A DNA stretch of 64,000 nucleotides from a virus. The position numbers were made by a program, and so were the translations under genes. How positions within the stretch are numbered: the first letter of the stretch is position 1; each line of letters begins with the position of its first letter. Under the pieces are notes generated by a model. It was given only the letters and a program-made list of their open reading frames with translations. It made no database searches and was not told where the DNA came from. The DNA is taken from IMG/VR virus record IMGVR_UViG_3300025869_000011, positions 1 to 64,000 of that record. One strand, 5' to 3'. Positions 1 through 64,000 of this stretch are shown in pieces.

Positions 1-1125
1 GGAACACAAGGAACTACTGGAACACAAGGTACTACTGGAACTCAAGGAACCACAGGAACTCAAGGAACTCAAGGAACTCAAGGAACCACAGGAACTCAAG
101 GAACTACTGGAACTCAAGGTACCACAGGAACTCAAGGAACTACTGGTACACAAGGTACCACAGGAACACAAGGTATCACAGGAACTCAAGGAACTACTGG
201 AACACAAGGAACTACTGGAACACAAGGTACTACTGGAACTCAAGGAACCACAGGAACTCAAGGAACTCAAGGAACTCAAGGAACCACAGGAACTCAAGGT
301 ACTACTGGAACACAAGGTACTACTGGAACTCAAGGAACCACAGGAACTCAAGGAACTACTGGTACACAAGGTACCACAGGAACACAAGGTATCACAGGAA
401 CTCAAGGAACTACTGGAACTCAAGGAACTACTGGAACACAAGGTACTACTGGAACACAAGGTACTACTGGAACTCAAGGAACTCAAGGAACCACAGGAAC
501 TCAAGGAACTACTGGAACTCAAGGAACCACAGGAACTCAAGGTACTACTGGAACTCAAGGAACTACTGGAACTCAAGGTATTACTGGAACACAAGGTACC
601 ACCGGTACACAAGGTACCACAGGAACTCAAGGAACCACAGGAACTCAAGGAACTACTGGTACACAAGGAACTCAAGGAACCACAGGAACACAAGGTACCA
701 CCGGTACACAAGGTACCACAGGAACTCAAGGAACCACAGGAACTCAAGGTACTACTGGAACTCAAGGAACTACTGGAACTCAAGGTATTACTGGAACACA
801 AGGTACCACCGGTACACAAGGAACCACAGGAACTCAGGGTACTACTGGTACACAAGGTACTACTGGAACACAAGGTACTCAAGGTATTACTGGATCTCAA
901 GGAACTACAGGAACTCAAGGAACCACAGGAACTCAGGGTACTACTGGAACACAAGGTACTACTGGAACTCAAGGAACCACAGGAACTCAAGGAACTACTG
1001 GTACACAAGGTACCACAGGAACACAAGGTACTAATGGAACACAAGGTACTACTGGAACTGGTGCTCAAGGTACTCAAGGTACTACTGGAACTGGTGTTCA
1101 AGGAACGCAAGGAACACAAGGACCT
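1..1125 (+). repeat. 9/18-bp coding tandem repeat (ggaactcaa/ggaactact variants)
   Basis: Seen directly; includes higher-order duplications such as ~1-101 recurring at ~199-299. Confidence 0.95.
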
Positions 1126-1683
1126 TCGGGTGGTGGTGCCGGTGGATCTGTTAATAAAATAAGTGAAAATTCTGTACTGATTGACGGTCCGCAAGCTAAT
1201 TTCTGGTATGCTAAAAGCCAACCAACTGGTAATGGTCAGGGGTCGTGGAATACTTATGAGTGGGCTGCCGGTGCAAATAGTGGATCATTGCCTGCTACTT
1301 TTTCTTATATAGAATGGAGTACTCTTGCTGCCAAATCCAATATCCAAACAACTGCTTCTGCTACAGATGTTTGTTCAGTTGATTTTTCAGTTGCAGCTCA
1401 CAATACCTGGCTCGGCCGTGGGTACAATTTAACAGGTAGAGTTTATGTATTTACTACTGAATGTTCTACTACTGACGGAAGGAATCTGGCTAGCATTGCA
1501 CAATCTAATTCGTCTACGTTTACACTTTCTGAAAGTAGTAGAGTAAGTCATTTCTGTGGTAATGTTAATATAGCTAATCTTAACGTTGGTCCCGGTGATT
1601 ATATTGGTGTAGCCATTGAATTTAATACTGTTACCGCGACAACTGCGGTTGCTTTTAACTGGGCATGTTCAATAATAATTTAA
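1..1683 (+). CDS. Collagen-like (Gly-Thr-Gln/Gly-Thr-Thr) fibre protein, 5'-truncated by window, with beta-rich C-terminal domain
   Basis: Frame +1 is open from base 1 to TAA at 1681-1683. The first ~1125 nt encode GTQGTT repeats; the listed 1288..1683 ORF is its in-frame C-terminus. Confidence 0.9.
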   Translation, partial: GTQGTTGTQGTTGTQGTTGTQGTQGTQGTTGTQGTTGTQGTTGTQGTTGTQGTTGTQGITGTQGTTGTQGTTGTQGTTGTQGTTGTQGTQGTQGTTGTQGTTGTQGTTGTQGTTGTQGTTGTQGTTGTQGITGTQGTTGTQGTTGTQGTTGTQGTTGTQGTQGTTGTQGTTGTQGTTGTQGTTGTQGTTGTQGITGTQGTTGTQGTTGTQGTTGTQGTTGTQGTQGTTGTQGTTGTQGTTGTQGTTGTQGTTGTQGTTGTQGITGTQGTTGTQGTTGTQGTTGTQGTTGTQGTQGITGSQGTTGTQGTTGTQGTTGTQGTTGTQGTTGTQGTTGTQGTTGTQGTNGTQGTTGTGAQGTQGTTGTGVQGTQGTQGPSGGGAGGSVNKISENSVLIDGPQANFWYAKSQPTGNGQGSWNTYEWAAGANSGSLPATFSYIEWSTLAAKSNIQTTASATDVCSVDFSVAAHNTWLGRGYNLTGRVYVFTTECSTTDGRNLASIAQSNSSTFTLSESSRVSHFCGNVNIANLNVGPGDYIGVAIEFNTVTATTAVAFNWACSIII

Positions 1684-1685
1684 AT

Positions 1686-1889
1686 ATGAAAAGAATTGTT
1701 AGATTTATAATAGCCCTTTTTAAATACATTGTTTGGGGAGATCAGGTTACGTCTGATAAATATAATAGTAGAATATCAATATGTAATCAGTGCTCCGATA
1801 AATGCGGTAGTAAATGTTGTATATGTGGATGTTATTTAAAAAAGAAAGCAAAATGGTCAACAGAAAGTTGCCCTAAAAATAAATGGTAA
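1686..1889 (+). CDS. Small Cys-rich protein
   Basis: R-x3-CxxC...C.ICGC....K......CP..KW pattern common in phages; ATG at 1686. Confidence 0.75.
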   Translation: MKRIVRFIIALFKYIVWGDQVTSDKYNSRISICNQCSDKCGSKCCICGCYLKKKAKWSTESCPKNKW

Positions 1890-1891
1890 CT

Positions 1892-2023
1892 ATGTGTGGG
1901 TGTAATAAAAAGATTAAAAGAGATAAGCCAGTTTCCAAAGCAAAAAAAGTTTTAAGGAAAATGTGGCAAAAAAGTGAAATAGAACAAAAACCAACAAGTG
2001 TTAAGGAAATAAATAAACCATAA
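1892..2023 (+). CDS. Small basic protein (43 aa, MCGCNKK...)
   Basis: Translated manually; fills the gap between neighbours; below the ORF-track cutoff. Confidence 0.6.
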   Translation: MCGCNKKIKRDKPVSKAKKVLRKMWQKSEIEQKPTSVKEINKP

Positions 2024-2029
2024 TTAATC

Positions 2030-2206
2030 ATGTTAATGGAAAAGCCATCATGTATACAAGAATTAAAAGATTTAACTTCAAAGTTAGCTGACAGGGATAT
2101 TTCTCTCAAAGCAAGCTTTAAGCAAGTTAAGACTATTGTTGATTGTAAAAAGATGACCGCTACACAAAAAATCAAAAAAATAAAAGAACTTTGTAATGGC
2201 AAGTAA
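2030..2206 (+). CDS. Small hypothetical protein (58 aa, MLMEKPSC...)
   Basis: Translated manually; overlaps the next start codon. Confidence 0.6.
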   Translation: MLMEKPSCIQELKDLTSKLADRDISLKASFKQVKTIVDCKKMTATQKIKKIKELCNGK

Positions 2207-2525
2207 TGGTCAAAATGGATGGAATGAATATTCTAAATTAGTTATAGCTGAATTAGAAAGACTCAATGAAGGCATAAATTCCTTAAATAGTGAGATACAA
2301 GATCTAAAGAGAGAAATTACAGAAATGAAAGTAAAGGAAGATTTTGCAAAAGAACTATGGCGATGGAAAAAAGAAATAGATGAAGTTGCATCACCATCAC
2401 AATTAGATGCAACGGTTAAAGATGTTACAGAATTAAAAACATTTAAGACTCAGGCAATAACAGTATGGATCGTAGTACAGACCTTATTTGGTATGGCTTT
2501 AGCTTTAATGAAATTCTGGAAATAA
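2196..2525 (+). CDS. Coiled-coil protein with C-terminal TM helix (possible holin/lysis accessory)
   Basis: Heptad coiled coil followed by hydrophobic AITVWIVVQTLFGMALALM. Confidence 0.55.
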   Translation: MASNGQNGWNEYSKLVIAELERLNEGINSLNSEIQDLKREITEMKVKEDFAKELWRWKKEIDEVASPSQLDATVKDVTELKTFKTQAITVWIVVQTLFGMALALMKFWK

Positions 2526-2543
2526 GTAAATTTAGATATTTTT

Positions 2544-2577
2544 AAAAAAGATTTGAATTAACTTTCAAATCTTTTTT
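2544..2577 (+). terminator. Intrinsic terminator (bidirectional-type hairpin)
   Basis: aaaaaagatttgaa-ttaact-ttcaaatctttttt. Confidence 0.75.
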
Positions 2578-2615
2578 AGTTTTGTTATATTTAAATAAAT
2601 AATAAAATAACAAAT

Positions 2616-2954
2616 ATGATAAACGATTGGAATGATTCAGATCCTGATGATGGCTTTAACCCACAAGATCATGATATAGAAATGGATGAAATCGCCAAAA
2701 TGTATGCAATGGCAGATATGGAAGAAGAACAAAAAACATGGGCACGAAAACAAGCTGAGAAGTTTTATAGCGACTTTGAAAATCTTAGTATAGAAGAAGC
2801 AGTGTTTGCTGTTAAGTCTCTCATAAAAACTAAAAGTGTAACTATTACTGAATCAAATACATTATTGGATAATATGATTCAAGTATTTCAGGATGATGAA
2901 GAATATGAAAAATGTCATATTTGTTTACAAATTAAAAAAGGTATTAATGATTGA
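2616..2954 (+). CDS. Hypothetical acidic protein with C-terminal EEYEKC motif
   Basis: ORF preceded by TTGTTATATTTA early-type motif. Confidence 0.7.
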   Translation: MINDWNDSDPDDGFNPQDHDIEMDEIAKMYAMADMEEEQKTWARKQAEKFYSDFENLSIEEAVFAVKSLIKTKSVTITESNTLLDNMIQVFQDDEEYEKCHICLQIKKGIND

Positions 2955-3237
2955 ATTTGAATCAACTAATATGGACGATCTGGAAGAAGAAGCTCGTCTT
3001 AAGGCAACGGAAATTTCTATTGCAATAGTAACTGGAATCTGTAAAGGTCTTGATGAAGGTGCTGATGTAATTGCATTAGGATTTATGAAAAACTTGGATT
3101 TAGATATTAATATCAAAAGATCAAATTACCTAGATGCATTAAAATTAAATTTACCTAGAGTTGAAGATGCTGAAGAATTTGAACTATGCATGAGAGCAGC
3201 TACCTGGATTAAAAAACTTGAGTTAGAACAAGAATAG
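2947..3237 (+). CDS. Hypothetical protein with C-terminal EEFELC motif
   Basis: ATG at 2947 overlaps the upstream stop. Confidence 0.7.
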   Translation: MIEFESTNMDDLEEEARLKATEISIAIVTGICKGLDEGADVIALGFMKNLDLDINIKRSNYLDALKLNLPRVEDAEEFELCMRAATWIKKLELEQE

Positions 3238-3327
3238 GTGAGGTAGTCACACTCTATTGGTTTTACCTATTATTTTATAATTACTTTAAACCAACCTTCA
3301 TATAATCAATATAATAATAAATAAGTT

Positions 3328-3573
3328 ATGAGTTTAAGAGATGATATGAAACTGAGTTGGAAATATAATGATACACATTTTACACCTCCTAACAATCCTA
3401 TTTTAAGTAAAAGATTAGTTACTGAAAGAGTTAATACAATAAAGGATATGTTATTATTTATAGGTAGTAAAAGTGGACTACCTGATGATGATTCAGTTTC
3501 CTTGGTAATCAAAGGTATTGATATACTAATTAAAGACATCGAAGCAGATAAATTAGCACCTGGTAATCTTTAA
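3328..3573 (+). CDS. Hypothetical protein
   Basis: ORF preceded by AAAC-N18-TATAA motif (3288-3314). Confidence 0.65.
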   Translation: MSLRDDMKLSWKYNDTHFTPPNNPILSKRLVTERVNTIKDMLLFIGSKSGLPDDDSVSLVIKGIDILIKDIEADKLAPGNL

Positions 3574-3576
3574 TAG

Positions 3577-3660
3577 ATTGTTAATAACTTTTTTCATATT
3601 TAGAGAAAAAAGTCTACGAAATATTTTTTTTTCCCAATTTTTTTTATTATATTTATATAT
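3577..3660 (+). promoter_or_regulatory. Early-type promoter module (ATTGTTAATAACTTTT...TTCCCAATT-N6-ATTATATTTATA)
   Basis: Same blocks recur at 63595-63664. Confidence 0.65.
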
Positions 3661-3685
3661 AACAAATTTATAAAAACGGAAAAAC

Positions 3686-4258
3686 ATGGATAACACATTC
3701 TACAAACAAATCGGAGACTACAAAACATCAAAAGACCCAGTATTAGGTAACCTAAGATTGGTCGTCCACCTTGCCAAAAAATACCAGGGTATGGGACTAT
3801 CATTAGAGGATCTAATCCACGAAGGTACAATTGGATTATGCCAAGCAAGAGACAAATGGAACCCTGCAAAATCAAACGGTGCAAAATTCTCCACACACGC
3901 ATCATGGTGGATCAAGGCAACAATCCGCCAAGCACTAAACAACAAAAGCCGTACCATCCGCGTACCTGCTCATAAAGCCCACCTTACCGAGGAGGCTCCT
4001 AAAGTATCTGTATTGGATGCTACTTACCAAGGTTCATATCAACCTCATATTGAATCTGCTCATAATGAATCACATCTGAATCATACTATTGCAGGTTTAC
4101 TTACCAAACTAAAACCTAAGCAACAGGAAATCATCAAAATGAAATTTGGTATTGGTTGCCATGAAATGAAAACTTCTGAAATTGCTAAAGAGTTGGGATT
4201 AACTGTCCAAGCAGTAAATGGAAATATCCGTAACGCAATTAAAACTATGAAAGGTTAA
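3686..4258 (+). CDS. Compact sigma-70 family RNA polymerase sigma factor
   Basis: Region 2 NLRLVVHLAKKYQGMGLSLEDLIHEG...KFSTHASWWIK...SRTIRVP; region 4 HTH. Confidence 0.93.
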   Translation: MDNTFYKQIGDYKTSKDPVLGNLRLVVHLAKKYQGMGLSLEDLIHEGTIGLCQARDKWNPAKSNGAKFSTHASWWIKATIRQALNNKSRTIRVPAHKAHLTEEAPKVSVLDATYQGSYQPHIESAHNESHLNHTIAGLLTKLKPKQQEIIKMKFGIGCHEMKTSEIAKELGLTVQAVNGNIRNAIKTMKG

Positions 4259-4259
4259 T

Positions 4260-4769
4260 ATGATACCAAGAATAAAACTATACTCACAGGCATTAGAACC
4301 TTTACTGAAATGGTATTCCGAAAACCCGGAAGATAAAGATACTAAATATGCTATATCAAGGTTAGTAAGATTTTCATCAGATAATCCTAAGCAACATGGA
4401 ATTCCATATATGTATTCTTTAGGTGCTTTAACAGAAGCTAAGAAAATGAAAATACCTGATGCTGAAGAAAGATTACAATGGGTGAGATGGAAAGAACAAA
4501 ATCATAAAAGTGGGCTACGAGATATAGGCAGACAAAACGGTACCTTTCACCAAGAACATATTATTCCAGTATCCCAAATAGCAAAAAAGCTTTATGCTTT
4601 AGAAAAAATTACAGTTAAGAACATTCATGATATCTTAGTTAATAATCTTAAAATTGCTTGGATACTAAAAACTGAACAAAAAACATTAGATGCCGTATGT
4701 AGAAGCGGTGTAAGAACTCCAGAATTATTAACCTCCTTAGACATTCACATTAAAGGATTTAACTATTAA
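4260..4769 (+). CDS. Hypothetical protein, possible HNH-like fold
   Basis: HQEHIIP motif only. Confidence 0.5.
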   Translation: MIPRIKLYSQALEPLLKWYSENPEDKDTKYAISRLVRFSSDNPKQHGIPYMYSLGALTEAKKMKIPDAEERLQWVRWKEQNHKSGLRDIGRQNGTFHQEHIIPVSQIAKKLYALEKITVKNIHDILVNNLKIAWILKTEQKTLDAVCRSGVRTPELLTSLDIHIKGFNY

Positions 4770-4772
4770 GAT

Positions 4773-5609
4773 ATGCCAGAATTAGCAGAACTTAGATTAA
4801 CCGCCGATTATGTCAATAAAGCGGCAAGCGGATTAAAATTTGTAAACATTAAAAAGAACCCTGTTCATAAAGGAAAGGATATTGAAGTACCTTTTAAGTT
4901 CTTTAGAATATCTGCAGAGAGTAGAGGAAAGGAACTCATGCTTACAATTTCTGATAATGATTCTAGTGAAAAACGACATCTCCTAATGACAATGGGAATG
5001 AGCGGTCATTTTACCCATACTAATACCGGTAAAGAGAAGAAGCATTCTCATCTTATGTTTCTTGAAAAAGATGGAACTACATTATCATTTGTTGATGTCC
5101 GTAGATTCGGTAAGTGGAAATGGGTAGATGATTGGTCACCTAATAGAGGACCAGATCCTACTAAAGAATATGATGCTTTTACTGATAATATTATTCATAA
5201 CTTAGATAAAGCTGCATTCAATCATCCTATACACACAGTACTGATGAACCAGTCTTATTTTAATGGTATAGGAAATTATCTCAGGGCAGAAATACTCTAT
5301 CGCTTATCTTGGATTAATCCATTTGAATCAGCAAGAGAAATTTTAAAAAGAGAACCTGATATTTTTGTATTATGTAGAGATATTCCATTACAGGCATATT
5401 CATTAGGTGGCGGTCAACTCAAAGATTGGGAAAGTCCATTTAGTACAGATCCTGAGCCGCTTAGGCAATTTATGAGGTGTTATGGAAATCCTCAAATGGC
5501 AAAGAGAAAAGACAAAAATGGGAGAATGTTCTGGTATGATTCAAAATGGAATGATGAAGCATTATGGGATCATTATAGTGGCCTCCCAAATCCTTCTGCT
5601 TATATGTAA
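4773..5609 (+). CDS. nei: Fpg/Nei DNA glycosylase/AP lyase, NEIL1-like
   Basis: N-terminal PELAE, RGKEL, GMSG, FVDVRRFG, H2TH FNGIGNYLRAEILYR, zincless-finger RCYG...GRMFW. Confidence 0.93.
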   Translation: MPELAELRLTADYVNKAASGLKFVNIKKNPVHKGKDIEVPFKFFRISAESRGKELMLTISDNDSSEKRHLLMTMGMSGHFTHTNTGKEKKHSHLMFLEKDGTTLSFVDVRRFGKWKWVDDWSPNRGPDPTKEYDAFTDNIIHNLDKAAFNHPIHTVLMNQSYFNGIGNYLRAEILYRLSWINPFESAREILKREPDIFVLCRDIPLQAYSLGGGQLKDWESPFSTDPEPLRQFMRCYGNPQMAKRKDKNGRMFWYDSKWNDEALWDHYSGLPNPSAYM

Positions 5610-5640
5610 ACAAATTTACATATTAGCTATATAAAAATAA
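5608..5640 (+). promoter_or_regulatory. Middle-type promoter AAAC-N18-TATAA
   Basis: Motif recurs before 11 genes, mostly replication/metabolism. Confidence 0.65.
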
Positions 5641-5651
5641 ATCAAATACTT

Positions 5652-6146
5652 ATGGCTAATATAGATAATAAATGTAAAGATCTCGAGGTAAGAGATTACT
5701 TTTCAGAGAACGGTTATGATCATTCTAAAAACTCATTAGAAGATCTTTATTCACTTCAAGCAAAAACACAATCTATGTATTTTGAGAAACAAGGTAGAAA
5801 ACCTTTTTCTGAATTTAATATAGGAGACGTTGTTGACTTTCTTATGGTAACTAACCATGCAATCATTGATGAATTACATGAAATGATGGATGCGGTTGGT
5901 GGTATTGAAGACGGCAAAGGTAATGCTGCATGGAAACCTTGGAAATCTGCAAACCTTGAAATTAGAAATCAAAAGTTATCTGATTTATCTCCAGGTGATC
6001 TTAAAGAATTAAAAATGGAATGGGTAGACGTAATGCATTTTGTATTTAATGCAGGGTTGGCTATTGGAGTTTCTCCAAAAGAGTTCTATAATTATTATCT
6101 TTCCAAAAATGAAGAAAATTGGAATAGACAAGAAAACAACTATTAA
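5652..6146 (+). CDS. T4 gp56-like dCTPase/dUTPase (dimeric all-alpha)
   Basis: GG...WKPWK...DLSP.D..E.K.E.VD..HF...KN.EN..RQ..Y matches gp56. Confidence 0.88.
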   Translation: MANIDNKCKDLEVRDYFSENGYDHSKNSLEDLYSLQAKTQSMYFEKQGRKPFSEFNIGDVVDFLMVTNHAIIDELHEMMDAVGGIEDGKGNAAWKPWKSANLEIRNQKLSDLSPGDLKELKMEWVDVMHFVFNAGLAIGVSPKEFYNYYLSKNEENWNRQENNY

Positions 6147-6168
6147 TTATTACATATAAAAAATAAAT

Positions 6169-7575
6169 ATGCTTTTAGACATTACACAAGAAGATCGCCA
6201 ACTATGGGTATCATATTTTAATCTTGACGGTAAAACAAGATTTAAGACTTATGATCTTAAACCAGAAGATATGTTTAATTGGGAAGTATGTGATGAATCG
6301 GATCCTAATGCTGACTCTAAAATAAAAAACTGGGATGGTCGCCCAGTCAAAAAGGCAAGATCTAGGTGGTTAAATAAGTATAGGATTATTGAATACATGG
6401 ATCAACTATCTTTTTCTGATAGGGAATTAATTTTTGGTTATCATTTTCCAAGAACTTATTTTGTAGATATTGAAGTTGAGGTAACTGATTCTTTCCCTGA
6501 ACCAAGTAAAGCACCAAACCCAGTTACTACAATTTGTATTGTTACTCCAGAAAAACAATGTATTGTTTTAGCAACTAAAGATTTAGATAATCAAACTCAA
6601 ACTAAAATACAAAAACAAATCGACGAACACTTTAAAGATATCGATGATGATTTTTCATTTACTTTTAAATGTTTTAAATCTGAATATGATATGATGTCAA
6701 CTTTTATGATGTCATTTGTTCAGAAATTCCCAATGATGACAGGTTGGAATTATATAAAATTTGATTGGCAGTATATTATTAATAGGTGTAAAAAGCTTGG
6801 TGTTGATATTGGTTCGGCTTCACCTATAGGTAGAAATTTTGGAAGAGATGAATTTCCTTGCCACGTAGGTGTAATGGATTATTTAGATATTTATGCAAAG
6901 TGGGATAGAACCGTTGATATTAAAGAAGACTTTAAATTAGATACTGTAGGAGAAGCCGTAGTAGGAATTAAGAAAGTTAAATATGAAGGTACTATCCAAG
7001 ATATGTATGAAAAGGATTATCCTAAATATGTTTTCTATAATGTAATTGATACAGCATTAGTTTATCTTATTCATCAAAAGATTAAGACAATGGATATTGC
7101 ATTAACTATTGCTCATATGACTCAAATTAGTATTTTTAAAGCAGCATCACCAGTCGCAATTACTGAAGCACTATTGGCAAGAGAATTTCTAACCAGAAAT
7201 TTAGTAATGGCAAAAGATCCTAAAGCACCACCATCTAAAAGAGAGCAGTTCGAAGGAGCCTTCGTAAAAGAGCCAATAACTGGTATGCATAACGCAGTAG
7301 CTGCATTTGATTTTGCTTCTCTATATCCTTCTATAATGAGACAGTTAAATGTTTCGCCAGAAAGCTTTAAGAAAAAAGTATCACCTGAAAAAAGAAGCGC
7401 TGAAAGAGGTGAGAATAATATTGTGTCGGTTACTGGTGCTGTGTATGATACTGAAAGATCTATACTAAAGGATGTTCTTACAAGGTTATATGATCAGCGA
7501 AAAGAATATAAGAAAGAATCTTTTAGACTGCAACAAAAAGCATACGATTTGGAACAAGAACTAAAAAAGTCTTAA
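6169..7575 (+). CDS. Family-B DNA polymerase, N-terminal half (gp43A-like)
   Basis: ExoI DIEV, ExoII GWNYIKFDW, ExoIII YNVID, motif A FDFASLYPSIM; ends in the fingers helix. Confidence 0.93.
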   Translation: MLLDITQEDRQLWVSYFNLDGKTRFKTYDLKPEDMFNWEVCDESDPNADSKIKNWDGRPVKKARSRWLNKYRIIEYMDQLSFSDRELIFGYHFPRTYFVDIEVEVTDSFPEPSKAPNPVTTICIVTPEKQCIVLATKDLDNQTQTKIQKQIDEHFKDIDDDFSFTFKCFKSEYDMMSTFMMSFVQKFPMMTGWNYIKFDWQYIINRCKKLGVDIGSASPIGRNFGRDEFPCHVGVMDYLDIYAKWDRTVDIKEDFKLDTVGEAVVGIKKVKYEGTIQDMYEKDYPKYVFYNVIDTALVYLIHQKIKTMDIALTIAHMTQISIFKAASPVAITEALLAREFLTRNLVMAKDPKAPPSKREQFEGAFVKEPITGMHNAVAAFDFASLYPSIMRQLNVSPESFKKKVSPEKRSAERGENNIVSVTGAVYDTERSILKDVLTRLYDQRKEYKKESFRLQQKAYDLEQELKKS

Positions 7576-7643
7576 ATAAATAAACCACACTAAACTACTT
7601 ATGCAACTTCTGTTGCATATTTAGTCAAAAAGAAAAATTAACA

Positions 7644-8639
7644 ATGAGCAAACTTTTTACTGAGCGTATCGAATACAAACCTTTTGAATTTCCAGAATAT
7701 TATCTGGATGGTTGGTTACCACAAGCCCAAGCATTTTGGTTACATACTGAAATATCAATGCAAGGTGACTTAAAAGATTGGAATGAAAATATTAAACCTC
7801 ATGAAAAGAATTTAGTTGGAAATATTCTTTTAGGATTTGCGCAAACTGAATGTGCGGTATCTGATTATTGGACAGGAATGGTTACTAAATGGTTTCCTAA
7901 ACATGAGATAAGACAAATGGCAATGATGTTTGGTTCACAAGAAACGATCCATGCAGTTGCTTATTCATATTTAAATGAAACTTTAGGTCTTGAGGATTAC
8001 ACTGCATTTTTACATGAACCTTCAATGGCTGATAAATTTGACTTCTTAATGTCAACTAAAGCTGAGTATACTGATAAAGATTTATTAGAAAGTAAAGATG
8101 CTAGAAAGGAAGTTGCTAGGAGTCTTGCAATATTCTCCGCATTTGCTGAAGGTGTATCTCTTTATAGTTCTTTTGCTGTTCTTTATTCTTTTCAAATGAG
8201 AAATCTATTAAAAGGGATAGGCCAACAAATGAAATGGTCTGTAAGAGATGAATCATTACATTCTAAAATGGGGTGTAGGCTATTTAACCATATGTGTTCT
8301 GAGGATGAAACTTTAAGAGAAGATGTTAAAGAATCTGTATATGAAGCTGCAAAATTAATTGTAGGTATGGAACATAATTATATTGATAAGATATTTGAGC
8401 AAGGTGATATTGAAAATCTTAAAGCATATGATTTAAAGAATTTTATTTACAGAAGAACAAACGAAAAATTACAAGAACTAGGATTAGATCCAATATTTGA
8501 ATATGATGAAAAATCTGCTGATGCGTTAGATTGGTTTTATCATTTAACAGGTGGGCATACTCATACTGACTTTTTTGCAATCAGGCCAACTGATTATGCT
8601 AAAGCAGGCGAAGGTGATGATTGGGATGATATTTGGTAA
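7644..8639 (+). CDS. nrdB: Ribonucleotide reductase class I beta subunit
   Basis: ETIHAVAYS, EGVSLYSSF, RDESLH, TDFFAIRPTDY. Confidence 0.96.
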   Translation: MSKLFTERIEYKPFEFPEYYLDGWLPQAQAFWLHTEISMQGDLKDWNENIKPHEKNLVGNILLGFAQTECAVSDYWTGMVTKWFPKHEIRQMAMMFGSQETIHAVAYSYLNETLGLEDYTAFLHEPSMADKFDFLMSTKAEYTDKDLLESKDARKEVARSLAIFSAFAEGVSLYSSFAVLYSFQMRNLLKGIGQQMKWSVRDESLHSKMGCRLFNHMCSEDETLREDVKESVYEAAKLIVGMEHNYIDKIFEQGDIENLKAYDLKNFIYRRTNEKLQELGLDPIFEYDEKSADALDWFYHLTGGHTHTDFFAIRPTDYAKAGEGDDWDDIW

Positions 8640-8667
8640 TAATTAAAAACAAAAAAAATAAAACAAA

Positions 8668-8919
8668 ATGAAAGAAAAAATAATTTATTTAGCAGGTGCA
8701 CTGCTTTTCGGGGTAGCATCATGGCTAGTAGGAACTGTTTATAGCATATCAATAGATACTGCAATAATCAAAGATAAGATTGAAAAAGTTTATGAGGAGA
8801 ACTGCCCATATTGTATACATGCTGCGCATAGTTCAATCGGTGACCATCCACTATTATCTCCAACAATAAAACATGCACATCAGCATGTTGGTGATGAAAC
8901 CATTAAGGTAAACGATTAA
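8668..8919 (+). CDS. Small membrane-anchored Cys/His-rich protein
   Basis: N-terminal TM helix; CPYCIHAAH...HAHQH. Confidence 0.65.
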   Translation: MKEKIIYLAGALLFGVASWLVGTVYSISIDTAIIKDKIEKVYEENCPYCIHAAHSSIGDHPLLSPTIKHAHQHVGDETIKVND

Positions 8920-8938
8920 TCTTAATAAAAAAGAAAGA

Positions 8939-10714
8939 ATGACAGCAGATCAAATAGAAAAAGAATTAGGTTGGGAACGCGGTGTTGATTACCCAGAGTG
9001 GGGTCATACTGATGTTTACCTAAATACAATATCAAGAGGATATTGTTTACCTGGAGAAACTCCAAAGGACGCATATTGGAGAGTAGCAACAACTGTAGCT
9101 AATAGACTCAAGAAACCTGAAATGGCTGATAAGTTTATGAAGTACATTTGGAAAGGGTGGTTAAATCTAGCATCACCTGTATTAAGCAATACTGGAACAG
9201 AAAGAGGTTTACCTATAAGTTGTTTTGGTATAGATGTAGCAGATTCAATAAATGATATAGGACAAAAGAACCTTGAATTAATGTTATTAGCTAAACATGG
9301 TGGTGGTGTAGGAATATGCCATAATCAAATTAGACCTGCTGGTGCAGAGATAACCGACAATGGAACAAGTGATGGTGTAGTACCTTTTATTAAAATTAAT
9401 GATTCTACTATTCTTGCAACTAATCAAGGTGCTGTAAGAAGAGGTGCTGCGAGTACTAACCTAAGTATTGATCATAGTGATTTTTGGGAATGGTTAGAAA
9501 TTAGAGAACCTAAAGGTGATATTAATAGACAATGTTTAAATACAAACCAGTGTGTTATTATTTCTGATAAGTTTATGAGAAATGTTTTAGAAGGCGATGC
9601 TGAATCTAGAAAAAGATATGGAGCAGTACAGAGAAAGCGTAGACAAACCGGTCAACCATATATTATGTATAGAGGAAATGTTAATAAACAAAACCCTGAA
9701 GCATATAAGAAAAACGGCCTAAAGGTTTTTATGACTAACATTTGTTCTGAAATTGTTTTACATACAGATGAAAATCATTCTTTTGTTTGTTGTTTAAGTT
9801 CTCTTAATCTTTCTAAGTATGATGAATGGAAAAATACTAATCTGATTTATGATTCAACATGGTTCTTAGATGGTGTACTTGAAGAATTTTTACAAAAAGC
9901 AAAATATAGAAAAGGGTTTGAAAATTCTGTAAGATCTGCTGAAAAGGGTAGGGCATTAGGTTTAGGTGTATTAGGATGGCATACTTATTTACAGCAAAGA
10001 GGTATTGCATTTGAAGGGCTAGAGGCTCAATATGAAACTCGTAATATATTTTCTCAAATTAAAATAGAAAGTGAAAAGGCAAGCCGAGATCTTGCTGAGG
10101 AATACGGAGAACCTTTATGGTGTAGAGATACCGGTTTTAGAAATACTCATTTAAGAGCAGTTGCACCAACAGTTTCTAATTCAAAATTAGCCGGTGGAAT
10201 ATCTGCAGGTATTGAACCAGTGCCAGCAAATATATGGACCGATCAATCAGCAAAGGGAACCTTTATTAGAAAGAATAAACAATTAGAAGGGTATCTTGAT
10301 AAAATTGGACATGATAATAAAAAGGTATGGGACAAAATTATGGCTGACGGTGGATCTGTGCAAGGTTTAAAATTCTTAGATGATTGGTGTTTCTTAAAAG
10401 GAATATTAATGAAATGTAAAGATGTTCCTCAATACCAAGAAGGCGTTCCGTTCAAGGATGTGTTTAAAACATTTAAAGAAATCAATCAATTAGAATTAGT
10501 AAAACAAGCAGGTGTTAGACAACAATATGTAGACCAGGCAGTATCTTTAAATCTTGCTTTTCCTAAAGAAGCTACTCCAAAATGGATTAACCAGGTTCAC
10601 TTAGAAGCATGGAAGCAAGGAATTAAAACTTTATACTATATGAGAACTGAATCTGTATTAAGAGGTGATATTGCACAAAAGGCAATGGAAGACTGTGTTA
10701 GTTGTGACGGTTAA
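8939..10714 (+). CDS. nrdA: Ribonucleotide reductase class I alpha subunit (no ATP cone)
   Basis: PISCF, TNICSEI, APTVSNS, KTLYY, C-terminal CVSCDG. Confidence 0.96.
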   Translation: MTADQIEKELGWERGVDYPEWGHTDVYLNTISRGYCLPGETPKDAYWRVATTVANRLKKPEMADKFMKYIWKGWLNLASPVLSNTGTERGLPISCFGIDVADSINDIGQKNLELMLLAKHGGGVGICHNQIRPAGAEITDNGTSDGVVPFIKINDSTILATNQGAVRRGAASTNLSIDHSDFWEWLEIREPKGDINRQCLNTNQCVIISDKFMRNVLEGDAESRKRYGAVQRKRRQTGQPYIMYRGNVNKQNPEAYKKNGLKVFMTNICSEIVLHTDENHSFVCCLSSLNLSKYDEWKNTNLIYDSTWFLDGVLEEFLQKAKYRKGFENSVRSAEKGRALGLGVLGWHTYLQQRGIAFEGLEAQYETRNIFSQIKIESEKASRDLAEEYGEPLWCRDTGFRNTHLRAVAPTVSNSKLAGGISAGIEPVPANIWTDQSAKGTFIRKNKQLEGYLDKIGHDNKKVWDKIMADGGSVQGLKFLDDWCFLKGILMKCKDVPQYQEGVPFKDVFKTFKEINQLELVKQAGVRQQYVDQAVSLNLAFPKEATPKWINQVHLEAWKQGIKTLYYMRTESVLRGDIAQKAMEDCVSCDG

Positions 10715-10723
10715 AAATAAATT

Positions 10724-11470
10724 ATGAAAAATTATACTTATATACTTGGCCCTTGTAGTATTGAAAATGAGGATAACTTTTTAGAAGTAGCTAAAACATT
10801 ATATGCTTGTATGGGAGATAAGAACTGGTACTTAAAAGGATCTTTTGATAAAGCAAATAGAACTTCCATACATTCTGATAGAGGCCCTGGGTTAGAGGAA
10901 GGAATGGAGATTATGAGAACGGTTAAACACTATTATCCTGATATTAAAATCATAACTGACATTCATGAACCTGACCAAGCATTACCTTTATCTGAAGTAG
11001 TTGATGTTATTCAAATACCGGCATTCTTATGTCGGCAAACTGATCTTTTAGTTGAATGTGCAAAAAACTTTAATGTCATTAACATTAAGAAAGGTCAATG
11101 GTTATCTGCTGATGCAATGAAACATGCAGTTACCAAAATAAAAGAAGTAGATCCAAAGTGTGAAGTATGGGTAACCGAGCGAGGATCTAATTTTGGATAT
11201 GATAGACTTATTGTAGATTTTAGAGGAGTTGATGTAATGAAAGAATTTGCAGATAAAGTTATTTTAGATTGTACCCACTCAACACAAATGGCAGGTGAAG
11301 GTATAACTGGCGGTAGTCGTAAATTAGCAAAACAATATGCTAAAGCAGCTAAGATTTTTGAATATGATGGTTCATTTATTGAAACTCACCCAGATCCAGA
11401 TAATGCTATTTCAGATTCCGAAAGTCAAGTAGAATTAGACTGGTTAGTTACTCAAATAAATAATATATGA
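10724..11470 (+). CDS. kdsA: KDO-8-phosphate synthase
   Basis: GPCSIE, SFDKANRTS, QIPAFLCRQTDLL, NIKKGQ, DCTHS, ETHPDP...SD. Confidence 0.93.
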   Translation: MKNYTYILGPCSIENEDNFLEVAKTLYACMGDKNWYLKGSFDKANRTSIHSDRGPGLEEGMEIMRTVKHYYPDIKIITDIHEPDQALPLSEVVDVIQIPAFLCRQTDLLVECAKNFNVINIKKGQWLSADAMKHAVTKIKEVDPKCEVWVTERGSNFGYDRLIVDFRGVDVMKEFADKVILDCTHSTQMAGEGITGGSRKLAKQYAKAAKIFEYDGSFIETHPDPDNAISDSESQVELDWLVTQINNI

Positions 11471-12528
11471 GTCTAGACTACAATAAATTACTTAATCGTA
11501 AACCTATAATAACCGATCTTAAATTAATTAAAGATTTTATTAAAGGCAAAAGAATACTTGTTACAGGTGGTGCAGGTTCAATAGGTAGTGAAATAGTAAG
11601 ACAGCTTGTTAAGTTTAATGCATCTACTGTAACTGTATTTGATAATGCAGAAGCATCTATGTTTCATTTAGAACAAGAGATAAGTAGATCAAATCCAAAT
11701 TCTCATATTAAATATGTAATAGGTGATGTTAGAGATAAGTATAGGTTAGAAGAAGTTTTTGATTCATTTAAACCTAATATAGTTTTTCATGCAGCTGCAT
11801 ATAAACATGTACCTATGATGGAGGCAAATCCTGTTGAGGCAATCAAAACAAATGTATTAGGTACAATGAACGTCTCAAATATTTCATATATGAATGAAGT
11901 AGATAAATTTATAATGGTATCTACTGACAAGGCAGTTAACCCAACAAATGTTATGGGTGCAACTAAAAGAATAGCAGAATTATATACTCAATTCTTAGAA
12001 ACAAAATCAGCAACTAACTTTATTGTTACAAGATTTGGTAATGTACTAGGATCTGAAGGTTCAGTAATTCCAACATTTGTAAAGCAAATTAAAAGAGGCG
12101 GTCCGGTAAGTGTTACACACACGGAAGTTATAAGATACTTTATGACTATACCTGAGGCATGCCAATTAGTATTACAAGCAAGTGTACTAGGAGATGGTGG
12201 TGAAGTGTTTTTATTTGATATGGGTGAACCTGTAAGCATTACTGATTTAGCAAAAAATTTAATTAAGCATTTTAATAGTAATGCTGAAATAGAGTATATA
12301 GGCTTAAGACCAGGTGAAAAATTATATGAAGAATTATTATGTAATGGTGAGAATATGATTCCTACTGAGGATCATAACATTATGAAATTAAACCACGAAG
12401 AATATGATTTTAAAACGTTAATACCTAAAATAGAAAAGTTATCTAAAATAAGATCAAATGATTTTTACAAGATACTTTTATTAATGAAAAGTATTGTTCC
12501 AGAATTTAAAAGAGAAAGTAATGATTAA
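11467..12528 (+). CDS. pglF: UDP-GlcNAc 4,6-dehydratase (PglF/CapD catalytic domain)
   Basis: TGGAGSIGSE, HAAAYKHVP, STDKAVNPTNVMGATK, RFGNVLGS, GLRPGEKLYEEL. Confidence 0.9.
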   Translation: MSLDYNKLLNRKPIITDLKLIKDFIKGKRILVTGGAGSIGSEIVRQLVKFNASTVTVFDNAEASMFHLEQEISRSNPNSHIKYVIGDVRDKYRLEEVFDSFKPNIVFHAAAYKHVPMMEANPVEAIKTNVLGTMNVSNISYMNEVDKFIMVSTDKAVNPTNVMGATKRIAELYTQFLETKSATNFIVTRFGNVLGSEGSVIPTFVKQIKRGGPVSVTHTEVIRYFMTIPEACQLVLQASVLGDGGEVFLFDMGEPVSITDLAKNLIKHFNSNAEIEYIGLRPGEKLYEELLCNGENMIPTEDHNIMKLNHEEYDFKTLIPKIEKLSKIRSNDFYKILLLMKSIVPEFKRESND

Positions 12529-13063
12529 TATTTACGGAAAAGGTGGTCACGCAAAAGTAGTTAATTCTGTTTTAGGTAGTAGTCAAGTAAATTTTTATAA
12601 TGATGAGGATTTTGATTTACAACAAGGCCCGTGGGTCATAGCAATAGGTAATAATAAATCCAGAAAAAGAATAGCTGAAGAAGTGCTAGGTGAAATAGAA
12701 TATGTAACAGTTATATCTGATTCTGCAATTATATGCAATTATGATATTGGTGAAGGTAGCCAAATATTACAAGGAGCAGTAATACAAATAAACGCTAAAA
12801 TAGGTAGGCATTGTATAGTTAATACAGCAGCATCTATTGACCATGATTGTATATTAGAAGATTTTACTTTTATTGGCCCTAATGCAACATTATGTGGTGG
12901 TGTAGAAATTGGCGAAGGTAGTTATATTGGAGCAGGGTCGGTAATCTTACCTTATATAAAAATTGGAAAAAATTGTATGATAGGTGCAGGGTCAGTAGTG
13001 ACTAAAAACATTCCTGATAATTCAACTGCATACGGAAATCCTGCTAGAAGAAAAATAATATGA
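12521..13063 (+). CDS. pglD: PglD/NeuD-like sugar acetyltransferase
   Basis: GKGGHAKVV, AIGNN..R, hexapeptide repeats, IDHDC, YGNPAR. Confidence 0.88.
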   Translation: MINIYGKGGHAKVVNSVLGSSQVNFYNDEDFDLQQGPWVIAIGNNKSRKRIAEEVLGEIEYVTVISDSAIICNYDIGEGSQILQGAVIQINAKIGRHCIVNTAASIDHDCILEDFTFIGPNATLCGGVEIGEGSYIGAGSVILPYIKIGKNCMIGAGSVVTKNIPDNSTAYGNPARRKII

Positions 13064-14175
13064 AAAAAATTTACTTATCACCGCCTCATATGTCAGGCAA
13101 AGAATTAGATTACATTAAAAAAGCTTTTGATGATAATTGGATTGCTCCGATTGGACCTCAGCTTAATATGTTTGAAGAAAAGGTTAAAGAATACACTGGA
13201 GCAAAACATGCAGTAGCAGTTTCATCAGGTACTGCTGGTATTCATTTAGCATTAAAGGCATTAAATGTAAGTGAGGGTGATTATGTTATCTGTTCTTCTC
13301 TTACTTTTATAGGAACAGTTAACCCTATTATTTATTGTGGAGCAGAGCCTATTTTTGTAGATTCAGAAGAAACTACTTGGAATTTAGATCCAGTTTTATT
13401 AGAAACTGCAATACTTAATTCAACGGCTTTAGGTAAAAAACCTAAGGCTATAATACCAGTTCATATTTTTGGGGTACCTTGTGATATGGATGCAATTAAA
13501 AAATTATCAGATGAATATGACATACCTATTATTGAAGACGCAGCAGAAAGTATTGGTTCTAAATTTAATAATAAACATACTGGAACCTTTGGCTCTATTG
13601 GCATTTATTCTTTTAACGGAAATAAACTCTTATCTACCTCTGGTGGTGGAGTAATCATAACAGATGATAAGAAGAAGGCTGAAAGAATGAAGTTCTTATC
13701 TACTCAAGCAAAAGATACTATGCCGTTTTATCACCACACAGAAATAGGTTATAATTATAGAATGAGTAACATTTTAGCCGCTATTGGGATTGGTCAAATG
13801 GAAGTTATCGAAGAAAGAATTAATAGAACTAGAGAAATTAATAAAGTTTATAGAAAAGAATTAAGTAAGTATTTTTATTCATTTCAGAACGAAAGAAACA
13901 CAGATAGATCAAACATGTGGTTAACTTGTGCTTTATTAAAAGGAGAAGACAGACCAGAAGATCTTATATCACATTTAGAAAAAGATAATATTGAAGCAAG
14001 AAGATTATGGAAGCCAATGCATGAACAGCCAGTTCTAAAAGGATATAGAAAATATATAAATGGAAATAGCTCTTTATTATTTTTACAAGGTATATGTTTA
14101 CCATCCGGTTCTAGTATGACTGACTCGGATTTAAAAAGAGTAATAAAGTCAGTAAAAACATTTTTTAATAAATGA
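13060..14175 (+). CDS. pglE: DegT/DnrJ family sugar aminotransferase (PglE/EpsN-like)
   Basis: LSPPHM, SSGTAGIHLAL, EDAAES, SFNGNK, GYNYRMSN. Confidence 0.92.
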   Translation: MKKIYLSPPHMSGKELDYIKKAFDDNWIAPIGPQLNMFEEKVKEYTGAKHAVAVSSGTAGIHLALKALNVSEGDYVICSSLTFIGTVNPIIYCGAEPIFVDSEETTWNLDPVLLETAILNSTALGKKPKAIIPVHIFGVPCDMDAIKKLSDEYDIPIIEDAAESIGSKFNNKHTGTFGSIGIYSFNGNKLLSTSGGGVIITDDKKKAERMKFLSTQAKDTMPFYHHTEIGYNYRMSNILAAIGIGQMEVIEERINRTREINKVYRKELSKYFYSFQNERNTDRSNMWLTCALLKGEDRPEDLISHLEKDNIEARRLWKPMHEQPVLKGYRKYINGNSSLLFLQGICLPSGSSMTDSDLKRVIKSVKTFFNK

Positions 14176-15068
14176 TAAATTTTGAAGAGTATAGATTATT
14201 AGAATCTTATATAGGTTCTAAAAATTTTGAAATTTTGTTGGAGAAAAATCTTTCTAATAAAATTGATAACAAAATAAAATTCGGTATAGTAATGCCTACT
14301 CATAAAATATCTGATGGTGGTGCTCAGACAACTAGACAAAATCACATGACTACACCTAGTATATTAAAAGATTCTTTAACATCAATAAAAAATCAAAAGT
14401 ATGATAATTATACGGTTTACTTAGTAGGTGATAAATATGATGGTGATGAAGAGATAAAGGAAGTAATGAATAGTATTATCCCAAAGGGTAAATTAAAATA
14501 TCATAACCTGTCATCACCTGGTGAAAGAGATAAAGGTTTTACAAAGCAACAATTTAGATATACTGCAGGTTGCGGTGCAATGAATAAAGGTTTGCAAATG
14601 GCTAAGTCAGATGGGTGTGATTATATTGTTAGAATTGACCATGATGATAAGTGGACTCCTAATCACTTAGAGCTTTTAGCAAAAGCATACACACAATATC
14701 CTGAATTGGCATATGTATTCACAAGAAGCCGTAAAAAGATAGACGCAACAAATAGCTCTAAGAAATATATGTACCAACCTAGGGACGAAAGGCATACTAA
14801 TCTAATAGAACCAAATAATCTTGGTTATACTCATGGTGATGTTAGTCACTCTGCAGTTTCATGGAGACCTTCTATGTGTGGTGATTTAAGATATCGTGAT
14901 GCCGACGCGCAATGTAATACCGAACCTAAAATATCTAAAGAAAAAACTAACCCAGCTGATGTTGACATGTTTAACAGAATGATGAAGGTTATAAAAGATA
15001 AAGGTCATAAGTATATGTACGTACCAAAACTAACAAGTTTCTATAGAAACAGAAAAGGTAAATTCTAA
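14172..15068 (+). CDS. Glycosyltransferase family 2
   Basis: GIVMPT, SIKNQKY, N.GL, RIDHDDKW.PNHL (DxDD). Confidence 0.85.
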   Translation: MINFEEYRLLESYIGSKNFEILLEKNLSNKIDNKIKFGIVMPTHKISDGGAQTTRQNHMTTPSILKDSLTSIKNQKYDNYTVYLVGDKYDGDEEIKEVMNSIIPKGKLKYHNLSSPGERDKGFTKQQFRYTAGCGAMNKGLQMAKSDGCDYIVRIDHDDKWTPNHLELLAKAYTQYPELAYVFTRSRKKIDATNSSKKYMYQPRDERHTNLIEPNNLGYTHGDVSHSAVSWRPSMCGDLRYRDADAQCNTEPKISKEKTNPADVDMFNRMMKVIKDKGHKYMYVPKLTSFYRNRKGKF

Positions 15069-15102
15069 TGAATATATATAAAAACAATAAAAAATAACTA
15101 TT

Positions 15103-15279
15103 ATGGAAAAATTTGAAGAAATCAAGGCTCTTATCGAGTCAGTAAGTGAAGATGTAGATAAATTCTATGTAAAGGGAAATAAGGCAGCCGCCGTAAGAAT
15201 TAGAAAATCAATGCAAGAAGTTAAAAATCTAGCACAAGAACTAAGATTACACGTCCAAGAGACTAAGAACAATATGTAA
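15103..15279 (+). CDS. Hc1/histone-H1-like small DNA-binding protein (58 aa), absent from ORF track
   Basis: MEKFEEIKALIESVSEDVDKFYVKGNKAAAVRIRKSMQEVKNLAQELR matches the Hc1 family pattern (KF..KGNKAA..R.RK); own late-type promoter and terminator. Confidence 0.85.
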   Translation: MEKFEEIKALIESVSEDVDKFYVKGNKAAAVRIRKSMQEVKNLAQELRLHVQETKNNM

Positions 15280-15297
15280 TCATACATAATCTTTTTT

Positions 15298-15332
15298 AAA
15301 AAAGACTATCTTTAATTAGATGGTCTTTTTTG
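15298..15332 (+). terminator. Intrinsic terminator
   Basis: aaaaaagactatct-ttaatt-agatggtctttttt. Confidence 0.8.
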
Positions 15333-15357
15333 TTTGTATAATGCCCGGTTATACTTG

Positions 15358-15390
15358 AAACTTTTTTAAAAACTTCTATATAATAATAAA
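15358..15390 (+). promoter_or_regulatory. Middle-type promoter of the modification operon
   Basis: AAAC-N17-TATAATAATAAA. Confidence 0.65.
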
Positions 15391-15403
15391 TCAGTTAAAT
15401 TAT

Positions 15404-15955
15404 ATGGAACGTTGCTTAATATTAGATTTTGATGATACTTTAGTTTCAACTATAGATACTCATGCAAATTCATGGAAACTTGCTATAGAAAGAGTATTGA
15501 ATAGGGATATACCTATTGAAACAATAATGTCTGATATTAATTACGGAATGGATGTTCTTTTAAAGAAATATCAATTAACTGAAGCTGAGTCCCAATTAGC
15601 ACAAGATTACAAAAGAGAAATATTTTCAAAGAATCTTCATAAGACTAAAATAAATCAATTACTTTTGTGGATAATTAAAAATTCTCAATTTGAAAAAGTT
15701 ATTATAGCATCAAATTCATCTAGAGAAAATGTAGATAGAATTATGGCTTATCATAATATAAGTAATGAATTATTTGATATGATTGTAACGAGGGATGATG
15801 TTTTAAATAAAAAGCCACACTCAGATATGGCAGATTTAATTTTTAAAACATTTCCTAAATATAATCCAGCTGATTTTTTAATGGTTGGTGATTCAGAAGT
15901 AGATTCAACATTCGCACTTAAAAACAAAATGAAATGCATACTGGTAAAGTTTTAG
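15404..15955 (+). CDS. HAD-superfamily phosphatase
   Basis: DFDDTL, ASNS, KKPH, VGDSEVD. Confidence 0.9.
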   Translation: MERCLILDFDDTLVSTIDTHANSWKLAIERVLNRDIPIETIMSDINYGMDVLLKKYQLTEAESQLAQDYKREIFSKNLHKTKINQLLLWIIKNSQFEKVIIASNSSRENVDRIMAYHNISNELFDMIVTRDDVLNKKPHSDMADLIFKTFPKYNPADFLMVGDSEVDSTFALKNKMKCILVKF

Positions 15956-16680
15956 TAGGAAATAGTGGAGATAGGGTATATCTTCAAGATAACAAAGTTA
16001 TTAAAGAAGCTGGGGTTTATCCTATAAAGTTTAAGCAGCAAATGGATTGGTTAAAAAATTGTACCCATCCGAATTTTATAAAGATTAATCCTATATCAGA
16101 TACTTCATTTGAAATGAAAAAATACCCAACATGGTATGATAAAATCTGTGAACAGCCTTTAATTAAATCAATTGACCAATTAGATGATCTTATTCATATT
16201 GTAAATGATTTTGATGGTTACGGTACTGATGTAGATACAAGATCTTATTTAGATAAATTAGAAGGTAGAACAGGTTATACTTATGAAGGTGAATTAGATG
16301 CATCGTCAGGCTGGGGGTTTGTTCATGGTGATTTAACAGTAAGTAATATCTTATATGATAAGGATTTTATTTTTATTGATCCACGAGGTACTGAAGAGCA
16401 GAATTATTATGACTATGGAAAACTGATGCAATCTTTTGTAATGAAATATGAGGCCCATATATACAATGAAAGGAATTCTAAATATCTTAAGTTCTGTAGG
16501 GAAGCAGAAAACATAATGTATGAATGGTATGACGAATACCAATTAAAATTCTTTTTAGCAGTTCACTTATTAGGAGCTGTTCCATTTTTTGAATTAAATG
16601 AAAGATATGAATTGGCAGGTATGTTCCTTAAGAAAGGGCATGAATTATTCGATGAATTAGAAATTAAATATAGCAAATGA
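15934..16680 (+). CDS. APH/choline-kinase-like phosphotransferase
   Basis: HGDLTVSNIL...FIDPRG...YDYGKL. Confidence 0.85.
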   Translation: MHTGKVLVGNSGDRVYLQDNKVIKEAGVYPIKFKQQMDWLKNCTHPNFIKINPISDTSFEMKKYPTWYDKICEQPLIKSIDQLDDLIHIVNDFDGYGTDVDTRSYLDKLEGRTGYTYEGELDASSGWGFVHGDLTVSNILYDKDFIFIDPRGTEEQNYYDYGKLMQSFVMKYEAHIYNERNSKYLKFCREAENIMYEWYDEYQLKFFLAVHLLGAVPFFELNERYELAGMFLKKGHELFDELEIKYSK

Positions 16681-17384
16681 GTAGAGTAAGAAAAGCAATT
16701 ATCTTAGCAGCCGGGAGGTCTACTAGGTATGGATCAAATAAACTTATAGATCCAATTTTAGGAAAATCAACAATTCAGTACTGTATTGAATTTTGTATTG
16801 AGAATGGAATAGAGGATGCATATGTTACTATAAGTAAATCTGACTTCTTTTTTAAAAATAGAAATACAAAATTATCTCATCCTATTATTGAAAGTTTATC
16901 AAAGTATAAAGAAAAGATAAACATTTGTTATGAATTTCAGAAGGATGATGAATATGGACCAGGCGCTGCAATTAAGGCATGGGAAGGTAAATTTTATGAA
17001 CCTTTCTTATGTCTCTTTGGTGACAATTATTATCAAGGTAATATTGGTTTAGAATACCATGATCCTAATAACACTGTTGTTACTTATAAGGATTATGAAA
17101 CTAGAGCAAGAAATTTACAACTTGCTACTATCCTAGAAGATGTGGTTATTGAAAAACCGCATGGTGTAGTAAGCGGTAGATATTTTTGCGGATATATGAT
17201 ATTTGGTAAAGAGGCATTTGATAACTTAAGTAGTATTAAATTATCAAACAGAAATGAATATGAAATTACTCATCTTATAAACTCGATGGATAATTTAAAA
17301 TTTGAAGAATTAAATATATGTTGGTATGATTTAACATACGAACAAGATAAACAAGTAATAGAAGATATTATTCAAAATTGTTAA
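16677..17384 (+). CDS. Sugar-1-phosphate nucleotidyltransferase (RmlA-like)
   Basis: AIILAAGRSTRY, FGDN, EKP, S.RNEYEIT. Confidence 0.9.
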   Translation: MSRVRKAIILAAGRSTRYGSNKLIDPILGKSTIQYCIEFCIENGIEDAYVTISKSDFFFKNRNTKLSHPIIESLSKYKEKINICYEFQKDDEYGPGAAIKAWEGKFYEPFLCLFGDNYYQGNIGLEYHDPNNTVVTYKDYETRARNLQLATILEDVVIEKPHGVVSGRYFCGYMIFGKEAFDNLSSIKLSNRNEYEITHLINSMDNLKFEELNICWYDLTYEQDKQVIEDIIQNC

Positions 17385-17385
17385 T

Positions 17386-18651
17386 ATGAAAGAGAATGTA
17401 AAAAAGATTGGTTTTTTTAAATTAGGTAAAGCCATAAAGTTTAATGAAAACAGTTGGAGCGCAATCGGTGGTGATTGTGAACCTAAGCAATTAATTTGTT
17501 CAATTGCAAACAGAAATCCTAATATCGAATATTGGCTATTAAGCCCAAATGATTTAGGTAAGTTTAGAGCAAAACAAAAACCTAAAGTAAATTCTTTATT
17601 CGGCCCACCGCAAACAGATGAACCTATAGTTCCTAATAATATTAAAGAATTTCATTCTACTATGAAAGAGAGAAAGTCTACTGATGAAACTGTTGAAATT
17701 ATTCAAGGTTTAGATTTAGATTTTATTTTCTTTTATACTGGTCCAACAAGTACTGTTAATATTCCAGAGTATATCAACAAGAAGGATGGTACTGGTCAAG
17801 TTAAATCGTTGGATTTCTTTAAGTATTATGCAGCTCCAATTATTAAAGCGATGAATGAATTGGAAAAGAAAGTTCCTATTGTAGGTTTACTTGTTGATAA
17901 CCGATATGTTCTTGCGTGTAAGGATTGGAGTATAAATAATAGACCAACCTATTACTTAGCACAAAATACATTTACTAAAGAAGAACAATATTTCTGTAAT
18001 CCACCACTGAGAGATGTTAAAACAATTACATCTACATATGAATATTCAGGTATTGAAACAGTATTTCTTTTAGATAAGAAAAGATATGATACTGATGAAT
18101 TATTTAAAATGAAAAAGACCAATTCATTTATGATGCTACAGAATCAAGGTAAAGGTTCAGGTGGAATGGATCGTTGGGATCCAGTAAAAGAATACATTGT
18201 TGATCAAGAAATAGAAACTGATATCTATGGTAAATGGGATGATGAGATTAAAGAAAAGTATCCTAAATGGTTTAAAGGAGAAACTAGAATCGAAACAATG
18301 ACCGATGAATTACTCGGTACTAAATATACATTCTGTGTACCTATTAAAGAAGGTATGGTAACCTCTAAGTATGCTGAAATGCTACACTATGGTATTATAC
18401 CTTTCTTACACCCATCTTACGATACTGACTTTAATGTATTCCCTGAAGGTCATTTTATTAGATGTAAATCAGCAGAAGATTTAAAAAAGAAAATTGAATT
18501 CTTAAATGCAAACCCGGAGCATTATAAGAAATTATTTTATAACCTACAAGAAAAGTATCTTAAGGATTCTTATTATACTGGAGAGCATGTAGATAACAAG
18601 ATCTGGGAATCTTATGAAAGAGTAACTAAAACTGAAACCGTAAATGTATAA
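17386..18651 (+). CDS. GT-B glycosyltransferase, distantly T4 beta-glucosyltransferase-like
   Basis: N-terminal KLG...GGD.E; DIYGKW; C-terminal VTSKYAEML..GIIPFL...YD. Confidence 0.6.
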   Translation: MKENVKKIGFFKLGKAIKFNENSWSAIGGDCEPKQLICSIANRNPNIEYWLLSPNDLGKFRAKQKPKVNSLFGPPQTDEPIVPNNIKEFHSTMKERKSTDETVEIIQGLDLDFIFFYTGPTSTVNIPEYINKKDGTGQVKSLDFFKYYAAPIIKAMNELEKKVPIVGLLVDNRYVLACKDWSINNRPTYYLAQNTFTKEEQYFCNPPLRDVKTITSTYEYSGIETVFLLDKKRYDTDELFKMKKTNSFMMLQNQGKGSGGMDRWDPVKEYIVDQEIETDIYGKWDDEIKEKYPKWFKGETRIETMTDELLGTKYTFCVPIKEGMVTSKYAEMLHYGIIPFLHPSYDTDFNVFPEGHFIRCKSAEDLKKKIEFLNANPEHYKKLFYNLQEKYLKDSYYTGEHVDNKIWESYERVTKTETVNV

Positions 18652-19666
18652 TTCTGAAACAAAAATCCTAGTCACCGGTGGTGCTGGGTTCGTTGGTACA
18701 AATTTTATCAATGATTTATTAAATAGAGGACATAATCCTAAATGTATTGCAGTGATCGATAATATGGAACACGGTACTTATATACCTAAAGTCCATGATC
18801 AAATTGAAAATTTTCATAAAGTAGATATTAGAAATCAATATGTAGAAAACATTATTCAGGATTTTGCACCTGATTATGTTTATCACTTCGCTGGCTTGGT
18901 TTCTATTTATGACTGTCATGAAGATCCATACGAAGCTGTAGATAATAATATCTTAGGAAGTATTAATGTAATGAATGGTTGTGTAAAGGCAGATGTAAAA
19001 AGAATTATCTTTAGTGAAACTTCTGCTGTATATGAAAATTGTGAAATGCCTAAAGAAGGGTTTAACGAGAATCAATCTGATCCTACTACAATTTATTCTA
19101 CAACTAAAGCATGCCTTGCCTTATTAGCAGAATCATACCAGAGAACTAAAGGTTTAAATTATACTGCATTGAGATACTTTAATGTTGCTGGGCCACTTCA
19201 AGACTATAATAGAACCATACCTCCTGTATTCGCTGGATTTATTTTAAGAATTAAAGGTAATCATAATCCTATAGTGTTTGGTGATTATATGAAGGCAAGA
19301 GATTATATTGATGTATCTGATGTTAATGCATTCCACATTCTTTGTATGGAAAATGAAGATACCGCAAACCAAACCTTTAATTTAGGAACCGGTAAAATGA
19401 CAAATCTAATGGATCTTAAAAATATGATTGGTGATATTATGGGAGTTGGTGAACCTGTGTTTGATCATTACGATCCGATTGCAGGTGAGGCTTTAAATAT
19501 CAGAGGGGATATCTCCAAAGCTAAATCGATGGGATGGGAACCTAAAAAAGATATAAGAGATACTATAAAAGAAACTATTGTTTATCTTGAAGAAGAAATT
19601 AATCAAGGTACAATTGACCCTTTAACTTTTATGGAAGATTTAGAAATTGAAAAAGTAAAAATATAA
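18644..19666 (+). CDS. NAD-dependent nucleotide-sugar epimerase/dehydratase
   Basis: TGGAGFVG, YSTTK, LRYFNVAG, RDYIDVSD. Confidence 0.92.
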   Translation: MYNSETKILVTGGAGFVGTNFINDLLNRGHNPKCIAVIDNMEHGTYIPKVHDQIENFHKVDIRNQYVENIIQDFAPDYVYHFAGLVSIYDCHEDPYEAVDNNILGSINVMNGCVKADVKRIIFSETSAVYENCEMPKEGFNENQSDPTTIYSTTKACLALLAESYQRTKGLNYTALRYFNVAGPLQDYNRTIPPVFAGFILRIKGNHNPIVFGDYMKARDYIDVSDVNAFHILCMENEDTANQTFNLGTGKMTNLMDLKNMIGDIMGVGEPVFDHYDPIAGEALNIRGDISKAKSMGWEPKKDIRDTIKETIVYLEEEINQGTIDPLTFMEDLEIEKVKI

Positions 19667-19667
19667 T

Positions 19668-20930
19668 ATGGAAAAAGAATTAAAATGGGGTACTATAATT
19701 CCACTGATTGGTGGTAGTGCTATAGGATGTAAAAAATCTGCAGGTAACGAACCTGCATTTCATTTAAGTTATGATGCGTTTGCTGCTAATGAAAGTCATA
19801 TTGAAAAATATTGGCCTGATGTACCTATGTATAGGTTAGATCATGAAGATTTAGAAATTCCTAAACAAACCTTTAACGAAGTAGATTATGTAAATTCAGT
19901 TTGTCCTTGTGCAGGGTTATCACAATTAAATTCTGCAAGAGGAACGTCTGCTTCTCGTGGATCTGGTGCTACTCAAAATCAATGGATGTATAATTCATCA
20001 GAATATATTTTAGAAAACGTAAAACCTAAAGTACTTTGGGGTGAGAATGCACCTGGTCTTTTTACTAAGATGGGAGAAGGTGTTGTTGACAGGTTAAGAG
20101 AAATAGGCGAAAAATATGGCTATAGTTTTTCTTTAATTAAAACAAACACCGAGCTTCATGGAATTCCACAAAGAAGAATGAGAACTTTTTATTTCTTTTG
20201 GAATACACCAACTGTACCTATGTTAAGTTGGAAATTCAGAGAAAAGAAATTACTAATTGATTATCTTAATGAAATTCCTAAGGATGCTACACACCAAGAT
20301 ATGTTTATGGTTGAAGGTAAAGTCACAGATCATTTTACACCTTATGAATATGTTTTAGAAAAGGAAGGTTTAACTCATGCTGAATTTGCTGCAAAATTTA
20401 AAAAAGGAACTATTGCACAGTACTTAGAAAAAAATGAACTTATTGATGACTGTATTAAATGGTTAGAAAAACATTATCCTAAAAGAGGGTTTTCAAATAA
20501 AAAATCTACAAAGACTTTTATTGATATGTTAGAGCACCAACAATATAAAACAAGTCAAGGATTAGGTTATTGGGATGCATCCCCGCATTTCTTTCACGAT
20601 TCTTTTTCTGCTCTTATTGGTAGAAATATGTTTAATGGTGTACACCCAGTAGAAAACAGATATCTTAATGTTAGAGAAATGCTTCACTTAATGGGACTTC
20701 CTTTAGACTTCGGTATTGAAAGCTCAAGACAAGTAAATCATATTGCTCAAAATGTACCTGTTACAACTGCTATGGATATGGCTGATGAGGTAAAGAAATT
20801 TTGTAAAGGCGAGGCTAAGATGACTAATTTTACATTTCTGAAACAAGATAACACAAGTCATAAAATTATTGATTCTGTTGAAATTGGATCAGAACCTAAA
20901 AAGAAATATAAAGTAAAAAGTATAATTTAA
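19668..20930 (+). CDS. DNA cytosine-C5 methyltransferase-like protein with atypical cofactor motifs
   Basis: PC catalytic motif (CPCAGLS), ENAP, PQRRMR, RYLNVRE..LMGLP; motif I is IPLIGG instead of FxGxG. Confidence 0.82.
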   Translation: MEKELKWGTIIPLIGGSAIGCKKSAGNEPAFHLSYDAFAANESHIEKYWPDVPMYRLDHEDLEIPKQTFNEVDYVNSVCPCAGLSQLNSARGTSASRGSGATQNQWMYNSSEYILENVKPKVLWGENAPGLFTKMGEGVVDRLREIGEKYGYSFSLIKTNTELHGIPQRRMRTFYFFWNTPTVPMLSWKFREKKLLIDYLNEIPKDATHQDMFMVEGKVTDHFTPYEYVLEKEGLTHAEFAAKFKKGTIAQYLEKNELIDDCIKWLEKHYPKRGFSNKKSTKTFIDMLEHQQYKTSQGLGYWDASPHFFHDSFSALIGRNMFNGVHPVENRYLNVREMLHLMGLPLDFGIESSRQVNHIAQNVPVTTAMDMADEVKKFCKGEAKMTNFTFLKQDNTSHKIIDSVEIGSEPKKKYKVKSII

Positions 20931-20932
20931 TT

Positions 20933-21937
20933 ATGAAAGATAACGCATTAGCAATAGGAATATCTAGTTTAGAGTTTACCAATATCTTATGTAGTTATTA
21001 TCCTAAAGGGATCAAAGAAAATTTTGATATTTACTTATTTGTTGATAATAATAAAATAGACATAGATAAACTTCAGTGCATTTTTAAAGAGCATGATTTA
21101 GATATTTTTATTAATGCTAAAATTATTATCTTAAAGGATGTATATGATCATTATATAGAAAAGCATCAATATAAAGGTAATGCAAAAAAGTTTCTATTAA
21201 ATCATGGTTGTTTATTTAAAATTCTAATGCCTATTTATCTAAGAGAAATGTTTGGTGTTAAAAGAACATATGTTTCCGATGATGATGTATTTATCCTAAA
21301 TGATCTCAGTTATATGTGGACTAAATATAAAGAGTTCGGTATTAAGAAGGAAAACTTATTTTACATTAGAAATAAAAATAAGTATGATGTAATGAATGCC
21401 TTCAATGAAATATTTGAATCTGATTTTACTTTGGATCAAATGAATGGTCTAGCAATAAATGCAGGTAATATTATTTATGACGAAGACCCTAAGTTAGAAT
21501 ATTACTTTGAGCGGTTTATGAAGCACCCATTTATTCATCATATGTTTTTTGATTTTACAGGTTATACGAGCTGGACAGTAGAACAGAGGTTTCATCATTT
21601 TAATATTCATAGATATTTAGCAGAAGGAAAGGAAGTTAAATTTTTAGAAAGTAAAGACTTAAGACTAATGCAAAATCTTGATAAAGATATGAAGGCTGGT
21701 GAGCCACCTGAAAAATATTTAAAAGAAGTCGTACCATCCTTAATCCATTATGCAATAGGCACAAAAAAACCTTTATGGTTAAATGATTTTTTACCAGGTC
21801 TTAAATGGAGATATGGTTTTGACTATAAGGCCAAATATGAATTAAAGGATATTCTATATAATAAAGATTGGCGACCACCATCCTTTAAAAGTGTACAGAA
21901 AAAACAAACAGCATTAAAAATTAAGTCTGTATTTTAA
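20933..21937 (+). CDS. Putative GT-A (GT8-like) glycosyltransferase
   Basis: YVSDDDVFILNDL (DxD), INAG, EQ, IHYA...KP. Confidence 0.6.
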   Translation: MKDNALAIGISSLEFTNILCSYYPKGIKENFDIYLFVDNNKIDIDKLQCIFKEHDLDIFINAKIIILKDVYDHYIEKHQYKGNAKKFLLNHGCLFKILMPIYLREMFGVKRTYVSDDDVFILNDLSYMWTKYKEFGIKKENLFYIRNKNKYDVMNAFNEIFESDFTLDQMNGLAINAGNIIYDEDPKLEYYFERFMKHPFIHHMFFDFTGYTSWTVEQRFHHFNIHRYLAEGKEVKFLESKDLRLMQNLDKDMKAGEPPEKYLKEVVPSLIHYAIGTKKPLWLNDFLPGLKWRYGFDYKAKYELKDILYNKDWRPPSFKSVQKKQTALKIKSVF

Positions 21938-21988
21938 CTTAAACTAAGTAACAATAATCAATATAATAATAAACAAATAATATTTTAA

Positions 21989-22738
21989 ATGGAAACAAAA
22001 ATTAACAAAATTGACGGTTATGAATTAAGTTCATTCGTTCGCAAACTACTTCCAATTGACAAATTCATCTTTATGAAAATCGCAAAAGAAGGTACTGTAT
22101 CTTCTGTATATTTTCCTGAGAGAGATGCCGTAAAATTGGTTAACACTCCAACTGCTGATATCTTTGATGCTGATATCTCTGAACCTGTAAAGGTAAGCTT
22201 TTATAATGGTACTAAAGTTATTGATGCATTAAGTCATTTTAATGGTGATGTCCAAGGTCGTATTAAGTATACTGAATATGATGGAGAATTAATGGCAAGT
22301 GATTTTATTTTAGAAAATGAAGATCTTCAAATTAATTTGGCATGTACAGATCCTTCATTATCTTTTATGGAAATGAGCAAGGAAGAAACTGATAGAGCAT
22401 TCGGTACAGATTCTAAAATGTTTAGTTTTGATTTACTTACTACTCATGTAGATAAAATGAAATCATTATTTAACTTAGATAAAGATGAAGATATCTTTAC
22501 TCTTTATATAGGAGAAAAAGGTATTAATATTAAAGGTACTTCTTATGATGCTACTTTATGCCACTCTTATGATTCAGATGTAGAAAAAGGTGCAAAAGTT
22601 GTAATTTATAAAAAGTATATTAATCTTTTAGATAAGGAAAATTACAAAGTAAGCGTTTGTGAAAATAAGGTTGTATTTAAATCTTTAGATACTAATACAC
22701 ATCTTACTGTTGCTGTTGCTATTACTGACGAGGATTAA
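21989..22738 (+). CDS. Probable sliding clamp (gp45/PCNA-like)
   Basis: ~250 aa, acidic, two-domain alpha/beta periodicity; adjacent to the polymerase C-half; clamp loader present. Confidence 0.6.
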   Translation: METKINKIDGYELSSFVRKLLPIDKFIFMKIAKEGTVSSVYFPERDAVKLVNTPTADIFDADISEPVKVSFYNGTKVIDALSHFNGDVQGRIKYTEYDGELMASDFILENEDLQINLACTDPSLSFMEMSKEETDRAFGTDSKMFSFDLLTTHVDKMKSLFNLDKDEDIFTLYIGEKGINIKGTSYDATLCHSYDSDVEKGAKVVIYKKYINLLDKENYKVSVCENKVVFKSLDTNTHLTVAVAITDED

Positions 22739-22753
22739 TACTGCATCTAATTA

Positions 22754-22785
22754 TTTAAAGGGCATCATAATCGGTGCCCTTTAAA
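22754..22785 (+). terminator. Hairpin terminator overlapping the next middle promoter
   Basis: tttaaagggca...tgccctttaaa. Confidence 0.7.
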
Positions 22786-22816
22786 CTTTCTTTAATCTTA
22801 CCGTATAAAAATAAAA

Positions 22817-23935
22817 ATGACAGAGGAATTACAAAAAATTAACGAAGAGGCATCTAAGTTTTATAATTATGAACAGGCAGTTAAGTTAATGCTTAACTCT
22901 ATTTACGGCGCATTTGGTAATCCTTATTTTTATTTCTTTAATGTTGATATTGCTGAAACTATTACACTCCAAGGTAAAGATGCAATTTTATATACCGAAC
23001 AATTAGTTAATAAGTATTTTAAAGAGTTTTGGCATAAAGATCTACCAGCTCACGCTGCTATGGGTATTACTGTAACAGGTAAAATTGAAAAACCAGTAGG
23101 TATTTATATTGATACAGATTCAGTGTATGTTAAATTTGATGAAGTAATTCAAAAGTCGGAAGGCTGGAACGGTGATGAAAAAGAATTTATACTTAAGCTT
23201 TATAAGGTTAGGTTAAATGGTTATATAGAAAAGATTCTACAAAAATATGCAGACGATAATAATGCAGAAAACTTTTTATCTTTTGAATTAGAAAGTATTG
23301 CTAAAAATGCAATATGGTTGGCAAAGAAAAAGTATATGCAGAATATAGTTTGGAAGGATCCGGATATTCACTATGATGATCTTTCTAAAATTAGTTCAAA
23401 AGGATTTGAAATCATTCAGTCATCTACTCCTATTTTTGCAAGAGAAAAATTAAAAGAACTATTAACTTACATATTTTCTGTAAGTGAATTAGATATGGGA
23501 GCATTTGCATCTTTGCTTAAGGATGTTAAAAGACAATTTAGATTAGCAAATGTTGATCAAATCAGTTTTTCAAGAAAGGTTAATAATTATCAAAAGTATA
23601 TTGTAAATGATTATGAACAATTTGAGATCGCATCAAAATGCCCAATCGGCGTAAGATCTGCAGGTTATCATAATTACTTATTAAACAATTCAGGCAAAAA
23701 AGGTAAATACCAACCATTAGGAAACGGGGAAAAATGTAAAATGTATTTTTCTGAAGATAATTCCTGTGATGTATTTGCATATGCACCTGGAGATTATCCT
23801 TATGAATTCGCGCCTAAGATTGATTACGATCGACAATTCGAAAAAACAATATTAGATCCTATAAACAGAGTTGTTACTGCTATGGGATTTAAGGGATTCA
23901 ATAGAAACTTGATTTATACTACAAGTTTATTTTAA
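22817..23935 (+). CDS. Family-B DNA polymerase, C-terminal half (gp43B-like)
   Basis: Motif B KLMLNSIYGAFGN, motif C YIDTDSVY, KKKY, KGFE. Confidence 0.93.
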   Translation: MTEELQKINEEASKFYNYEQAVKLMLNSIYGAFGNPYFYFFNVDIAETITLQGKDAILYTEQLVNKYFKEFWHKDLPAHAAMGITVTGKIEKPVGIYIDTDSVYVKFDEVIQKSEGWNGDEKEFILKLYKVRLNGYIEKILQKYADDNNAENFLSFELESIAKNAIWLAKKKYMQNIVWKDPDIHYDDLSKISSKGFEIIQSSTPIFAREKLKELLTYIFSVSELDMGAFASLLKDVKRQFRLANVDQISFSRKVNNYQKYIVNDYEQFEIASKCPIGVRSAGYHNYLLNNSGKKGKYQPLGNGEKCKMYFSEDNSCDVFAYAPGDYPYEFAPKIDYDRQFEKTILDPINRVVTAMGFKGFNRNLIYTTSLF

Positions 23936-23948
23936 AAAAAATTATGTT

Positions 23949-25568
23949 ATGAAAAACCCAGATAAATTAAACAGAAAAGATATAAGCAATTTATGTAAAT
24001 TAGCGCTAGATAAAGGTGGTGATTTAGTTCCATTAAAAATTCCTTCGTCAGAATCATTAGGTGAAGGATTGACTAATGGTTCGATTCTTTTTCATAAAGA
24101 TAAATGGCTTCTTAATTTAAGGAGAGTTGGATATCTATTTTATCAATCTGAAAATAAACAAAAATTCCCATGCCCTTGGGGTCCTTTAGTTTATTTAAAT
24201 CCAGAAAATGATGTAGTATTAAGAACTACAAATTATATCTGTGATTTAAATAGTGATACTCTTGAGGTTGATAAATGGAGAAAAACAGATACTACATTAT
24301 TAGATAGACCACCATTATGGGAATTTATTGGATTAGAGGATGCCCGTTTACAATTTTGGGATAACAAATTATATCAAACGGGCGTGCGACGTGACACTAC
24401 AGTCAATGGGCAAGGTAGAATGGAATTATCTACAATTAAGAATGACGAGTCTTGTATGGAGATTGATAGAGTAAGAATAGAGCCTCCTAATGATCCTACT
24501 TCTTATTGTGAAAAAAATTGGATGGCTATAAATGATATGCCATACCATTATATTAAATGGTCAAGCCCAACAGAATTAGTAAAGGTAGATCCTAATAAAG
24601 GTACTTCAGAATTAGTAAAAATTGTAGACCAATCTCATATTAAAACAAAAAGAGATATGAGAGGTTCTTCTAATATAATTAAATATAAAGATTACTGGGT
24701 AGGAATAATTCATGAAGTAGATCTTTGGTTTAATTCGGAATCTCAAAAAGACTCAATTTATTATCACAGATTTGTTGTTTGGGATAAAGATTGGAAAATT
24801 AAATATATTAGTGATGAATTTGATTTTATGACTGGGCGAGTTGAATTCACTTGTGGTATTGCATTTGACGAAAAGACTAATAACTTTTTAATACCATTTG
24901 GATTTCAAGATCATACTTCATTTATGTTAAGTTTACCTGAATCTGTATTTAGGGAAGTTACTAATATGGAGCCTATAAAAACCAAAGAAAGCGTAAAGAA
25001 AACCACTAAACATAAAACACTTCATAATTTCATTCATAATCCATTTAATGCTAAGGCTGCGTTTAAACTTGGGGAGGGGTATTTTAAAGAAGGTCATTGG
25101 GGATCTGCTTTAGGTTTCTTTTTAAGAGCAGCGGAATATACTGATGATTTAGATCTTCAATACGAGTCATTTTTCATGGTGTGTAGATGTCTTGCAAATA
25201 AAGGTGGTCGTGATGAATGTGAACAAAAAATGTGGTTGCAATTAATTTCATTAGATCCTACTCGACCTGAAGGTTATGGTGCAATGTCTTCATATTATTC
25301 ATGGAGAGGTAATTATCATAATGCTTATTTTTATAGTAACCTAGGTTATACTTTAGGTAAAGAATGCAAGCCTATGATAAAATCTACTGGTGCTATAATT
25401 AGTAAATCACCTCTATTAAAGCAAACTAAATTATTTGGATCATCTTATGGTTTAATGAAAGATAAATTAGAAATACTTAAAGATTTTATATCTAACCCTA
25501 AAAATCATAATCCGGCATTACATGCATTTATGTCACAAGAAGCAGTAAAGTATAAACTTGTACAATAA
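23949..25568 (+). CDS. Beta-propeller glycosidase-like domain + TPR repeats
   Basis: GLEDARL, EKNW, RGSS, YYHRF, VEF..G; C-terminal TPR-like helices. Confidence 0.6.
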   Translation: MKNPDKLNRKDISNLCKLALDKGGDLVPLKIPSSESLGEGLTNGSILFHKDKWLLNLRRVGYLFYQSENKQKFPCPWGPLVYLNPENDVVLRTTNYICDLNSDTLEVDKWRKTDTTLLDRPPLWEFIGLEDARLQFWDNKLYQTGVRRDTTVNGQGRMELSTIKNDESCMEIDRVRIEPPNDPTSYCEKNWMAINDMPYHYIKWSSPTELVKVDPNKGTSELVKIVDQSHIKTKRDMRGSSNIIKYKDYWVGIIHEVDLWFNSESQKDSIYYHRFVVWDKDWKIKYISDEFDFMTGRVEFTCGIAFDEKTNNFLIPFGFQDHTSFMLSLPESVFREVTNMEPIKTKESVKKTTKHKTLHNFIHNPFNAKAAFKLGEGYFKEGHWGSALGFFLRAAEYTDDLDLQYESFFMVCRCLANKGGRDECEQKMWLQLISLDPTRPEGYGAMSSYYSWRGNYHNAYFYSNLGYTLGKECKPMIKSTGAIISKSPLLKQTKLFGSSYGLMKDKLEILKDFISNPKNHNPALHAFMSQEAVKYKLVQ

Positions 25569-25611
25569 AACAACTCTTATATTTTCTATATAATAATAAA
25601 ATAAAACAAAT

Positions 25612-26808
25612 ATGGCAAAAGAATTTTCATTCGCAGATTTAAACAAAGAAATGTCAAAACACTCCACATACGGAGAGACTTTAGACAAATCAACTATTTC
25701 AGAAATAGATCATTATATACCAACTGGAAATTGGCATCTTAATGCTTGCTTAACAGGCTCGCTGTTTGGTGGTTATCCTAATAACAGGGCAGTTGCATTA
25801 GCAGGACCCTCCGGTACTGGTAAAACTTATCTTATCTTAAATGCAATTAAACAAGCACAGGCACAAGGTTATAGTATTGTATTTTATGATTCTGAAAATG
25901 CTGTAGATAAAACTTTAGTAGAAAAGTTTGGTATTGATCCAACAAAATTTCGTTATGAGCCATGTAATACGGTTCAAGAATTTAGAACTTCGGTAACGGC
26001 AATTACCGATGTATTAATCGAACAAAAAGCAAAAGGTATCGCTCTACCTAAAATTATGGTCGTGCTGGATTCTGCAGGTAACTTAGCAACCCAAAAAGAA
26101 ATTGATGATGCTAAAACTGGAAGTAGTAAAGCTGATATGACAAGAGCTAAATTATTAAAATCTACATTCCGAATCATTATGACGCAATTCGGTATATGTA
26201 AAATACCTTTCTTATTTACTAATCATACTTACCAAACACAAGATCTTTTCTCTAGGCAAGTAGGTGGCGGTGGAACTGGTCCTGAATATGCTGCCTCTAT
26301 TATTTTATTTTTAGGTAAAGCAAAACTTAAAGAAGGTATAGAACAAACCGGTATTATTGTTACTGCCAAACCAAATAAAAATAGATTTGCAAAACCTACT
26401 AATATTAAATTCCATATTTCTTTTAATAAAGGTATGAATCCTTATATTGGATTAGAGGAGTATATAAGTTGGGATACATGTGGAGTTGAACGAGGAAGAT
26501 TTATAAATGAGAATGCATTTAAGAAATTAACTGATATAGGTAAAGCTGAATGTAGAGAACATTCTTTTGATAAGGATGGTAAAAAGGTTACTATTTATTT
26601 TCAACCAGCCGCAACTGCAAGAAAGATATGCGTAAAGCATCTTAATGATACTGTAGATCTTAATCAATTATTTACACCAGAAGTAATGACCGAGGGTGTA
26701 CTGAAGGCATTGGAGCCAATCGTTGCTGCTAAGTTTAAGTATGGTGAAGAACTTGATGTTGAAAATTTAACCGAAATGCTAGAAGCCGATGTTACCGAAA
26801 AATCTTAA
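25612..26808 (+). CDS. uvsX: UvsX/RecA-like recombinase
   Basis: AGPSGTGKT, YDSE, VLDSAGNL, ADMTRAK, GGGTG. Confidence 0.93.
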   Translation: MAKEFSFADLNKEMSKHSTYGETLDKSTISEIDHYIPTGNWHLNACLTGSLFGGYPNNRAVALAGPSGTGKTYLILNAIKQAQAQGYSIVFYDSENAVDKTLVEKFGIDPTKFRYEPCNTVQEFRTSVTAITDVLIEQKAKGIALPKIMVVLDSAGNLATQKEIDDAKTGSSKADMTRAKLLKSTFRIIMTQFGICKIPFLFTNHTYQTQDLFSRQVGGGGTGPEYAASIILFLGKAKLKEGIEQTGIIVTAKPNKNRFAKPTNIKFHISFNKGMNPYIGLEEYISWDTCGVERGRFINENAFKKLTDIGKAECREHSFDKDGKKVTIYFQPAATARKICVKHLNDTVDLNQLFTPEVMTEGVLKALEPIVAAKFKYGEELDVENLTEMLEADVTEKS

Positions 26809-27088
26809 TACTGCAAAACTTAAAGTAAAGCATGTATTAGGAAATCATACAACATTACCAACTTACCCAGACGCTGAAGATATTACGTATGAACTGATAC
26901 GAGATTATTGTGGTAAAGTAGCAAAGGAAATTAAATTTACTAATGTATCTTTACAGAAAAAGTACAGCCTTACTGATGAAAAGGTTAATGAAATTTTAAT
27001 GACTCTTAAAAAGAAAAAGATTATTAAAGTATCATTATCTAATTCTGCATATACTACATACGAAATTATTACAAATCCATATGAATAA
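26789..27088 (+). CDS. Hypothetical protein, possible winged HTH
   Basis: Overlaps both neighbours; wHTH-like C-terminus. Confidence 0.6.
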   Translation: MLPKNLNTAKLKVKHVLGNHTTLPTYPDAEDITYELIRDYCGKVAKEIKFTNVSLQKKYSLTDEKVNEILMTLKKKKIIKVSLSNSAYTTYEIITNPYE

Positions 27089-27848
27089 GCATGACTTAAG
27101 ATTTAAAGAAACTCGCGGTGTTAAATTCATATGTGATGTTCATGATATGATGGGCCAACAGATATTAGGTGATCAAGGATGGGAGCTTCATTTAGAAGAT
27201 GTCTATAAAAAAATAATACTTAATGACTTTACTATTATTGATGTAGGTGCTAATATTGGTTGGCATACAGTTCAGTTTGGATTGCTAGGTAAAGAAGTGC
27301 ATGCATTTGAACCAGTAAAATCTAATTTCTATAATCTCTGTGGTAATGTTGTTGTTAACAATTTAAGTGATAAGATTACTTTATATGAAGAAGCATTAAG
27401 TAATAAACCAGAGTTACTAGGTATTATTAATCAAGAAGATTTTTATGAAAATCCATTATGGTCACATAATACAAAGGAATTGGTATTTAATAATTGTGGC
27501 GGTATTGCATTAGGAAATACTGATAATAGTAATATGACTGCTAATACATTGGATAGTTTTTCATTCGCACCAACTTTAATTAAAATAGATGTTGAAGGAT
27601 TTGAGCTTAAGGTTTTACAAGGTTCTATGAAAACTTTAAATAATCATAAGCCAATTGTTTTAATTGAACTTCACCCCAAAAATACTGATAATGAATCCAT
27701 AAAGACAATTCTCTTATCATTAGGTTATAAGATGTATTTAATACCTAACTCATATAATACATATCAGCATTATGATTATTTAGCTTACCATGATGATACT
27801 AAACATGGTAAATTTGTTCAAAGGCTTATAGATTTAAACAAAATATAG
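27081..27848 (+). CDS. FkbM-family SAM methyltransferase
   Basis: DVGANIG, AFEP, IKIDVEGFE..VLQG. Confidence 0.9.
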   Translation: MNKHDLRFKETRGVKFICDVHDMMGQQILGDQGWELHLEDVYKKIILNDFTIIDVGANIGWHTVQFGLLGKEVHAFEPVKSNFYNLCGNVVVNNLSDKITLYEEALSNKPELLGIINQEDFYENPLWSHNTKELVFNNCGGIALGNTDNSNMTANTLDSFSFAPTLIKIDVEGFELKVLQGSMKTLNNHKPIVLIELHPKNTDNESIKTILLSLGYKMYLIPNSYNTYQHYDYLAYHDDTKHGKFVQRLIDLNKI

Positions 27849-27874
27849 ATTTTACTATATAAAAATAAACAAAA

Positions 27875-29158
27875 ATGAACTCCAGTACAGACCACGAAAA
27901 AATATTTTTTAATTACTTTCTTAAAAAGCCACATTATCTAAAAAGTACTGGCCCAGGCTTCTTTTCTAATAATGATTTAGATCAAATAGCTAAACTATCT
28001 AAAAAGTTTTATACTGATTTTGGTGAAAGCCCTTCAAGAGAACAGATGAAGGCTCTTATTAAAGATGATCCAAATGAAATACCTTCTGATATAGTTTCTT
28101 CTATTTATGATATTAATATTAATGAATATGATCAGGATTGGTTAAAAAGAACTGGTGAGGCATGGGTTAAATGGAAACATTTTGATAAACAATTAGTAAG
28201 AACAATTGAATATGTAAAAACTCAAGATGTATCACCAGAAAATGTTGAGGATGTTGTAACTCGTGCTATTGGCATGATCTCAACAGAAGGATCATTAAAC
28301 TTTGATACTGATATTGGATTAGACTTTTTTAAACCAGAAGATCATGTACAAAGAACATCAAAGAAAATTGAAACAGGTTGGACTTTCGTAGATAATGTAT
28401 CAGGTGGTGGGTATGATACAAAATCTTTAATAGTTTATGCAGGAGAACAAAATATTGGTAAATCTATATGGTTGGCTAATGATGCTGCTAACTTTGTTAG
28501 AATGGGTCATAACGTAGTTTTTATTACTGCTGAAATGTCAGCTCAAAAGGTTTTAAAAAGAATAGGTTCTAATCTGTTACAAATTCCAATGCCACAGTAC
28601 GATGAAAAAACTGGTAATAGAGATTATATGAAAAGACGTTTAGAAAAAATATCTCGAGGTTTATTACCACCAGGTAAACTTTTTGTAAAAGAAATGCCAA
28701 CATCACAAGGTACTGTTTTAGATATAGAAGCATACTTAAAAGATTTAGAAGAAGCACAAGATCATAAAGTAAATGTATTAGTTGTAGATTATATTAATAT
28801 TCTTGCAAATTATAGAAATCCTAATACTGAAAATACTTATATGAAGATTAAACAAATTGCCGAAGATCTTCGAGCATTGGCAGTTAAAAGAGATATGTTA
28901 GTAATTTCAGCCACACAAATTAACCGTGGTGCATGGGATGCTACTGAGGTAAGAATGGAAAACATTGCTGAATCTGCTGGTCTTGCGCATACTGCAGATG
29001 TTATGTATGCTTTAATACAAGATTCAATGATGCATGCAGAACGAGAATACTGGTTAAAGGTATTAAAAATTAGAGATGGTCAAGGTAAAGGTACTCGATG
29101 TAGATTTAATATTGATTATGATCACATGAGATTAACCGAAACTGACGATATAAATTAA
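27875..29158 (+). CDS. Replicative helicase gp41 (DnaB-like)
   Basis: GEQNIGKS, ITAEM, VVDYIN, SATQINR, AESAG. Confidence 0.93.
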   Translation: MNSSTDHEKIFFNYFLKKPHYLKSTGPGFFSNNDLDQIAKLSKKFYTDFGESPSREQMKALIKDDPNEIPSDIVSSIYDININEYDQDWLKRTGEAWVKWKHFDKQLVRTIEYVKTQDVSPENVEDVVTRAIGMISTEGSLNFDTDIGLDFFKPEDHVQRTSKKIETGWTFVDNVSGGGYDTKSLIVYAGEQNIGKSIWLANDAANFVRMGHNVVFITAEMSAQKVLKRIGSNLLQIPMPQYDEKTGNRDYMKRRLEKISRGLLPPGKLFVKEMPTSQGTVLDIEAYLKDLEEAQDHKVNVLVVDYINILANYRNPNTENTYMKIKQIAEDLRALAVKRDMLVISATQINRGAWDATEVRMENIAESAGLAHTADVMYALIQDSMMHAEREYWLKVLKIRDGQGKGTRCRFNIDYDHMRLTETDDIN

Positions 29159-29169
29159 ACTTAAAAGAT

Positions 29170-29667
29170 ATGTGGGGAAAAAAGAAAAAACCTAAATTAG
29201 ATGAAAACGGAAAACCTATTCCACCTAAATTAGCAGACAAAGATAAAATTTTTAATAATTCATACGGTGATCAGGATATTACTGAAAACCGAGTTAACTT
29301 TACTGTTGCTGCAACTTATGGTGATAGTATGGATCCTGATGATAGGATGCACTATGAATTACTAATTAAGAAGATTGATAAAATTATAAAGGGTAGTGAA
29401 TATGAGCATTTAAATGAAGCTACGCCAGAAGGAGTAATTAAGAAATTAAATAAAGTACAAATCAATAGAGTATATTCTCATATCATAGAAAAGATTGGGG
29501 ATGGGTATACAAGAGTTGATTTGTTTAGTGTTATATCAGATTACTTTGATGTATTCCCTAATAAATTTTATAATTCTCTTTCTAATAAATTTAAAGATGA
29601 ACTTATTAAAGAATTGGACGATAAGTATAATATCTTAGAAAAAAGAAAAATCAGAAAATTATTTTAA
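29170..29667 (+). CDS. Hypothetical helical protein ending KIRKLF
   Basis: ORF within the replication operon. Confidence 0.7.
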   Translation: MWGKKKKPKLDENGKPIPPKLADKDKIFNNSYGDQDITENRVNFTVAATYGDSMDPDDRMHYELLIKKIDKIIKGSEYEHLNEATPEGVIKKLNKVQINRVYSHIIEKIGDGYTRVDLFSVISDYFDVFPNKFYNSLSNKFKDELIKELDDKYNILEKRKIRKLF

Positions 29668-29668
29668 T

Positions 29669-30754
29669 ATGGCAAGAGTTTGGATGGTTAGCGATTCACA
29701 TTTAGGCTGTAGATCAAATTCTGTATTATGGCTTAATATTATTGAAGATTACTTTTTTGGGTTTTTTATACCTTTAGTTAAAAAAGAATATAAAGAAGGT
29801 GATGTTCTTTATCATTTAGGTGATGTATTCGATAATCGCCAAAGTGTTAATTTAGCTGCGCAAGATTTAGCAATTAGAGTGTTTGAAGAATTAGGTAAGA
29901 TATTTCCTGATATTCATATTATAGTTGGTAATCATGATATTATGAGAAAGAATTCTAATGATATTGCATCTGTTGATTGTTTAAAGTATTTACCTAATGT
30001 TACTGTTCATAAGGAACCAAGAATTTTAAAGTATAATAATACTAAATGTTTACTTATGCCTTGGAGAAGAGACCATGAACATGAAAAGGAAACTTTAGAT
30101 TCTATAAAGGAAAATATTGATTATATGTTTTGTCATACTGAAACTCGTGGTGTACAAACTTCTCCTAGTACAAAACATTTACATGAAGGGGGTAATGATG
30201 TAGGAATATTTAAAAGATTTAAAAGAGTTTATTCTGGTCATATTCATTATAGACAAGATAAGCAAAATTTTGTTCTTGTAGGTAATCCTTATCAAATGAC
30301 AAGATCTGATAGAGGAAATCAAAAAGGTATTTATGTATTAGATTTAGATACAGGAAAGCATGAATTCTTTATGAATAAAAGAAGTCCTGAATTTATAAGG
30401 TATTATATTAATGATATCTTAGAGATGCGTATGGATGACATAAAGAAGGAAATAAAGGATAATTTTGTAGATGTTTTTATACCATCAAATGTTCTAGGTA
30501 AATATAACATTAATATGTTTATGGATTATTTGGATGGAGTTGCTAGAAAATTAGAACCAAGAATCTATGATGAAGAAAATCCTTATGATAGAGAAGATGG
30601 AGAAATGTCTGATTTTAATGGAGAACTTAATTTAATGAACATTGCAGCTGAATACATTAATTCATTAGAATATGAAGAAGATCTAAAAGAAAGATTAAAG
30701 GTATCAGTACAAGATTTATATAAAAGAACATTATCACCGAATCATGAAGATTAA
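29669..30754 (+). CDS. gp47 Mre11/SbcD-like nuclease
   Basis: SDSHLG, LGDVFD, GNHD, SGHIH. Confidence 0.93.
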   Translation: MARVWMVSDSHLGCRSNSVLWLNIIEDYFFGFFIPLVKKEYKEGDVLYHLGDVFDNRQSVNLAAQDLAIRVFEELGKIFPDIHIIVGNHDIMRKNSNDIASVDCLKYLPNVTVHKEPRILKYNNTKCLLMPWRRDHEHEKETLDSIKENIDYMFCHTETRGVQTSPSTKHLHEGGNDVGIFKRFKRVYSGHIHYRQDKQNFVLVGNPYQMTRSDRGNQKGIYVLDLDTGKHEFFMNKRSPEFIRYYINDILEMRMDDIKKEIKDNFVDVFIPSNVLGKYNINMFMDYLDGVARKLEPRIYDEENPYDREDGEMSDFNGELNLMNIAAEYINSLEYEEDLKERLKVSVQDLYKRTLSPNHED

Positions 30755-32414
30755 AAAAGTAGAATTTAAAAACTTTGCAAGTTACGGAAACCGAATGCAG
30801 GTAATAGAATTTGATAAAGATAAAAGTGATCTTTATTTAGTTCTTGGTGGAAATGGTGCAGGTAAAAGTACTCTTGCAAAAGTTATAACCTATTTATGTT
30901 ACGGTAAAGTCGAAGGGTCAACCTTAAAAGATTTACCTAATAGAGTAAATGGTGCTCTTTGGGGTAAGATACATTTAGAATCTAAAAACAACACCGTTGA
31001 AATAGAACGAGGAATTAATCCTGGTATTTTTAATGTAAAAATAAATGGATCTGAATATGATGTTGCAGGTAAAGTAAATTTACAAGATTTTTTAGAAACT
31101 GAAATTTATGAAATACCTTACCATGTATTTAAGAATGTAATTATTTTGTCTGTAAATGATTTTAAGTCTTTTATTACAATGTCTCCTTATGATAAGAAAA
31201 GAATCATTGATAAAATATTTGGATTTTCTATTATCAATGAAATGGCTGAAGCCGTTAAAGAAAAGAGGAGAACTATTATTGAGGAGATCCGAACATATGA
31301 TGATGAAATAAGAACCCTTAATGAATCAATAGAATCTGTAATCGATAAGATAAAGCATTTTGAAAAGGTTAGTAAAAACAAAGATGCTGAAAAGATTAAA
31401 ATTCTTAAAGAAAAATTATTACAGTTAAATGAAAACAGGAAAAAGTTAAAAGAACTTACATCTGCTACAAAAGTTAACTTAGAAAAATTAGATGAAAATT
31501 CAAGAAAGCAGAACAATAAAAAATCAACATTAAATTCTAAGATTAATACTGTTAAGAAAGAACTTAAGCTATATGAAAATAATTCATGCCCTACCTGCAC
31601 AGCCCCTCTTAATTCTGATTTTCATTTAGATATTAAAAAAGAAAAAGAAGATTCTTTAGATTTATTATTTACTGAATGGAATCAAATAAAGGAAGACGCT
31701 GAAAGAGCAGAAACTGAATTAATTGATCTTAGACAAAAAGGTAGAAAAATACATGTTAAGGTTGGTCAATTAGAAACTCAAATGGAAGCCATTAAAGATA
31801 AGTTAATCGAAATGGCTGATAAGGATGAGTCTGAATCAGGATCACATCTCAAACAACTAGTAAAAGATTTTAAAAATCGAAAAGATGATAAATCTACAGG
31901 TAAGTTAAAAAGTGAAGGGGAAGATTATTATTTAACTATCTTAGAAAATATTATGGGTGAAAATGGAATTAAGAACTTAGCAGTAAGATCTATACTTCCT
32001 TCATTTAATAACCACATTCAATTAATGGGGAGAGAAATGGGAATACCGTTTGGTATTAGATTTAACGAAAAGTTTTACTGTTCTCTTCATCATCTAGGAA
32101 CAGAGATTAGCCCTAAGACGCTAAGCACAGGTGAAAAGAAAAAGGTTGATTTTGTAATTATTATGGCATTAATAAAAATGATTAAGGTTAGGTTTCCTTC
32201 ATTAAACATTCTTTTTCTGGATGAAATCTTCTCTTCTATTGACTCTGATGGCGTACACCATATAATTAACATACTTCATAATACAATACAAGATATAGGC
32301 CTCAATACCTTTGTTATCAACCATACAGTTTTACCAAGCGAATATTTCGATAAAAAGATTGAAATAACTAAAGATGGTGGCTTTAGTGAATTTAACATTG
32401 AATCTATTGGATAA
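30744..32414 (+). CDS. gp46 Rad50/SbcC-like ATPase
   Basis: GGNGAGKS, CPTC zinc hook, LSTGE, FLDE. Confidence 0.94.
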   Translation: MKIKKVEFKNFASYGNRMQVIEFDKDKSDLYLVLGGNGAGKSTLAKVITYLCYGKVEGSTLKDLPNRVNGALWGKIHLESKNNTVEIERGINPGIFNVKINGSEYDVAGKVNLQDFLETEIYEIPYHVFKNVIILSVNDFKSFITMSPYDKKRIIDKIFGFSIINEMAEAVKEKRRTIIEEIRTYDDEIRTLNESIESVIDKIKHFEKVSKNKDAEKIKILKEKLLQLNENRKKLKELTSATKVNLEKLDENSRKQNNKKSTLNSKINTVKKELKLYENNSCPTCTAPLNSDFHLDIKKEKEDSLDLLFTEWNQIKEDAERAETELIDLRQKGRKIHVKVGQLETQMEAIKDKLIEMADKDESESGSHLKQLVKDFKNRKDDKSTGKLKSEGEDYYLTILENIMGENGIKNLAVRSILPSFNNHIQLMGREMGIPFGIRFNEKFYCSLHHLGTEISPKTLSTGEKKKVDFVIIMALIKMIKVRFPSLNILFLDEIFSSIDSDGVHHIINILHNTIQDIGLNTFVINHTVLPSEYFDKKIEITKDGGFSEFNIESIG

Positions 32415-32439
32415 ATAGAATATAAACAAAGTCTAATAG

Positions 32440-33396
32440 ATGTCAGCATATAATCAGGAATTTAATAAAGATAATACTATACTTAGGTACTTAGTAGTAG
32501 GTATGTTAGCCGAATTAAGCAAAAAAGTATATTATTATAATCAAGTAGATGAAGATACTTTAAAAAAGATTGAGGTACCTTTCTTTTATTCTATATCTGG
32601 TAATGAAAGATTTCTTTTAGATAACTTTATGTTTGATGCCGAAAAGGCAGGTAAAGCAATTGGAGATTATGAAGTAGTTCCTAGAGGTATACTTCAAATG
32701 AATTCTATGGCTATTGACTCTAGTGCACAAACCAATAAATTTACAAGAGCGGAATTTGTAAGAGAATGGAATGGTGTATTAAAGACATTTTCTCTAATGA
32801 CTAATTTCTTACCTGTTACTATGGGCTTCAGTGTAACTTTAATATGTTCTAATAATTTGGAAATGTTAAAGGTTACAGAGTCTATTATGAACAAATTATA
32901 TAGGGCCACTACATTTCAGGTAGATTTAGGAATGTTTAGAGTTAATGCAAGTATGGGAGTCCCTGATGACTATTCACAGGAGAGATCATTTGAATGGGGA
33001 TTAAATGATAAAAAGGAATTCCAAGTTACTTTTGATATGGAGTTAAAATCATTTATGCCAGTATTTGAAAGTGGAATACTATTATCAGAAATAGACTTTA
33101 TTACTAGACAAGCCTTAATTACAAATCCTGATGCTATTGGAGTTGGTCAGTTAAGATGCGATAGTAATGGTAATGCTGGTATTTATTTCGGTGGTGTGTT
33201 TCAAAAGTTTGAATTTAGCGATGATAATATTTTAGTAGCACCTTTTGAAAACCTATTAAGTAATCAGGGTTATAATAATACCACAAGCAAACAAGTAGGT
33301 GGGCCTTATGATAGAAGAGAAATAGATTCATCTAAAAAACCAACCGAATCATCAGAGAGTAGGCAATATCGAAATGCAGATGATGATGAAGGATAA
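32440..33396 (+). CDS. gp15-like tail terminator/sheath stabilizer
   Basis: I.VPF.Y...ERFL, VPR, P....F...I pattern of gp15. Confidence 0.6.
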   Translation: MSAYNQEFNKDNTILRYLVVGMLAELSKKVYYYNQVDEDTLKKIEVPFFYSISGNERFLLDNFMFDAEKAGKAIGDYEVVPRGILQMNSMAIDSSAQTNKFTRAEFVREWNGVLKTFSLMTNFLPVTMGFSVTLICSNNLEMLKVTESIMNKLYRATTFQVDLGMFRVNASMGVPDDYSQERSFEWGLNDKKEFQVTFDMELKSFMPVFESGILLSEIDFITRQALITNPDAIGVGQLRCDSNGNAGIYFGGVFQKFEFSDDNILVAPFENLLSNQGYNNTTSKQVGGPYDRREIDSSKKPTESSESRQYRNADDDEG

Positions 33397-33443
33397 TTAA
33401 CTCTAAGATCCTAGAATATATAAAACAAATCAAATTCTATAAT

Positions 33444-35408
33444 ATGGAAAAAGTTATTAAAGAAGGCCAAACTCAGGTTTACATGGATGGTGGAATTGAC
33501 CGCCAATATGGAGTTAATACTGACGCACCTTACCTTAACGCCCCTAATCAACAATTATTAGATATAGTTGGTGTATTATTTGCACAGAGCGGTAAAACAA
33601 AATTAGACGGTAAAAACGGAAAGGTGGTTAATGAAGGACCTATGACAGACTCACAGGTACTTTCTATTTTAGTCGGAATGGGAATTCCCCAACAATTAGG
33701 TATGAGTGCTATAAATGCCTTTAAAGGAAACAACATAACAGAAAATAATAAACAAAAAAATCATAACGAAATGAAATTTACAATTGCTGAACTGCACGAA
33801 AATGTTATGAAGAGCATTGATGCACTAAAAGAAATGAATTCGGATAATTCCAGAACTTCTTATACTGCTAAGAATGCCCTTGACATTTTAGAAGAATCTC
33901 TAAAGGCATTCCCGATGAGATTTAAGAACGAAGAAACCAAAGTAATTAGCGAAGAAATAGAAAACAGTGTTAATCCTATGCTTAAGTTTAACATTGCTAA
34001 AAATCTTCATAGAAACTTAGCTTCTTCTGATTGGTTAAATCCAATTAACGAATTAAGATCTTATATCACAGGAGCTTATAACGATGCTAAATGGTCTTTC
34101 AGAATATCTGAAGCTGTTTCTAGAACACAATCACAAAAAGGTAAAATGTATGAAAGTTTAGTAACTGACTTAGAAGGTTTACTAACAGAATCATCTGATA
34201 CTATTAAATCTAAGTTTTCTGCAATTGCTGCAAAGAACCCATGGTCAATGGATTGTAAAGCTATTCTAAATGAAATGAAGGCAGATGATAACAAAGCTAC
34301 TGCAAATGGAGGTGGAACAATTTCTACTATCCTTTCACCGGTTTTAGAATCTGAAAATGGATTAACATTCCACTTACATGGAAAAAACTATAACTTTAAT
34401 GGAAAGACAATTACTGAAACTGAAGTTAAAGATTCAAGATTCTTTGATGTATTGGAAGGTCTAGGAATGTTTAAAAACATGAACGGTACTTTGGTTACTT
34501 TCGGAGAAGGTAATAATAAAACGTTAGAATACAATTTATCTGAAGGTACATTAAAATTAGGAAATACTGATTTATCAAATGTAAGCATCATTGAATTAAA
34601 AGAATCTTTAATGGCTCTTAATTTCTTTGGTTACAGAAATCAATGGAAAATTGATAATGTATGTAAGTTTTTTGAATCTATTGATCTTCTTGCCGAAATG
34701 GATAATTTTACAAACATTACCTCAACTGAGTTTACTAATCTATTTTTAACTATGATAGGGGTTCAGGAAGGTATCTATGTAAATAAAGTTAATTCAGGAA
34801 TGCATGTTAATGAAATGGTATTTGTACCTTCTGCAACTGAGGCTGTAAAATTAGTAAAAGAATTTATTAATTATGATGCTACTCCAATTCTTTCAGAAAG
34901 ATTAATTGCTGAAAATGATGAAGCTGCTAAAATTGAAAAATCACGATCTGACATTTCAGATAAAATATCATTCTTAGAAGAAAAGAAAGCAAAAGTAAAA
35001 GATGCTATTGATAAGCTTGGTGAAACTGAAGAACTCACAGAAGCAATGAATTTACTAGAAGAAGAAATTTCTAAATTTGAAAAATCATTACAAGAAACTT
35101 ATGACAGAGTTGTATTAGGTGGAAATAAAGGTGATAAATCTAAAACTCATGACGGTGAAGATTTTGAAGATGATGATGAAAAGGATGAATCAGTAACAGA
35201 AAAAAAAAGTCGTAACGATTATTTAAACGACGGTTTTGTAGAAGCTGAAATTAACAAGAACGGTAATGGTCTTAAAAAAGGTATGGAAGTTATGGTAAGT
35301 GCTGAAGATTATACTTCATTAGGCGATAAAGATCAATTAGAATGTATTGATCCTAAAACTGGAAAAACTACTATCTGTCCAAAAAGCCAACTCAACGTTA
35401 AGATTTAA
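33444..35408 (+). CDS. Large virion/prohead-associated protein of unknown function
   Basis: Late-type promoter at 33414; many [ILV]-x-E sites; coiled coil. Confidence 0.6.
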   Translation: MEKVIKEGQTQVYMDGGIDRQYGVNTDAPYLNAPNQQLLDIVGVLFAQSGKTKLDGKNGKVVNEGPMTDSQVLSILVGMGIPQQLGMSAINAFKGNNITENNKQKNHNEMKFTIAELHENVMKSIDALKEMNSDNSRTSYTAKNALDILEESLKAFPMRFKNEETKVISEEIENSVNPMLKFNIAKNLHRNLASSDWLNPINELRSYITGAYNDAKWSFRISEAVSRTQSQKGKMYESLVTDLEGLLTESSDTIKSKFSAIAAKNPWSMDCKAILNEMKADDNKATANGGGTISTILSPVLESENGLTFHLHGKNYNFNGKTITETEVKDSRFFDVLEGLGMFKNMNGTLVTFGEGNNKTLEYNLSEGTLKLGNTDLSNVSIIELKESLMALNFFGYRNQWKIDNVCKFFESIDLLAEMDNFTNITSTEFTNLFLTMIGVQEGIYVNKVNSGMHVNEMVFVPSATEAVKLVKEFINYDATPILSERLIAENDEAAKIEKSRSDISDKISFLEEKKAKVKDAIDKLGETEELTEAMNLLEEEISKFEKSLQETYDRVVLGGNKGDKSKTHDGEDFEDDDEKDESVTEKKSRNDYLNDGFVEAEINKNGNGLKKGMEVMVSAEDYTSLGDKDQLECIDPKTGKTTICPKSQLNVKI

Positions 35409-35425
35409 TAACACCCACTATATAG

Positions 35426-35462
35426 AAAAGCCGGTAGTAATAATAAACTATCGGCTTTTTTT
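35426..35462 (+). terminator. Intrinsic terminator overlapping the middle promoter of gp55
   Basis: aaaagccggtagt...actatcggcttttttt. Confidence 0.8.
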
Positions 35463-35491
35463 GTATATAATAATAAATAAAACATTTATAA

Positions 35492-35857
35492 ATGGCAAGA
35501 AAAAGAAATTATCTAAATAATAGAGATCTTTTAGAACAAATAATATTATCCAAAGAACAAGATGAGCTCACCCCAAAGGCATTAGAATTTTTAATGTTAT
35601 TAGCAGACAAATGTTCTAGGAAATTATCATACGCAAATCCAGACGATAGACAAGACTGTATAGCATCTGCTTATATGGACTTATTTAAATATTGGAGAAA
35701 CTTTAATCCAGAAAAATCAACTAATGCCTTCGCTTATTTTACTGAAATATGTAAAAGAGGATTTGCAAAAGGTTGGAATAAATTACATCCTAGGAAATAC
35801 GCTGGTACTGTATCAATTAATGGTAGCGCTGATAGCGACGGTATTTATACAATATAA
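35492..35857 (+). CDS. gp55-like late sigma factor
   Basis: YLNN.DL, NFNPEKSTNAFAYFTEI. Confidence 0.85.
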   Translation: MARKRNYLNNRDLLEQIILSKEQDELTPKALEFLMLLADKCSRKLSYANPDDRQDCIASAYMDLFKYWRNFNPEKSTNAFAYFTEICKRGFAKGWNKLHPRKYAGTVSINGSADSDGIYTI

Positions 35858-35864
35858 ATTTTAA

Positions 35865-36344
35865 ATGAGCATTAAAAAGGTAAAACCTACTTCTAAGTCA
35901 GGATTTAAACAAGGTTATTATAATCCTGTTAATCCACAAAAGTATATAGGAGAACATCCTATCATATACAGAAGTAGCTGGGAAAGAAAGTTTTGCCATT
36001 GGTGTGATCATAATGATGAAGTATTAAAATGGGCATCTGAACCATTCTCAGTAAAATACTTTAATATGTTAGATAAAAAGTTTCATAATTATTACCCAGA
36101 CTTTTATATGAAGATGAATAAAGGCGAAGGTATAATTGAAGAATTTGTAGTAGAGATAAAACCTAAGGCACAATTACAAAAACCAAAGGCCCCAAAAAGA
36201 AAAACACCAAAGGCACTAAAGAATTTTAAACATGGATATGAAACTTATGTTAGGAACCTTTGTAAAACTGAAGCATTAAATAAAATGGCTAAATTAAGAA
36301 ATTTTAAAGTTATGCTATTAACCGAAGACTCAAAATTGTTTTAA
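35865..36344 (+). CDS. gp4-like head completion nuclease
   Basis: YRSSWERKF..WCD, WASE, YYPDF, EIKP. Confidence 0.88.
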   Translation: MSIKKVKPTSKSGFKQGYYNPVNPQKYIGEHPIIYRSSWERKFCHWCDHNDEVLKWASEPFSVKYFNMLDKKFHNYYPDFYMKMNKGEGIIEEFVVEIKPKAQLQKPKAPKRKTPKALKNFKHGYETYVRNLCKTEALNKMAKLRNFKVMLLTEDSKLF

Positions 36345-36919
36345 TGGCTATAGTAGGATCATTTCAAATAGATTTAGATATTTATCTTAAAGAAAATAAA
36401 GGTAGATCAGGGGCATCTAAGCAATCGGATTCTTCATTATCTACGATTGGTGATAAAGCTAGAGGTGATCTTGAAAATGGTAAGATGTATTCTTTTGAAT
36501 ATTTTACACCTGAAGAAACTTTTTATGATACCTATCCTATAGTATTAGGTTTAGGTAAAAGTATAGATAATCATCAGCTAGGATTAAATCTTCACTATAT
36601 TCCATATGAAGCAAGAATACCTTTTTTATCTGATGTATATAGATCATTTAAAGATACTATACTAAGAGAGACAAACACCGCACCTGGAAATCCTAATAGA
36701 CAATCTAGGTTAAATGAATTTACATATGATAATTTAAAACAATCATTAGGTAGAAAATACAATATAACATATGCCATTAGGCAATATAGAATAGATAGAA
36801 TAAGAAAACCCAGAGTGATGAGTTATGCTGATTGGTACATAGGTGCTGTAAATAACGAAAATCATTTCTTTGGTGGAAATATTAATGATGCACAAGCATT
36901 ATATTATAAGAATATATAA
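36344..36919 (+). CDS. gp2-like DNA end protector
   Basis: GKMY.F.Y, YD.YP.V, GLNLHYIP...R. Confidence 0.78.
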   Translation: MAIVGSFQIDLDIYLKENKGRSGASKQSDSSLSTIGDKARGDLENGKMYSFEYFTPEETFYDTYPIVLGLGKSIDNHQLGLNLHYIPYEARIPFLSDVYRSFKDTILRETNTAPGNPNRQSRLNEFTYDNLKQSLGRKYNITYAIRQYRIDRIRKPRVMSYADWYIGAVNNENHFFGGNINDAQALYYKNI

Positions 36920-36939
36920 ACAATAAAAGATAAAACAAT

Positions 36940-38589
36940 ATGGCAGGTTTTACTGATAGAAGAGGACCCTTAAGTACAGGTAATCCAGTAAGGAAGATTT
37001 TAAAGGATCTTTCTAATTTAGGCATGGCTTACGATGATATGATCATTCGTAATTCTCGTGCTGTAGGTTTTACAGAAAACCAAATGGGTTATACGTTTAA
37101 TCCAATGGGATCTGATTCCGATGATATGTATAGCGCCTTTGCTGCATTATCATTAACTGATACTACCATGAAAAAGAATATCTCTATCTTTGATAGGGAT
37201 TATGAAAGAAAAAGAGATCAGCTTAGAGAATATGCAGTACAAGATGAAATAGAAGATATCTTAGATGTAATTACTGATGAAGCGATTGTATTTGATGAAT
37301 CTAATTATATGGCTTATGCAGATTTTAATGGTCATATAGCATCATCAATAGAAGATGAAATTGGAGATGTGTATAATAACTTATATAATTATTTTGGATT
37401 TAATGATTCTATTTCTCCGTGGAATTATTTTAGAAAATGGTTAGTAGATGGGTTTTTGGCATTTGAAATAGTTTATAATGATAAGCAAACTGAAATTATT
37501 GGATTTAAAGAATTGGATCCTATTTCATTAATGCCTGGTCTTGATACAGATACAGGTAAAAAACAATGGGTGCAATATCAAGGCCAAGGTGCAAAAGAGA
37601 GAAAGCTATGGGATTCTCAAATTATTTACTTATCATATTCTTCAATTAATTCTCCTATGAGAATATCTTATGTGGAGCGATTAATAAGATCGTTTAATCT
37701 TTTAAGAATTATGGAAACAACCAGAATCATCTGGGCTGTTTCTAATGCTTCATTTAAAACTCAATTTATTATACCTGTAGGTGGTAAATCTAAAACCAGA
37801 GCAAAGCAGTCTCTGGCGCAATTAATGAATTCATATAGAGAAGTTGTTGATTTTAATCAAGAGAGCGGTGAAATTGTAACCAACGGAAAATCAATGATGC
37901 CTTTCAATAAGGAATATTGGTTACCATCAAAAGACGGTGAATCCCCAGAGATTAGTACAATCGGTGGAGATGGACCAGATCTTGGTGATACAGAATCTCT
38001 TAAGTATTTTGCTGATAGACTAAAAATGGCTTCTAAGATTCCTTTTTCGCGATTTGATAAAGAAGGCGGTAATACTTATGATATGGATGCTAGTGGAATG
38101 TTAAGAGATGAAATTAAATTTTCTAAATTTATTGACCGTCTTAGATCTATATTCCAAGAAGTACTTGTAAAACCGATGTATCTTCAAATGTGTCTTAATC
38201 ACCCTGAATTAAAAAATGATGTTTCATTTAAATCTGGTTTAGGACTTAAATTTGTTAAAGATAATGTGTTTGAGGAAATGAAAGAAATGGAGTTACAAAC
38301 AAAAAGAGTAGACTTCATTGGAAATCTTAAAACACAGTTAAGTACAATGACTGCAGAAATGGAGGAAATTCCATACTTCGATTTAGGATTCCTTGTTAAG
38401 AGGTACGGTGGCTTTACACGAGAAGATTTAAAAGCTAATCAGAGGGCTAAGGAAAGAACCGATTTAGAAAAGGAGGGGTATAAGGAAGAAGATATTGAAA
38501 AGATCCTTTTAGGTGCTGATAAGGCAGATTTTGAACCGGAAAAGAATAGTAATGGAATTGATGATGATCCATTAGCAGACCTAGGATAA
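36940..38589 (+). CDS. Portal protein gp20
   Basis: FRKWLVDG, ELDP, SYVER, EYWLP, SKIPFSRF, RDEIKFSKFI.RLR. Confidence 0.93.
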   Translation: MAGFTDRRGPLSTGNPVRKILKDLSNLGMAYDDMIIRNSRAVGFTENQMGYTFNPMGSDSDDMYSAFAALSLTDTTMKKNISIFDRDYERKRDQLREYAVQDEIEDILDVITDEAIVFDESNYMAYADFNGHIASSIEDEIGDVYNNLYNYFGFNDSISPWNYFRKWLVDGFLAFEIVYNDKQTEIIGFKELDPISLMPGLDTDTGKKQWVQYQGQGAKERKLWDSQIIYLSYSSINSPMRISYVERLIRSFNLLRIMETTRIIWAVSNASFKTQFIIPVGGKSKTRAKQSLAQLMNSYREVVDFNQESGEIVTNGKSMMPFNKEYWLPSKDGESPEISTIGGDGPDLGDTESLKYFADRLKMASKIPFSRFDKEGGNTYDMDASGMLRDEIKFSKFIDRLRSIFQEVLVKPMYLQMCLNHPELKNDVSFKSGLGLKFVKDNVFEEMKEMELQTKRVDFIGNLKTQLSTMTAEMEEIPYFDLGFLVKRYGGFTREDLKANQRAKERTDLEKEGYKEEDIEKILLGADKADFEPEKNSNGIDDDPLADLG

Positions 38590-38635
38590 AAAGTTTGCAA
38601 ACATTGTAATATATAAATCAAATAACTAATAGAAA

Positions 38636-40438
38636 ATGTCAGGAAAAAAATTATTGATTCTTGAAAGACAGAAATCAAATTTAGATATAACCACCGGTGA
38701 AGACGGTTCAGTTGTATTAGAAGGTGTATTTACCGAGTTTGATGTTAAGAACAAGAACAACAGGATTTACGAGGAAAAAGAAGTAATGCCTCATATCAAT
38801 GAATTACAAGAAAAGGTTAAAACCAATAAACTTCTAGGTGAATTAGATCACCCTAAAGATTTTGATGTTAGTTTGGCTAATGTCTCTCATGTTGTTGAAT
38901 CATTAGATTATGATAAGACTAAAAAACAAGTTATTGGAAAAATCAGATTACTAAATACCTCTAAAGGTAAAGAAGCACAAGCTCTTATTAAAGATGGTAT
39001 TCCTTTACATATTTCAAGTAGAGCTGCTGGTACAGTAGATGAAAATGGTAAAGTTAAAATTAAAAAGTTTTTTACTTATGACTTGGTTGCAGATCCTGGC
39101 TTTGAAAATGCCGAGTTATCAAGAGTAAACGAATCTTTTGGTTTAAGTAATGATGATGGTATATTAATCTATGAAATGGAAGAAACTGAAAATAACGATA
39201 ATAAAAAAGATCTAACGATGGAAAATAATAATTTTGTAACTGTTGAAGATTTTCAAAAGTATACTGAATATGTATCTGGTGTTTTAAGTAATGTTAAAGA
39301 ATCTACTAATTCTAATAATGATGAGGTAATGGAAAAACTTATTAAATACACTGAGCATATTGCAGAGAAAGTAAATCAGGTTACTGATTATGCTGAATAC
39401 TTATCAGAGAATCTTGATAAAAATATTTCATACTCTGACTATTTAGCAGAGAATGTAAATTCAATTAAAGATTATGCTAGTTATTTAGCTGAAGAGCTTG
39501 ATGGTAGTATTCAATATGCTGAGCATGTTGCTGAGATGGCTGACAAAGGAATTGCATATTCTAATTATGTTGCTGAAAACTTAGAGAAGAGTATTGATTA
39601 TTCTGAATATGTAGCCGAGAAGGTTGATCAGAATATTGCTTATTCTGAATATCTTGGTGAAAATGTAGATAAGAGTATTAAATATACTGAATACGTTGCA
39701 GAAAATGTAAATTCTACTAACGGTGAAAGTATTAATGAAGATACTGTTAATGAATACGGTATGAAAGAAAGTTCTATGCCAACAATAGAAGAAGTTTCAA
39801 AATGTATGGATGAAGGAATGACTTATGAGCAAGTTTGTGAAAAGTATCCTGATGCAGACAAAGCGAAATTAAAAGAAATGTGTGAATCGTGTGGAAAGAC
39901 TCATGAGGCTGAAGATTACAAAGAATCTATTGAGGAGAAATTAAATAAACTTATTTCTGCTGCTGAAACTAAAAATGTATCTGAAATGCATTTTATGAAT
40001 TTCTTAGGAGAATCAAAAAAGAATCAGTTTAATGCTTTACCTGAAAGTAAGCAAGCTATGATTGTAGAATCAATGAATTCACAACCTATTATGTCAACTA
40101 TACAAGCTGAAAATATTTGGGAATCTAATTTCATTGAAAAGAAAAGAGAAATAAATGTAATTGATGATATGCCAGAAAGATTCCGTGGAAAATGGAATAA
40201 CCTTTCTGAATCAAGACAACAACAAATTATATCTGAATCAAGATTCCACCCAGTTGGTAATCAATACGGAATTAATAATTTCTGGGCAACAAGAGATCTA
40301 AGAGATACTCAAATTGCTACTGAATCTATTAATGAAAGTAAAACTGCTGCTGAGGCTGCTAATAAAAAAGAACCATTAGTTAATGAATCTTTTGCTGCTG
40401 ACCTTATTAGTAAAGTTAAGTTTAATTTAGGTAAATAA
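38636..40438 (+). CDS. Prohead protease gp21 fused to a scaffold-like coiled-coil region
   Basis: KNKNNRIY, GELDHP, ISSRAAG, YDLVADPGF; then 14-aa repeats. Confidence 0.88.
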   Translation: MSGKKLLILERQKSNLDITTGEDGSVVLEGVFTEFDVKNKNNRIYEEKEVMPHINELQEKVKTNKLLGELDHPKDFDVSLANVSHVVESLDYDKTKKQVIGKIRLLNTSKGKEAQALIKDGIPLHISSRAAGTVDENGKVKIKKFFTYDLVADPGFENAELSRVNESFGLSNDDGILIYEMEETENNDNKKDLTMENNNFVTVEDFQKYTEYVSGVLSNVKESTNSNNDEVMEKLIKYTEHIAEKVNQVTDYAEYLSENLDKNISYSDYLAENVNSIKDYASYLAEELDGSIQYAEHVAEMADKGIAYSNYVAENLEKSIDYSEYVAEKVDQNIAYSEYLGENVDKSIKYTEYVAENVNSTNGESINEDTVNEYGMKESSMPTIEEVSKCMDEGMTYEQVCEKYPDADKAKLKEMCESCGKTHEAEDYKESIEEKLNKLISAAETKNVSEMHFMNFLGESKKNQFNALPESKQAMIVESMNSQPIMSTIQAENIWESNFIEKKREINVIDDMPERFRGKWNNLSESRQQQIISESRFHPVGNQYGINNFWATRDLRDTQIATESINESKTAAEAANKKEPLVNESFAADLISKVKFNLGK

Positions 40439-40545
40439 ATAAAGAAACAAATAATATTAATCGAATGGTCAAGAAGAAAAGGACCGAGGCGATTAAAAAC
40501 CGGAATTTTATAATTCCAAAAAATGCGAAAAATAATTTTTAAAAA

Positions 40546-42282
40546 ATGTACGCAAATCAATTAATCAACGAGTCCGAGGTTCAAAAGACCTGGGGACCTA
40601 TCATTGAGGAAGCTACTGGTATCACTGAAAAGTCTAAGTTATCTTGGATGTCTAAGTACTGCCATTATCACAACCTTAATGAAAGTGTATATAATACTGT
40701 ACACTTAAATCCAAATATGAATGTACCAGGTATGGATGCGGTAACTTTACCAGGCAACCCTACTACAATGAATGCATTCTCTGGACAAACTGCTGGATCT
40801 GGTGACAGACCTTTTTCTTTGCTTCCACTTGCAATGCAAGTTGCTGCTCAGACTGTAGGTTTAGACTTAGTACCTGTAGTACCAATGCAAGGCCCAATGG
40901 GAATTCTTACTTACCTAGACTTTGTCTATGGTGGTGGTTTAACTAACCAAGCAGGTGGTGTAGATGGAAATTCTGCTCCATTATTAATTAAAGTACCTGT
41001 AACATTAGGTTCTGGTATTGCTGCTTTAGCAGTAAACGATGTAAACTATGTTGGTACTGGTACTAATGGTTCTTATGAACTTACTTTCGTAGGTGCATCA
41101 AGAATTGACGGATATCCAATCTTCCGTGTAAGAGGTAAATCTACTGACGCAGTAGAAGGTACTGATCCTTACAGACAAGGTGAAGAAGGTTACGAACCAA
41201 TTTATACTGCTATCGTAGGTGGTGGTGCTCCAACAGATTTATATTCTAATGATACATTAGCTGCATCTATTGGTACTTTTGGTGGAAGCCCTGAATATGT
41301 AAAAGCTTTAGAAGACCATATTACTGGTTTCTCAGGTAACGCATTTGAGGCTAACAACCCTGCTACCGGTGCACCTGCATTTGGTTCAGAAGATATCAAT
41401 GGTGTAGATCCATACCAAAGAGGTGTTGGAGAATCAACTCCAGATAACCTTTTAGGTCTTTCATTGTTCAATAAATCAGTTGCTGCTAAAACTTATCAAG
41501 TTGCTGCCGCTGTAACAAGAGAACAAGTTCAGGATTTAAAACAATTCGGAATCGACGCAGTTGCTCAAGTAGAAGCTGTATTGGTAAATGAGTTAACTCA
41601 ATCTATCAACAAATACATCTTGGATAGAATCTTCAGAAATGGAGCTACTAACGCAAATAATGTATTTAGTGTGGACGCATTAAACTTATCTGCTTCGTTT
41701 GTTACTGCTGCTCCTGGTGTTACTGCAATCTCTTTAGGTGCTGGTAATTCTAGTAACGCAAACATCTCGTTAAACACTGCTGATACTGTAGTTGGTTCAG
41801 GTGGTGAAACACAAGGATCATTACAACGTAGGTTGTATACTAAAGTTCTTGCTGCTTCTAACTTGATCGCAACGAGAGGAAGAAGAGGACCTGCAACGTT
41901 TGCAGTATGTTCTGGGGAAATTGCTACGGCACTACAGGATATCGCAGGTTTCGTACCTTACCCACTATCAAATACAATCAACCAAGCTGGTGGATCTTTA
42001 TATCCAATCGGTTCTTTGGCTGGTGTAACTATTTATGTTGATCCAAACATGGCTTGGACTGACTATAGAGTTGCTGTAGGTAGAAAAGGTGATGGTAATT
42101 CTCCTGGTTTAGTATTCATGCCTTACTTAATGGCTGAATCTGTTGAAACAATCGCAGAAGGAACTATGGCTCCTAAAATCGCGGTTAAATCTAGATTCGC
42201 TTTAGTAGATGCTGGATTCCACCCAGAAACTATGTACTACACATTAGGATTTAACTTTGGTACTGGTGTATCAATTATCTAA
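40546..42282 (+). CDS. Major capsid protein gp23
   Basis: W.PIIE, LVPVVPMQGP, QDLK..GIDA, YVDP, FMPY, P.I..KSRF. Confidence 0.93.
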   Translation: MYANQLINESEVQKTWGPIIEEATGITEKSKLSWMSKYCHYHNLNESVYNTVHLNPNMNVPGMDAVTLPGNPTTMNAFSGQTAGSGDRPFSLLPLAMQVAAQTVGLDLVPVVPMQGPMGILTYLDFVYGGGLTNQAGGVDGNSAPLLIKVPVTLGSGIAALAVNDVNYVGTGTNGSYELTFVGASRIDGYPIFRVRGKSTDAVEGTDPYRQGEEGYEPIYTAIVGGGAPTDLYSNDTLAASIGTFGGSPEYVKALEDHITGFSGNAFEANNPATGAPAFGSEDINGVDPYQRGVGESTPDNLLGLSLFNKSVAAKTYQVAAAVTREQVQDLKQFGIDAVAQVEAVLVNELTQSINKYILDRIFRNGATNANNVFSVDALNLSASFVTAAPGVTAISLGAGNSSNANISLNTADTVVGSGGETQGSLQRRLYTKVLAASNLIATRGRRGPATFAVCSGEIATALQDIAGFVPYPLSNTINQAGGSLYPIGSLAGVTIYVDPNMAWTDYRVAVGRKGDGNSPGLVFMPYLMAESVETIAEGTMAPKIAVKSRFALVDAGFHPETMYYTLGFNFGTGVSII

Positions 42283-42307
42283 TCCTATTTAGGTATATGA
42301 CTTTAAG

Positions 42308-42336
42308 AAAGGTTCGTCGAAAGGCGGACCTTTTTT
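42308..42336 (+). terminator. Intrinsic terminator after capsid gene
   Basis: aaaggttcgtc-gaaa-ggcggacctttttt (GNRA loop). Confidence 0.85.
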
Positions 42337-42376
42337 GTTTTGTATAAGTCTAATATATAAAAAAATAAAACTAATT

Positions 42377-43351
42377 ATGAAAAGAGTATTATCATATAAT
42401 GAATTCGTTAATGAATCTAAAAATATTAAGGAAGGTATTACAGATATCAAAGGGATTATGAGTAATCCTATTAAATATAAAAAGATTAAGAATAATGCTA
42501 AAGTTTATCAAAAGACTAAAGTACAACAAGCATTAAATAACTTAGATTACGAAAAGAAGAAAGCTGCTAGTAAAGGTGACGGTAATTCAAACGTTCTTAA
42601 AGTTGCTAACGCTACAAAAAATGCTGCACTTAAAAATCAGTCAACTGCAATAGCGGCAAGAATGAACGATCTTGCTACAACAGATCCTCTTAAGAAGGTA
42701 GTTACTCTTGCAACAAGTAAAGCTAATTTAGCAGCAGCAGAAACGGCACTTAAAGCTGCTGATGCTGAAGAATCAAAAGCACTTAAGATTAGAATTAAAA
42801 GATTAGCAGGACAAGCGGCCGATGCACAAAAAGCACTTAAAGATTATGAATCTGATTCAAAAAAGGATACTGCAGATAATGAAACACCGTCTGCTGAAGA
42901 TAATCAAAAGGCTGCCACTGCAGAGAAAGCTAAATTAGATAAAGAAAAGGCTGAAAGGGAAAAGGAAGCAGCTAAAGCAAACAAAAAAGCAGATACAAAA
43001 GATGAACCAAAAGTAGATGATAAAGCCGAAGCTAAGATTGCTCAACTAGAAAATAGTATTAAGTCACAAGATAAAATACAAGCTGATGCAACTAAGAATA
43101 TAGAAAAATTAAAGGGTGAATTAAAAATAGCACAAGATAATAAAAATACAGGTAAATCATCACAAGCTGAAGTGGATGCTATCTCAGCTAAAATACAACA
43201 AGAAACTGAAGATAAGAAGGCTGCTAAAGCTGAAGAAGATAAACTTAAAAAACAATTAAAACCAATAGCAGATAAACAATATGGAGAATCTCATACTCCT
43301 TTAGAAGAATCTGTTGCTGATAAGTTTAGAAGATTATCAGGAAAACTGTAA
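42377..43351 (+). CDS. Lys/Ala-rich coiled-coil protein, probable internal head protein
   Basis: N-terminal MKRVLSYNEFVNE resembles the T4 capsid-targeting sequence; late-type promoter at 42351. Confidence 0.65.
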   Translation: MKRVLSYNEFVNESKNIKEGITDIKGIMSNPIKYKKIKNNAKVYQKTKVQQALNNLDYEKKKAASKGDGNSNVLKVANATKNAALKNQSTAIAARMNDLATTDPLKKVVTLATSKANLAAAETALKAADAEESKALKIRIKRLAGQAADAQKALKDYESDSKKDTADNETPSAEDNQKAATAEKAKLDKEKAEREKEAAKANKKADTKDEPKVDDKAEAKIAQLENSIKSQDKIQADATKNIEKLKGELKIAQDNKNTGKSSQAEVDAISAKIQQETEDKKAAKAEEDKLKKQLKPIADKQYGESHTPLEESVADKFRRLSGKL

Positions 43352-43364
43352 AAAACTATTAACT

Positions 43365-43430
43365 ATGAAATGTAATTGTAAAACCTGTGGTTGCGGTAAA
43401 TCATGTGATTGTACCTGTTGTAACTGCTAA
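43365..43430 (+). CDS. Metallothionein-like micropeptide MKCNCKTCGCGKSCDCTCCNC
   Basis: Translated manually: 21 aa, 9 Cys; A-rich leader; fills the intergenic gap. Confidence 0.75.
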   Translation: MKCNCKTCGCGKSCDCTCCNC

Positions 43431-43441
43431 AATAAATCATT

Positions 43442-43933
43442 ATGTATAAAGTTCGTAAAATAAACTTTGGTTGGTATAAAAGGAGGCATGGTATTCTATT
43501 AGAAAATCTGCCTCCTTTAAAGCAAAAACTTTTATTGGAACATAATCATATGAAATGGTTAGATTCTGATATACAAGCCTTTGAGATTATATTTAAAGTT
43601 GAGGATATGAATGAGCATGAAAAGAATCCTAATCGTATACTTTGGAATCCTTTTAGAGAAACGTTTACAAACATTAAAGAATTAGAAAAAGACTCGGATC
43701 TCGTTGACTGGAATTGTGGAATATGTAAAGCTGGAATTAAATCAAGAATGGATTCTAGGAAGGTTGAAAATTTTGTTTGTAGTAAATGCGTGGAGTCTCA
43801 TAACTCACGGAACAGCAGAGTTGACCAAAGAATAATAGATTCCTCTGTTAAATTTATGAAGCACTGTAAATCCTTACTAAAAGGTGAACAGAGGGAGTTT
43901 ATGACTTACATAAGAAGATCATCAAAAGCGTAA
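43442..43933 (+). CDS. Hypothetical protein with CxxC...CxxC zinc ribbon
   Basis: CGIC...CSKC. Confidence 0.7.
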   Translation: MYKVRKINFGWYKRRHGILLENLPPLKQKLLLEHNHMKWLDSDIQAFEIIFKVEDMNEHEKNPNRILWNPFRETFTNIKELEKDSDLVDWNCGICKAGIKSRMDSRKVENFVCSKCVESHNSRNSRVDQRIIDSSVKFMKHCKSLLKGEQREFMTYIRRSSKA

Positions 43934-44710
43934 AGCTTCTTCTATAGTTATTTTTTTAAATGCATTTAAATTACTAGATGGGCATGCATTTAAAATTTCT
44001 ATTCCACTTCCATTAAGATCACGTTTAAGCAAATCAAACGCAGGTATAAATTGATCTTTATAAATATTAACACCTGTAGTATTTACTGGATAGCCATCGT
44101 GGAAGTGACTTTCCTTTCCTACATTACCCATATCATATCCTAATAAGATAATTCTTTTAGCACCTAAATGAATTGCTAAATTAATTGCAGCATAACCACT
44201 ATTTCCACCGTGTGCTATTTCATCTTTTTGTTTTGACAATCCATTCTTACTTCCTCTTTTTAAAAGTTTAATACTTTCGTTATGATCTTTATTAGGTGTA
44301 ATAGTATACTTCAAACCACTATAAGACATTATTTCTTTTCTAAGCCATCTGAATACTCTAGAATCTGTCCAATATAAAGCTGTTGGGTTATTATAATATT
44401 TTATAGCTTTATTAATAGCTATAGTTTTTTTATTAGATAATAAATTCCACTTAAATCCTTTTAGTGAAGGGCCTCCACCAATAATGTAAACAGTTTCCCC
44501 AGCCCACAACGGTGTAATAGTATGATATTTTAAATCTTTCTTTAGTGGTGTCTTTAGTCTAACTGGATTAGGATTTACTTTAGTAGGTACTTTATGGTGA
44601 GAATTAGTGTTTATAATTTTACCTCTCTTTACATTAGTCTTAATGTTCTTAGAAGATTCAGCTGGTACGGATATATTTACCACCTTTCTAATTCGTCGGC
44701 CCTTTCTCAT
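43922..44710 (-). CDS. Maf/DUF115 (CstII-like fold) putative glycosyltransferase
   Basis: IIGGGPSL, IAIN, NSGYAAINLAIHLGAKRIILLGYDM; the only credible minus-strand gene. Confidence 0.7.
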   Translation of the reverse strand: MRKGRRIRKVVNISVPAESSKNIKTNVKRGKIINTNSHHKVPTKVNPNPVRLKTPLKKDLKYHTITPLWAGETVYIIGGGPSLKGFKWNLLSNKKTIAINKAIKYYNNPTALYWTDSRVFRWLRKEIMSYSGLKYTITPNKDHNESIKLLKRGSKNGLSKQKDEIAHGGNSGYAAINLAIHLGAKRIILLGYDMGNVGKESHFHDGYPVNTTGVNIYKDQFIPAFDLLKRDLNGSGIEILNACPSSNLNAFKKITIEEALRF

Positions 44711-44785
44711 TGGTAGATTTTTTTTATTTATTTACATTAAAACAAATGTCTTTTTATCCATATAAAAATAAATCTAACTCATTAT

Positions 44786-45748
44786 ATGAAGAATATCCAA
44801 AACATACTATTAACAGAGAAGTACAGGCCACAATCCTTAGATGATTTGATTACACCACAGAGAGTTGGTGAGAAATTAAGTAAAGGAGTTTATCAACATT
44901 TACTATTACATGGCAGTCCAGGTACCGGTAAAACTTCTGCTGCTAAGGCTTTAGTGAAACATTTTAAGCATCCTTATTTATACATTAATGCATCAACCGA
45001 TACATCAGTAGATGTTGTAAGAAATAGAATTACTGACTTTTGTGCTAATCGTTCTATAATGGATGAACCAGGAAAAATGAAGGTAATTATACTTGATGAG
45101 ATTGATGGTGTATCTGATCAATTCTTTAAAGCGTTAAGGGCTACAATGGATCAGTTTGCTGTTAATGCAAGATTCGTTGCAACATGTAATTATATCAATA
45201 AAGTACCAGATCCAATTCAATCTAGGTTTGAAATGATTGATTTTGATTTTTCTAAAGAAGAAGAAACTGAAATAATGAAAAGTTACATTATGAGGATTTT
45301 TCAAATCTGTAAAGAAGAAGGTATTGGTATCGATAAACATGCAGCTGTTGAATTAGTAAAAAGAAAATTTCCTGATTTAAGAAACATGTTAAATCAATTA
45401 CAAGGATTTAAATCACAAGGCGTAGAAACTATAACTGTTGAAAACATTAAACAATTTAGTTCTGTGTATAGAGATATTTACGACCTCGTAATCGATGGAG
45501 AAGATCCTGTAAAAAATTATCAATACATGTTATCTAATTATGCAAATAGAACTGATGATGTTTTATCTTCATTAGGTGCGGAGTTTATAGATTTTATAAA
45601 ACAAGATAGGCAATCATACACTCAATTTATTCCACAGATAATTGTAACAGTTGCAAAATATCAAGCACAAAGACAACAAGTAATAGATCCTGCAGTATCA
45701 ATGCTTGCTTGTATTTATGAACTGCAAACAATAGTTAATGGGGCATGA
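44786..45748 (+). CDS. Clamp loader large subunit gp44 (RFC-like)
   Basis: EKYRP, GSPGTGKT, INAS, LDEID, PIQSR. Confidence 0.94.
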   Translation: MKNIQNILLTEKYRPQSLDDLITPQRVGEKLSKGVYQHLLLHGSPGTGKTSAAKALVKHFKHPYLYINASTDTSVDVVRNRITDFCANRSIMDEPGKMKVIILDEIDGVSDQFFKALRATMDQFAVNARFVATCNYINKVPDPIQSRFEMIDFDFSKEEETEIMKSYIMRIFQICKEEGIGIDKHAAVELVKRKFPDLRNMLNQLQGFKSQGVETITVENIKQFSSVYRDIYDLVIDGEDPVKNYQYMLSNYANRTDDVLSSLGAEFIDFIKQDRQSYTQFIPQIIVTVAKYQAQRQQVIDPAVSMLACIYELQTIVNGA

Positions 45749-45900
45749 GATCACAATTCTTAGAAAAATTAATAAAGAAGTTTCCTAATCACATGGAGTT
45801 AGGTGGAGCAGTAGCAAGATATTACGACTTAAGACAATCAAAGTTAAGCAAGGAAGAGTGCGAAGAAATTGTATTGAATTCTTCTTTCAGATTTAATTGA
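45745..45900 (+). CDS. Small hypothetical protein (51 aa, MRSQFLEK...)
   Basis: Translated manually; ATGA overlap with the gp44 stop. Confidence 0.6.
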   Translation: MRSQFLEKLIKKFPNHMELGGAVARYYDLRQSKLSKEECEEIVLNSSFRFN

Positions 45901-45933
45901 TACTTGTTATATTTAAAATAAATAATACACAAT

Positions 45934-47157
45934 ATGAAAAAAACAGGCAGACATACATTTGTTATAGATGGTAATTATTTTCTGTTTAGAACATTATATG
46001 TAATTCCTAGCAGATCAAAAAAGGCAGGTCTATTAGGAACAGAAGAAGACGTACAAGCTTTTGTCAAAAAATTGGCAACTGACTTTGCATATCAAATCAG
46101 ATTATTCGAAGGTCTTATCGACAAGGTTGTTTGGACGGTAGATTCAAGATCATGGAGAAAAGACTTTTACCCAGATGCAGAATATAAAGGTAATCGTAAA
46201 CAGAATGATGCCCTCAACTGGGAAAACTTTTCAAAGGCAACAGCTGACTTTATTTCTATCTTATCTAAGCAAGGTGTTATTATTTCTAAAATAGACGGTG
46301 CTGAAGGTGATGATTTAATGTATGCATGGAATACTGAATGTCTTGCAAATGACAAATCAGTTATTATGTTTACTGGTGACAGGGACTTAGTTCAATTAGT
46401 AGATAAGAGTACAAATAACAATACACATACTATTCTATTCTCACCTGCTCATAAAAAATTATATACTTATCAAGGTTTTTCTGAATGGATGGATTCACAA
46501 ACAGAAGAAGAACAATCTGATGATATATTTGATGTACTAAAAACTTCTGTATCACCAGAGAATCAGGCTAAAAAATTACTTAAAGCTTTGGTTGCAAAGA
46601 AAAAGGTTTCTATTATAGAAGTTGACCCTGAAGACTTCCGTTTTCGTAAAGTACTTACTGGAGATTCAGGAGACAATGTACCACCTGCATATTACTATCA
46701 AAAAGGCAACAGACGATATGGCATCAGCGAGAAAAAGGCAACTGCTATTATTGCAGAGTTCAAAGAAAAGCATGGCCACTTATCTCATATGTATCTTTAC
46801 AACGATGAGTATATTACTGATCTTGCAAATATGACCGTAAGAGTTATGAATGCAAAACATATGAGCAGAGAACAGATTATTTCTAATCTAAAATCCAATG
46901 TTAATCTTATGGTACTTGCTGCTGAATCTATACCAGAAGGTATCCTAGACGAAATGTTTAAATCTGTCGAATCTAAAATGAATGTAAAAGGTTTACAATT
47001 AAAGACAATTTCTACAATGAAATCTATTTTGGAAAATACTGAATATGCAAAAGAAACTGATAGTTCATTTAAATCTTCTTTCTTTAAAGATGATGATACT
47101 GATTCAAGTGACATGTCTTTTATAAAAGGTAGCAAATCACAGGATAAGATTTTTTAA
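45934..47157 (+). CDS. rnh: T4 RNase H-like 5'-3' exonuclease
   Basis: IDGNY, SWRK..YP..YKGNR, EGDD, TGDRD..QL, GDSGDNVP. Confidence 0.9.
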   Translation: MKKTGRHTFVIDGNYFLFRTLYVIPSRSKKAGLLGTEEDVQAFVKKLATDFAYQIRLFEGLIDKVVWTVDSRSWRKDFYPDAEYKGNRKQNDALNWENFSKATADFISILSKQGVIISKIDGAEGDDLMYAWNTECLANDKSVIMFTGDRDLVQLVDKSTNNNTHTILFSPAHKKLYTYQGFSEWMDSQTEEEQSDDIFDVLKTSVSPENQAKKLLKALVAKKKVSIIEVDPEDFRFRKVLTGDSGDNVPPAYYYQKGNRRYGISEKKATAIIAEFKEKHGHLSHMYLYNDEYITDLANMTVRVMNAKHMSREQIISNLKSNVNLMVLAAESIPEGILDEMFKSVESKMNVKGLQLKTISTMKSILENTEYAKETDSSFKSSFFKDDDTDSSDMSFIKGSKSQDKIF

Positions 47158-47196
47158 ACTTTTTTCTTTTTCTTCATATAAATATAAAATATCTCA

Positions 47197-47613
47197 ATGA
47201 AATTATTTGATTATATAAAAGTTCTTTTTGGTAAGGATGCACACTGGGAAAATGTAAGTGGTTATGATAAGTCTAAAAATTCTTTTATGACTAATCGATT
47301 CATGAGTATTAAATTTCCAATACAGGCAAATCTCTTTAATACTCTTAAAATTGATCCAATTGGTCAAGCAGAGGCATGGAGATTAGTTTCGTCTAAATTT
47401 AATAGAGTACCTGGTTTTATTTACACAAAGGTAAAAAAATCAGCAAAGCAAAAAGCAAAAGAATGGTCGCCTAACCCTAAGGCTTTAGAATTGTATATGA
47501 AATTTAACGAAATAGGAGAAAGAGAATATAAAGAAGCATTAAAAATTAACCCATCACAAGTACAGTCCTCGATAGATATATTAGAAAAACAGATGGGAAA
47601 TGATGTTAATTGA
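47197..47613 (+). CDS. Probable clamp loader small subunit gp62
   Basis: LFDYI...FM.NRFMS pattern; size and context. Confidence 0.55.
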   Translation: MKLFDYIKVLFGKDAHWENVSGYDKSKNSFMTNRFMSIKFPIQANLFNTLKIDPIGQAEAWRLVSSKFNRVPGFIYTKVKKSAKQKAKEWSPNPKALELYMKFNEIGEREYKEALKINPSQVQSSIDILEKQMGNDVN

Positions 47614-48268
47614 TAATACCTTTGAATTAGGAATACCTACACATATACAGTTTACTTTATTTAAATATGATTACTTTGATAGTATCATAATTACTAGAGT
47701 AAAAAAAGAGTGCAAAAACATATCTAAAGTTAACGGCGAATTTACTGTTACTAAGTCATCTTTCTTAAATGCTATAAAAACTAGTAAAAGAATTAAAGCT
47801 GAGATTGAAAAGGCAGAAGATTTTGGATACATACCAATCCCTTCAATAAAACCTAACTCTGTTTACTTTTTAACTTCTATTTTTAGCAGATTACCTAATC
47901 TTAACACATTAACATTTAAGATTAATAATGATAAGAAATATACTCGTTTAATTAAAAATACAGCAGGTCATGATATAATAAGTTTTCATTTTAATATCAT
48001 TGAAGGTATATTTGATTTAACTAAGGTAATGGATAGAAAAGAATTAGATATTTTTAATAAAACTCTTATAGAATTTAAAATATTAGAAAATAAGTATTTA
48101 AGTAGGAAACCATACTTTTATATGAAAGCTACTGCTATTATAGATATTTTAACTGTCATGGAAGCTGAAGGTAAATTAAGTACATTTAATATCTTGGATC
48201 ACATAGATGATAAGTTAGAAGAAGATGATCCTATACTAATTGTAAAGACTGATTATACCCCTTTTTAA
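47600..48268 (+). CDS. Hypothetical protein
   Basis: ORF only. Confidence 0.65.
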   Translation: MMLIDNTFELGIPTHIQFTLFKYDYFDSIIITRVKKECKNISKVNGEFTVTKSSFLNAIKTSKRIKAEIEKAEDFGYIPIPSIKPNSVYFLTSIFSRLPNLNTLTFKINNDKKYTRLIKNTAGHDIISFHFNIIEGIFDLTKVMDRKELDIFNKTLIEFKILENKYLSRKPYFYMKATAIIDILTVMEAEGKLSTFNILDHIDDKLEEDDPILIVKTDYTPF

Positions 48269-48269
48269 T

Positions 48270-48785
48270 ATGATAAGAAGAGAAATGTATCAATTCAAAG
48301 GTAATGATCTATTGCCTTGTAAAAGTTGGGAAATATATTTCTTGATGTCAGAAGAAGGTCAATATTATGAAATACTTTGGAACAGTTCAAATAATGAATT
48401 GTTAATGTCAGATACTGAATATGAAAAGAAAGGTCACAAGCCTTTAACTGATGCATTAGCAAAATATAAAAACCCTGCTGTATTATCTATAGGTTATGGA
48501 ATCGGTCTTATTAACAATTTAATTAAACTGTGCGATGGTTCTTTAACCGTCATAGAGATTAATCCTGATATTATAAAATTAGAAACTCGTGACATTAAAG
48601 ATTTAGATATTATCATTGATGATGCATTTATTTGCAATTATGATAATCTTTTTGCTGATAAAAAGTTTGATATAATTTGGTGGGATCCTTCTGGTGGAAA
48701 TAATAAAAATAAAACATTTCCAAAAGAAAGACTTAAAAATCTTTTAACAGAAAATGGCCAATTAATAAACTGGCACCATCTTTAA
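48270..48785 (+). CDS. Class I SAM-dependent methyltransferase (spermidine-synthase-like)
   Basis: VLSIGYGIG, VIEINPDII, DDAF, FDIIWWD. Confidence 0.8.
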   Translation: MIRREMYQFKGNDLLPCKSWEIYFLMSEEGQYYEILWNSSNNELLMSDTEYEKKGHKPLTDALAKYKNPAVLSIGYGIGLINNLIKLCDGSLTVIEINPDIIKLETRDIKDLDIIIDDAFICNYDNLFADKKFDIIWWDPSGGNNKNKTFPKERLKNLLTENGQLINWHHL

Positions 48786-48820
48786 TCGCTTAGGAATATA
48801 TAAACAAATAATGTTTGTAT

Positions 48821-49246
48821 ATGAAATCCTTACTTAAGCGCTGTTGTGAATCGAAGCGTGAGTGTATTACTTACTTAGTAGTCTTTTTATGGGTAGCTGT
48901 TGGTATTACTGCTACATATTTTGATACTAACTTTACTCAATTGGCTGGTTATTTTATCTCGTTAACAGGTTTTGTTGCATCATATGTGTTCGGTGAAAGC
49001 ATGAGACCTAGCAATAATAGTTCTATTTTTATGAAAGGTAAAAACAGCAAGAGAGAAAATCTTATGTATATTACAATTGCACTTTGGACTATTATAGGAG
49101 TTTGGGTAATTGTTAAAAATGCTGATCTTATGGGTGCAGCTGCTTACTTTGCTGCATTAACACCATTTGTAGGCTCTTATATAATTGGAGAAACTTTTAA
49201 AAAGGAGGGTGATTCAAAAGATTCATACGAACAAATAAATTCTTAA
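48821..49246 (+). CDS. 4-TM membrane protein with internal duplication (holin candidate)
   Basis: Two KRE...LW...YF..LT.FV.SY..GE repeats; late-type promoter at 48794. Confidence 0.65.
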   Translation: MKSLLKRCCESKRECITYLVVFLWVAVGITATYFDTNFTQLAGYFISLTGFVASYVFGESMRPSNNSSIFMKGKNSKRENLMYITIALWTIIGVWVIVKNADLMGAAAYFAALTPFVGSYIIGETFKKEGDSKDSYEQINS

Positions 49247-49249
49247 TCA

Positions 49250-51211
49250 ATGGCAGTTAATGGAAGAACAACAGATGCTAATGGTGATGCTATATTAATT
49301 AGCCTTCAAGAACCATATTTAAACGTAGTTGAAGTACTAGGATACACTGATGTAACCAAAGGTGAGTCAACAGGTCTTTATTATAATAAACAATTTAGAT
49401 GGGGAACTGACGGTGTAACATATTCTGATTATATTAATCTTACCAATGCAAATTTAGAAGCTTTATTATTAAATCCAGATAAACCTTTTTGGATACAGTA
49501 TCGTTATGAGCAAGTAGGAGATGGTACATTGGAGTTTGAATCAATTGCGTTAGAATTAGTGACTGACGGTGGTGTAATTTGTAGAATTCCACAGATAGAA
49601 TGTGGAGCTGAAGGCTGTGTTGGGTTTCCTAATTTAGTTGTAGACTGTTGTGGAGATACGTGGAATCCTTATGATTTATCTAGAGCATCATCTATGTATA
49701 ATCAATTATCGGCAATAACATCAAATATGTTTGGGTTCTGTGTAGATTATTTTAAAACAAAAGCAGATCAGCGAAGCAGGGATGTAATCCTTAAAGAATA
49801 TTCTTTATTTGATGTAATGCAAGAAGCTGAGGTAAAAATATTAATTCCAGATAATGAACTTCCTACTAGGGAAATTCAATTTAATCCAATGATGATGGAT
49901 TTTCCAGTACAGTTTGAAATTCATATTGTAAAATCTGCATTTGAGGCAGTATTCGGAATAGGTGCAAAACCTGAAATGAGAGATTACCTGTACTTTAAAG
50001 ATTATATGAATCGTATGTATGAAGTGGATGCAATTGCAGAGGCGGATGATTTTCTTTATACTGGTTCTTACTGGAGGGTTAGTCTTGTTCCTTATCAACA
50101 AAGAACTGCTGTAGGATATGAAAACACAACAGCAGGTATAAAAGCTGAAACGGATACAAAGGCTTTAGTATCAAATGTAGAAGATAAATTCAGAGTAGAG
50201 AGAGAAAATGAATTCAGAGATGTTAGAAAAGATAATCAATATAACACAATAGGTACTCAATGTAATGATTATGTTAGAAGATCCTTAGATAAGAGATTAA
50301 TTATCAGTGAAGAAAATGTTTATAATCAATGGACTATTATTTCTAAATATCATTATAAATTAGGTACTATTAAAAATGGTAATGAATCAATAAAATATCA
50401 ATATGAAGGTGGCTGGGGTAGTGAAGAAGATCGTGCATTTACATTTTGGGCAAGGCCTCAGTTTTTAAAACCTATAGGAAATAATGTACTCATATTATCT
50501 ATTGTAGATAAGAATGGTAAGGTGCAATTAAATACTGGAAAACTACCTGATTTTGGTAATTCTTTAAATGTTGGAGACTGGGTTAATATAAAAGGTACCC
50601 AATCATACAATGGTATTGCAAAAATTATTGAGATAGTTGGCGATTCTATTGTTATTGATGAATCATATATAGATGATGTACTTGCTACAGGATCTCCTAC
50701 ATTTAATAAAGAAGAAAGTAATAATTTTATGATTTATGAAAATGATTTATTACCTCCTACGCAATATGTATCATTGACTTATACTATTAATTGGTTTATT
50801 ATGAAAATAAATAACACCTACTTTAAGTGGAAGATAAATAAACCTTTTGTAAAAAATAAATGGTATGCATTTGTTATTAATTTAAATTCAACTGCTCGCC
50901 AACTAGGATTATTTTTATATGATACAATAGAAAACTCAACCGCAATTAATCCAGCAATAACATCAGATCTTAATTTGCTATTTAATGAAACTAAAGCATA
51001 TGATCCTGTAGATGTAATAGAAGGCAAAGATTGGAAATTGTTAGGATGTAATACAGATTTAACTAATATAAGAATTTGGAAGAAGCCTATAGAGGAAGAG
51101 TTACAATCATTGATTCTTAGTCAATATGTTGTAAAAGATACTCATTTAACATTATTATTGGATAACGCATCACCACAGTTAATGTTGCAAGATGTAACGG
51201 ATGCCAGATAA
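49250..51211 (+). CDS. Virion structural protein, gp14-like neck domain with extra beta domains
   Basis: FG..V.Y, P...DYLYF....RMYEV pattern; located in the late region. Confidence 0.5.
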   Translation: MAVNGRTTDANGDAILISLQEPYLNVVEVLGYTDVTKGESTGLYYNKQFRWGTDGVTYSDYINLTNANLEALLLNPDKPFWIQYRYEQVGDGTLEFESIALELVTDGGVICRIPQIECGAEGCVGFPNLVVDCCGDTWNPYDLSRASSMYNQLSAITSNMFGFCVDYFKTKADQRSRDVILKEYSLFDVMQEAEVKILIPDNELPTREIQFNPMMMDFPVQFEIHIVKSAFEAVFGIGAKPEMRDYLYFKDYMNRMYEVDAIAEADDFLYTGSYWRVSLVPYQQRTAVGYENTTAGIKAETDTKALVSNVEDKFRVERENEFRDVRKDNQYNTIGTQCNDYVRRSLDKRLIISEENVYNQWTIISKYHYKLGTIKNGNESIKYQYEGGWGSEEDRAFTFWARPQFLKPIGNNVLILSIVDKNGKVQLNTGKLPDFGNSLNVGDWVNIKGTQSYNGIAKIIEIVGDSIVIDESYIDDVLATGSPTFNKEESNNFMIYENDLLPPTQYVSLTYTINWFIMKINNTYFKWKINKPFVKNKWYAFVINLNSTARQLGLFLYDTIENSTAINPAITSDLNLLFNETKAYDPVDVIEGKDWKLLGCNTDLTNIRIWKKPIEEELQSLILSQYVVKDTHLTLLLDNASPQLMLQDVTDAR

Positions 51212-51241
51212 CCTGGAATATATATTACAAATAACTTATTA

Positions 51242-51850
51242 ATGGAAGATAACTCAAAAGATAAATTTAGAGATAGTATCGGAGACTTACTTAGTGAATT
51301 ACCTGATGAGGTTCCTGGATTAGATAATACTCCAGAATTACCTAAAGTAAGATTAGAAAGTACACAAGCAGTTGCTCTAACGAAGGCAAAAGGTAAAGCT
51401 AAAAAAGTAATGTCTAGTTTGCTTAAGTTTTACTTAAGTGAAGAAATCATCGCAGAGCATGAATATATTCAAGCAAAATCTAATTTAGATGAATATGCAT
51501 TAGGTATGCTCATTCGCCAAATGGAAAACAGTGAGGTTGCTATTTCACAATTAATGGATATTATAAATGAAGGTGATGTATCCCCAAGAATGTTTGAAGT
51601 ACTTAGCGATTTACAAAGAACTCTATTAGATATTATTAAAAGCCAAACAATGTATATGGTTGCTATTGAAGAAAATGCAAAAAAGACTTCTAGGGATATT
51701 GATGTTTATCATGGCAATTCAGAGAGCAGCGGTAACAAAAAACAGAGCGGTGTTAAGTCAAGAGGTACTAAAGATTTAATGAGAGCATTACAAGAAACAA
51801 TTAACGAAGAAGATATACAAGATGTCGATAGCGATGAAAATGAAGAATGA
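51242..51850 (+). CDS. Terminase small subunit gp16-like
   Basis: SPRMFEVL, GTKDLM; upstream of the large terminase. Confidence 0.65.
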   Translation: MEDNSKDKFRDSIGDLLSELPDEVPGLDNTPELPKVRLESTQAVALTKAKGKAKKVMSSLLKFYLSEEIIAEHEYIQAKSNLDEYALGMLIRQMENSEVAISQLMDIINEGDVSPRMFEVLSDLQRTLLDIIKSQTMYMVAIEENAKKTSRDIDVYHGNSESSGNKKQSGVKSRGTKDLMRALQETINEEDIQDVDSDENEE

Positions 51851-52109
51851 TTACATTCTTACACAGGAAATAAAACAAACAGAAAGAAAAACTGAAGGTG
51901 GTTTAATTATTCCTGGTGAAAAGTATAATAGGCAAGCTTTAGTAGTTGAAGTAGCAAATGACCTTGAAATAAAGAAAGGTGATAAAATTATAAAAACAAT
52001 AGGCAAGGGTACTGAATATACTTTTGAAGGTAATAAGTTTGAAATCCTTCACATAAATCATATTCTTGCTGTTATAGAAGAAAATGGCACAGAAACCACA
52101 AGCACCTAG
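51834..52109 (+). CDS. GroES-like co-chaperonin
   Basis: KTEGGLIIPG, KKGDKI, G.EY, ILAVIE. Confidence 0.85.
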   Translation: MKMKNDYILTQEIKQTERKTEGGLIIPGEKYNRQALVVEVANDLEIKKGDKIIKTIGKGTEYTFEGNKFEILHINHILAVIEENGTETTST

Positions 52110-53901
52110 CGCAGGATTTGATTTTAATGTTGGCAAAGCCAAGCAAGCATTTTCTTGGTCAAGTGAAAGTGTAGAACAGTTAATGTTTGCAATAGAAGAA
52201 GGTTATAAACCTGCGTCTACGCCATTCTATGAAGGTAATCCTAATTTACGAAAAGGTAATATTGTTTTTAATTATACTTCAAATGAAATAAAAGAAATTA
52301 AAAAGTGTGCAAAAGACATTGTATACTTTGCAAATACATATTGCACTGTAATGACCGATCATGGTTTACAGACAATTAATTTAAGACCTTACCAAGAAGA
52401 GATGTTAAGGCAATTCCAAGCTGAAAGGTTTAATGTATGTTTAGCAAGTAGGCAAGTAGGTAAAACTATTTGTTCATCTATTTTTATTGCTTGGTATTCA
52501 TTATTTAATTTTGATAAGAATTCTTTAATACTTTCAAATAAAGGGGCAACCACAAGAGAAATCATTGATAAAGGTAAAACTATATTAGAGCATCTACCTT
52601 TCTTTTTAAAACCCGGCACTCTTAAATGGGATGTATTTAATTCTAAGTTTGATAACGGTTGTAGAATAATTGGTCAAACTACTACCAAGAAAGCAGCAAT
52701 TGGTTTTACTATTCATTTATTATTTATGGATGAGTTTGCGCATATACCTGCAAACTTTGTTGATACTTTTTATGAAAACGTATATCCTACAGTATCTGCA
52801 TCAACTAACTCAAAGGTAATAATAACCAGCACCCCAAATGGCTTTAATAAATTCTATGACATATATACTGCTGCCGATAAAGGATTAAGTGAATATACAC
52901 CCTTTAGAGTTGATTGGTGGGACGTACCAGGAAGAGATGATGCATGGATGAAACAGGAAGTTGCAAACTTAGGAAGTGATGAAGCTTTTAATAGACAATA
53001 TGGAAATCAATTTATAGCAGGATCATCATTACTACTAGGCCCTGATAGTCTTAAGAAATTAAAATCAAATGAAACAGAATTTGTTCATCGTGAAATGGTT
53101 GAGTTTGAAGACGAGCAAGTAGAATATTCTGGTTTACTGTGGGACCCTGAATTTAATTTGGATGATACAGAAGAGGATGAAAATTACTGGTGTTTTTCTG
53201 TGGATATAGCTGAAGGTACTGGTGGAGATTATTCTATCATAAATATCTTTAAGATAGAACTTATGGATGAAGCAGATTGGAAAAAGGTTACATCCCCAGG
53301 TAGCTTTATCGATTTTTATAGAATTAGACAAGTAGGAAGATTTAGAAGCAATGATCACACTATTGAAGAATTTGCAAAAGCTCTTTATATTTTAGCTTAT
53401 GATGTTTTTTACTCTGAAAACGTAAAACTAATTATTGAGTGGAATTTATTTGGGGGTGAATTAATAAAAAGAATGGAAACTGTATTTCCACAAAGAAATG
53501 ATTTTGATGAAGAATCTGTTGTAAAGTTTAAACATCGAATAGATGCCAGAACTAAACAGTTTGGATTAAAAGTCAAAAAAGATAATAAACCTATATTTTG
53601 TCAAAATTTTAAAAAATACATTACTCAGAATAAAATATTAATAAAAGATAAGCATACTGTCCATGAAGCTGCAACCTTCGGTAAACTACCAAATGGTTCG
53701 TATGCTGGGCAATTAGGTCATGATGATTTAATAATGACATGTATTAATAGTTCTGAATTCTTTTTTACATTAGACTTTTCAGATTTTGCTGAAGAGATCC
53801 ATGATGGGGCTGAAAAGCATGTTCAAGATAAAATTGATGCTATCTTAGAGCAAGATGCTAAAGGGGGACAACTTAACTTCGACATATACGACTTGGTATA
53901 A
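52084..53901 (+). CDS. Terminase large subunit gp17
   Basis: LRPYQ, SRQVGKT, MDEFAH, TSTPNG, VDIAEG, HDDLIM. Confidence 0.95.
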   Translation: MAQKPQAPSAGFDFNVGKAKQAFSWSSESVEQLMFAIEEGYKPASTPFYEGNPNLRKGNIVFNYTSNEIKEIKKCAKDIVYFANTYCTVMTDHGLQTINLRPYQEEMLRQFQAERFNVCLASRQVGKTICSSIFIAWYSLFNFDKNSLILSNKGATTREIIDKGKTILEHLPFFLKPGTLKWDVFNSKFDNGCRIIGQTTTKKAAIGFTIHLLFMDEFAHIPANFVDTFYENVYPTVSASTNSKVIITSTPNGFNKFYDIYTAADKGLSEYTPFRVDWWDVPGRDDAWMKQEVANLGSDEAFNRQYGNQFIAGSSLLLGPDSLKKLKSNETEFVHREMVEFEDEQVEYSGLLWDPEFNLDDTEEDENYWCFSVDIAEGTGGDYSIINIFKIELMDEADWKKVTSPGSFIDFYRIRQVGRFRSNDHTIEEFAKALYILAYDVFYSENVKLIIEWNLFGGELIKRMETVFPQRNDFDEESVVKFKHRIDARTKQFGLKVKKDNKPIFCQNFKKYITQNKILIKDKHTVHEAATFGKLPNGSYAGQLGHDDLIMTCINSSEFFFTLDFSDFAEEIHDGAEKHVQDKIDAILEQDAKGGQLNFDIYDLV

Positions 53902-53955
53902 AAAGTTATAGGTTGTTGGATATATAAAAAAAGCAAATAAAAAAAATAATATAAG

Positions 53956-56900
53956 ATGGCACTAGATCCGAAAATCGCTTCGATTAAAGCAGCAGGGACA
54001 TACCGATTTGAGTTTGACAAATCTCAAGTAGTTAGTATTCCTGCTAATCAGACAAGGTTAATTGTCGGTTTCTCTAAAACAGGACCTTTTAATACTCCGG
54101 TATTCATTCCTGACACCGCATTCTTCAAACAAGTATATGGTGATATTGACAGAAACTTAGAAAGAAAGGATTCATTTTTCCATAGAAGCTGTTTAGCAGC
54201 ATTGGAAAGAGGACCGATTCTTGCACTTAACTTATTAAACTTAACTGCTACCGATAAGGTAGAGTATATTAAATTTGGTGCGGCCTCCACACCAGAAGGT
54301 GGTACATACCAAGATAATGCAGGTGCATTAGGTGAATACCAAAAATTCTATAACAGAGATAAATTCTTTTATCCTGACTCAGATTCATTCTTAAGTAATG
54401 TAAATGCTGACACGCAGAATTTTAATTCAGGTACTACCAATGATTTATTAGATATGGTAAACTTAGGACAAAATCCGTTATCAGTCATAGTAAGAAAAGC
54501 ATCAGCTGCTAATTCTACTGGATTCAATGTAACTGTTGAAGAATGGTATGGAGCTGCAAATGTACCAGGATTCTTAAATAAAGATAGTTTAGTATCTGAC
54601 TTCTTGGTAGATGTATTTGTAATCAATGGAAACTTTGGTGGAGACTTTGGTTCTGCAACGCCTTATGAAAGATTTGCGGCAGATCCAATATTCCAAACAT
54701 ATTTTGATAAAACACAAGGTTTAAAAAGAAGAGTATTTGATGCTGATTCAACAGATACAAAAATCGCTGAATTTTTTAATGAATCAGAAGTTCAGGTAAT
54801 TGCAACTTATACTGCTTCACTTATTCCTAACTTTACTGACTTATTAGGTAATAACCTTTTCGTAGAAAAAGTTATAAATGCTGATACTGCATCTACTGGA
54901 TTATTTGTCGCTGTGAATGAAGATCTTTTTGATGGTGATACATTAATTGATGGTGTTGCAGGTGGTATTGATATGATAGGTCATAACCTTGAATATACTC
55001 AATCTACATCATTACAAGATGATGTTAATTTCTTATCATACAGTAGTTCTATTGTATCTGATTTAAATTATGCAGGTAATGGCATTACACCAACATCAGT
55101 TGATAAAAGTACAAGTGATCTTCTTTCTGTTACGGATTTAACTTCTGGTGATGTTCAAATACAGATACAAGGTTCTGTAGGATCTGCATTATTTGATGGA
55201 TTCTCAAGTATGACCGCAAACACTGCTACTGTTGTAGGTAGTTATATTGAAGCTATTGATCTTAATGGCGATACAGTATATGTACCTGTAATATCTCACC
55301 AAGTAGTTGGTAATACAGTAACTGTTGTTTTATCTGGCTCTAATGCTACTATTGATTCAACTTGTTTCGGTACAAGCTTTGATTACATAAATGAAACTGA
55401 CTTTGGTTTTGTAACCGATGAGGCCCCATTAACTAATCCGAATAATTCTAATATTATAGGTTCTTATGGTTCATCATTATATAGTCAATTCTCAAATGGA
55501 ACTTTAACTGATGGTGATGAAGCAGTATTTTTAGATGGTGGAACTCAATATCAATCGTTCTTAGTATTCAATGCTGTTGATTATGGATTTATTCATACTG
55601 CATCACCAACTACTACTGCAACAACAATTGCAATTTCAGATTTAGATTATGCTCTACCATCTGTTCAAGTAACTCCTTATCAGGAAGATGCATTTAATAA
55701 TATTACACCACATGCTGAATTTACTTTAGGTAGTGCAACTGGTACATTTTTAAATTCTGACGCTGTTGCATATCCTATAGGTACATTAGGTATCCAAACA
55801 TTAAAAGGTGCAAATAATGTTTCTATAGATATTATATCAGATTCTGTTACTGAACCTGGATTAAAGCCTAACCAAGTATTAATCGCATCTGATAATCCTG
55901 ATGCTGCCGATGTTATCGTTGGTAATTATTTAGTACATTTTGAAGGTGATGCAACAACTCCACATTCAAGGTTAACGAGAATGAATGTTGTACAAGGTGG
56001 ATTAACCAATGCTGAGTTTAGTACTATTCCTGCAGGAAAAACTGCATTATTAGTAACATGCCAAAGCGAAATTGCAACATCAACCGCAGCAGGTGTAGTT
56101 AAAGTAGAATTATATTATCCTATTGATGCATGGGTAGATTACTTAAATGTATTTACATTGGATGGATTTAAATTAACTGCTAGTCATGTACCTAACGGAA
56201 CAAACGATAGACAAAATGAAATCTTAAACGGTACTTTAAATGGAACTAATTTATTTAAGGCATTAACTGACAGAGATGTAATTAACTTTAGATATATTGT
56301 AGATACATTCGGAAACGGTATTGAAAGTGGATCTAAATCAATCTATACAGTATTAGCTTCTACAAGGAAAAACGCGTTTGCAATATTAAATGCACCATCT
56401 GCTAAGGACTTCAAAAATAATTCCGATCCTTCGTTTAAAGATCTAACTGGAAGCTTATCATCTAGATTTATTTCTACTGGTGGTGATCTTTCAAAGAATC
56501 CTACGGTAAGATACTCATTACCATCTCAAACACAAGGTGCAAGTTGGGGAGCATTCTATTATCCGTTTATTACTGTTAGGGATTTAGGTAGAAATATAAA
56601 TGTTGTACCAGCTGCATATGTTTCAAACAACTTTATTGCAAAATATGAAAACGCTTTACCGTGGTCATTAGTTGCAGGAGTTCGTAGAGGTGTTGTCGGT
56701 GGAACTGGCGTTGTAGGATTAGAAATCAATCTTGGAAAAGAGGACAGAGAATACTTAGAACCATTTGGATTAAATCCAATTGTATTCCAAAGTGGAACTG
56801 GGCCAACAATCTTTGCAAATAAAACTGCACAGCAGACTACAAAATCTGCATTAAGTTCTATTAACAGTAGAGAGGTTGTAATTTATATCCAAGATGGAAT

Positions 56901-57180
56901 TGAAGCAATACTTAAAAACTATTTGTTTGAATTTAATACAGCTCAAACTAGATTGGAAATTAAAACACTTGCTGATAACTTCTTATCAACGGTTCAAAAT
57001 GATGATGGTGTTTACGATTATAAAAACGTAATGGACGAAACTAATAATACACCAGAAGTTATTGATCAAAATGTTGGTATCTTAGATACATACATTGAAC
57101 CAGTAAGAGGAATGGAAATTCTCGTACAGAGAACAACAATTCTTAAGACAGGAGCTATTAGTTCAGGAAACTTCCAATAA
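53956..57180 (+). CDS. Tail sheath protein gp18 with large insertion domains
   Basis: G.Y..E.D.S, GPFNTP, AG..RG, LNPI, ALSSIN.R, FEFN, DETNNTPEVID. Confidence 0.93.
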   Translation: MALDPKIASIKAAGTYRFEFDKSQVVSIPANQTRLIVGFSKTGPFNTPVFIPDTAFFKQVYGDIDRNLERKDSFFHRSCLAALERGPILALNLLNLTATDKVEYIKFGAASTPEGGTYQDNAGALGEYQKFYNRDKFFYPDSDSFLSNVNADTQNFNSGTTNDLLDMVNLGQNPLSVIVRKASAANSTGFNVTVEEWYGAANVPGFLNKDSLVSDFLVDVFVINGNFGGDFGSATPYERFAADPIFQTYFDKTQGLKRRVFDADSTDTKIAEFFNESEVQVIATYTASLIPNFTDLLGNNLFVEKVINADTASTGLFVAVNEDLFDGDTLIDGVAGGIDMIGHNLEYTQSTSLQDDVNFLSYSSSIVSDLNYAGNGITPTSVDKSTSDLLSVTDLTSGDVQIQIQGSVGSALFDGFSSMTANTATVVGSYIEAIDLNGDTVYVPVISHQVVGNTVTVVLSGSNATIDSTCFGTSFDYINETDFGFVTDEAPLTNPNNSNIIGSYGSSLYSQFSNGTLTDGDEAVFLDGGTQYQSFLVFNAVDYGFIHTASPTTTATTIAISDLDYALPSVQVTPYQEDAFNNITPHAEFTLGSATGTFLNSDAVAYPIGTLGIQTLKGANNVSIDIISDSVTEPGLKPNQVLIASDNPDAADVIVGNYLVHFEGDATTPHSRLTRMNVVQGGLTNAEFSTIPAGKTALLVTCQSEIATSTAAGVVKVELYYPIDAWVDYLNVFTLDGFKLTASHVPNGTNDRQNEILNGTLNGTNLFKALTDRDVINFRYIVDTFGNGIESGSKSIYTVLASTRKNAFAILNAPSAKDFKNNSDPSFKDLTGSLSSRFISTGGDLSKNPTVRYSLPSQTQGASWGAFYYPFITVRDLGRNINVVPAAYVSNNFIAKYENALPWSLVAGVRRGVVGGTGVVGLEINLGKEDREYLEPFGLNPIVFQSGTGPTIFANKTAQQTTKSALSSINSREVVIYIQDGIEAILKNYLFEFNTAQTRLEIKTLADNFLSTVQNDDGVYDYKNVMDETNNTPEVIDQNVGILDTYIEPVRGMEILVQRTTILKTGAISSGNFQ

Positions 57181-57220
57181 GAAGAAACTAAATAAGAATA
57201 TATAAAAAAAATAAATTAAT

Positions 57221-57775
57221 ATGCCACTACCACATTATACCCAGTCAAGGGCCAGTAGCCAAAGGTACGAACCTATTCAGCCTAACCTATTTGAGGTGAC
57301 TGTATTTTCACCACTAGGGGATGATACGGGTTTAATCTTAGAGCAAGTTAAAACTATCGGAGGTTTAAATAACTTAAACCCATCTGTAGATGCAGTAGGT
57401 CAAAAATATAAATTTGCTGACCGTTCATTTGCAAGTATGCCAGGTCAGACCTTTTTAGATCTGACTATTAACTTTAGTCTTAACTTAAACGAAGCTAACG
57501 AAAATTACATTTACAATACATTCCGTAATTGGTATAAATTAATCTATGATCCATTAACTGGTGAAATGGGATTAAAGAAAGACTATGTTGGAAGTATGAT
57601 CATTGTACAATATAACAGAGCAGGAGATATCTTTAGAAAGATTACCTGTAAAGATGTATTCCCTACAGGTCAACCTGATTTTGTAGATGAATTGAATTAT
57701 GAAACTCCAGATCCTGCTGAGTTAACAATGACTTATCGTTGTGATCACTGGGTTGAGGAAAATGTAGGTGCATAA
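57221..57775 (+). CDS. Tail tube protein gp19
   Basis: NLFEV, W..LIYDP.TG, QYNRAG, FP; follows the sheath gene. Confidence 0.88.
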   Translation: MPLPHYTQSRASSQRYEPIQPNLFEVTVFSPLGDDTGLILEQVKTIGGLNNLNPSVDAVGQKYKFADRSFASMPGQTFLDLTINFSLNLNEANENYIYNTFRNWYKLIYDPLTGEMGLKKDYVGSMIIVQYNRAGDIFRKITCKDVFPTGQPDFVDELNYETPDPAELTMTYRCDHWVEENVGA

Positions 57776-57797
57776 TTTAAAATAAAATTAATTTTAG

Positions 57798-57825
57798 AAA
57801 AACTGGCTCTAGGGCCAGTTTTTTT
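57798..57825 (+). terminator. Intrinsic terminator
   Basis: aaaaactggc-tctagg-gccagttttttt. Confidence 0.8.
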
Positions 57826-57867
57826 GTCTTTACTCTAATATATATTATAAATTATATAATCTAAATT

Positions 57868-58338
57868 ATGACCATATTTAAAGTATTAAACAAAATTGAT
57901 GGTAAGGTTTATGTAGGTTATTCGGTTAATGATAATCCTAATAACTTAGGATCAGGTAAATATATTAAAAGAGCAGTTAAAGATTTTGGTACAAGATCCT
58001 TTGAGAAGCATATTTTAGAAAAATTTTCAACTGATGAATCATTAAGTCATATAATGGAAAGGTTAGAGTTTTGGATAAAAAAACATAAAGCCGATAATCC
58101 TAAGTATGGATATAACGAAAGCGTACAAGAATTAATACCGCAAAAAAAGAGGCTTACGAAAAAACTACAGGTACTCTTAACACCAGAAGATGTTGATAAT
58201 CTAAATACTATTATCATACAAAAATCAATGGAGAATAAAACAAAACCGATGCCAGTATCTAGATATGTTAGACAATTAATAGTAGAACATATCGTTACAG
58301 AAACAGCACCTGAAAAACAATTAATAAAAATTAAATAA
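57868..58338 (+). CDS. GIY-YIG-like domain + ribbon-helix-helix-like C-terminus
   Basis: TIF..N..DGKVYVG, GSG.YI.RA...G, GYN; LQVLLT...VSRYVRQLI. Confidence 0.65.
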   Translation: MTIFKVLNKIDGKVYVGYSVNDNPNNLGSGKYIKRAVKDFGTRSFEKHILEKFSTDESLSHIMERLEFWIKKHKADNPKYGYNESVQELIPQKKRLTKKLQVLLTPEDVDNLNTIIIQKSMENKTKPMPVSRYVRQLIVEHIVTETAPEKQLIKIK

Positions 58339-58340
58339 TT

Positions 58341-59345
58341 ATGAGTAGTCACGAAGACAATATTAAAAAAGAATTTGAAGAGGCTGAAGGTATAGTTGAT
58401 ACTACAGCTGAGGTAAAATCTAATGAAGATGGTAAAATTACTGAGTTAGGTAAAGTAGATACTAGTAGAGGATCTGGTGTAACATCTATAGATGATCCAG
58501 AAATACAAAGAATACAATCTTTAACCGGATATATTAAACTTGATTTATCTGGGTTTCCATCAGGTGGTCAATTTTATAGAGATGATTTTGAAATTCATAT
58601 CAGAGCCGCAAGGGTTGGTGAAATTAGAGAATTCTCAACATTAGATGAAGAAAATATATTAGATGTTGATGAAAAGCTAAACTCACTTCTAGTGAACTGT
58701 ACAAAAATTATGTATGGTAACCAACGAGGTTCATATAGAGATATTCTAGAAGAAGATAGAATATATTTAATCTTATCTATCAGGGAGCTTACTTTTAAAG
58801 ATGGTGAGAATAAATTAATGATGCCAGTTGGTAAAAAGAAATGTACGTCAGGTACGTGTAAATCACAAGAATCAGTTGAACTTAAAACTCCTAACCTTCA
58901 ATTTAATGAAACCGATGAATTGTTAGAAAAGTATTATGATCACGAAAACAAATGTTTTACTATACCTACAAAAAATCATGGTGAATTAACATTAGCACCA
59001 CCAACGATTGGTGTTATGAGATCTATTACAGATTGGATAAGAAAACGAGAACAAGAAAATTTACCTTGGGATAAATCATCTTTAGCCATATTACCTTATA
59101 TTCAAAGAGAATGGCGAGGATTTAATGATAAAGAAATATTTTCTGCTATTACTAGCTTTCAAGGCTGGGATGCTAGTAAATTTTCGATCATATATAGATT
59201 AGTTGAGAAAGCGAAAATTGGAGTTAAACCTGAGTTTATCTATCCATGCGAAGGGTGCGGTGCGGAGGTCGCCGTTCCGCTCACGTTTCCCGGCGGGATC
59301 AAAGCTATGTTTATTGTTCAAGATATCTCTTCTGAACTTTTATAA
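58341..59345 (+). CDS. gp26-like baseplate hub/tail assembly protein
   Basis: PS.G.FY, DR.YL..IR, CxxC motifs; between tube and tape measure genes. Confidence 0.65.
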   Translation: MSSHEDNIKKEFEEAEGIVDTTAEVKSNEDGKITELGKVDTSRGSGVTSIDDPEIQRIQSLTGYIKLDLSGFPSGGQFYRDDFEIHIRAARVGEIREFSTLDEENILDVDEKLNSLLVNCTKIMYGNQRGSYRDILEEDRIYLILSIRELTFKDGENKLMMPVGKKKCTSGTCKSQESVELKTPNLQFNETDELLEKYYDHENKCFTIPTKNHGELTLAPPTIGVMRSITDWIRKREQENLPWDKSSLAILPYIQREWRGFNDKEIFSAITSFQGWDASKFSIIYRLVEKAKIGVKPEFIYPCEGCGAEVAVPLTFPGGIKAMFIVQDISSELL

Positions 59346-59595
59346 AGTCAGAGTTTTATTATTGGAAAAGTTGCATCTCCAACCTTCTGAGTTGGATTTG
59401 CTTCCTTTCTATGAATATGAATACACTTTAGAAATGTTTAATGACATTCTTAAAGAGCGTAACGACGAAGACAGCAAGAATAGTCAGGCACAGTCGGATA
59501 AATATAATACTAGTAGCATGCAAAAATCTATGAGCAAAAGCGTGAGTTCTTTTAAAACTCCATCTATGCCAAATATAAGTATGCCAAAGTTTTAA
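59314..59595 (+). CDS. gp51-like hub assembly chaperone (start uncertain: TTG at 59314 or frameshift)
   Basis: SL.NFY....L......SELD.LPFYE pattern; no early in-frame ATG. Confidence 0.6.
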   Translation: MFKISLLNFYKVRVLLLEKLHLQPSELDLLPFYEYEYTLEMFNDILKERNDEDSKNSQAQSDKYNTSSMQKSMSKSVSSFKTPSMPNISMPKF

Positions 59596-59608
59596 ATAAA
59601 TAGATTGA

Positions 59609-62600
59609 ATGGCTATAGTAACTCTTAAAGATTTAATGGATCCTTTGTCAAAGATAGAGGCAGCTGCACAACAAACTAATGAAAAGTTAGATGCTATTGT
59701 AGCAGTCTCTGTTGGTGCTTCTCAAAACGGAGTAGCTATTATTGATGAGTTACAAAAACAGACGATGTTACTATCTGAGTTAGTTAGAACCAATCAAGAA
59801 ATTGACGCTCAGACTGGTGCCAGTATTACTAAGAGTAGTATACAATTACTTTCTCTTAGAAAGATTCTTAAAGCAATTCAGAAAGGTAATAAAGATGATG
59901 AGACAAGTTCTAAAGGTAGTTCTATTGGAGGGCCTGGTAATAAAGTAGAAAAGGCTGGTGAGCTGTTGCAGATGTTAGGTGTAGGTTCTTTAAAAACTGC
60001 AAAAGGAATGATGCTATGGGCTTTAGTACCAGCAAAGGGTGTTACTAAGTTTACTGAGTTTATAAAATCTACATTTGAAAAATTAGCCGAAACTGACACT
60101 AAGAAAGCTAAAGAAGGTATTGAAGCATTAGATTTAATGGGAGGTGCAATTTTAAAATTCTCAAAGGCATTAGCCATATCAGCACTATTAATAATTCCTG
60201 GTATGATAGCTATACCGTTTTTGGCTGTATCTATATTAGCGATGGGTGGTATAATGTCTCTATTAGGATCACCTAAATTTAATAAGCGTATTAAAGCAGG
60301 TGGTGAATCTGTTGATATTATGGGTGATGCTATAAAAAAGTTTGCTATAGGATTAGCATTATTTTCGCTAGTTGCACCGCTTGCAGTAATTACCGCACCA
60401 CTCATGGCTGTTTCTATGTTATTAATAGGTGGAGTTGTTTCTTTATTAGGATCACCTAAATTTAGTAAAAGAATACGTGCCGGCTCTACTTCATTATCTA
60501 GAATGGGTAATGCTTTAATAAAATTTACCGTAGGTTTAGTTGTCTTGGCATTAGCAACGGCGGTTATTGCGTCCAATCCTATATTAATAGCTTTAATGGC
60601 AGGTTCTATAGCATTAATAGGTGGGGCAGTTGCTCTCCTGGGTGGTAAAAAAATGTCTAAACGAGTTAGAGCAGGTACTAAGAATCTTGCATTGTTAGGT
60701 TTAGGTATTGCTTTATTTGGTTTAGGTTATGGTGTATTTGCAAAGGCATTTCCAGAAAAAGCTACATTTAAACAAGTATTGGTTCAGGCTGCTGCTATTG
60801 GTGGTATTGGTTCTGCTGTTGGTTTAATAGGGAAGTTTAAAGTTAAAACTATGGCTTCAGGTGCAGCAGCATTAGGCTTAATAGGATTAGCGTTACCAAT
60901 ATTTACAAAAGGATATAAACCCTTTGCAGCGGCTACGAAAGGTATGGATGTTGAAGATGTAGGGATACAGGTTGCTGCGTTATTCGGTATTGGTTTAGCA
61001 ACAGTTCTTATAGGTAAATTTGGTCTTAAAAATATTGCACAAGGTGCATTATCATTTGCATTGACGGGTATTGCTTTAACTATATTTAATTATGGTTATA
61101 TACCTTTTGCTTTAGCAACAGAAGGAATGAGTCTTGAAGATGTTGGTATGCAATTAGCTGTTTTAGGTGGTATTGGAACTGTTATGTCTGTCGCTGGTAT
61201 AGCAGTAGCTGCTTCTGGTGGATCTGCTATGTTAGGGCCTGCATTATTTGCTGCCGCAGGTGGTTCCTTATTAGCTTTAGCACCAGGTCTACAAGGAATG
61301 AGAGATTTAAATTATACCAAGGAAGATGGTATAGCATTAGCTACTACTTTAGGTGCAGTTGCAATGGCATTTGCTGGTACTGCACCAGGTGAAGGTGAAG
61401 AAGGTGGTCTTTGGAGTGGAATTAAAGGAGCCTTTAGTAGAGTAGGTGAATCAGGCGCTGGTCTTGCTGCCGCTGCTATGTATGCTGCTGCTGGTTTAGC
61501 ATTACAGGAATTGGCAGAAGGTTTATCTGCATTTTCAAAAATAAACTTTACTACAAAAGAATCTGAAAAGCTCGGATTAGCATTAGGAACAATAACTGCC
61601 GCGTTTGCTCAAGCAGGTGGAGAAGCAGCAGATCCTGGTGGTGCACTTGGGGCAGTCTTTGGAAATACATTTAGCTCAAATGCTGTTGAGAAAGGTATAG
61701 ATTCTGTAATGGATGCAGGTGAGGCGTTAACAAATATAGCCACTGGATTAAATGCATTCACTGGTATTAAAGATCCTGAAGGTTTAGCTACAAAAATTAA
61801 AGGTGTGGTAGGGTTAGTTGGTGAAGCCTTTGCTGCAGTAGGTGGTGCAGAAGATAAGGATGGTGGTAGTTTCTTAGGATTTACTTGGGATGAAAATATT
61901 ATAGAAAAAGGAATTGATGCAGTTGATGGTGCAGGTGATGCACTAGCACAAATAGCAAAAGGTCTTAATAGTTTTGCTGGTGTTAAAGATCCTAAATTAG
62001 TAGCTAAAAAGGTATCTGATACATTAACTTTAATTGGTGGAGCCTTTATGAGTATAGGTGGTAAAAAGGAAGAAGACTCGGCATTGTTTGGTTTAATCAG
62101 TTGGGATGAAAATGCAGTAAACGAAGGTATTGAAGCCGTTGATGGTGCAGGTGAGGCATTGCTTGATATTGCAGAAAGCCTAGTTAAATTTGAAGGTTTA
62201 AAAAACCCTGAGAAAGTAGCAGAAGGTATTAAAAAAATATTTACATCAATAGGTGATACTTTTATACATTTCTATTCACAAGATAATTTTTCTCGTGATG
62301 TAGATCATATGAAAGGATTTATATCTCAATTAGCCGAAGCTGCTGGTTCAGGTGAATTGGCCACAGCAGCAACAGACTTAGATAATATTGCAGCTGCAAT
62401 AAATTCTGTGGATATTTACAAAGCAGAAGCATTAGGTAATTTGTTTAAAGGCGCTAGTGATTTAGGTAATAATAGATCTGCGTATGAAGACTTACAAGGT
62501 GCAGTTGAAGAAATCCGAGATTTATTAAGTGAATCTACTGGCGGCACAACAACTGGCGGCACAACAACTGGCGGCACAGGAGAAACTGGAAATACTAATA

Positions 62601-62710
62601 TGAACAGTGCATTCCGAAAACTAACAGGAACTCTGTCTAGGATGGAAAGTACACTAAGCTCCTTACCTAATGAAATTAGAGCTATTAAATTAGAGCTACC
62701 TGAAGGATAA
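59609..62710 (+). CDS. Tape measure protein
   Basis: 1033 aa, Ala/Gly-rich helical and hydrophobic repeats, downstream of tail chaperones. Confidence 0.8.
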   Translation: MAIVTLKDLMDPLSKIEAAAQQTNEKLDAIVAVSVGASQNGVAIIDELQKQTMLLSELVRTNQEIDAQTGASITKSSIQLLSLRKILKAIQKGNKDDETSSKGSSIGGPGNKVEKAGELLQMLGVGSLKTAKGMMLWALVPAKGVTKFTEFIKSTFEKLAETDTKKAKEGIEALDLMGGAILKFSKALAISALLIIPGMIAIPFLAVSILAMGGIMSLLGSPKFNKRIKAGGESVDIMGDAIKKFAIGLALFSLVAPLAVITAPLMAVSMLLIGGVVSLLGSPKFSKRIRAGSTSLSRMGNALIKFTVGLVVLALATAVIASNPILIALMAGSIALIGGAVALLGGKKMSKRVRAGTKNLALLGLGIALFGLGYGVFAKAFPEKATFKQVLVQAAAIGGIGSAVGLIGKFKVKTMASGAAALGLIGLALPIFTKGYKPFAAATKGMDVEDVGIQVAALFGIGLATVLIGKFGLKNIAQGALSFALTGIALTIFNYGYIPFALATEGMSLEDVGMQLAVLGGIGTVMSVAGIAVAASGGSAMLGPALFAAAGGSLLALAPGLQGMRDLNYTKEDGIALATTLGAVAMAFAGTAPGEGEEGGLWSGIKGAFSRVGESGAGLAAAAMYAAAGLALQELAEGLSAFSKINFTTKESEKLGLALGTITAAFAQAGGEAADPGGALGAVFGNTFSSNAVEKGIDSVMDAGEALTNIATGLNAFTGIKDPEGLATKIKGVVGLVGEAFAAVGGAEDKDGGSFLGFTWDENIIEKGIDAVDGAGDALAQIAKGLNSFAGVKDPKLVAKKVSDTLTLIGGAFMSIGGKKEEDSALFGLISWDENAVNEGIEAVDGAGEALLDIAESLVKFEGLKNPEKVAEGIKKIFTSIGDTFIHFYSQDNFSRDVDHMKGFISQLAEAAGSGELATAATDLDNIAAAINSVDIYKAEALGNLFKGASDLGNNRSAYEDLQGAVEEIRDLLSESTGGTTTGGTTTGGTGETGNTNMNSAFRKLTGTLSRMESTLSSLPNEIRAIKLELPEG
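62537..62578 (+). repeat. 15-bp tandem repeat (TGGTT x~3)
   Basis: actggcggcacaaca x2.8. Confidence 0.9.
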
Positions 62711-62796
62711 TTAAAAATTTCTTAAAACCTTTTCCTACTTTAGCTATATAAAATTAACAGAGAGTTTCTGGAAATAGTATAGTTTAAAAGTATAAT

Positions 62797-63594
62797 ATGG
62801 AAAATGTAAAAAACATAGTTTGGTTTGACTTAGAAACCACAGGAGTAAATACAAGTAGCGATAGAATTATCGAGATTGCAATGATAAAAACCGATTCTGA
62901 AGGAAATGAAATAGATTCTTTTCAGTCATTAGTTAATCCCGGCCCTGATGCTGTTATGAGAGAGGAAGCTCAAGACAAGCATGGAATATCACCAGATCAA
63001 TTAAAAGATGCACCACAATTTGATTTAATAGCAAAAGAAGTTTTAGACTTTATTGATGATAGTGACTTAGGTGGATATAATGCACTTTATTTTGATGTAC
63101 CAATGCTCGTAGAGGAATTTATGAGAAGTGGTATTGCATTCTCACATCGACAAAGAGCTGTAGTAGATCCCTTTTTAATTTATTCAAAATATGAACGTAG
63201 AGATTTGAGTACTGCATATAAAAAATATACAGGAAAGGATTTGGAAGGCGCTCATAGAGCCGATGTTGATATTCGTGCAACAATGGAAATATTCCAAAAG
63301 CAAAAAGAACTTTATGATATGCCTACAACAGCAAAAGAAATTGATGATGTTGTAAATGAATCACGAAAAGATCAAGTTGACTTAAGTGGTAAATATAAAT
63401 TTGCTGAAATAAATGGTAAACGAGAAATCGTATTTAACTTTGGTAAAAACAAAGGTAAGCCGTTTAAAGAAGTTTATGAAACAGATGCAAGATACATTCA
63501 ATGGATTATTGATAAGGGAGAATTTTCAAAAGAAGTAAAAATCATATCTCGTAAACTCTTAGAGAAAATGCGAGCAGAAAATCCTGTTTTGTAA
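62797..63594 (+). CDS. DEDDh 3'-5' exonuclease (DnaQ-like)
   Basis: FDLETTG, YN..FD, HRADVD, FNFGK.KG. Confidence 0.92.
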   Translation: MENVKNIVWFDLETTGVNTSSDRIIEIAMIKTDSEGNEIDSFQSLVNPGPDAVMREEAQDKHGISPDQLKDAPQFDLIAKEVLDFIDDSDLGGYNALYFDVPMLVEEFMRSGIAFSHRQRAVVDPFLIYSKYERRDLSTAYKKYTGKDLEGAHRADVDIRATMEIFQKQKELYDMPTTAKEIDDVVNESRKDQVDLSGKYKFAEINGKREIVFNFGKNKGKPFKEVYETDARYIQWIIDKGEFSKEVKIISRKLLEKMRAENPVL

Positions 63595-63664
63595 ATTGTT
63601 AATAACTTTTAGAAAAAAGATCTCATTTTATTTTCAATTCCCAATTAAATTGATTATATTTATA
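63595..63664 (+). promoter_or_regulatory. Early-type promoter module (second copy)
   Basis: Shares ATTGTTAATAACTTTT, TTCCCAATT and ATTATATTTATA with 3577-3657. Confidence 0.65.
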
Positions 63665-63686
63665 ATATAATTAAATAACACGGAAT

Positions 63687-63983
63687 ATGTCTAAATATCA
63701 AGAACTACTACAAAATCCTCCAAGGCTAACAGTAAAGAAAGATGCAAGAGAGGTAATCATTAAGACGGTAAGTTGTATGTGTGACAATGTACATTACCTT
63801 AAACTTAAGAAAAATTCAGAAGGTGATTTTAAAATGTCAGGTGGCGGATTTGCTTTATCTAATTGGCAAATGAAACATACATCACATGATATTGAATGGA
63901 TTGCAGATGAAGGTAAGTGGAATCAGGTATTTAGAATGATTAATACTGGAACAGAAAAAATTGAATCTTTAAAAAGTAGATAA
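63687..63983 (+). CDS. Hypothetical protein
   Basis: ORF after the early-type module. Confidence 0.7.
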   Translation: MSKYQELLQNPPRLTVKKDAREVIIKTVSCMCDNVHYLKLKKNSEGDFKMSGGGFALSNWQMKHTSHDIEWIADEGKWNQVFRMINTGTEKIESLKSR

Positions 63984-64000
63984 TGGCAATAACAACTAAA

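Follow-up and report, generated by a model that had tools for sequence, protein, structure and literature searches.

A conserved phage operon that probably provides activated sugar and transferases for T4-type cytosine hypermodification

In T4, cytosine hypermodification involves the dCMP hydroxymethylase gp42, the kinase gp1, the dCTPase gp56 and alpha/beta-glucosyltransferases, and the gene order b-gt-42-43-62-44-45 places modification genes beside those of the polymerase and accessory replication proteins. Arabosyl-5-hydroxycytosine (Afh) pathways of RB69, DLP3 and HY126, which can yield a monosaccharide or an oligosaccharide, were published in 2025-26 (PMC13326640); the residue criteria of that study separate 5hm-dCMP, dTMP and 5ho-dCMP synthases, and a D169N change marked every 5ho-dCMP synthase tested there. 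Other phage clusters combine a C5-methyltransferase (MTase) and TET/5mYOX with DNA glycosyltransferases (PMC8256090; bioRxiv 10.1101/2023.12.21.572611), and the latter work, a metagenomic survey, listed glycosyltransferase clusters whose neighbours include epimerase, APH kinase, methyltransferase and clamp genes. In the CmoA-CmoX-CmoY system of Synechococcus phage S-B43 (PMC12783734; PDB 8YF3), the natural C5-MTase homologue CmoX, which has an altered motif-X residue, performs the first hypermodification step by transferring a non-methyl group.

The window analysed here is a stretch of 64,000 nucleotides of IMG/VR record IMGVR_UViG_3300025869_000011, and its source is an uncultured large T4-like phage. 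Seven + strand open reading frames, spanning 15404-21937 and located individually below, follow one another with overlaps of 4-22 nt or gaps of 1-2 nt, which confirms the tightly packed operon described in the first-pass annotation, roughly with the gene assignments given there. More than 40 related viral contigs share the block of HAD phosphatase, kinase, nucleotidyltransferase, GT-B, epimerase and MTase-like genes, at 68-98% identity; the GT-A gene is present in some of them and absent in others. A sigma-70-like promoter (15355..15384, +; TTGAAA-18-TATAAT, 11/12) lies ahead of the operon and, together with an upstream terminator-like hairpin (15297..15332, +; 15-bp stem and T-run), sets it apart from an upstream sugar cluster that the hairpin closes; another terminator-like hairpin (22754..22785, +) ends the transcription unit. 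The operon sits between both halves of a family-B DNA polymerase, with replication genes alongside: the N-half is at 6169-7575, and the C-terminal half was confirmed downstream at 22817..23935 (+). A conserved protein of 249 aa encoded within this transcription unit (21989..22738, +) had been labelled a probable sliding clamp on the basis of its position; we could not confirm this label, since the protein has no Pfam or PDB match, hhalign against T4 gp45 gave 0.8% probability, and the one lead, from Atlas, is weak. The upstream sugar cluster (10724..15068, +) is separately terminated, holds genes for KdsA, a PseB/PglF-like dehydratase, a NeuD/PglD acetyltransferase, a LegC-like aminotransferase and a GT2, and varies among relatives, which also encode KdsD-like and KdsB genes and, in the clade of the window, a KpsF/GutQ-type arabinose-5-phosphate isomerase. 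KDO and bacillosamine-type genes are also found in these phages and could serve non-DNA glycans.

We propose, with a probability of about 0.7, that the operon contributes the activated sugar and the transferases to a pre-replicative cytosine hypermodification system of the T4 type. The product is most likely mono- or di-glycosylated 5-hydroxymethylcytosine (5hmC), because a gp42-type homologue is encoded on the same contig as a GT-B resembling T4 beta-glucosyltransferase (BGT), which points to the logic of T4 combined with an NDP-sugar supply that the phage encodes itself. It had been noted correctly that neither a TET nor a thymidylate-synthase-like gene lies within the window; the search beyond it, which the first-pass annotation had suggested, yielded a thymidylate-synthase (TS) homologue on the same contig (70096-71007), 6 kb past the window end and 48 kb from the operon, and no TET in this contig or four relatives. 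The TS homologue is 31% identical to T4 gp42 (E 1e-27), and its best PDB matches are MilA and T4 dCMP hydroxymethylase (E 1e-22). It carries the full dCMP-hydroxymethylase signature, namely Asp at the ThyA positions N177 and L143, the catalytic Cys and a kept D169, so that by the criteria of PMC13326640 it is predicted to make 5hm-dCMP, not dTMP or 5ho-dCMP. GMK- and TMK-like (dNMP-kinase-like) genes lie directly upstream of it. Among TS homologues near relatives of the MTase-like gene, all 25 readable ones are gp42-type with D169 kept, and larger relatives encode a true ThyA in addition, as in T4. Neither this contig nor relatives of up to 65% completeness yielded a dCTPase or dUTPase, and full replacement of cytosine is therefore unproven.

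The sugar-supply genes are assigned mainly by family. At 15404..15955 (+) lies a HAD_2-type phosphatase or phosphomutase (HAD_2 hydrolase, E 2e-21; DxDxT motif), which differs from the small AfhF-type HAD. The next gene (15934..16680, +) has no Pfam match; it probably encodes an APH-fold sugar (anomeric) kinase, judging from APH-like Atlas features (0.97), an HGDLxxxN/IDPRG motif shared with the APH portion of NTP-transferase/kinase fusions from phages, and a 32% match to the kinase portion of a fusion resembling AfhE in the IMG/VR locus L041. A sugar-1-phosphate nucleotidyltransferase (16677..17384, +) follows, and a GalE-type SDR NDP-sugar 4-epimerase is encoded at 18644..19666 (+; best PDB match 4zrm, a UDP-glucose 4-epimerase, E 2e-40). 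Any relationship of the phosphatase, kinase and nucleotidyltransferase to AfhF and AfhE is distant at best. The earlier view is supported in so far as an NDP-sugar supply and two transferases, placed among replication genes, give the operon the look of a module for DNA-cytosine glycosylation.

The GT-B glycosyltransferase (17386..18651, +), our candidate for the base-proximal DNA glycosyltransferase, has a weak Pfam match, and the structure comparison with T4 BGT proposed earlier was made with a predicted model (pLDDT 82). BGT was the best solved match, occupying the top rows in both Foldseek (E 1.8e-10) and VIA (Z 20.8, rmsd 4.2, 317 aligned; next family 18.5); at the sequence level the resemblance to BGT is marginal (hhalign E 6e-4, 28% probability), and the fold is also near BshA and GT4 enzymes (VIA, Z 17-18.5) and the HY126 GT (9iqz, Z 16). 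Its homologues occur in clusters with TS homologues and NDP-sugar genes in Enterococcus phage 9183, Pseudoalteromonas phage XG4 and five IMG/VR loci (L036, L041, L042, L082 and L087). The last gene (20933..21937, +), without a Pfam match, encodes a GT8-like GT-A of retaining-type fold according to its predicted structure, with an invariant DDD at 116-118 and a disordered tail ending in KSVF; it is an accessory gene, missing from one subclade. A C-terminal [LIVM]F was found in 22/22 distinct GT-A homologues and 38/38 distinct polymerase C-halves, and in only 7% of other ORFs; some 300 sugar-nucleotide enzymes and upstream GT2s all lacked it, as did every protein of the upstream sugar cluster. 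This tail, shared by GT-A and polymerase, fits a DNA- or replisome-directed transferase.

The C5-cytosine-MTase-like enzyme (19668..20930, +; PF00145, 69 bits) retains motifs IV (PC), VI (ENA) and VIII (QxRxR), while its motif I reads IPLIGG and its motif X AQNVP; throughout its family of more than 2000 proteins the catalytic motifs are invariant and motifs I and X remodelled. Relatives in distant phages adjoin GT-B homologues, long eukaryote-like forms carry zinc fingers, and similarity to the CmoX structure 8YF3 is weak and local only (E 3e-4). This enzyme is a conserved partner of the GT-B and probably not the maker of the handle. As a rough split, we tentatively lean, short of even odds, to SAM-dependent m5C methylation of the ordinary kind, directed at cytosines left unreplaced; that C or 5hmC undergoes a non-methyl reaction seems doubtful, and what remains is shared by an accessory or base-flipping function and other possibilities.

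Judging from its signature residues, the gp42-like enzyme would turn dCMP into 5-hydroxymethyl-dCMP, which the GMK- and TMK-like kinases would pass toward the dNTP pool, and the phage polymerase would put 5hmC into DNA. By family membership, the HAD enzyme, APH-fold kinase and nucleotidyltransferase would convert a sugar phosphate via the sugar-1-phosphate into an NDP-sugar, of which the epimerase would give the C4 epimer. Fold and gene context suggest that the BGT-like GT-B would then add the first sugar to the hydroxymethyl group in duplex DNA, and that the GT-A would add a second one in phages having it. The modification would likely protect against restriction enzymes and CRISPR nucleases.

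The first-pass annotation had the MTase-fold enzyme install the handle on cytosine C5; its post-replicative form, in the manner of CmoX or MT+TET with the GTs decorating and the TS homologue unrelated, we consider unlikely. The invariant catalytic Cys, ENx and QxRxR beside remodelled cofactor-site motifs, the precedent of CmoX, and a gene that always adjoins GTs speak for it. However, the motif-X residue is Gln rather than the CmoX-defining Arg, motif IV reads VCPC rather than SPPC, CmoA and TET were not found in four or five records, and methyl or alkyl transfer would leave a GT without a hydroxyl to act on; with gp42-type homologues in 25/25 readable loci of family members, and one with dNMP kinases on this contig, the handle is already supplied.

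Scarcely more probable is that the operon makes a virion or host-surface glycan, as do the auxiliary LPS, capsule and sugar genes that marine and giant viruses carry, the MTase-like gene being an ordinary anti-restriction methylase that happens to lie close by. The KdsA, PglF/PglD/LegC-like and GT2 genes just upstream, the KdsD-like and KdsB genes of relatives, GT8 and GT4-like folds typical of LPS/glycoconjugate enzymes, and the zinc fingers, suggestive of plain DNA methylases, agree with this, but T4 BGT outranks all other structures matched to the GT-B, TS-homologue/dNMP-kinase/dUTPase-family clusters of unrelated phages repeatedly contain homologues of the GT-B and the MTase-like gene, the polymerase tail marks the GT-A and not the upstream GT2 or any sugar-nucleotide enzyme, and terminator and promoter part the operon from the upstream cluster. 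Most improbable is arabinose transfer by an Afh-like route onto 5-hydroxycytosine rather than 5hmC: the phosphatase, APH-fold kinase, nucleotidyltransferase and GT-B follow the UDP-arabinose logic of RB69/DLP3/HY126, and the arabinose-5-phosphate isomerase of relatives and the match to 9iqz accord with it, yet D169N is absent here and in the 25/25 related loci, the unfused kinase and nucleotidyltransferase are remote from AfhE, the HAD subfamily is not that of AfhF, and nothing in the Afh pathway corresponds to the extra 4-epimerase.

The proposed system shares with T4 a gp42-type TS homologue, dNMP-kinase-like genes, a BGT-like GT-B and modification genes set by replication genes; T4, however, uses host UDP-glucose and its second transferase is a GT-B, whereas this phage encodes its own NDP-sugar supply, a GT8-like GT-A and an MTase-like enzyme in the module, with its TS homologue 48 kb off and no dCTPase found. 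Like the Afh pathways, it joins a TS homologue and nucleotide kinase with phage sugar activation (there a HAD phosphatase, APH-fold kinase and MurU-like nucleotidyltransferase) and at least one GT-B DNA transferase; it differs in the hydroxymethylase-type signature, the unfused enzymes, the HAD subfamily, and the added 4-epimerase, GT-A and MTase-like gene. As in the C5-MT + TET/5mYOX + GT clusters, a C5-MTase gene adjoins GT-A and GT-B genes, but neither this contig nor four relatives yielded a TET/JBP-family gene, and 5hmC is predicted from a pre-replicative TS homologue, leaving the MTase without an obvious handle role. The wider CmoA-CmoX-CmoY system has an ATP-dependent ligase gene, and here an ATP-grasp gene adjoins the TS homologue; motifs IV and X differ from those of CmoX, and CmoA was not found. 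The earlier claim of a new pathway is not supported, as the logic matches the T4 and RB69/DLP3/HY126 pathways (PMC13326640) and GT clusters with such neighbours were already on record from metagenomes (bioRxiv 10.1101/2023.12.21.572611); the operon is better seen as a variant of described pathways, whose distinctive point is the conserved MTase-like partner.

The operon most likely supplies a sugar and transfers it onto 5-hydroxymethylcytosine (5hmC) that is made pre-replicatively. The seven-ORF arrangement described in the first-pass annotation was borne out: genes for a HAD protein (15404-15955), a kinase (15934-16680), a nucleotidyltransferase (16677-17384), a GT-B glycosyltransferase (17386-18651), an epimerase (18644-19666), a C5-methyltransferase-like (MTase-like) enzyme (19668-20930) and a GT-A glycosyltransferase (20933-21937) lie 1-2 nt apart or overlap by 4-22 nt, and the HAD, nucleotidyltransferase, SDR epimerase and PF00145 calls are based on Pfam, NCBIfam and PHROG scores. 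Ahead of the operon are a terminator-like hairpin (15297-15332) and a promoter-like site with an 11/12 match (15355-15384), whose simple pattern has one copy in the window, the operon's own. Because the next terminator-like hairpin (22754-22785) comes only after the gene for a 249-aa protein (21989-22738), the transcription unit probably takes in this eighth gene. At the DNA level the operon matched no GenBank phage. The window makes up positions 1-64,000 of an IMG/VR viral contig that is 77.9 kb long with a CheckV completeness of 28%, and it is AT-rich (G+C about 30%). The contig carries a T4-like replication set, composed of a split family-B DNA polymerase, ribonucleotide reductase, UvsX-like recombinase, DnaB-like helicase and topoisomerase II, and in GenBank the polymerase is closest to those of uncultured huge phages, with pelagiphage and cyanophage T4-likes next. 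The two polymerase halves (N-half, 6169-7575; C-half, 22817-23935) are 15 kb apart, with the ribonucleotide reductase and both sugar clusters between them.

The first-pass annotation had noted that the window holds no hydroxymethylase able to make a hydroxyl handle, which is correct; yet the same contig encodes a thymidylate-synthase (TS) homologue at 70096-71007. On the rest of the contig, the search for TET- and TS-like genes found the latter type, and no TET/JBP dioxygenase (PF12851) was found in the contig or four relatives, all incomplete genomes, so that the combination of methyltransferase, TET and glycosyltransferase was not seen there. The best solved relatives of the TS homologue are the CMP hydroxymethylase MilA and the T4 dCMP hydroxymethylase, far ahead of true thymidylate synthases, and its identity to T4 gp42 is 31%. 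Asp occupies the position of E. coli ThyA N177, as for dCMP rather than dUMP (MRSNDLILGTPTD aligned with T4 MRSNDVVFGFRND), and a further acidic residue, again Asp, occupies that of ThyA L143 beside the catalytic Cys146 (motif DFVCT). Asp169 is kept in this protein, as in each of the 25 co-located homologues that could be read, and D169N is the mark of 5-hydroxy-dCMP synthases (PMC13326640). By the criteria of that study, the Asp residues at the N177 and L143 positions and the retained Asp169 predict, at the sequence level, that the product is 5-hydroxymethyl-dCMP, neither dTMP nor 5-hydroxy-dCMP. In larger relatives, of up to 182 kb, a genuine ThyA is encoded as well. Genes of the dUTPase, MazG and MazG-like families were not found in the contig or its relatives, all of which are fragments, so that absence is not implied.

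GMK-like and TMK-like kinase genes stand before the TS homologue; behind it, at contig 71011-73109 (7011-9109 of locus L002), come a gene for a GT17-like glycosyltransferase and one for an ATP-grasp ligase (of YheC/D and sugar-transfer-associated types). In relatives the ATP-grasp gene follows the TS homologue immediately, with no GT17-like gene between, and the GT17-like gene is therefore an insertion in this genome. ATP-grasp genes also recur in distant clusters with MTase-like genes (L087 and L088), and such recurring genes may serve amino-acid or amide decoration.

Models of GT-B and GT-A were obtained with AlphaFold, using alignments of IMG/VR homologues as input. The GT-B model (pLDDT 82), for which the first-pass annotation had proposed a comparison with T4 beta-glucosyltransferase (BGT), has a GT-B fold with BGT as its closest structure in both Foldseek and VIA: the best Foldseek match is BGT with E 1.8e-10, and VIA-align, whose top four rows are BGT, aligned 317 of 344 residues with Z 20.8 and rmsd 4.2 A. 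The next VIA matches are BshA/GT4 (Z 17-18.5), T4 alpha-glucosyltransferase (16.6) and the DNA glycosyltransferase of HY126 (16.0). At the sequence level the only Pfam match is Glyco_trans_1_2 (E 0.003), with none to BGT; hhalign of the profile against the T4 BGT sequence was marginal (E 6e-4, probability 28%), and phmmer searches of GT-B and GT-A against PDB sequences gave nothing useful. On the basis of gene context, we propose 5hmC in duplex DNA as the acceptor of GT-B.

The GT-A model (pLDDT 75.5) has a core above 85 and a disordered tail, and shows a GT8-like GT-A fold, with XXYLT1, glycogenin and LgtC as the best structural matches (E 1e-8 to 1e-6). Its DDD motif (D116-D118) is invariant among homologues; no Pfam, NCBIfam, PHROG or PDB sequence match places it in GT8, and tblastn against GenBank phages gave no match. 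Tails of the type ...[S/K/T][LIVM]F are carried by the products of 22817-23935, 20933-21937, 19668-20930, 29170-29667, 35865-36344 and 45934-47157 in the window and of contig 64832-66709, and the bearers include the polymerase C-half, topoisomerase II (C-terminus ...KSLF), GT-A and several small proteins. The [LIVM]F end was found in 38/38 distinct polymerase C-halves and in all 22 distinct GT-A homologues; among 67 MTase-like proteins 13 have it and 57 end in a hydrophobic pair. The tail is also present on nine distant GT-B homologues. Every epimerase, kinase, nucleotidyltransferase, HAD, upstream GT2 and PglF/D/LegC/KdsA protein lacks it, as do all but 7% of other ORFs. The polymerases of T4 and RB69 bind the gp45 clamp through a C-terminal tail, and an interaction of T4 alpha-glucosyltransferase with gp45 has been reported. 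The shared tail may accordingly be a clamp- or replisome-binding tail, and its distribution, taken with these gp45 contacts, suggests that GT-A, and perhaps the MTase-like protein too, is recruited to DNA.

The 249-aa protein had been regarded as a probable clamp in the first-pass annotation, and is kept here as a clamp candidate. Prediction of a complex of three copies of it with the GT-A tail (residues 290-334) returned no verdict, at a score of 0.29 and a mark of 0.32, and hhalign against T4 gp45 gave a probability of 0.8%. It has no Pfam match and no PDB match by phmmer, PHROGs were uninformative, and in Atlas gp45-slide_C occurs in 10% of the members of one cluster, which ranks 24th. The protein is strongly conserved within the clade, and its sole GenBank phage match (48%) is at LR756500.1 252725-253468, in a 462-kb uncultured huge phage that also holds the closest polymerase C-half (59%), yet has no MTase-like or GT-B homologue.

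Concerning the genes for sugar supply, the kinase has no Pfam match and is APH-like by Atlas features, matching, in its catalytic loop, the APH half of phage nucleotidyltransferase-kinase fusions. The nucleotidyltransferase is nearest to archaeal sugar-1-phosphate nucleotidyltransferases, the epimerase to UDP-glucose 4-epimerases, and the HAD protein to beta-phosphoglucomutase and phosphoglycolate-phosphatase types. Assignment of the HAD protein as KdsC was rejected on these best matches and the lack of a match to the KdsC model. A separately terminated cluster at 10724-15068, variable among relatives, encodes KdsA, a PseB/PglF-like dehydratase, NeuD/PglD, a LegC-like aminotransferase and a GT2, and its product could be meant for DNA, the virion or the surface of the host. 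Outside this cluster, a KpsF/GutQ-type arabinose-5-phosphate isomerase is encoded beside KdsB in the larger relatives (up to 182 kb), the clade's entry for this pair being at locus L094 (67659-71057 of relative G001), and most of the CMP-KDO route is thus present in the clade.

The MTase-like enzyme belongs to a family of 2078 proteins at E <= 1e-5, found at 560 or more IMG/VR loci, and scores 69 bits against PF00145 (cut-off 22). Motifs IV (PC), VI (ENV) and VIII (QxRxR) are recognizable as VCPCAGLS, GENAPG and PQRRMR, invariant in 21 diverse members, and the cytosine-activating Cys, Glu and Arg are intact throughout the family, whose invariant blocks are IIPLIGG, VCPCAGLS, GENAPGL, HGIPQxRxRTFYFFW and NHIAQNVP. 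At the SAM site, motifs I (FxGxG) and X (GN(A/S)V) were not found, and IPLIGG and AQNVP stand there instead; Leu replaces the first glycine of motif I, and Gln stands at the Asn of motif X when the protein is aligned to HaeIII by HMMER. The NCBIfam dcm score (46.7) is under its cut-off of 100.65, and the family profile reached only E 4e-9 with M.HaeIII and E 4e-7 with M.HhaI. The conserved N41-E42, as judged uncertainly by eye, may provide the motif II acid. We also considered CmoX, the natural carboxymethyltransferase of S-B43, in which the motif-X Asn is replaced by Arg (PMC12783734), and rejected this identity: Gln, not Arg, is at the position of HhaI N304, the motif is VCPC, not SPPC, and CmoA (TIGR00740) had no match in four records, all fragments.

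According to the first-pass annotation this MTase-fold enzyme installs the C5 handle on cytosine, a reading that is not supported here, as the same contig encodes a gp42-type TS homologue. Among relatives 39-63% identical to it, the gene adjoins a GT-B homologue and/or a TS homologue within 10 kb at about two thirds of loci, and the gp42-type signature is shared by every one of the 25 readable TS homologues there. Forms of 600-700 aa from eukaryote-like metagenome and transcriptome sources (P0037-P0087) share 54-59% identity with the phage protein and have C-terminal C2H2 or CXXC zinc fingers; these long forms argue that at least some family members are plain DNA methylases, and suggest exchange between phages and either marine eukaryotes or giant viruses. 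Should these phages replace their cytosine completely, it is not obvious what a C5 methylase would act on, and this makes the enzyme's reaction a clear question; in the literature we found no paper describing or explaining an MTase-like partner of TS/GT-B clusters. It is conceivable, in our judgement at rather long odds, that the enzyme is not a methylase and represents a new DNA-level cytosine-C5 enzyme, whose conserved Cys, Glu and Arg act on 5hmC or, with a cofactor other than SAM, on C; it would work alongside the BGT-like transferase, possibly at the replisome. Such an enzyme might form an exocyclic-methylene intermediate from 5hmC and couple another group to it, which would give an undescribed cytosine hypermodification. 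The family is the most useful lead obtained here, and its reaction is cheaply testable.

The gene neighbourhoods compared were those of IMG/VR loci and of three GenBank phages. The conservation that the first-pass annotation proposed to check was found in more than 40 contigs of the window's clade, where the block from HAD through kinase, nucleotidyltransferase, GT-B and epimerase to the MTase-like gene is kept at 68-98% identity; one subclade lacks GT-A, and the upstream PglF/D/LegC genes vary. The cluster of Enterococcus phage 9183 contains TMK, a TS homologue, dUTPase, SIS isomerase, an NDP-sugar pyrophosphorylase fusion and a GT-B homologue, and that of Pseudoalteromonas phage XG4 contains a TS homologue, a small HAD, a nucleotidyltransferase-APH fusion, GT-B, a second GT-B and an MTase-like gene; the loci L036, L041 and L042 have similar gene sets. 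Distant MTase-like clusters (L041 1682-4136; L064-L070, L083) include FkbM-type methyltransferases, GT25 and DXD-type glycosyltransferases, as well as large unannotated ORFs (465-601 aa) immediately upstream of the MTase-like gene, and probably make different glycans.

The likely sugar transfer onto pre-replicatively made 5hmC concerns an abundant group of uncultured large marine and freshwater T4-like phages, with the same operon in dozens of IMG/VR contigs. The DNA of these phages is probably sugar-coated, which would alter its cutting by restriction enzymes and CRISPR nucleases, its entry into sequencing libraries, and the counting of the viruses in viromes. The operon offers a compact test set of DNA glycosyltransferases, consisting of a BGT-like GT-B and a GT8-like GT-A with their own NDP-sugar supply. 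The arabosyl-5-hydroxycytosine (Afh) route of RB69, DLP3 and HY126 (PMC13326640) has a fused AfhE and a small HAD, AfhF, and this arrangement was not found in the operon, where nucleotidyltransferase and kinase are separate genes; true AfhE/AfhF-like genes are present in distant loci. In pairwise comparison with AfhE the nucleotidyltransferase gave E 0.008 and the kinase E 3e-5, the latter in the catalytic loop only, and the operon's HAD had no similarity to AfhF. The NDP-sugar route of the operon is analogous, not orthologous, to the Afh route, and the system as we read it follows the logic of T4 with the addition of a phage-encoded NDP-sugar route.

Follow-up and report, generated by a model that had tools for sequence, protein, structure and literature searches.

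Hypermodification of its DNA is one of the main ways in which a phage counters host nucleases. As to how the modifying enzymes find new DNA fast enough, the sole case known to us is that of T4 alpha-GT, which binds gp45 and for which no motif has been defined. The question raised by the present locus is whether putative DNA-modification enzymes carry the same short peptide as the replicative polymerase, and are thereby held at the replication fork. The window is the whole stretch of 64,000 nucleotides, positions 1 to 64,000 of the IMG/VR record IMGVR_UViG_3300025869_000011, and the source phage is marine and T4-like.

Cross-genome comparison strongly supports the sharing of the polymerase's peptide by the modification enzymes. 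We favour the reading that this is a clamp-docking peptide which tethers the enzymes to replicated DNA, with a probability of about two in three; the binding is predicted, and the clamp is the presumed partner by analogy with gp43 and gp45 of T4/RB69. In the proposed mechanism, [K/T/S]-[S/K]-[L/I/V]-F-COOH would be this lineage's version of the T4-type polymerase clamp-docking peptide, and it would also have been placed on the modification module, as a clean tail on the GT-A glycosyltransferase, an internal loop in the GT-B-like protein and a degenerate K-S-I-I on the C5-methylase-like (MTase-like) protein. The flexible tail would insert into a hydrophobic pocket of the PCNA-like trimer formed from the product of 21989-22738. 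The clamp-held enzymes would stay on newly replicated DNA, and DNA with 5-hydroxymethylcytosine, derived from a dCMP-hydroxymethylase-like enzyme, would be modified directly behind the fork.

The tail peptide and its carriers

The reference tail is that of the C-terminal half of a family B DNA polymerase (22817-23935, + strand; Pfam DNA_pol_B, 2.4e-19; phrog_1918, 1.3e-66), which ends in NLIYTTSLF. Among related loci, all 13 distinct homologue tail variants have TT[SN]LF. The N-terminal (exonuclease) half of the polymerase (6169-7575, + strand; Pfam DNA_pol_B_exo1 and DNA_pol_B) has no motif. We scored C-termini for [SKTN][ILVM]F-COOH and calculated the expected count from the motif's internal frequency. 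It was found that 6 of the 85 contig ORFs end in this way against 0.27 expected, with a nominal p of 3e-7 that serves as a guide only because the motif was defined post hoc, after looking.

The six carriers are the polymerase C-terminal half, the GT-A, and four others. A FEN/RNase H-type 5'-3' exonuclease (45934-47157, + strand; Pfam 5_3_exonuc_N, 1e-15) ends in SQDKIF, with [GDKN]K[IM]F kept in 42/42 distinct tail variants from related loci. A 165-aa protein (29170-29667, + strand) ends in RKIRKLF; nothing was found for it in Pfam, PHROGs or the Atlas, and its tail is conserved in all seven distinct variants from these loci. A gp4-like head-completion nuclease of the TnsA-like fold family (35865-36344, + strand; Pfam Tn7_TnsA-like_N, 1.4e-14; phrog_218 'head closure', 2.9e-43) ends in EDSKLF, and S[KN]LF is present in 9/9 distinct variants, again from related loci. 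The large subunit of topoisomerase II, which ends in KSLF, lies just outside the window at contig positions 64832-66709. Additionally, a 150-aa protein at contig positions 74384-74836, with no match in Pfam or PHROGs, ends in TLIF. Neither topoisomerase nor the head-completion nuclease is a known clamp partner.

All the peptides listed in the sequence-only reading (KVNSLF, KVKSII, KIKSVF, YTTSLF, SQDKIF and KIRKLF) are present where it placed them, but its list of carriers missed the SKLF nuclease, the KSLF topoisomerase II and the TLIF protein. The enrichment across the proteome that it had proposed as a check was observed. In the contig, the related loci and a 181-kb relative, no capsid or tail protein has a [SKTN][LIV]F tail and the tails are restricted to DNA enzymes; the carrier families keep the motif in 100% of the distinct homologue tail variants of the related loci, and the motif is found on the matching protein families of the 181-kb relative too. 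The motif as a mark of late or structural proteins was rejected on account of its absence from capsid and tail proteins. The gp4-like head-completion nuclease, which does have the motif, is a caveat to this exclusion.

In character, the tails of the window lineage are lysine-rich and basic (KIKSVF, KIRKLF, KVKSII) and do not have T4's hydrophobic and acidic character. Their form, K-x-[KT]-S-[LIV]-F-COOH, is shorter than that of T4.

The modification enzymes and their substrate

The modification enzyme with a clean tail is the product of 20933-21937 (+ strand), a GT8-like GT-A glycosyltransferase that ends in KIKSVF. It has no Pfam sequence match, and its assignment comes from the predicted fold. 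The AlphaFold2 model has a pLDDT of 88 overall, and Foldseek matches it to XXYLT1 (xyloside xylosyltransferase), glycogenin, LgtC and LARGE1 (E 7e-8 to 1e-5, TM 0.4-0.5). Across 39 homologues D117 and D118 do not vary, and the model fits the Rossmann-like fold of GT-A enzymes, with an acidic metal/nucleotide-sugar site of the DxD type. The tail (residues about 320-334, nt 21890-21934) behaves as a linear motif, with a conserved end, a divergent linker and low pLDDT: along the final 14 residues the values drop to 53 and later to 42, a floppy tail, and of 62 homologues reaching down to 42% identity about 52 finish in x[LVI]F while the K-rich linker before it diverges. The tail is K[ST]S[VL]F in the related loci of the window lineage. 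Conservation of the motif in homologues, another check named by the sequence-only reading, is seen here as well as in the carrier families.

The gene at 19668-20930 (+ strand) encodes a protein that, by its match to PF00145 (5.8e-19; 69.1 bits, curated cutoff 22) and its catalytic motifs, belongs to the C5-cytosine DNA methyltransferase family; M.HaeIII aligns with it at the PC, ENA and QxRxR motifs. Both the Pfam and PDB alignments begin at about residue 56-63, and the N-terminal region, where an intact AdoMet-binding motif I would be expected in a true methyltransferase, is unmatched. Its tail, PKKKYKVKSII (nt 20910-20927), appears to be a degenerate form with a partial match to the [L/I/V]F motif. 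In close relatives the tail reads KSII, KSVI, QKII or NSTF, with [IV]I where GT-A is present and [SRG]TF where it is absent, and it is TSLF in locus L038. The major capsid protein ends in VSII, which the KSII of the window resembles. Among 125 full-length cluster representatives of the MTase family, 33 end in x[ILVM]F and 19 in a PIP-like motif. When these representatives were placed on a tree with the tails removed (a quick FastTree with midpoint root), the tail classes were interspersed with at least 17-20 parsimony changes, a hint that the tails may have been exchanged often.

The third enzyme, a GT-B-like putative glycosyltransferase (17386-18651, + strand), is labelled from a sub-threshold match to Pfam Glyco_trans_1_2 (E 0.003) and from Atlas language-model neighbours only, which include Glyco_trans_1_2 and T4 beta-glucosyltransferase clusters. 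Homology to T4 alpha-GT was considered and, on sequence evidence, dismissed (BLASTP E 4.9, no Pfam PF11440, no PDB sequence match). Most gene labels of the sequence-only reading held, namely those of the MTase-like protein, PolB, FEN, GT-A and the clamp, but that of GT-B is weak. In this protein the motif copy lies inside the chain, in a loop that homologue alignment shows to be inserted, KVNSLFGPPQTDEPIV (17584-17631, + strand), where KVNSLF occupies residues 67-72 (nt 17584-17601). Among 21 close homologues [SP]LFG is kept and the residues downstream vary. Residues 71-82 face an alignment gap in every other lineage, which marks a lineage-specific insertion, and GT-B of the window lineage has no C-terminal tail of the kind seen on GT-B elsewhere, where homologues end in KAKSLF or TLEDFFG.

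For the substrate, the contig encodes a TS homologue that is closer to CMP/dCMP hydroxymethylases (1e-22) than to thymidylate synthases (1e-11), and in distant lineages this gene adjoins the GT-B and MTase-like genes. DNA as the substrate of modification is supported because a dCMP-hydroxymethylase-like enzyme is encoded. We infer DNA as the acceptor, as well as the modification chemistry, and the DNA of the contig probably contains 5-hydroxymethylcytosine.

Tail covariation, the clamp and competing explanations

The strongest result is that, in sequence comparisons across lineages, the tails covary with that of the polymerase. In a second lineage of 80 loci, the polymerase tails are SLESFFM, TIEDFFS or TLESFFV; the GT-B homologue ends in TLEDFFG or TLADFFV in 71/80 loci, and the MTase-like protein ends in NLEEFFG or TLEGFFV in 78/78. 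These tails are acidic. In a CheckV-complete genome of 218 kb, [ST]LxxFF is found on only 3 of 281 ORFs, and these are the polymerase, the GT-B and the MTase-like protein. A third lineage (L042/L043) has xLF tails on its polymerase (RTQLF), GT-B (KAKSLF), a 251-aa neighbour (NKQLF) and the MTase-like protein (KSKNLF). The polymerase of Pelagibacter phage Mosig ends in SLEAFFG. The pattern has exceptions. The modification module is without tails in some relatives, namely Pseudoalteromonas phage XG4, cyanophage S-TIM5 and L044. For example, in XG4 the polymerase ends in SLDDLFM, the MTase-like protein in KVEDRG, and GT-B also has no tail; the MTase-like gene of S-TIM5 has none either. L038 shows a mismatch, with TSLF on the MTase-like protein and ESLVS on the polymerase. 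A shared tail that changes in step with the polymerase's suggests docking of the enzymes on the sliding clamp, with modification of DNA at the fork. As for the proposal of the sequence-only reading that three modifying enzymes carry the polymerase's peptide, GT-A with its clean tail and the cross-lineage covariation uphold it, but the MTase KSII of the window is off-form.

The proposed docking platform is a PCNA-like sliding clamp subunit of 249 aa (21989-22738, + strand), assigned by its fold. Its AlphaFold2 model (pLDDT 87.5, pTM 0.83) was searched against the PDB with Foldseek; all 500 counted matches have E <= 0.001 and, among the matches listed, all are PCNA or other sliding clamps (E 4e-11, TM 0.62-0.71). 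The model fits the sliding-clamp (processivity) fold, with two repeated beta-alpha-beta-beta-beta domains per subunit. In sequence searches, Pfam gave nothing but noise up to E 10 and no gp45 or PCNA family, PDB sequences gave no match, and PHROG gave no clamp family and a borderline hit to phrog_16121 alone, a family with no assigned function. The gene at 44786-45748 (+ strand; phrog_168, 1.7e-71) specifies the large subunit of a gp44-like clamp loader, and therefore the phage runs its own clamp system. A 222-aa product of 47600-48268 was considered as an alternative clamp; it has no matches and was set aside, since the product of 21989-22738 is clearly PCNA-like.

Three other explanations have to be weighed against clamp docking. 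The tails may be no docking motif, and instead a by-product of AT-rich composition, with TTT preceding the stop codon, or a signal for stability or degradation at the C-terminus. Phe as the last residue is indeed over-represented in general (13 observed against 4.1 expected), including in metabolic enzymes (GKF, VKF). Nevertheless, composition cannot explain a tail type that switches together with the polymerase tail, nor why the polymerase, GT-B and MTase-like proteins are the sole carriers among 281 ORFs, and [SKTN][LIV]F is absent from capsid and tail proteins. This account is already disfavoured and we find it barely credible. It is also conceivable, if decidedly unlikely, that the tail docks on another hub of the replisome (for instance the helicase, the clamp loader or the single-stranded DNA-binding protein), in which case recruitment to replicating DNA would be kept. 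The partner itself is assigned by analogy, the basic tails of the window lineage differ from T4's acidic and hydrophobic clamp epitope, and topoisomerase and the head-completion nuclease are no classical clamp clients. Against this, the C-terminal tail of the T4/RB69 family B polymerase is an experimentally defined clamp epitope (PMC2988020), the [ST]LExFF of the second lineage is closely like T4's SLDFLFG, and the C-terminal tails of FEN-1 and PolB lie on PCNA in solved complexes among the fold matches (1rxm, 3a2f).

The remaining alternative concerns how many enzymes are tethered. Only the clean [L/I/V]F ends may work here, so that KSII of the MTase and the SLFG loop of GT-B are remnants or coincidences and one modification enzyme is tethered; the MTase-like protein and GT-B might then reach DNA by binding GT-A. 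The SII end shared with the capsid protein, the drift of the MTase tails in close relatives and their division between [IV]I and [SRG]TF according to GT-A all agree with this, and the GT-B loop is known from sequence alone. However, the MTase tail keeps K-x-K-S-hydrophobic-hydrophobic, and MTase homologues in three other lineages bear clean polymerase-type tails. The [SP]LFG core of the GT-B loop is invariant whereas the downstream residues are variable, and the insertion coincides with the loss of the C-terminal tail of other lineages. We consider the restriction to clean ends unlikely.

The clamp-docking reading could reach beyond this phage. As a general rule for large T4-like phages, post-replicative DNA hypermodification enzymes (the widespread C5-methylase-like family, its partner GT-B and add-on GTs) would be recruited to the fork by tails copying the clamp-docking peptide of the resident polymerase, with the tails repeatedly gained, swapped or shifted into loops so as to fit each phage's clamp; we would put this claim at even odds. 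If true, a polymerase-type tail could serve to predict DNA-acting enzymes in uncultured phage genomes, and the rule would account for the protection of nascent DNA by the time host nucleases arrive. The readable tail signature would link a widespread uncultured family of C5-methylase-like proteins and glycosyltransferases to the replisome. Confirmation would give a testable mechanism for replication-coupled modification and a practical marker for those orphan glycosyltransferases of metagenomic phage genomes whose substrate is DNA, and would extend the viral clamp clients to topoisomerase II and the head-completion nuclease.

Comparison with known systems

Clients of PCNA that carry a PIP box (FEN-1, PolB, RNase HII) use the clamp as a tool-belt through C-terminal Lxx[FY][FY]-type peptides, as proposed here, and the PCNA-client complexes 1rxm, 3a2f and 3p83 are among the Foldseek matches of the clamp. 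DNMT1-PCNA is a precedent for a replication-coupled C5-methylase. Compared with eukaryotic and archaeal PCNA, the viral clamp here is without detectable sequence similarity and the window motif is confined to the last 3-4 residues.

The idea is a variant of a known one, given that binding of gp45 by T4 alpha-GT is on record (Sommer et al. 2004, as cited and confirmed in PMC13216743). By the same report, this contact does not mainly determine the level or share of glucosylation (PMC13216743). In T4 a DNA glycosyltransferase sits on the replicative clamp, as is proposed here, and in both systems hmC DNA would be modified during replication. T4 alpha-GT ends in KEQFDIITK, without a polymerase-type tail, whereas the evidence here is a common, covarying motif on up to three enzymes.

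The closest parallel is with the T4/RB69 epitopes of gp43, gp55 and gp33, which are also short hydrophobic C-terminal peptides on a variable flexible linker, common to the polymerase and to unrelated proteins that act on clamp-loaded DNA (PMC2988020). The T4 C-termini are SLDFLFG for gp43 and SLDFLYEAND for gp55, and the two tails are interchangeable clamp-binding epitopes (PMC2988020). In contrast, the gp55-like protein here (35492-35857, 121 aa) is without a motif tail, and so the gp55 analogy drawn in the sequence-only reading does not carry over; the window-lineage motif is also shorter and basic. T4's SLDFLFG is nearly identical to the second-lineage [ST]LExFF[x], and where the clients in T4 are transcription factors, those proposed here comprise nucleases and a topoisomerase as well as the DNA-modification enzymes.

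Gene neighbourhood and identity of the modification enzymes

The 64-kb window is the first part of a 77,872-bp viral contig with a G+C content of about 30% and nearly all genes on the plus strand. The source is a marine T4-like myovirus. The contig encodes a portal, a prohead protease and a major capsid protein, together with the replication and recombination proteins gp46/gp47, UvsX, a gp41-like helicase, a gp44-like clamp loader and FEN/RNase H. The family B polymerase is encoded by two genes 15 kb apart, the N-half at 6169-7575 and the C-half at 22817-23935. Between them lie a ribonucleotide reductase, a nucleotide-sugar cluster (DAHP_synth_1-family protein, PseB-like dehydratase, acetyltransferase, DegT aminotransferase, GT2, HAD, nucleotidyltransferase and epimerase), the GT-B, MTase-like and GT-A genes, and the gene at 21989-22738. 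The closest database polymerase, at 59% identity, belongs to the 462-kb uncultured phage LR756500, and the Kyanoviridae polymerases are 31-34% identical. Another lineage (locus L239) likewise has a separate polymerase C-part, of 366 aa, and a single 842-aa gene is present in its relative, genome G005. Between the polymerase C-half and UvsX, a 539-aa ORF without matches (23949-25568) shares only 51-61% identity with its counterparts in relatives, although the genes on either side are 85-99% identical there, and in some relatives other ORFs stand in its place. The sole sizeable minus-strand gene, 43922-44710, is sialyltransferase-like (phrog_4603).

The sequence-only reading had proposed that the modification enzymes carry short peptides resembling the polymerase tail, by which they dock on the sliding clamp. 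All the peptides that it quoted were found at their positions, and its gene labels were largely correct. The MTase-like protein (19668-20930) belongs to the C5-DNA-methylase family (PF00145, 5.8e-19) and retains Pro-Cys, Glu-Asn-Ala and QxRxR when aligned to M.HaeIII. For GT-A (20933-21937), sequence-family searches gave no match, and the label is upheld by its AlphaFold2 model (pLDDT 88), which matches GT8-type GT-A enzymes (xyloside xylosyltransferase, glycogenin, LgtC); an Asp-Asp pair is invariant. The GT-B label (17386-18651) can be kept only tentatively, from a sub-threshold Pfam match and from language-model neighbours, some of which are clusters of the T4 beta-glucosyltransferase type. 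The product of 21989-22738 had no sequence match in any database searched. Its AlphaFold2 model (pLDDT 87.5, pTM 0.83) gave at least 500 fold matches with E <= 0.001, and among the matches listed every one is PCNA or another sliding clamp; complexes with FEN-1, PolB and RNase HII are among them. At the level of the predicted fold, the clamp assignment is borne out.

Some MTase-like relatives are long. P0187 (51% identical to 19668-20930) is fused to a zf-CXXC domain, P0308 (34%) to zf-C2H2 and a Tet/JBP oxygenase, and P0184-P0186 (56-60%) contain long additional stretches that match nothing in Pfam. As judged from sequence, the architectures of these five representatives look like eukaryotic ones.

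On the nature of the substrate, a thymidylate synthase homologue is encoded past the window (contig 70096-71007, or 6096-7007 of locus L001 on the same contig). Its best solved relatives are CMP/dCMP 5-hydroxymethylases (1e-22, compared with 1e-11 for thymidylate synthases), and in distant lineages its homologues adjoin the genes for GT-B and the MTase-like protein. Taken with the C5-methylase family membership, hmC-type DNA is therefore the likely acceptor.

Conservation and enrichment of the terminal motif

The end of GT-A, KIKSVF in the window, is conserved: about 52 of the 62 homologues recovered, down to 42% identity, end x[L/V/I]F, and the exceptions are mostly fragments. The approximately 15 residues ahead of this end are lysine-rich but otherwise unalignable, and the pLDDT of the tail is 53 and then 42 in the AlphaFold2 model. 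The GT-A tail thus has the hallmarks of a short linear motif held on a flexible linker, like that described for T4 gp55 (PMC2988020). In GT-B, 21 close homologues keep the internal KP[KA]V[NAQ]SLFG[PD]P, and the proline-rich stretch after it varies. Alignment with distant homologues shows residues 71-82 to be an insertion found in the window lineage alone, and shows that the C-terminal extension bearing the motif elsewhere has been lost from it. Close relatives of the MTase-like protein end KSII, KSVI, QKII or [SRG]TF, and more distant tails are TSLF (L038, 62% identity) and KNLF (L042, 43% identity). When the window was compared with L019, L020, L022, L024, L028, L031, L032 and L036, the MTase-like tail was [SKN][IV]I where GT-A lies downstream and [SRG]TF where GT-A is absent.

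The motif is also enriched across the proteome. Among 85 plausible contig ORFs, 6 have a C-terminal [S/K/T/N][I/L/V/M]F, where the frequency of the pattern inside proteins predicts 0.27 (p = 3e-7, a nominal value since the pattern was chosen post hoc). These six encode the PolB C-half, FEN/RNase H (45934-47157), the large subunit of topoisomerase II (contig 64832-66709), a gp4-like head-completion nuclease (35865-36344), the 29170-29667 protein and GT-A; in a seventh protein (contig 74384-74836) the tail is TLIF. The motif was found on none of the capsid and tail proteins. In 147 related IMG/VR loci, it is present in every distinct tail variant of homologues of the same carrier families and other families are without it, and a 181-kb relative has no extra [SKTNQ][ILVM]F carriers beyond these families. 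Caution is needed, as a last-residue Phe is common in general (13 observed, 4.1 expected) and the major capsid protein ends VSII, near the KSII of the MTase-like protein.

The head-completion nuclease is TnsA-like and its tail, S[KN]LF, is fully conserved; a polymerase-type ending on a morphogenesis protein is unexpected. The topoisomerase subunit is GyrB-like (L001:832-2709), with [KN]SLF in 9/9 distinct tail variants of its homologues; to our knowledge, clamp association has not been described for a phage topoisomerase. Adjoining RNase H, a conserved 222-aa protein (47600-48268) ends YTP[YF].

Covariation with the polymerase tail

The strongest evidence is the covariation of the enzyme tails with the polymerase tail. 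T4 gp43 ends SLDFLFG and T4 gp55 ends SLDFLYEAND, and these are interchangeable clamp epitopes defined experimentally (PMC2988020). The polymerase tail is SLEAFFG in Pelagibacter phage Mosig and ITSFFG in the gp43 of a cyanophage. Of 150 cluster representatives from the MTase-like family, 125 are full length; x[ILVM]F ends 33/125 and the PIP/T4-like [ST]LxxF[FL]x ends 19/125.

For a second lineage, one with the PIP/T4-like ending, 80 loci were recovered, and the polymerase was sought in long contigs and located in six. All polymerases found (six by this search, nine within loci) end SLESFFM, TIEDFFS or TLESFF[MV]. The GT-B homologue, 29-33% identical to that of the window, has tails such as TLEDFFG and TLADFFV in 71/80, and the MTase-like homologue (35-36% identical) has NLEEFFG, TLEGFFV or TLEEFFA types in 78/78. 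The motif is almost absent from the other proteins among the 1,184 ORFs of these loci. One 218-kb genome of this lineage, rated complete by CheckV, has a C-terminal [ST]LxxFF[x] on exactly 3 of 281 ORFs, which are the polymerase, GT-B and MTase-like proteins. For L042/L043, a third lineage, the tail of the polymerase C-part is RTQLF, and those of the adjacent module proteins are KAKSLF (GT-B), NKQLF (a 251-aa protein) and KSKNLF (MTase-like). Matching tail types in both lineages indicate, from sequence comparison, that the enzyme tails track the polymerase tail type and not the phylogeny of the catalytic domains. A quick tree of MTase-like representatives built without tails, in which the tail classes are interspersed, gives a hint only. 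In the second-lineage genome G005, a 77-aa ORF (57293-57526, minus strand, within L247) ends KKMEDFYKATDED, which recalls SLDFLYEAND of gp55; this lineage may thus have a small transcription factor that binds the clamp.

The shared tail is a frequent rule and not a universal one. In Pseudoalteromonas phage XG4, the polymerase ends SLDDLFM and the MTase-like and GT-B proteins are tail-less; the modification enzymes of cyanophage S-TIM5 and L044 are also without tails. In L038, the two are mismatched, as the MTase-like protein ends TSLF and the polymerase ends ESLVS. On the contig, the gp55-like late sigma factor (35492-35857) has only 121 aa, aligns to positions 5-108 of a profile with 181 positions and has the tail GIYTI; the region that holds the clamp epitope at the C-terminus of T4 gp55 is therefore missing from it.

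Proposed docking on the clamp and known systems

We give clamp docking as the overall explanation a probability of about two in three. For GT-A, the comparative evidence from sequence makes it a well-supported reading; for the GT-B loop it is plausible, and for the KSII tail of the window MTase-like protein the case is weaker. In each case the peptide would be the part that binds the clamp.

Docking through C-terminal peptides is textbook for the clients of PCNA. The same holds for the clamp "tool-belt" of T4 gp43, gp55 and gp33 (PMC2988020). Our literature search found no account of phage glycosyltransferases or methylase-like enzymes with tails that mimic the polymerase. T4 alpha-GT binds gp45 (Sommer 2004, as cited in PMC13216743), which was confirmed by pull-down in 2026 (PMC13216743); the authors of that paper conclude that the T4 alpha/beta ratio is set mainly by expression level and not by this contact (PMC13216743). 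A clamp-bound phage DNA glycosyltransferase is thus already known in T4 alpha-GT. It has no detectable relatedness to the proteins described here, and it is without a polymerase-type tail.

Follow-up and report, generated by a model that had tools for sequence, protein, structure and literature searches.

Phage DNA hypermodification enzymes shape the arms races between phages and their hosts and have been turned into tools for sequencing epigenomes and labelling DNA. In the T-even phages, the glucosyl-5hmC pathway comprises the gp42 hydroxymethylase, the gp1 kinase, the gp56 dCTPase and alpha- and beta-glucosyltransferases, and to our knowledge these phages have no enzyme of the C5-MTase fold. 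Other phages carry gene clusters in which a C5-MTase homologue adjoins TET/5mYOX and DNA glycosyltransferase genes; there, 5mC made by the methylase is the substrate of post-replicative oxidation by TET (PMC8256090; bioRxiv 10.1101/2023.12.21.572611). That C5-MTase homologues can transfer groups other than methyl, as a preliminary description of our locus had noted, is now documented by a natural case, namely CmoX, a phage C5-MTase homologue (Synechococcus phage S-B43, PDB 8yf3), whose donor specificity is switched via the motif X position that corresponds to N304 of HhaI and which feeds a hypermodification pathway (PMC12783734). CmoX keeps Phe25, Glu47 and Asp69 for adenosine, bears an SPPC motif (S95-P96-P97-C98) and Arg350, and is accompanied by CmoA and an amide ligase (PMC12783734). 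Finally, M.HhaI Q82A/Y254S/N304A is an artificial variant made for synthetic SAM analogues, in which motifs I and II are kept (PMC3526304).

Against this background, we analysed ORF 19668-20930 of an abundant marine T4-like phage, in a 64,000-nucleotide stretch (the window; IMG/VR record IMGVR_UViG_3300025869_000011, positions 1 to 64,000). The ORF adjoins the epimerase stop upstream and the next ORF downstream, and belongs to a sugar-activation and glycosyltransferase operon lying directly upstream of a sliding clamp gene (Table 1). Sequence searches returned no solved relatives for either the GT-B ORF or the clamp ORF, and the operon had no megablast match among cultured phages. Gene types matching those of the T-even pathway are found on the contig; a further difference is that this phage also encodes its own NDP-sugar synthesis (HAD phosphatase, kinase, nucleotidyltransferase and epimerase).

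Table 1. Features of the operon and of the C5-MTase-fold protein (window coordinates; residue numbers refer to the protein)
Feature	Position	Strand	Basis or remark
NTP pyrophosphohydrolase, gp56-like dCTPase candidate	5652..6146	+	Sequence search
HAD phosphatase	15404..15955	+	Operon context
Kinase-like ORF, no Pfam match	15934..16680	+	Operon context
Sugar-phosphate nucleotidyltransferase	16677..17384	+	Family search
GT-B-type glycosyltransferase	17386..18651	+	Weak Pfam match; no solved relative by sequence
NDP-sugar epimerase/dehydratase	18644..19666	+	Family search
C5-MTase-fold ORF	19668..20930	+	420 aa, ATG start; Pfam, AF2/Foldseek, hhalign
Motif I IPLIGG (11-16), replaces F-x-G-x-G-G	19698..19715	+	P12, L13, I14, G15, G16 at least 95% conserved in family
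Motif II position S34-Y35, replaces Glu-aromatic	19767..19772	+	hhalign, AF2 strand order
Motif IV C-P-C-A (79-82)	19902..19913	+	Catalytic Cys81 kept; HhaI Gln82 to Ala
Motif VI E-N-A-P (126-129)	20043..20054	+	Glu kept; Val of ENV to Ala
Motif VIII Q-R-R-M-R (168-172), then family signature TFYFFW	20169..20183	+	QxRxR kept
Motif IX R336-E337	20673..20678	+	Kept
Motif X IAQNVP (359-364), replaces (I)GN(A/S)VP	20742..20759	+	Q361, N362, V363, P364 at least 95% conserved
C-terminal tail YKVKSII, candidate sliding-clamp-binding peptide	20907..20927	+	Tail comparison; complex prediction, weak support
Downstream ORF, GT-A-like in the preliminary description, ends KIKSVF	20933..21937	+	No family match here
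Sliding clamp (two-domain PCNA/beta-clamp fold)	21989..22738	+	Identified by fold

The ORF is a full-length, intact member of a phage-dominated clade of the C5-MTase fold. It matches PF00145 (E 5.8e-19, above the 22-bit cut-off), with an alignment that begins only at profile position 47, so that its motif I goes unmatched; residues 1-55 are left unaligned by both Pfam and HMMER. The AF2 model (pLDDT 87) displays the two-domain C5-MTase fold, and its best Foldseek matches are 8yf3 (CmoX), HaeIII, HhaI and DNMT1 (E 1e-11 to 1e-13), CmoX being the top match at about 14% sequence identity. Uninformative with E. coli Dcm alone, hhalign became informative once nine canonical Dcm-type enzymes were aligned, and then paired 50 family members with them at a probability of 99.2 (E 8e-19). 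The intact frame and conserved motifs rule out decay into a pseudogene. Metatranscriptome contigs (Logan) span parts of the gene with zero differences (e.g., 19633-20001); since RNA libraries can hold DNA, we do not count these matches as proof of transcription.

With the Dcm/HhaI/HaeIII-type enzymes the family shares the fold, the order of small and large domains, the Pro-Cys nucleophile, the motif VI Glu-Asn, QxRxR, the motif IX Arg-Glu and a variable target-recognition region between motifs VIII and IX. It differs from them in [IV]PL[IV]GG, Ser/Thr at motif II, PCA, ENA, QNV, an unconserved motif III Asp, a clamp-binding-like C-terminal tail and a near-exclusive phage distribution. IPLIGG, PC, EN, QRRMR and IAQNVP lie where they had been placed earlier (residues 11-16, 80-81, 126-127, 168-172 and 359-364), and the departures reported for motifs I and X are real: FxGxG and GN(A/S)V are absent, and the changes are family-wide. 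In the hhalign comparison, motif I residues correspond as F to I11, A to P12, G to L13, G to G15 and G to G16; the motif II Glu falls on S34, PCQ becomes PCA82 and ENV becomes ENA128, with QxRxR and the motif IX RE kept. For motif X, hhalign pairs G with Q361 and N with N362 and deletes the A/S, whereas HMMER pairs G with A360 and N with Q361; neither alignment restores GN(A/S)V.

These deviations vary little or not at all among 85 relatives (31-95% identity), which rules out chance as their cause. Across the family, motif I reads [IV]PL[IV]GG and motif IV [VLT]CPC (here VCPC), with P80-C81 invariant and followed by Ala in place of Gln; in motif VI, E126 and N127 are kept and A128, in place of Val, is invariant. 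Conservation among 63 relatives reaches at least 95% for Q168, R170, R172 and E337, a 16-sequence alignment shows R336 without variation, and the motif III Asp is not conserved. The motif II position is Ser or Thr in all 85 relatives; its equivalent in HhaI is E40-W41. In CmoX the equivalent is E47-F48 (PMC12783734). Every motif that faces the cofactor or C5 is altered, with the residues of covalent activation (Cys81, Glu126, Arg170/Arg172 and motif IX) kept. The cofactor pocket is remodelled at more positions than the preliminary description listed, the changes in motifs II, IV and VI having been missed there. Gln82 and Asn304 of HhaI flank the transferable group (PMC3526304); as in the engineered M.HhaI variant, Gln82 is replaced by Ala, here naturally, and the N304 neighbourhood is also altered.

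None of the features of CmoX (Phe/Glu/Asp for adenosine, SPPC, Arg350, CmoA and the amide ligase) occurs in the family. A search for CmoA (TIGR00740) gave no match on the contig, nor in any of 12 carrier records, six of them complete or nearly so. With VCPC instead of SPPC, Gln361/Asn362 instead of Arg at the N304 position and no CmoA, we reject an identity as a carboxymethyltransferase of the CmoX kind. A host CmoA could still provide Cx-SAM despite the absence of a phage CmoA.

Across unrelated phage lineages, the family is linked genetically with both a hydroxymethylase specific for dCMP and DNA glycosyltransferases. The contig of the ORF encodes a thymidylate synthase (TS) homologue (contig bases 70096-71007; L001:1330-2241). 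Among solved proteins, this homologue matches MilA and T4 gp42 best (E 1e-22, versus 6e-12 for true TS). An Asp occupies its ThyA-N177 position, and Asp169 is kept (motif MRSNDLILGTPTD). As D169N is the criterion for a 5hodCMP synthase (PMC13326640), the retained Asp169 excludes an RB69/DLP3-type 5-hydroxy-dCMP synthase. Two dNMP kinase genes precede this hydroxymethylase gene, and together with the NTP pyrophosphohydrolase these genes point to the classical pre-replicative 5hmC route. Its presence on the same contig leaves unsupported the suggestion that the product of ORF 19668-20930 provides the acceptor for glycosylation; of the earlier reading, the remodelled pocket stands and the acceptor role does not.

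Further afield, in 23 of about 52 distant loci, a TS homologue bearing the N177-position Asp lies within 10 kb of the family gene. All nine viral records that are at least 45% complete carry a divergent, non-TS-type TS homologue, with the Asp confirmed in eight; in the ninth (G021) the TS homologue scores 40.9 bits and has an in-frame TGA. The cultured carriers XG4, S-TIM5 and Bacillus phage G each have a TS homologue of this type, and the hydroxymethylase query matches only 3.8% of the phage collection. The T4-like phage RB43, in contrast, has a true TS only and a canonical Dcm-type enzyme in place of a family member. DNA glycosyltransferases usually accompany the family in sufficiently complete phage genomes: Bacillus phage G bears the same module, with gp301 as its family member and two alpha-glycosyltransferases; one locus (L057) has a T4 AGT homologue (E 3e-75) directly upstream of the MT-like gene; and another (L045) contains GT-B, GT25 and TAGT-like genes. 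Unlike the C5-MTase–TET clusters, the carriers of the family have no TET over the Pfam cut-off in 34 records, nor is there a Tet_JBP match on the ORF's own contig, and their 5hmC would be made before replication.

The family is large and almost exclusively phage-borne, with 442 clusters at E<=1e-30 and 2075 matches at E<=1e-3 among the 1.84 billion representatives searched. Viral contigs hold 576 relatives; 185,579 species genomes yielded 12 loci only, all on MAG contigs. A restriction-modification partnership was never seen for family members. Tandem paralogues have cores that are 66-67% identical and target-recognition regions that are 19-29% identical, which suggests sequence-context specificity. 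Eukaryote-type relatives that show the same motifs at 50-59% identity carry fused C2H2 or CXXC zinc fingers, and such fusions were seen among assembled transcripts of a copepod (Neocalanus) sample. In one cluster (47 members), likewise of eukaryote-type proteins, the fusion partner is a TET2-like domain (E 6.8e-12). In the literature searched, including that on phage G DNA modification, we found no description of the family or of a coupling of hydroxymethylase, methyltransferase and glycosyltransferase, and PF00145 returned nothing in the MetaGPA paper and its supplements. New here are the hydroxymethylase coupling without TET, the phage G module, the clamp-binding-like tails and the zinc-finger and TET2-like fusions.

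Most family members end in a clamp-binding-like C-terminal peptide. Tails other than that of our ORF include QLDQFML, SLEEFLK, TLEAFI and KQLELFS, and these resemble polymerase or glycosyltransferase tails of the same phage. A Phe within the last five residues is found in 62% of family tails as against 29% of background ORFs, the sequences not being independent. For the clamp with residues 366-420, complex prediction gave a score of 0.56 (best of three controls 0.00), with at least 73% of contacts common to the runs and a partner pLDDT of at least 41. Of 80 solved complexes, 58 attained the mark for such predictions, as did 2 of 110 mismatched pairs; scores at the mark but not above 0.60 came from only 7 of the 80 solved complexes, yet from both mismatches, so that the prediction speaks weakly for binding.

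From these sequence features, we tentatively propose, at somewhat less than an even chance, a clamp-tethered enzyme that would use SAM to methylate cytosines that escaped replacement by 5hmC. The 5hmC acceptor for sugars would be made before replication by the hydroxymethylase and not by the product of ORF 19668-20930. The C-terminal peptide might hold the latter at the replication fork, where it would work on nascent phage DNA in a manner dependent on sequence context. The weakest step is that SAM would still be used, in an atypical pocket, for C5 methylation of the unreplaced cytosines; this would leave the virion DNA without unmodified cytosine. The zinc-finger/CXXC fusions, which have the same motifs, and the TET2-like fusion argue for SAM-dependent methylation of ordinary cytosine, the latter having the layout that one would expect if a 5mC-writing enzyme were linked to the oxidase acting on its product. 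PCQ or GN is also altered in genuine methyltransferases such as DNMT3 and DIM-2, the PCP of DIM-2 being visible in our alignment. Nevertheless, the loss of the ribose-binding motif II Glu and the first motif I Gly in every member, along with the unconserved motif III Asp, is unusual for a SAM enzyme and counts against SAM use, as does the 16-fold drop in methylation of HhaI Q82A (PMC3526304) against methylation with a PCA motif. Moreover, the hydroxymethylase, the dNMP kinases and the dCTPase-like enzyme would leave little unmodified cytosine to be patched. The patching role for leftover cytosines is ad hoc, and we know of no precedent for methylation of this type. The strict coupling to makers of 5hmC, be it the hydroxymethylase or the TET fusion, would be simpler if 5hmC were the substrate.

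This last point bears on the main alternative, one that we regard as unlikely, though worth serious attention, in which a clamp-tethered non-methyltransferase would apply the covalent C5-MTase mechanism to 5hmC in DNA so as to attach, exchange or remove a group. Cys81 would add to C6 of the flipped 5hmC, the hydroxyl would leave, possibly after phosphorylation, and the electrophilic exocyclic methylene intermediate would be captured by a nucleophile in the remodelled pocket, resulting in a secondary, sequence-specific hypermodification or in exchange or removal of the group. A source of 5hmC is at hand in both settings (the dCMP hydroxymethylase in phages and the TET2-like domain in the eukaryote-type fusion), and in one locus (L032) a homologue of the helical domain of the 5-hmdU DNA kinase (PF18723, E 3.4e-7) is encoded immediately upstream of the family gene. 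Cofactor-free C5-MTases can reportedly remove hydroxymethyl from 5hmC, or couple thiols or selenols to it, in vitro (Klimasauskas laboratory). The residues of covalent activation are kept and those facing C5 and the cofactor changed, including the equivalents of the space-making Q82 to A and V121 to A (PMC3526304). However, such an activity has no natural precedent; the minimal L057 operon (hydroxymethylase, AGT and MT-like gene) encodes no source of a special nucleophile; zinc-finger/CXXC fusions without TET better suit a plain cytosine methylase; and there is a strong prior expectation that an enzyme of the C5-MTase fold works with SAM or one of its derivatives. We deem it improbable that a non-methyl group is added to C5 of unmodified cytosine, as a generalised form of the preliminary description would have it, the candidates being a hydroxymethyl group donated by formaldehyde or methylene-tetrahydrofolate, a carboxymethyl group donated by Cx-SAM, some other portion of SAM, or a sugar taken from an NDP-sugar. 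The changed residues do flank the transferable group (PMC3526304), CmoX illustrates such a switch through its N304-position change (PMC12783734), and the gene lies among NDP-sugar genes; yet the CmoX signature is lacking, as is CmoA within the records searched, a second 5hmC route would be redundant with the hydroxymethylase, and the strict coupling to the latter would go unexplained. It is very improbable, in our view, that the protein does not modify phage DNA at all, and instead binds or attacks unmodified cytosine in the DNA of a host or competitor, trapping it covalently, deaminating it or blocking transcription (tolerable only if the phage's own DNA is without cytosine), or serves as a non-catalytic base-flipping helper for glycosyltransferases. 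While this would account for the coupling to cytosine replacement and for lost SAM-binding residues with the Cys kept, the clamp-binding-like tails and clamp-adjacent position point to nascent phage DNA, the zinc-finger fusions in copepod-sample transcripts speak against a DNA-damaging activity, and the invariant catalytic residues against a purely structural role.

The clade is very abundant and cosmopolitan, and accompanies hydroxymethylcytosine and glycosylation genes, a setting in which an ordinary cytosine methylase should have almost no substrate. Should its members be SAM enzymes, SAM binding would be possible without the canonical residues of motifs I, II and X, and hmC phages would have a backup for their modification at the fork. 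Otherwise, the members would offer a natural case of a chemistry known only in vitro or from engineered methylases. Action on 5hmC, in particular, would establish a new class of enzymes that hypermodify cytosine after replication, common to many marine and soil phages and, via the zinc-finger and TET fusions, also present in some eukaryotes. The fusion to a TET2-like oxygenase ties the family to 5mC/5hmC biology outside phages. Three cultured carriers, Bacillus phage G, cyanophage S-TIM5 and Pseudoalteromonas phage vB_Psh_XG4 (XG4), make the chemistry directly testable.

The central new result of this analysis is the coupling of a family of C5-methyltransferase-fold proteins, represented here by a 420-aa ORF (the MT-like ORF), to a dCMP-type homologue of thymidylate synthase (TS). 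The 77.9-kb IMG/VR viral contig, whose initial 64 kb form the window (G+C ~30%; CheckV completeness estimate for the contig 28%), has replication genes of the T4 type, namely NrdAB and UvsX, a split family B polymerase, a helicase resembling gp41 and a nuclease resembling SbcD. The Pfam DNA_methylase profile matches the MT-like ORF only from profile position 47 (E 5.8e-19), and in HMMER alignments its first ~60 residues do not align to any solved C5-methyltransferase. The AlphaFold2 model (pLDDT 87, pTM 0.86) displays the strand-helix order of class I methyltransferases, and Foldseek searches with it recovered C5-methyltransferases only, namely CmoX (8yf3), HaeIII, HhaI, DNMT1, MET1 and DIM-2 (E 1e-10 to 2e-13).

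A full-length hhalign comparison of 50 family members with nine phage and E. coli enzymes of the canonical Dcm type (probability 99.2, E 8e-19) delineated the rewritten motifs. In motif I, the canonical F-A-G-I-G-G is replaced by I11-P12-L13-I14-G15-G16, with Leu for the first Gly; the ribose-binding Glu of motif II is gone, S34 and an aromatic Y35 taking its place; PCQ of motif IV becomes PCA82 and ENV of motif VI becomes ENA128, with Cys81 and Glu126 retained; and Q168, R170 and R172 of motif VIII (QxRxR) and R336-E337 of motif IX (RE) are kept. Motif X, canonically G-N-(A/S)-V, reads Q361-N362-V363 in an ambiguous alignment: hhalign deletes one residue, and the ungapped HMMER alignment yields A360-Q361-N362. 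The preliminary description had located its motifs correctly and recognized the changes in I and X; its view of motif VI as kept holds for Glu-Asn, and it overlooked the Val-to-Ala change there as well as those in motifs II and IV. Since the same residues (PL[IV]GG, [ST]-aromatic, CPCAGLS, GENAP, Q.R.R[TS]FYFFW and QNVP) recur in 85 relatives at 31-95% identity, these changes are not drift; the motif III Asp is without conservation across the same relatives. In HhaI, the group to be transferred sits between Gln82 and Asn304, and the Q82A variant methylates 16-fold less and favours larger groups (PMC3526304); in CmoX, Arg350 at the N304 position binds the carboxymethyl group (PMC12783734). Given these roles, the enzyme retains the parts that attack C6 and protonate N3, and the changes fall on those in contact with the cofactor and with the base at its C5 side.

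Beyond the window, the contig encodes a TS homologue that, among solved structures, comes closest to the CMP hydroxymethylase MilA (E 1e-22) and T4 gp42 (E 4e-22), as against 6e-12 at best for true thymidylate synthases. It has an Asp at the ThyA N177 position, the mark of cytosine specificity, and another three residues ahead of the Cys, as in MilA; two nucleotide kinases precede it. An identity as a 5-hydroxy-dCMP synthase was ruled out by the retained Asp169 (criterion of PMC13326640). Neither TET/JBP nor CmoA was found on the contig. Judged by its predicted products, this gene set is the classical pre-replicative 5hmC route, and the MT-like enzyme would thus no longer be needed as the acceptor maker. 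Hence, the chain proposed in the preliminary description, whereby the enzyme adds a non-methyl group that then serves as the glycosylation acceptor, is unsupported, with the hydroxymethylase, the kinases and a dCTPase candidate on the same contig. The 290-aa ORF after the hydroxymethylase weakly matches the beta-1,4-glycosyltransferase family phrog_13126 (E 1.9e-4) and is possibly a further DNA glycosyltransferase.

Relatives at 80-95% identity retain the whole operon, in the order HAD phosphatase, kinase, nucleotidyltransferase, GT-B, epimerase, MT-like, (GT-A), clamp and the C-terminal half of the polymerase. Relatives from different phage lineages (35-53% identity) have other genes around them, but the dCMP-type TS homologue persists. 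It lies at most 10 kb away in 23 of ~52 loci, many of them short, and each of the nine viral records with a completeness of 45% or more contains a divergent TS homologue; the diagnostic Asp was read in eight, the ninth (G021) matching at 40.9 bits and having an in-frame TGA. The distance to the MT-like gene is 5 kb in XG4, 2.4 kb in S-TIM5 and 13 kb in Bacillus phage G. For scale, across 50,697 phage records the hydroxymethylase query matches 3.8% and the MT-like query eight. In a single contrast, the T4-like phage RB43, with a true thymidylate synthase only, has a canonical Dcm-type enzyme. The sole carrier fragment with just a true thymidylate synthase (L131) gives a faint Tet_JBP signal, 2OG-oxygenase-like and, at 13 bits, far under the cut-off, which is probably noise. 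No TET above the Pfam cut-off was found in 34 carrier records, nor CmoA in 12.

Positions and contents of the features discussed (window positions unless a contig or locus is named)
Feature	Position	Strand	Remarks
NTP pyrophosphohydrolase	5652-6146		candidate dCTPase
Sugar genes upstream of operon	10724-15068		KdsA-like, PglF-like dehydratase, PglD-like acetyltransferase, DegT-type aminotransferase, GT2
MT-like ORF	19668-20930	+	starts 1 base past epimerase stop, ends 2 bases ahead of next ORF
ORF after MT-like ORF	20933-21937
Clamp ORF	21989-22738		right after operon; two-domain sliding clamp fold
Polymerase	22817-23935
Second methyltransferase ORF	27081-27848	+	phrog_8156, E 3e-25; between UvsX and replicative helicase
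TS homologue	contig bases 70096-71007		~50 kb downstream of MT-like ORF
Gene group with TS homologue	G000:C1:68824-71883 (L001:58-3117)		source contig; guanylate-kinase-like, thymidylate-kinase-like, gp42-like dCMP hydroxymethylase (303 aa), 290-aa ORF
S-TIM5 annotated ThyA	L002:4766-5620
5-hmdU DNA kinase helical domain homologue	L032:8553-9995		PF18723, E 3.4e-7; directly upstream of MT-like gene
Tandem MT-like paralogues	L041:9968-12407; L043:9941-12375
Locus L045			nucleotidyltransferase, TAGT-like, GT-B, GT25, GT-B, MT-like, nuclease, kinase, hydroxymethylase
GT-B-like ORF	L054:5164-6456
Locus L057			hydroxymethylase, T4 alpha-glucosyltransferase (PF11440, E 3e-75), MT-like, UvsX
Polymerase of L057	L057:3174-5678
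Bacillus phage G locus (L130)	NC_023719.1 219303-234494		gp301 MT-like, two alpha-glucosyltransferases, sugar nucleotidyltransferase, HAD, dTMP kinase, dCMP deaminase, gp319
Carrier fragment L131	G016:C1:13536-13739		76 kb, 26% complete

Bacillus phage G, a cultured jumbo phage, has the same module as the window phage: its gp301 bears the motifs CPCSGLS, ENAP and AQGVP, and its gp319 is a TS homologue of the hydroxymethylase-like kind, the N177 position being occupied by Asp. The S-TIM5 protein annotated as ThyA has a TS-like PPCH active site, yet an Asp at the N177 position, and is probably a dCMP-specific enzyme with a methyl or hydroxymethyl product. The PF18723 homologue at locus L032, in a complete 293-kb record (IMGVR_UViG_3300007513_000001), is a candidate for phosphorylating 5hmC in DNA. 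The same cluster also holds a hydroxymethylase, a dUTPase-family protein, an inositol-1-phosphate synthase and an FkbM methyltransferase.

By sequence, the clamp ORF matches no solved structure; its model (pLDDT 71) matches PCNA and beta-clamps (E 1e-10, TM ~0.65). The family's C-termini resist alignment, and most finish in a short hydrophobic stretch resembling clamp-binding peptides (QLDQFML, QLDAFMV, SLEEFLK, TLEAFI, KQLELFS, KSLF, TALF; YKVKSII in the window). Phe occurs among the last five residues of 62% of distinct family tails versus 29% of other ORFs in the same loci (Fisher 1e-6, a value overstated by the relatedness of the sequences). Further, tails are alike among proteins of one phage: KKQMELF in the GT-B-like ORF versus KQLELFS in the MT-like protein of L054; TLENFF in the polymerase versus SSLEEFLK in L057; and, in the window, TTSLF in the polymerase and KIKSVF in the glycosyltransferase-like ORF after the MT-like one. 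A predicted complex of the clamp with residues 366-420 lends weak backing to the contact: it scored 0.56 versus 0.00 for the best control (contacts agreeing in at least 73%, partner pLDDT at least 41), on a scale where 58 of 80 solved complexes and 2 of 110 mismatched pairs attained the mark, with only 7 of the 80 and both mismatches at 0.60 or under. It is reasonable to infer that the MT-like enzyme is tethered to the clamp, and the modification enzymes and polymerase may share one docking mode.

Searching 1.84 billion representatives with the family profile gave 442 clusters at E<=1e-30 and just 2075 matches at E<=1e-3; hence the clade is large and well apart from ordinary C5-methyltransferases. 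Viral contigs hold at least 576 relatives, and 185,579 bacterial and archaeal species only 12 loci, every one on MAG contigs; the family is not a cellular restriction-modification methylase. The only cultured carriers are Pseudoalteromonas phage XG4, the S-TIM5 group of cyanophages and Bacillus phage G. In the tandem paralogues of two loci the cores are 66-67% identical and the target-recognition regions 19-29%, a pattern expected of enzymes reading different sequence contexts. Outside phages, dozens of clusters (570-713 aa, 50-59% identical, including P0033-P0092) combine the same rewritten motifs with zinc fingers of the C2H2 or CXXC type at the C-terminus; P0040 and P0083, the named members, stem from a transcript assembly of the copepod Neocalanus flemingeri, which could reflect phage-eukaryote transfer, or prey or symbiont RNA. 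P0319 (838 aa; a cluster of 47 members on ENA/JGI/Logan contigs of 3-5 kb), whose source looks eukaryotic, joins an N-terminal C2H2 zinc finger, an MT-like domain (E 5e-86 against the family profile) and, at the C-terminus, a region resembling the catalytic domain of human TET2 (E 6.8e-12; Pfam Tet_JBP 22.8 bits, under the cut-off).

As for the chemistry, we lean tentatively, at somewhat less than even confidence, towards SAM-dependent methylation, at the replication fork, of cytosines that escaped replacement. This is favoured by the high prior for SAM use by enzymes of this fold and by the zinc-finger, CXXC and TET fusions, which suit a cytosine methylase. Bona fide DNMT3 and DIM-2 likewise deviate from PCQ and GN. 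Methylation is weakened by the lack of the motif I Gly and motif II Glu in every member, the alteration of both methyl-flanking residues and the strict coupling to enzymes that already occupy C5. P0319 permits two readings: a 5mC writer joined to its own oxidase, favouring true methylation, or a 5hmC maker joined to a 5hmC user, which would parallel the phage coupling. That the enzyme reacts on 5hmC itself is the main alternative, and a less likely one. Transfer of a non-methyl group to cytosine, generalised from the preliminary description, appears improbable. CmoX and the MT-TET-GT clusters come nearest among published systems, and the family is without the defining features of either. Other roles retain a slim chance, and a further small share of the probability goes to none of these readings. 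In the literature searched we found no description of the family, its hydroxymethylase coupling or its function.

The genes upstream of the operon constitute a second sugar pathway, separate from it, in the same phage. This phage is cosmopolitan: in 14 marine metagenome runs, drawn from at least 11 studies, the contigs contain 98-100% of the words sampled from the window, each sample possibly being this DNA's own source.

Follow-up and report, generated by a model that had tools for sequence, protein, structure and literature searches.

A 21-codon open reading frame (ORF) encoding nine cysteines was confirmed, from its pattern of substitution in related viruses, as a genuine and conserved gene of phages, with its cysteines as the feature under selection. 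The ORF is very probably a real translated gene, as judged by sequence comparison, and we favour, with modest confidence, the view that its product is a cytoplasmic metal-thiolate (metallothionein-like) peptide. The DNA analyzed, hereafter the window, is the stretch of 64,000 nucleotides covering positions 1 to 64,000 of the IMG/VR virus record IMGVR_UViG_3300025869_000011.

Identification of the nine-cysteine peptide gene

The peptide gene and the features that surround it in the window are as follows.

42304..42337, + strand: intrinsic-terminator-like hairpin after the major capsid gene, marking the start of the unit with the peptide gene
42377..43351, + strand: upstream K/E/A-rich coiled-coil-like gene, 324 amino acids from its ATG (ORF listed from a TTG at 42335)
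43352..43364, + strand: leader of the peptide gene, 13 nt from the upstream stop to the ATG, A-rich, with no Shine-Dalgarno core
43365..43430, + strand: nine-cysteine peptide gene, ATG at 43365, 21 codons, TAA at 43428-43430
43442..43933, + strand: downstream gene for a 163-amino-acid CxxC...CxxC protein, starting 11 nt after the peptide stop
43922..44710, - strand: convergent MptE-like / sialyltransferase-like gene, closing the unit that holds the peptide gene

The peptide has the skeleton MKC-x-C-xx-C-x-C-xxx-C-x-C-x-CC-x-C-stop, in which the cysteines are arranged as CxC, CC and CxxC motifs, and its mass is about 2.2 kDa. Its length was identical in all 166 copies found. Cysteine occupies nine of the 21 residues (43%) in the peptide compared with 0.9% in the long ORFs of the window, and aromatic residues are absent from the window peptide. 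Analysis of the 64-kb window revealed this to be the sole 21-codon stretch with at least eight cysteine codons; in 200 simulated versions of the window (first-order Markov), no such stretch arose.

Of the window's 52 long ORFs, just one has a Shine-Dalgarno core, and A accounts for 52-73% at positions -8 to -16 before these ORFs. Since A-rich leaders lacking a Shine-Dalgarno core are the local norm (51 of the 52 long ORFs), the 13-nt leader of the peptide gene is normal for its genome. Searches of protein collections found none of five exact peptide sequences among 15 billion proteins, and a phmmer search with a 38-amino-acid extended frame gave no matches among 1.84 billion representatives. 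An earlier note on this DNA had described an ORF of 21 amino acids and nine cysteines at this place on the + strand, with a typical A-rich leader and no aromatic residues, that ORF calling had missed. Reading of the window confirmed the ORF exactly as described, the leader is of the common local style, the lack of aromatic residues extends to the relatives of the peptide (see below), and the collection searches agree that the gene has been missed.

The phage and the probable transcription unit of the peptide gene

The window encodes a portal protein at 36940, a prohead protease at 38636, a Gp23-type major capsid protein at 40546-42282, a gp44-type clamp loader at 44786, a large terminase at 52084 and a tail sheath protein at 53956; its GC content is about 31%, and no tRNA genes were found in it. 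The phage is a T4-like myovirus. It is probably a jumbo phage, because the whole record of 77.9 kb was rated by CheckV as just about 28% complete. The nearest GenBank phages by capsid protein are an uncultured 462-kb megaphage (58%), the Prevotella Lak phages (39%) and Tenacibaculum phages (33%). Leaders that are A-rich and lack Shine-Dalgarno sequences are expected in Bacteroidota hosts, and as the leaders of the window are of this kind the host is probably a member of the Bacteroidota.

The 3.2-kb stretch at 41500-44700 of the window was also looked up in sequencing runs, where 99-100% of its sampled words were found in 14 DNA runs from at least 11 studies. Marine plankton and a sponge metagenome are among the material of these studies, which date from 2014-2025. 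The window belongs to a phage population that is cosmopolitan, very uniform and common.

As no terminator-like site was found between 42377 and 43933, the gene at 42377, the peptide gene and the gene at 43442 probably form one late transcript. The gene at 42377-43351, which is syntenic across the clade A loci, is probably the first gene of the transcription unit holding the peptide gene. In contigs of four metatranscriptome runs the flanking genes were covered and positions 43212-43425 were uncovered; one of the metatranscriptome contigs belongs to a relative without the peptide gene.

The 324-amino-acid protein encoded upstream gave no family match. Its length and sequence differ greatly among relatives (36-96% identity), and a C-terminal motif, ES-[VI]-[SA]-x-KF-[RA]-RL, is retained among them. 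This Lys/Glu/Ala-rich protein may be a scaffold or head-decoration protein. The gene at 43922-44710 on the - strand, which is MptE-like (DUF115) / alpha-2,3-sialyltransferase-like (phrog_4603, E 2e-40), lies in a head and replication module that otherwise runs in one direction.

The 163-amino-acid protein encoded downstream (43442-43933) contains a CxxC...CxxC arrangement and has a weak treble-clef match (PF14311, E 0.043), so that a zinc ribbon or treble clef is plausible from its sequence. The earlier note had placed the peptide gene next to a zinc-ribbon gene: the two genes do adjoin, at a distance of 11 nt, and the zinc-ribbon identity of the neighbour goes no further than plausible. A functional tie between the two genes is not supported, as half of the close relatives keep the 163-amino-acid gene without the peptide gene and most other copies of the peptide gene lie in unrelated neighbourhoods. 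Because the zinc-ribbon-like gene is retained with or without the peptide gene, the adjacency of the two is incidental.

Conservation of amino acids in the peptide family

An exact scan for the cysteine skeleton, with ATG-AAR at the start and TAA at the end, found the peptide in at least 113 IMG/VR contigs. Together with a set derived from neighbouring genes, the scan yielded a total of 82 distinct DNA sequences and 71 distinct peptides. The neighbour-derived set was drawn from 160 related loci that were gathered via the neighbouring genes and not via the peptide, and is therefore unbiased by the cysteine pattern. At the syntenic place in these loci the 21-codon ORF was either present or wholly missing, and the unbiased set comprised 19 unique DNA versions of the gene.

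Among these 19 versions, two of the 18 first and second positions of the nine cysteine codons were variable, both owing to one histidine variant, and eight of the nine third positions were variable, by T/C only (TGT/TGC). In the ten non-cysteine codons, first and second positions were variable at 16 of 20 places and third positions at nine of ten. The substitution pattern is thus codon-periodic in the + frame; none of the 19 versions is open in frame +2, +3 or -2. Cysteine conservation and synonymous bias in related phage loci, which the earlier note had suggested looking for, were both found in this unbiased set. Methionine and lysine before the first cysteine and a stop directly after the ninth were present in all 166 motif copies, a fixity that is by construction in the pattern-derived copies and not so in the 19 unbiased sequences. 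An alternative in-frame start was missing in 84 of 88 contexts.

The tolerance of single cysteine positions was analyzed by scans in which one cysteine at a time was freed, its codon being opened to any codon starting with A, C or G (including those of the one-step neighbours arginine, serine and glycine). Across 2.9 million IMG/VR contigs, no contig with a replacement was found when Cys1, Cys4 or Cys8 was freed. The sole replacement found when Cys6 was freed was histidine (CAC), carried by a single sequence that recurs unchanged in two IMG/VR and three JGI metagenome contigs; the histidine codon is three base changes away from TGT. Histidine is the usual alternative ligand for Zn or Cu and is unable to form a disulfide. 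The change from Cys6 to histidine represents one evolutionary event and points to a ligand role, in a way that is suggestive rather than decisive.

Analysis of the 71 peptide variants revealed phenylalanine, tyrosine or tryptophan at none of 710 non-cysteine variable positions, and histidine occurs twice. These three aromatic amino acids make up 10% of the window's own proteins, and aromatics abound in out-of-frame cysteine-dense junk of the same loci. Most residues at the ten variable positions are asparagine, glycine, serine, threonine, lysine, aspartic acid and glutamic acid, with some valine and isoleucine that is concentrated at position 7, and the net charge ranges from -2 to +3. Overall, the family shows selection on the nine cysteines plus a small, hydrophilic, non-aromatic filling.

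Distribution, gain and loss of the peptide gene

The peptide gene is carried in at least five unrelated gene neighbourhoods. A total of 79 copies occur in neighbourhoods without detectable similarity to the genes of the window, in phages that have only a terminase in common with it (24-35% identity) and that range in GC content from 28% to 46%. The gene is tightly packed, often with gaps of -4 to a few nt, and in some relatives its ATG overlaps the stop of the gene before it. It usually shares its strand with the upstream gene, and the downstream gene is convergent in some cases. Since the gene occurs in at least five unrelated neighbourhoods and needs no particular neighbour, the peptide works alone or with host factors.

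Presence and absence of the gene were mapped on a tree of the downstream 163-amino-acid protein with 51 rows. At least seven gains or losses were found on this tree, at least four of them forced by well-supported branches, and sister contigs at a distance of 0.013 differ in having the gene. The peptide gene is dispensable and accessory, and is often gained and lost in marine phages.

Traces of deletion and insertion were observed at several loci. In L064 and L072 (about 3960-4000) deletion scars are present, where the last two codons with the stop (AAC TGT TAA) and the 11-nt spacer remain. In L070, L071, L075 and L076 the upstream stop is joined straight to the spacer, which represents a clean deletion of the peptide gene, and the junction looks as if recombined between similar ...CTGTAA and ...CTGTTAA ends. 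Between the peptide gene and the 163-amino-acid CxxC gene, L058, L062 and L063 (2974-4000) contain an extra gene of about 1 kb, and L080 (2176-4000) contains about 1.8 kb of extra sequence. The junction between the two genes is therefore an insertion hot spot.

An exact-pattern search of 401 Bacteroidia and 401 Flavobacteriaceae sampled genomes gave no matches in the genomes searched. A loose cysteine-pattern scan of genome contigs returned matches of which all 80 inspected were (TGC)n/(TGT)n microsatellites or out-of-frame poly-cysteine runs. Searches of GenBank phages gave chance matches only with blastn and nothing with tblastn, the latter probably owing to low-complexity masking, and no cultured phage with the peptide gene was identified in them.

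Comparison with known metallothioneins

The window peptide had no match in Pfam at E<=10. Among the 71 variants, 15 matched PF01439 (Metallothio_2), with a best E of 0.52, and no other family; PF02069 was matched neither by the window peptide nor by any of the 71 variants. The sole match of the family profile to the PDB was wheat Ec-1 metallothionein (2KAK, E 6.7). These metallothionein matches are not significant and may be compositional only, and no significant match was found to any curated metallothionein family (Pfam Metallothio*, PDB chains). The peptide nevertheless shows every sequence-level feature of the operational metallothionein definition, namely small size, cysteine motifs and no aromatic residues, and it equals the animal beta-domain metallothionein in having nine cysteines as potential ligands. 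The description of the peptide as metallothionein-like, given in the earlier note, thus holds for its size, cysteine content, lack of aromatics and lack of a signal or leader, and fails for statistical homology to any family.

The animal beta-type metallothionein domain is an M(II)3Cys9 cluster. As generally known, such domains share with the peptide nine cysteines, richness in CxC, absence of aromatics and a small hydrophilic filling, which in the peptide consists of asparagine, glycine, serine, threonine, lysine and aspartic acid with few valines or isoleucines. However, the nine cysteines of the animal domain are spread over about 30 residues and form half of a two-domain protein, whereas those of the peptide lie within 19 residues and stand alone. 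Plant metallothioneins (PF01439, wheat Ec-1 2KAK) and the peptide have in common local runs of the C-x-C-G-x-x-C-x-C-x-x-C type. Unlike the 21-amino-acid peptide, the plant proteins have 45-85 amino acids and long cysteine-free linkers or histidine ligands, and the E-values given above are not evidence of homology.

Fungal copper metallothioneins of the Neurospora crassa / Agaricus type have about 25 amino acids and seven cysteines and form a Cu(I) cluster. From general knowledge of these proteins, they and the peptide are alike in being single-domain, similar in size and dominated by CxC. Cu(I) is a credible ligand because of this resemblance. The fungal type differs in its seven cysteines, against nine in the phage peptide, in its spacing and in its eukaryotic origin, the two being compared by description only. 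Bacterial metallothioneins (SmtA/BmtA with a zinc-finger-like fold; mycobacterial MymT) have 50-56 amino acids and a defined fold. With the bacterial side again taken from general knowledge, they resemble the peptide in being small, cysteine-rich and part of the prokaryotic world, and histidine can be a ligand in them. SmtA has aromatic residues and a defined fold, whereas the peptide lacks aromatics and has 21 amino acids. To our knowledge, nine cysteines in 19 residues is denser than in any metallothionein domain, and for this reason any cluster geometry for the peptide is a guess. A full-text literature search found no phage or viral metallothionein and no relevant cysteine-rich small phage gene. 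The family, phage-borne, minimal and metallothionein-like, appears to be undescribed in the literature.

Proposed function and alternatives

A metal-thiolate cluster is the best fit to the peptide, whose thiols are odd in number (nine, in 19 residues), accept no replacement but histidine and are set in a small polar filling. In the proposed mechanism, the ORF would be translated independently in the infected cell, and the 21-amino-acid product would remain in the reducing host cytoplasm, a location suggested by the lack of a leader or signal peptide. The nine cysteine thiolates would wrap a small metal-thiolate cluster in the manner of a metallothionein, which by analogy might hold about three Zn(II)/Cd(II) ions on nine cysteines or several Cu(I) ions. 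The effect of the peptide during infection would be to buffer a soft metal in the cytoplasm of the host, or to sequester it. Any one specific role, whether Zn supply, Cu detoxification or starving host enzymes of metal, is rather unlikely when taken singly. In the phage contexts examined, no gene for metal handling was seen beside the peptide gene, which counts against this reading.

Metal binding by the peptide would mean that phages have a trace-metal handling gene of their own, one whose product is far smaller than the metallothioneins described so far and which escapes all standard gene callers. A broader reading, which in our opinion falls a little short of probable, is that the peptide is the shortest metallothionein known and its family the first to be virus-encoded, with large marine phages capturing or buffering Cu or Zn within the cells they infect. 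The same reading would make it a widespread mobile accessory gene, its hosts probably Bacteroidota and other AT-rich ones, with a link to marine trace-metal cycling; were it true, phage infection would be tied to trace-metal cycling in the sea. Genes of about 60 nt under strong selection are, as this case shows, systematically overlooked in viral metagenomes.

A different purpose for the peptide is suggested by the gene itself, which is small, accessory, often gained and lost, and located at variable cassette-like sites, as many phage anti-host genes are. The peptide might bind a host protein and inhibit or redirect it, in takeover or anti-defence, with metal handling not its purpose and one or two structural metal ions possibly stiffening it. 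Its net charge, which is not conserved, is in keeping with this, as it indicates that the peptide is not a nucleic-acid binder. However, the non-cysteine positions of the 71 variants are highly variable and hydrophilic, leaving little conserved surface besides the thiols for protein recognition, and the skeleton is unchanged in phages whose terminase is just 24-35% identical to that of the window. We therefore consider a host-directed micro-protein unlikely.

It is quite unlikely, in our assessment, that the peptide is a sacrificial or enzyme-coupled thiol pool and not a metal store, acting as a scavenger of oxidants or electrophiles or as the substrate or partner of a flavoprotein oxidoreductase. 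The observation behind this possibility is a second phage clade (33 loci), in which the peptide gene lies upstream of an FAD/NAD(P) oxidoreductase of the Pyr_redox_2 type with about 430 amino acids, the distance being mostly about 116-190 nt and, with intervening genes, as much as about 1.8 kb. In contrast, an oxidoreductase of this type is lacking near the peptide gene in the window's clade and in several other contexts, and within the second clade a terminator separates the two genes. Upon gene insertion, the block of hairpin, terminator and promoter moves with the oxidoreductase gene and not with the peptide gene, and a link between the peptide and the enzyme was rejected because this conserved block travels with the enzyme gene. 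Among named proteins, the oxidoreductase is closest to the 'NAD(FAD)-utilizing dehydrogenases' that Campylobacter phages encode and not to disulfide reductases, and the change from cysteine to histidine suits a ligand role better than a redox role.

The earlier note had offered a RiPP precursor or a disulfide-rich peptide as its alternative to a metallothionein. Short cysteine-rich precursors do occur in several RiPP classes. Against this alternative, just two residues precede the first cysteine in all 166 copies, which leaves no leader or signal for a RiPP or a secreted product. No neighbouring enzyme is common to the five or more contexts and none is a known maturase, and no Radical_SAM or YcaO domain was found in the 77.9-kb record, about 28% complete. 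Nine cysteines cannot all pair, and the odd count together with the absence of a signal or leader argues for cytoplasmic thiols instead of a disulfide knot. The alternative is thus disfavoured, and we judge a RiPP precursor or secreted disulfide-rich peptide highly unlikely.

It is exceedingly unlikely that the stretch has no protein role and acts instead as an RNA or DNA element, as an antisense gene or as a regulatory leader ORF rich in cysteine codons. As a regulatory leader it would have a downstream gene that varies by context and in distance (about 3 nt to more than 100 nt) and that in some cases is convergent; for attenuation, the next gene of the window follows after 11 nt without a terminator between them. 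Shuffled sequences fold as well as the RNA does (z -0.19), there is no Rfam match, and the codon-periodic substitutions in the + frame speak against any non-protein element. Of the 19 unbiased copies, 18 have an open antisense frame -3, but the antisense ORF of the window at this place is aromatic-rich junk whose start codon is not conserved in relatives. A frameshift fusion to the upstream gene was rejected, as upstream genes and spacings vary by context while the 'MK' and the ATG are fixed.

Two further elements were observed that do not belong to the peptide gene. Upstream of the Pyr_redox_2 gene of about 430 amino acids, a hairpin is present (L162:826-940) with the invariant loop GATTCATAGCC and a covarying stem of 5-6 bp. 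The same hairpin occurs in L230, L243, L219, L254, L169, L184 and about 25 more loci, with at least six different stem pairs, and a GC-rich intrinsic terminator and a TATATT box come after it. Rfam gave no match in the window, in three clade-B loci or for this hairpin. In the window, an ORF of 74 amino acids at 1665-1889 on the + strand has a hydrophobic N-terminal stretch and eight cysteines in a CxxC...C...CC-x-C-x-C run, and is possibly another small cysteine-rich phage protein.
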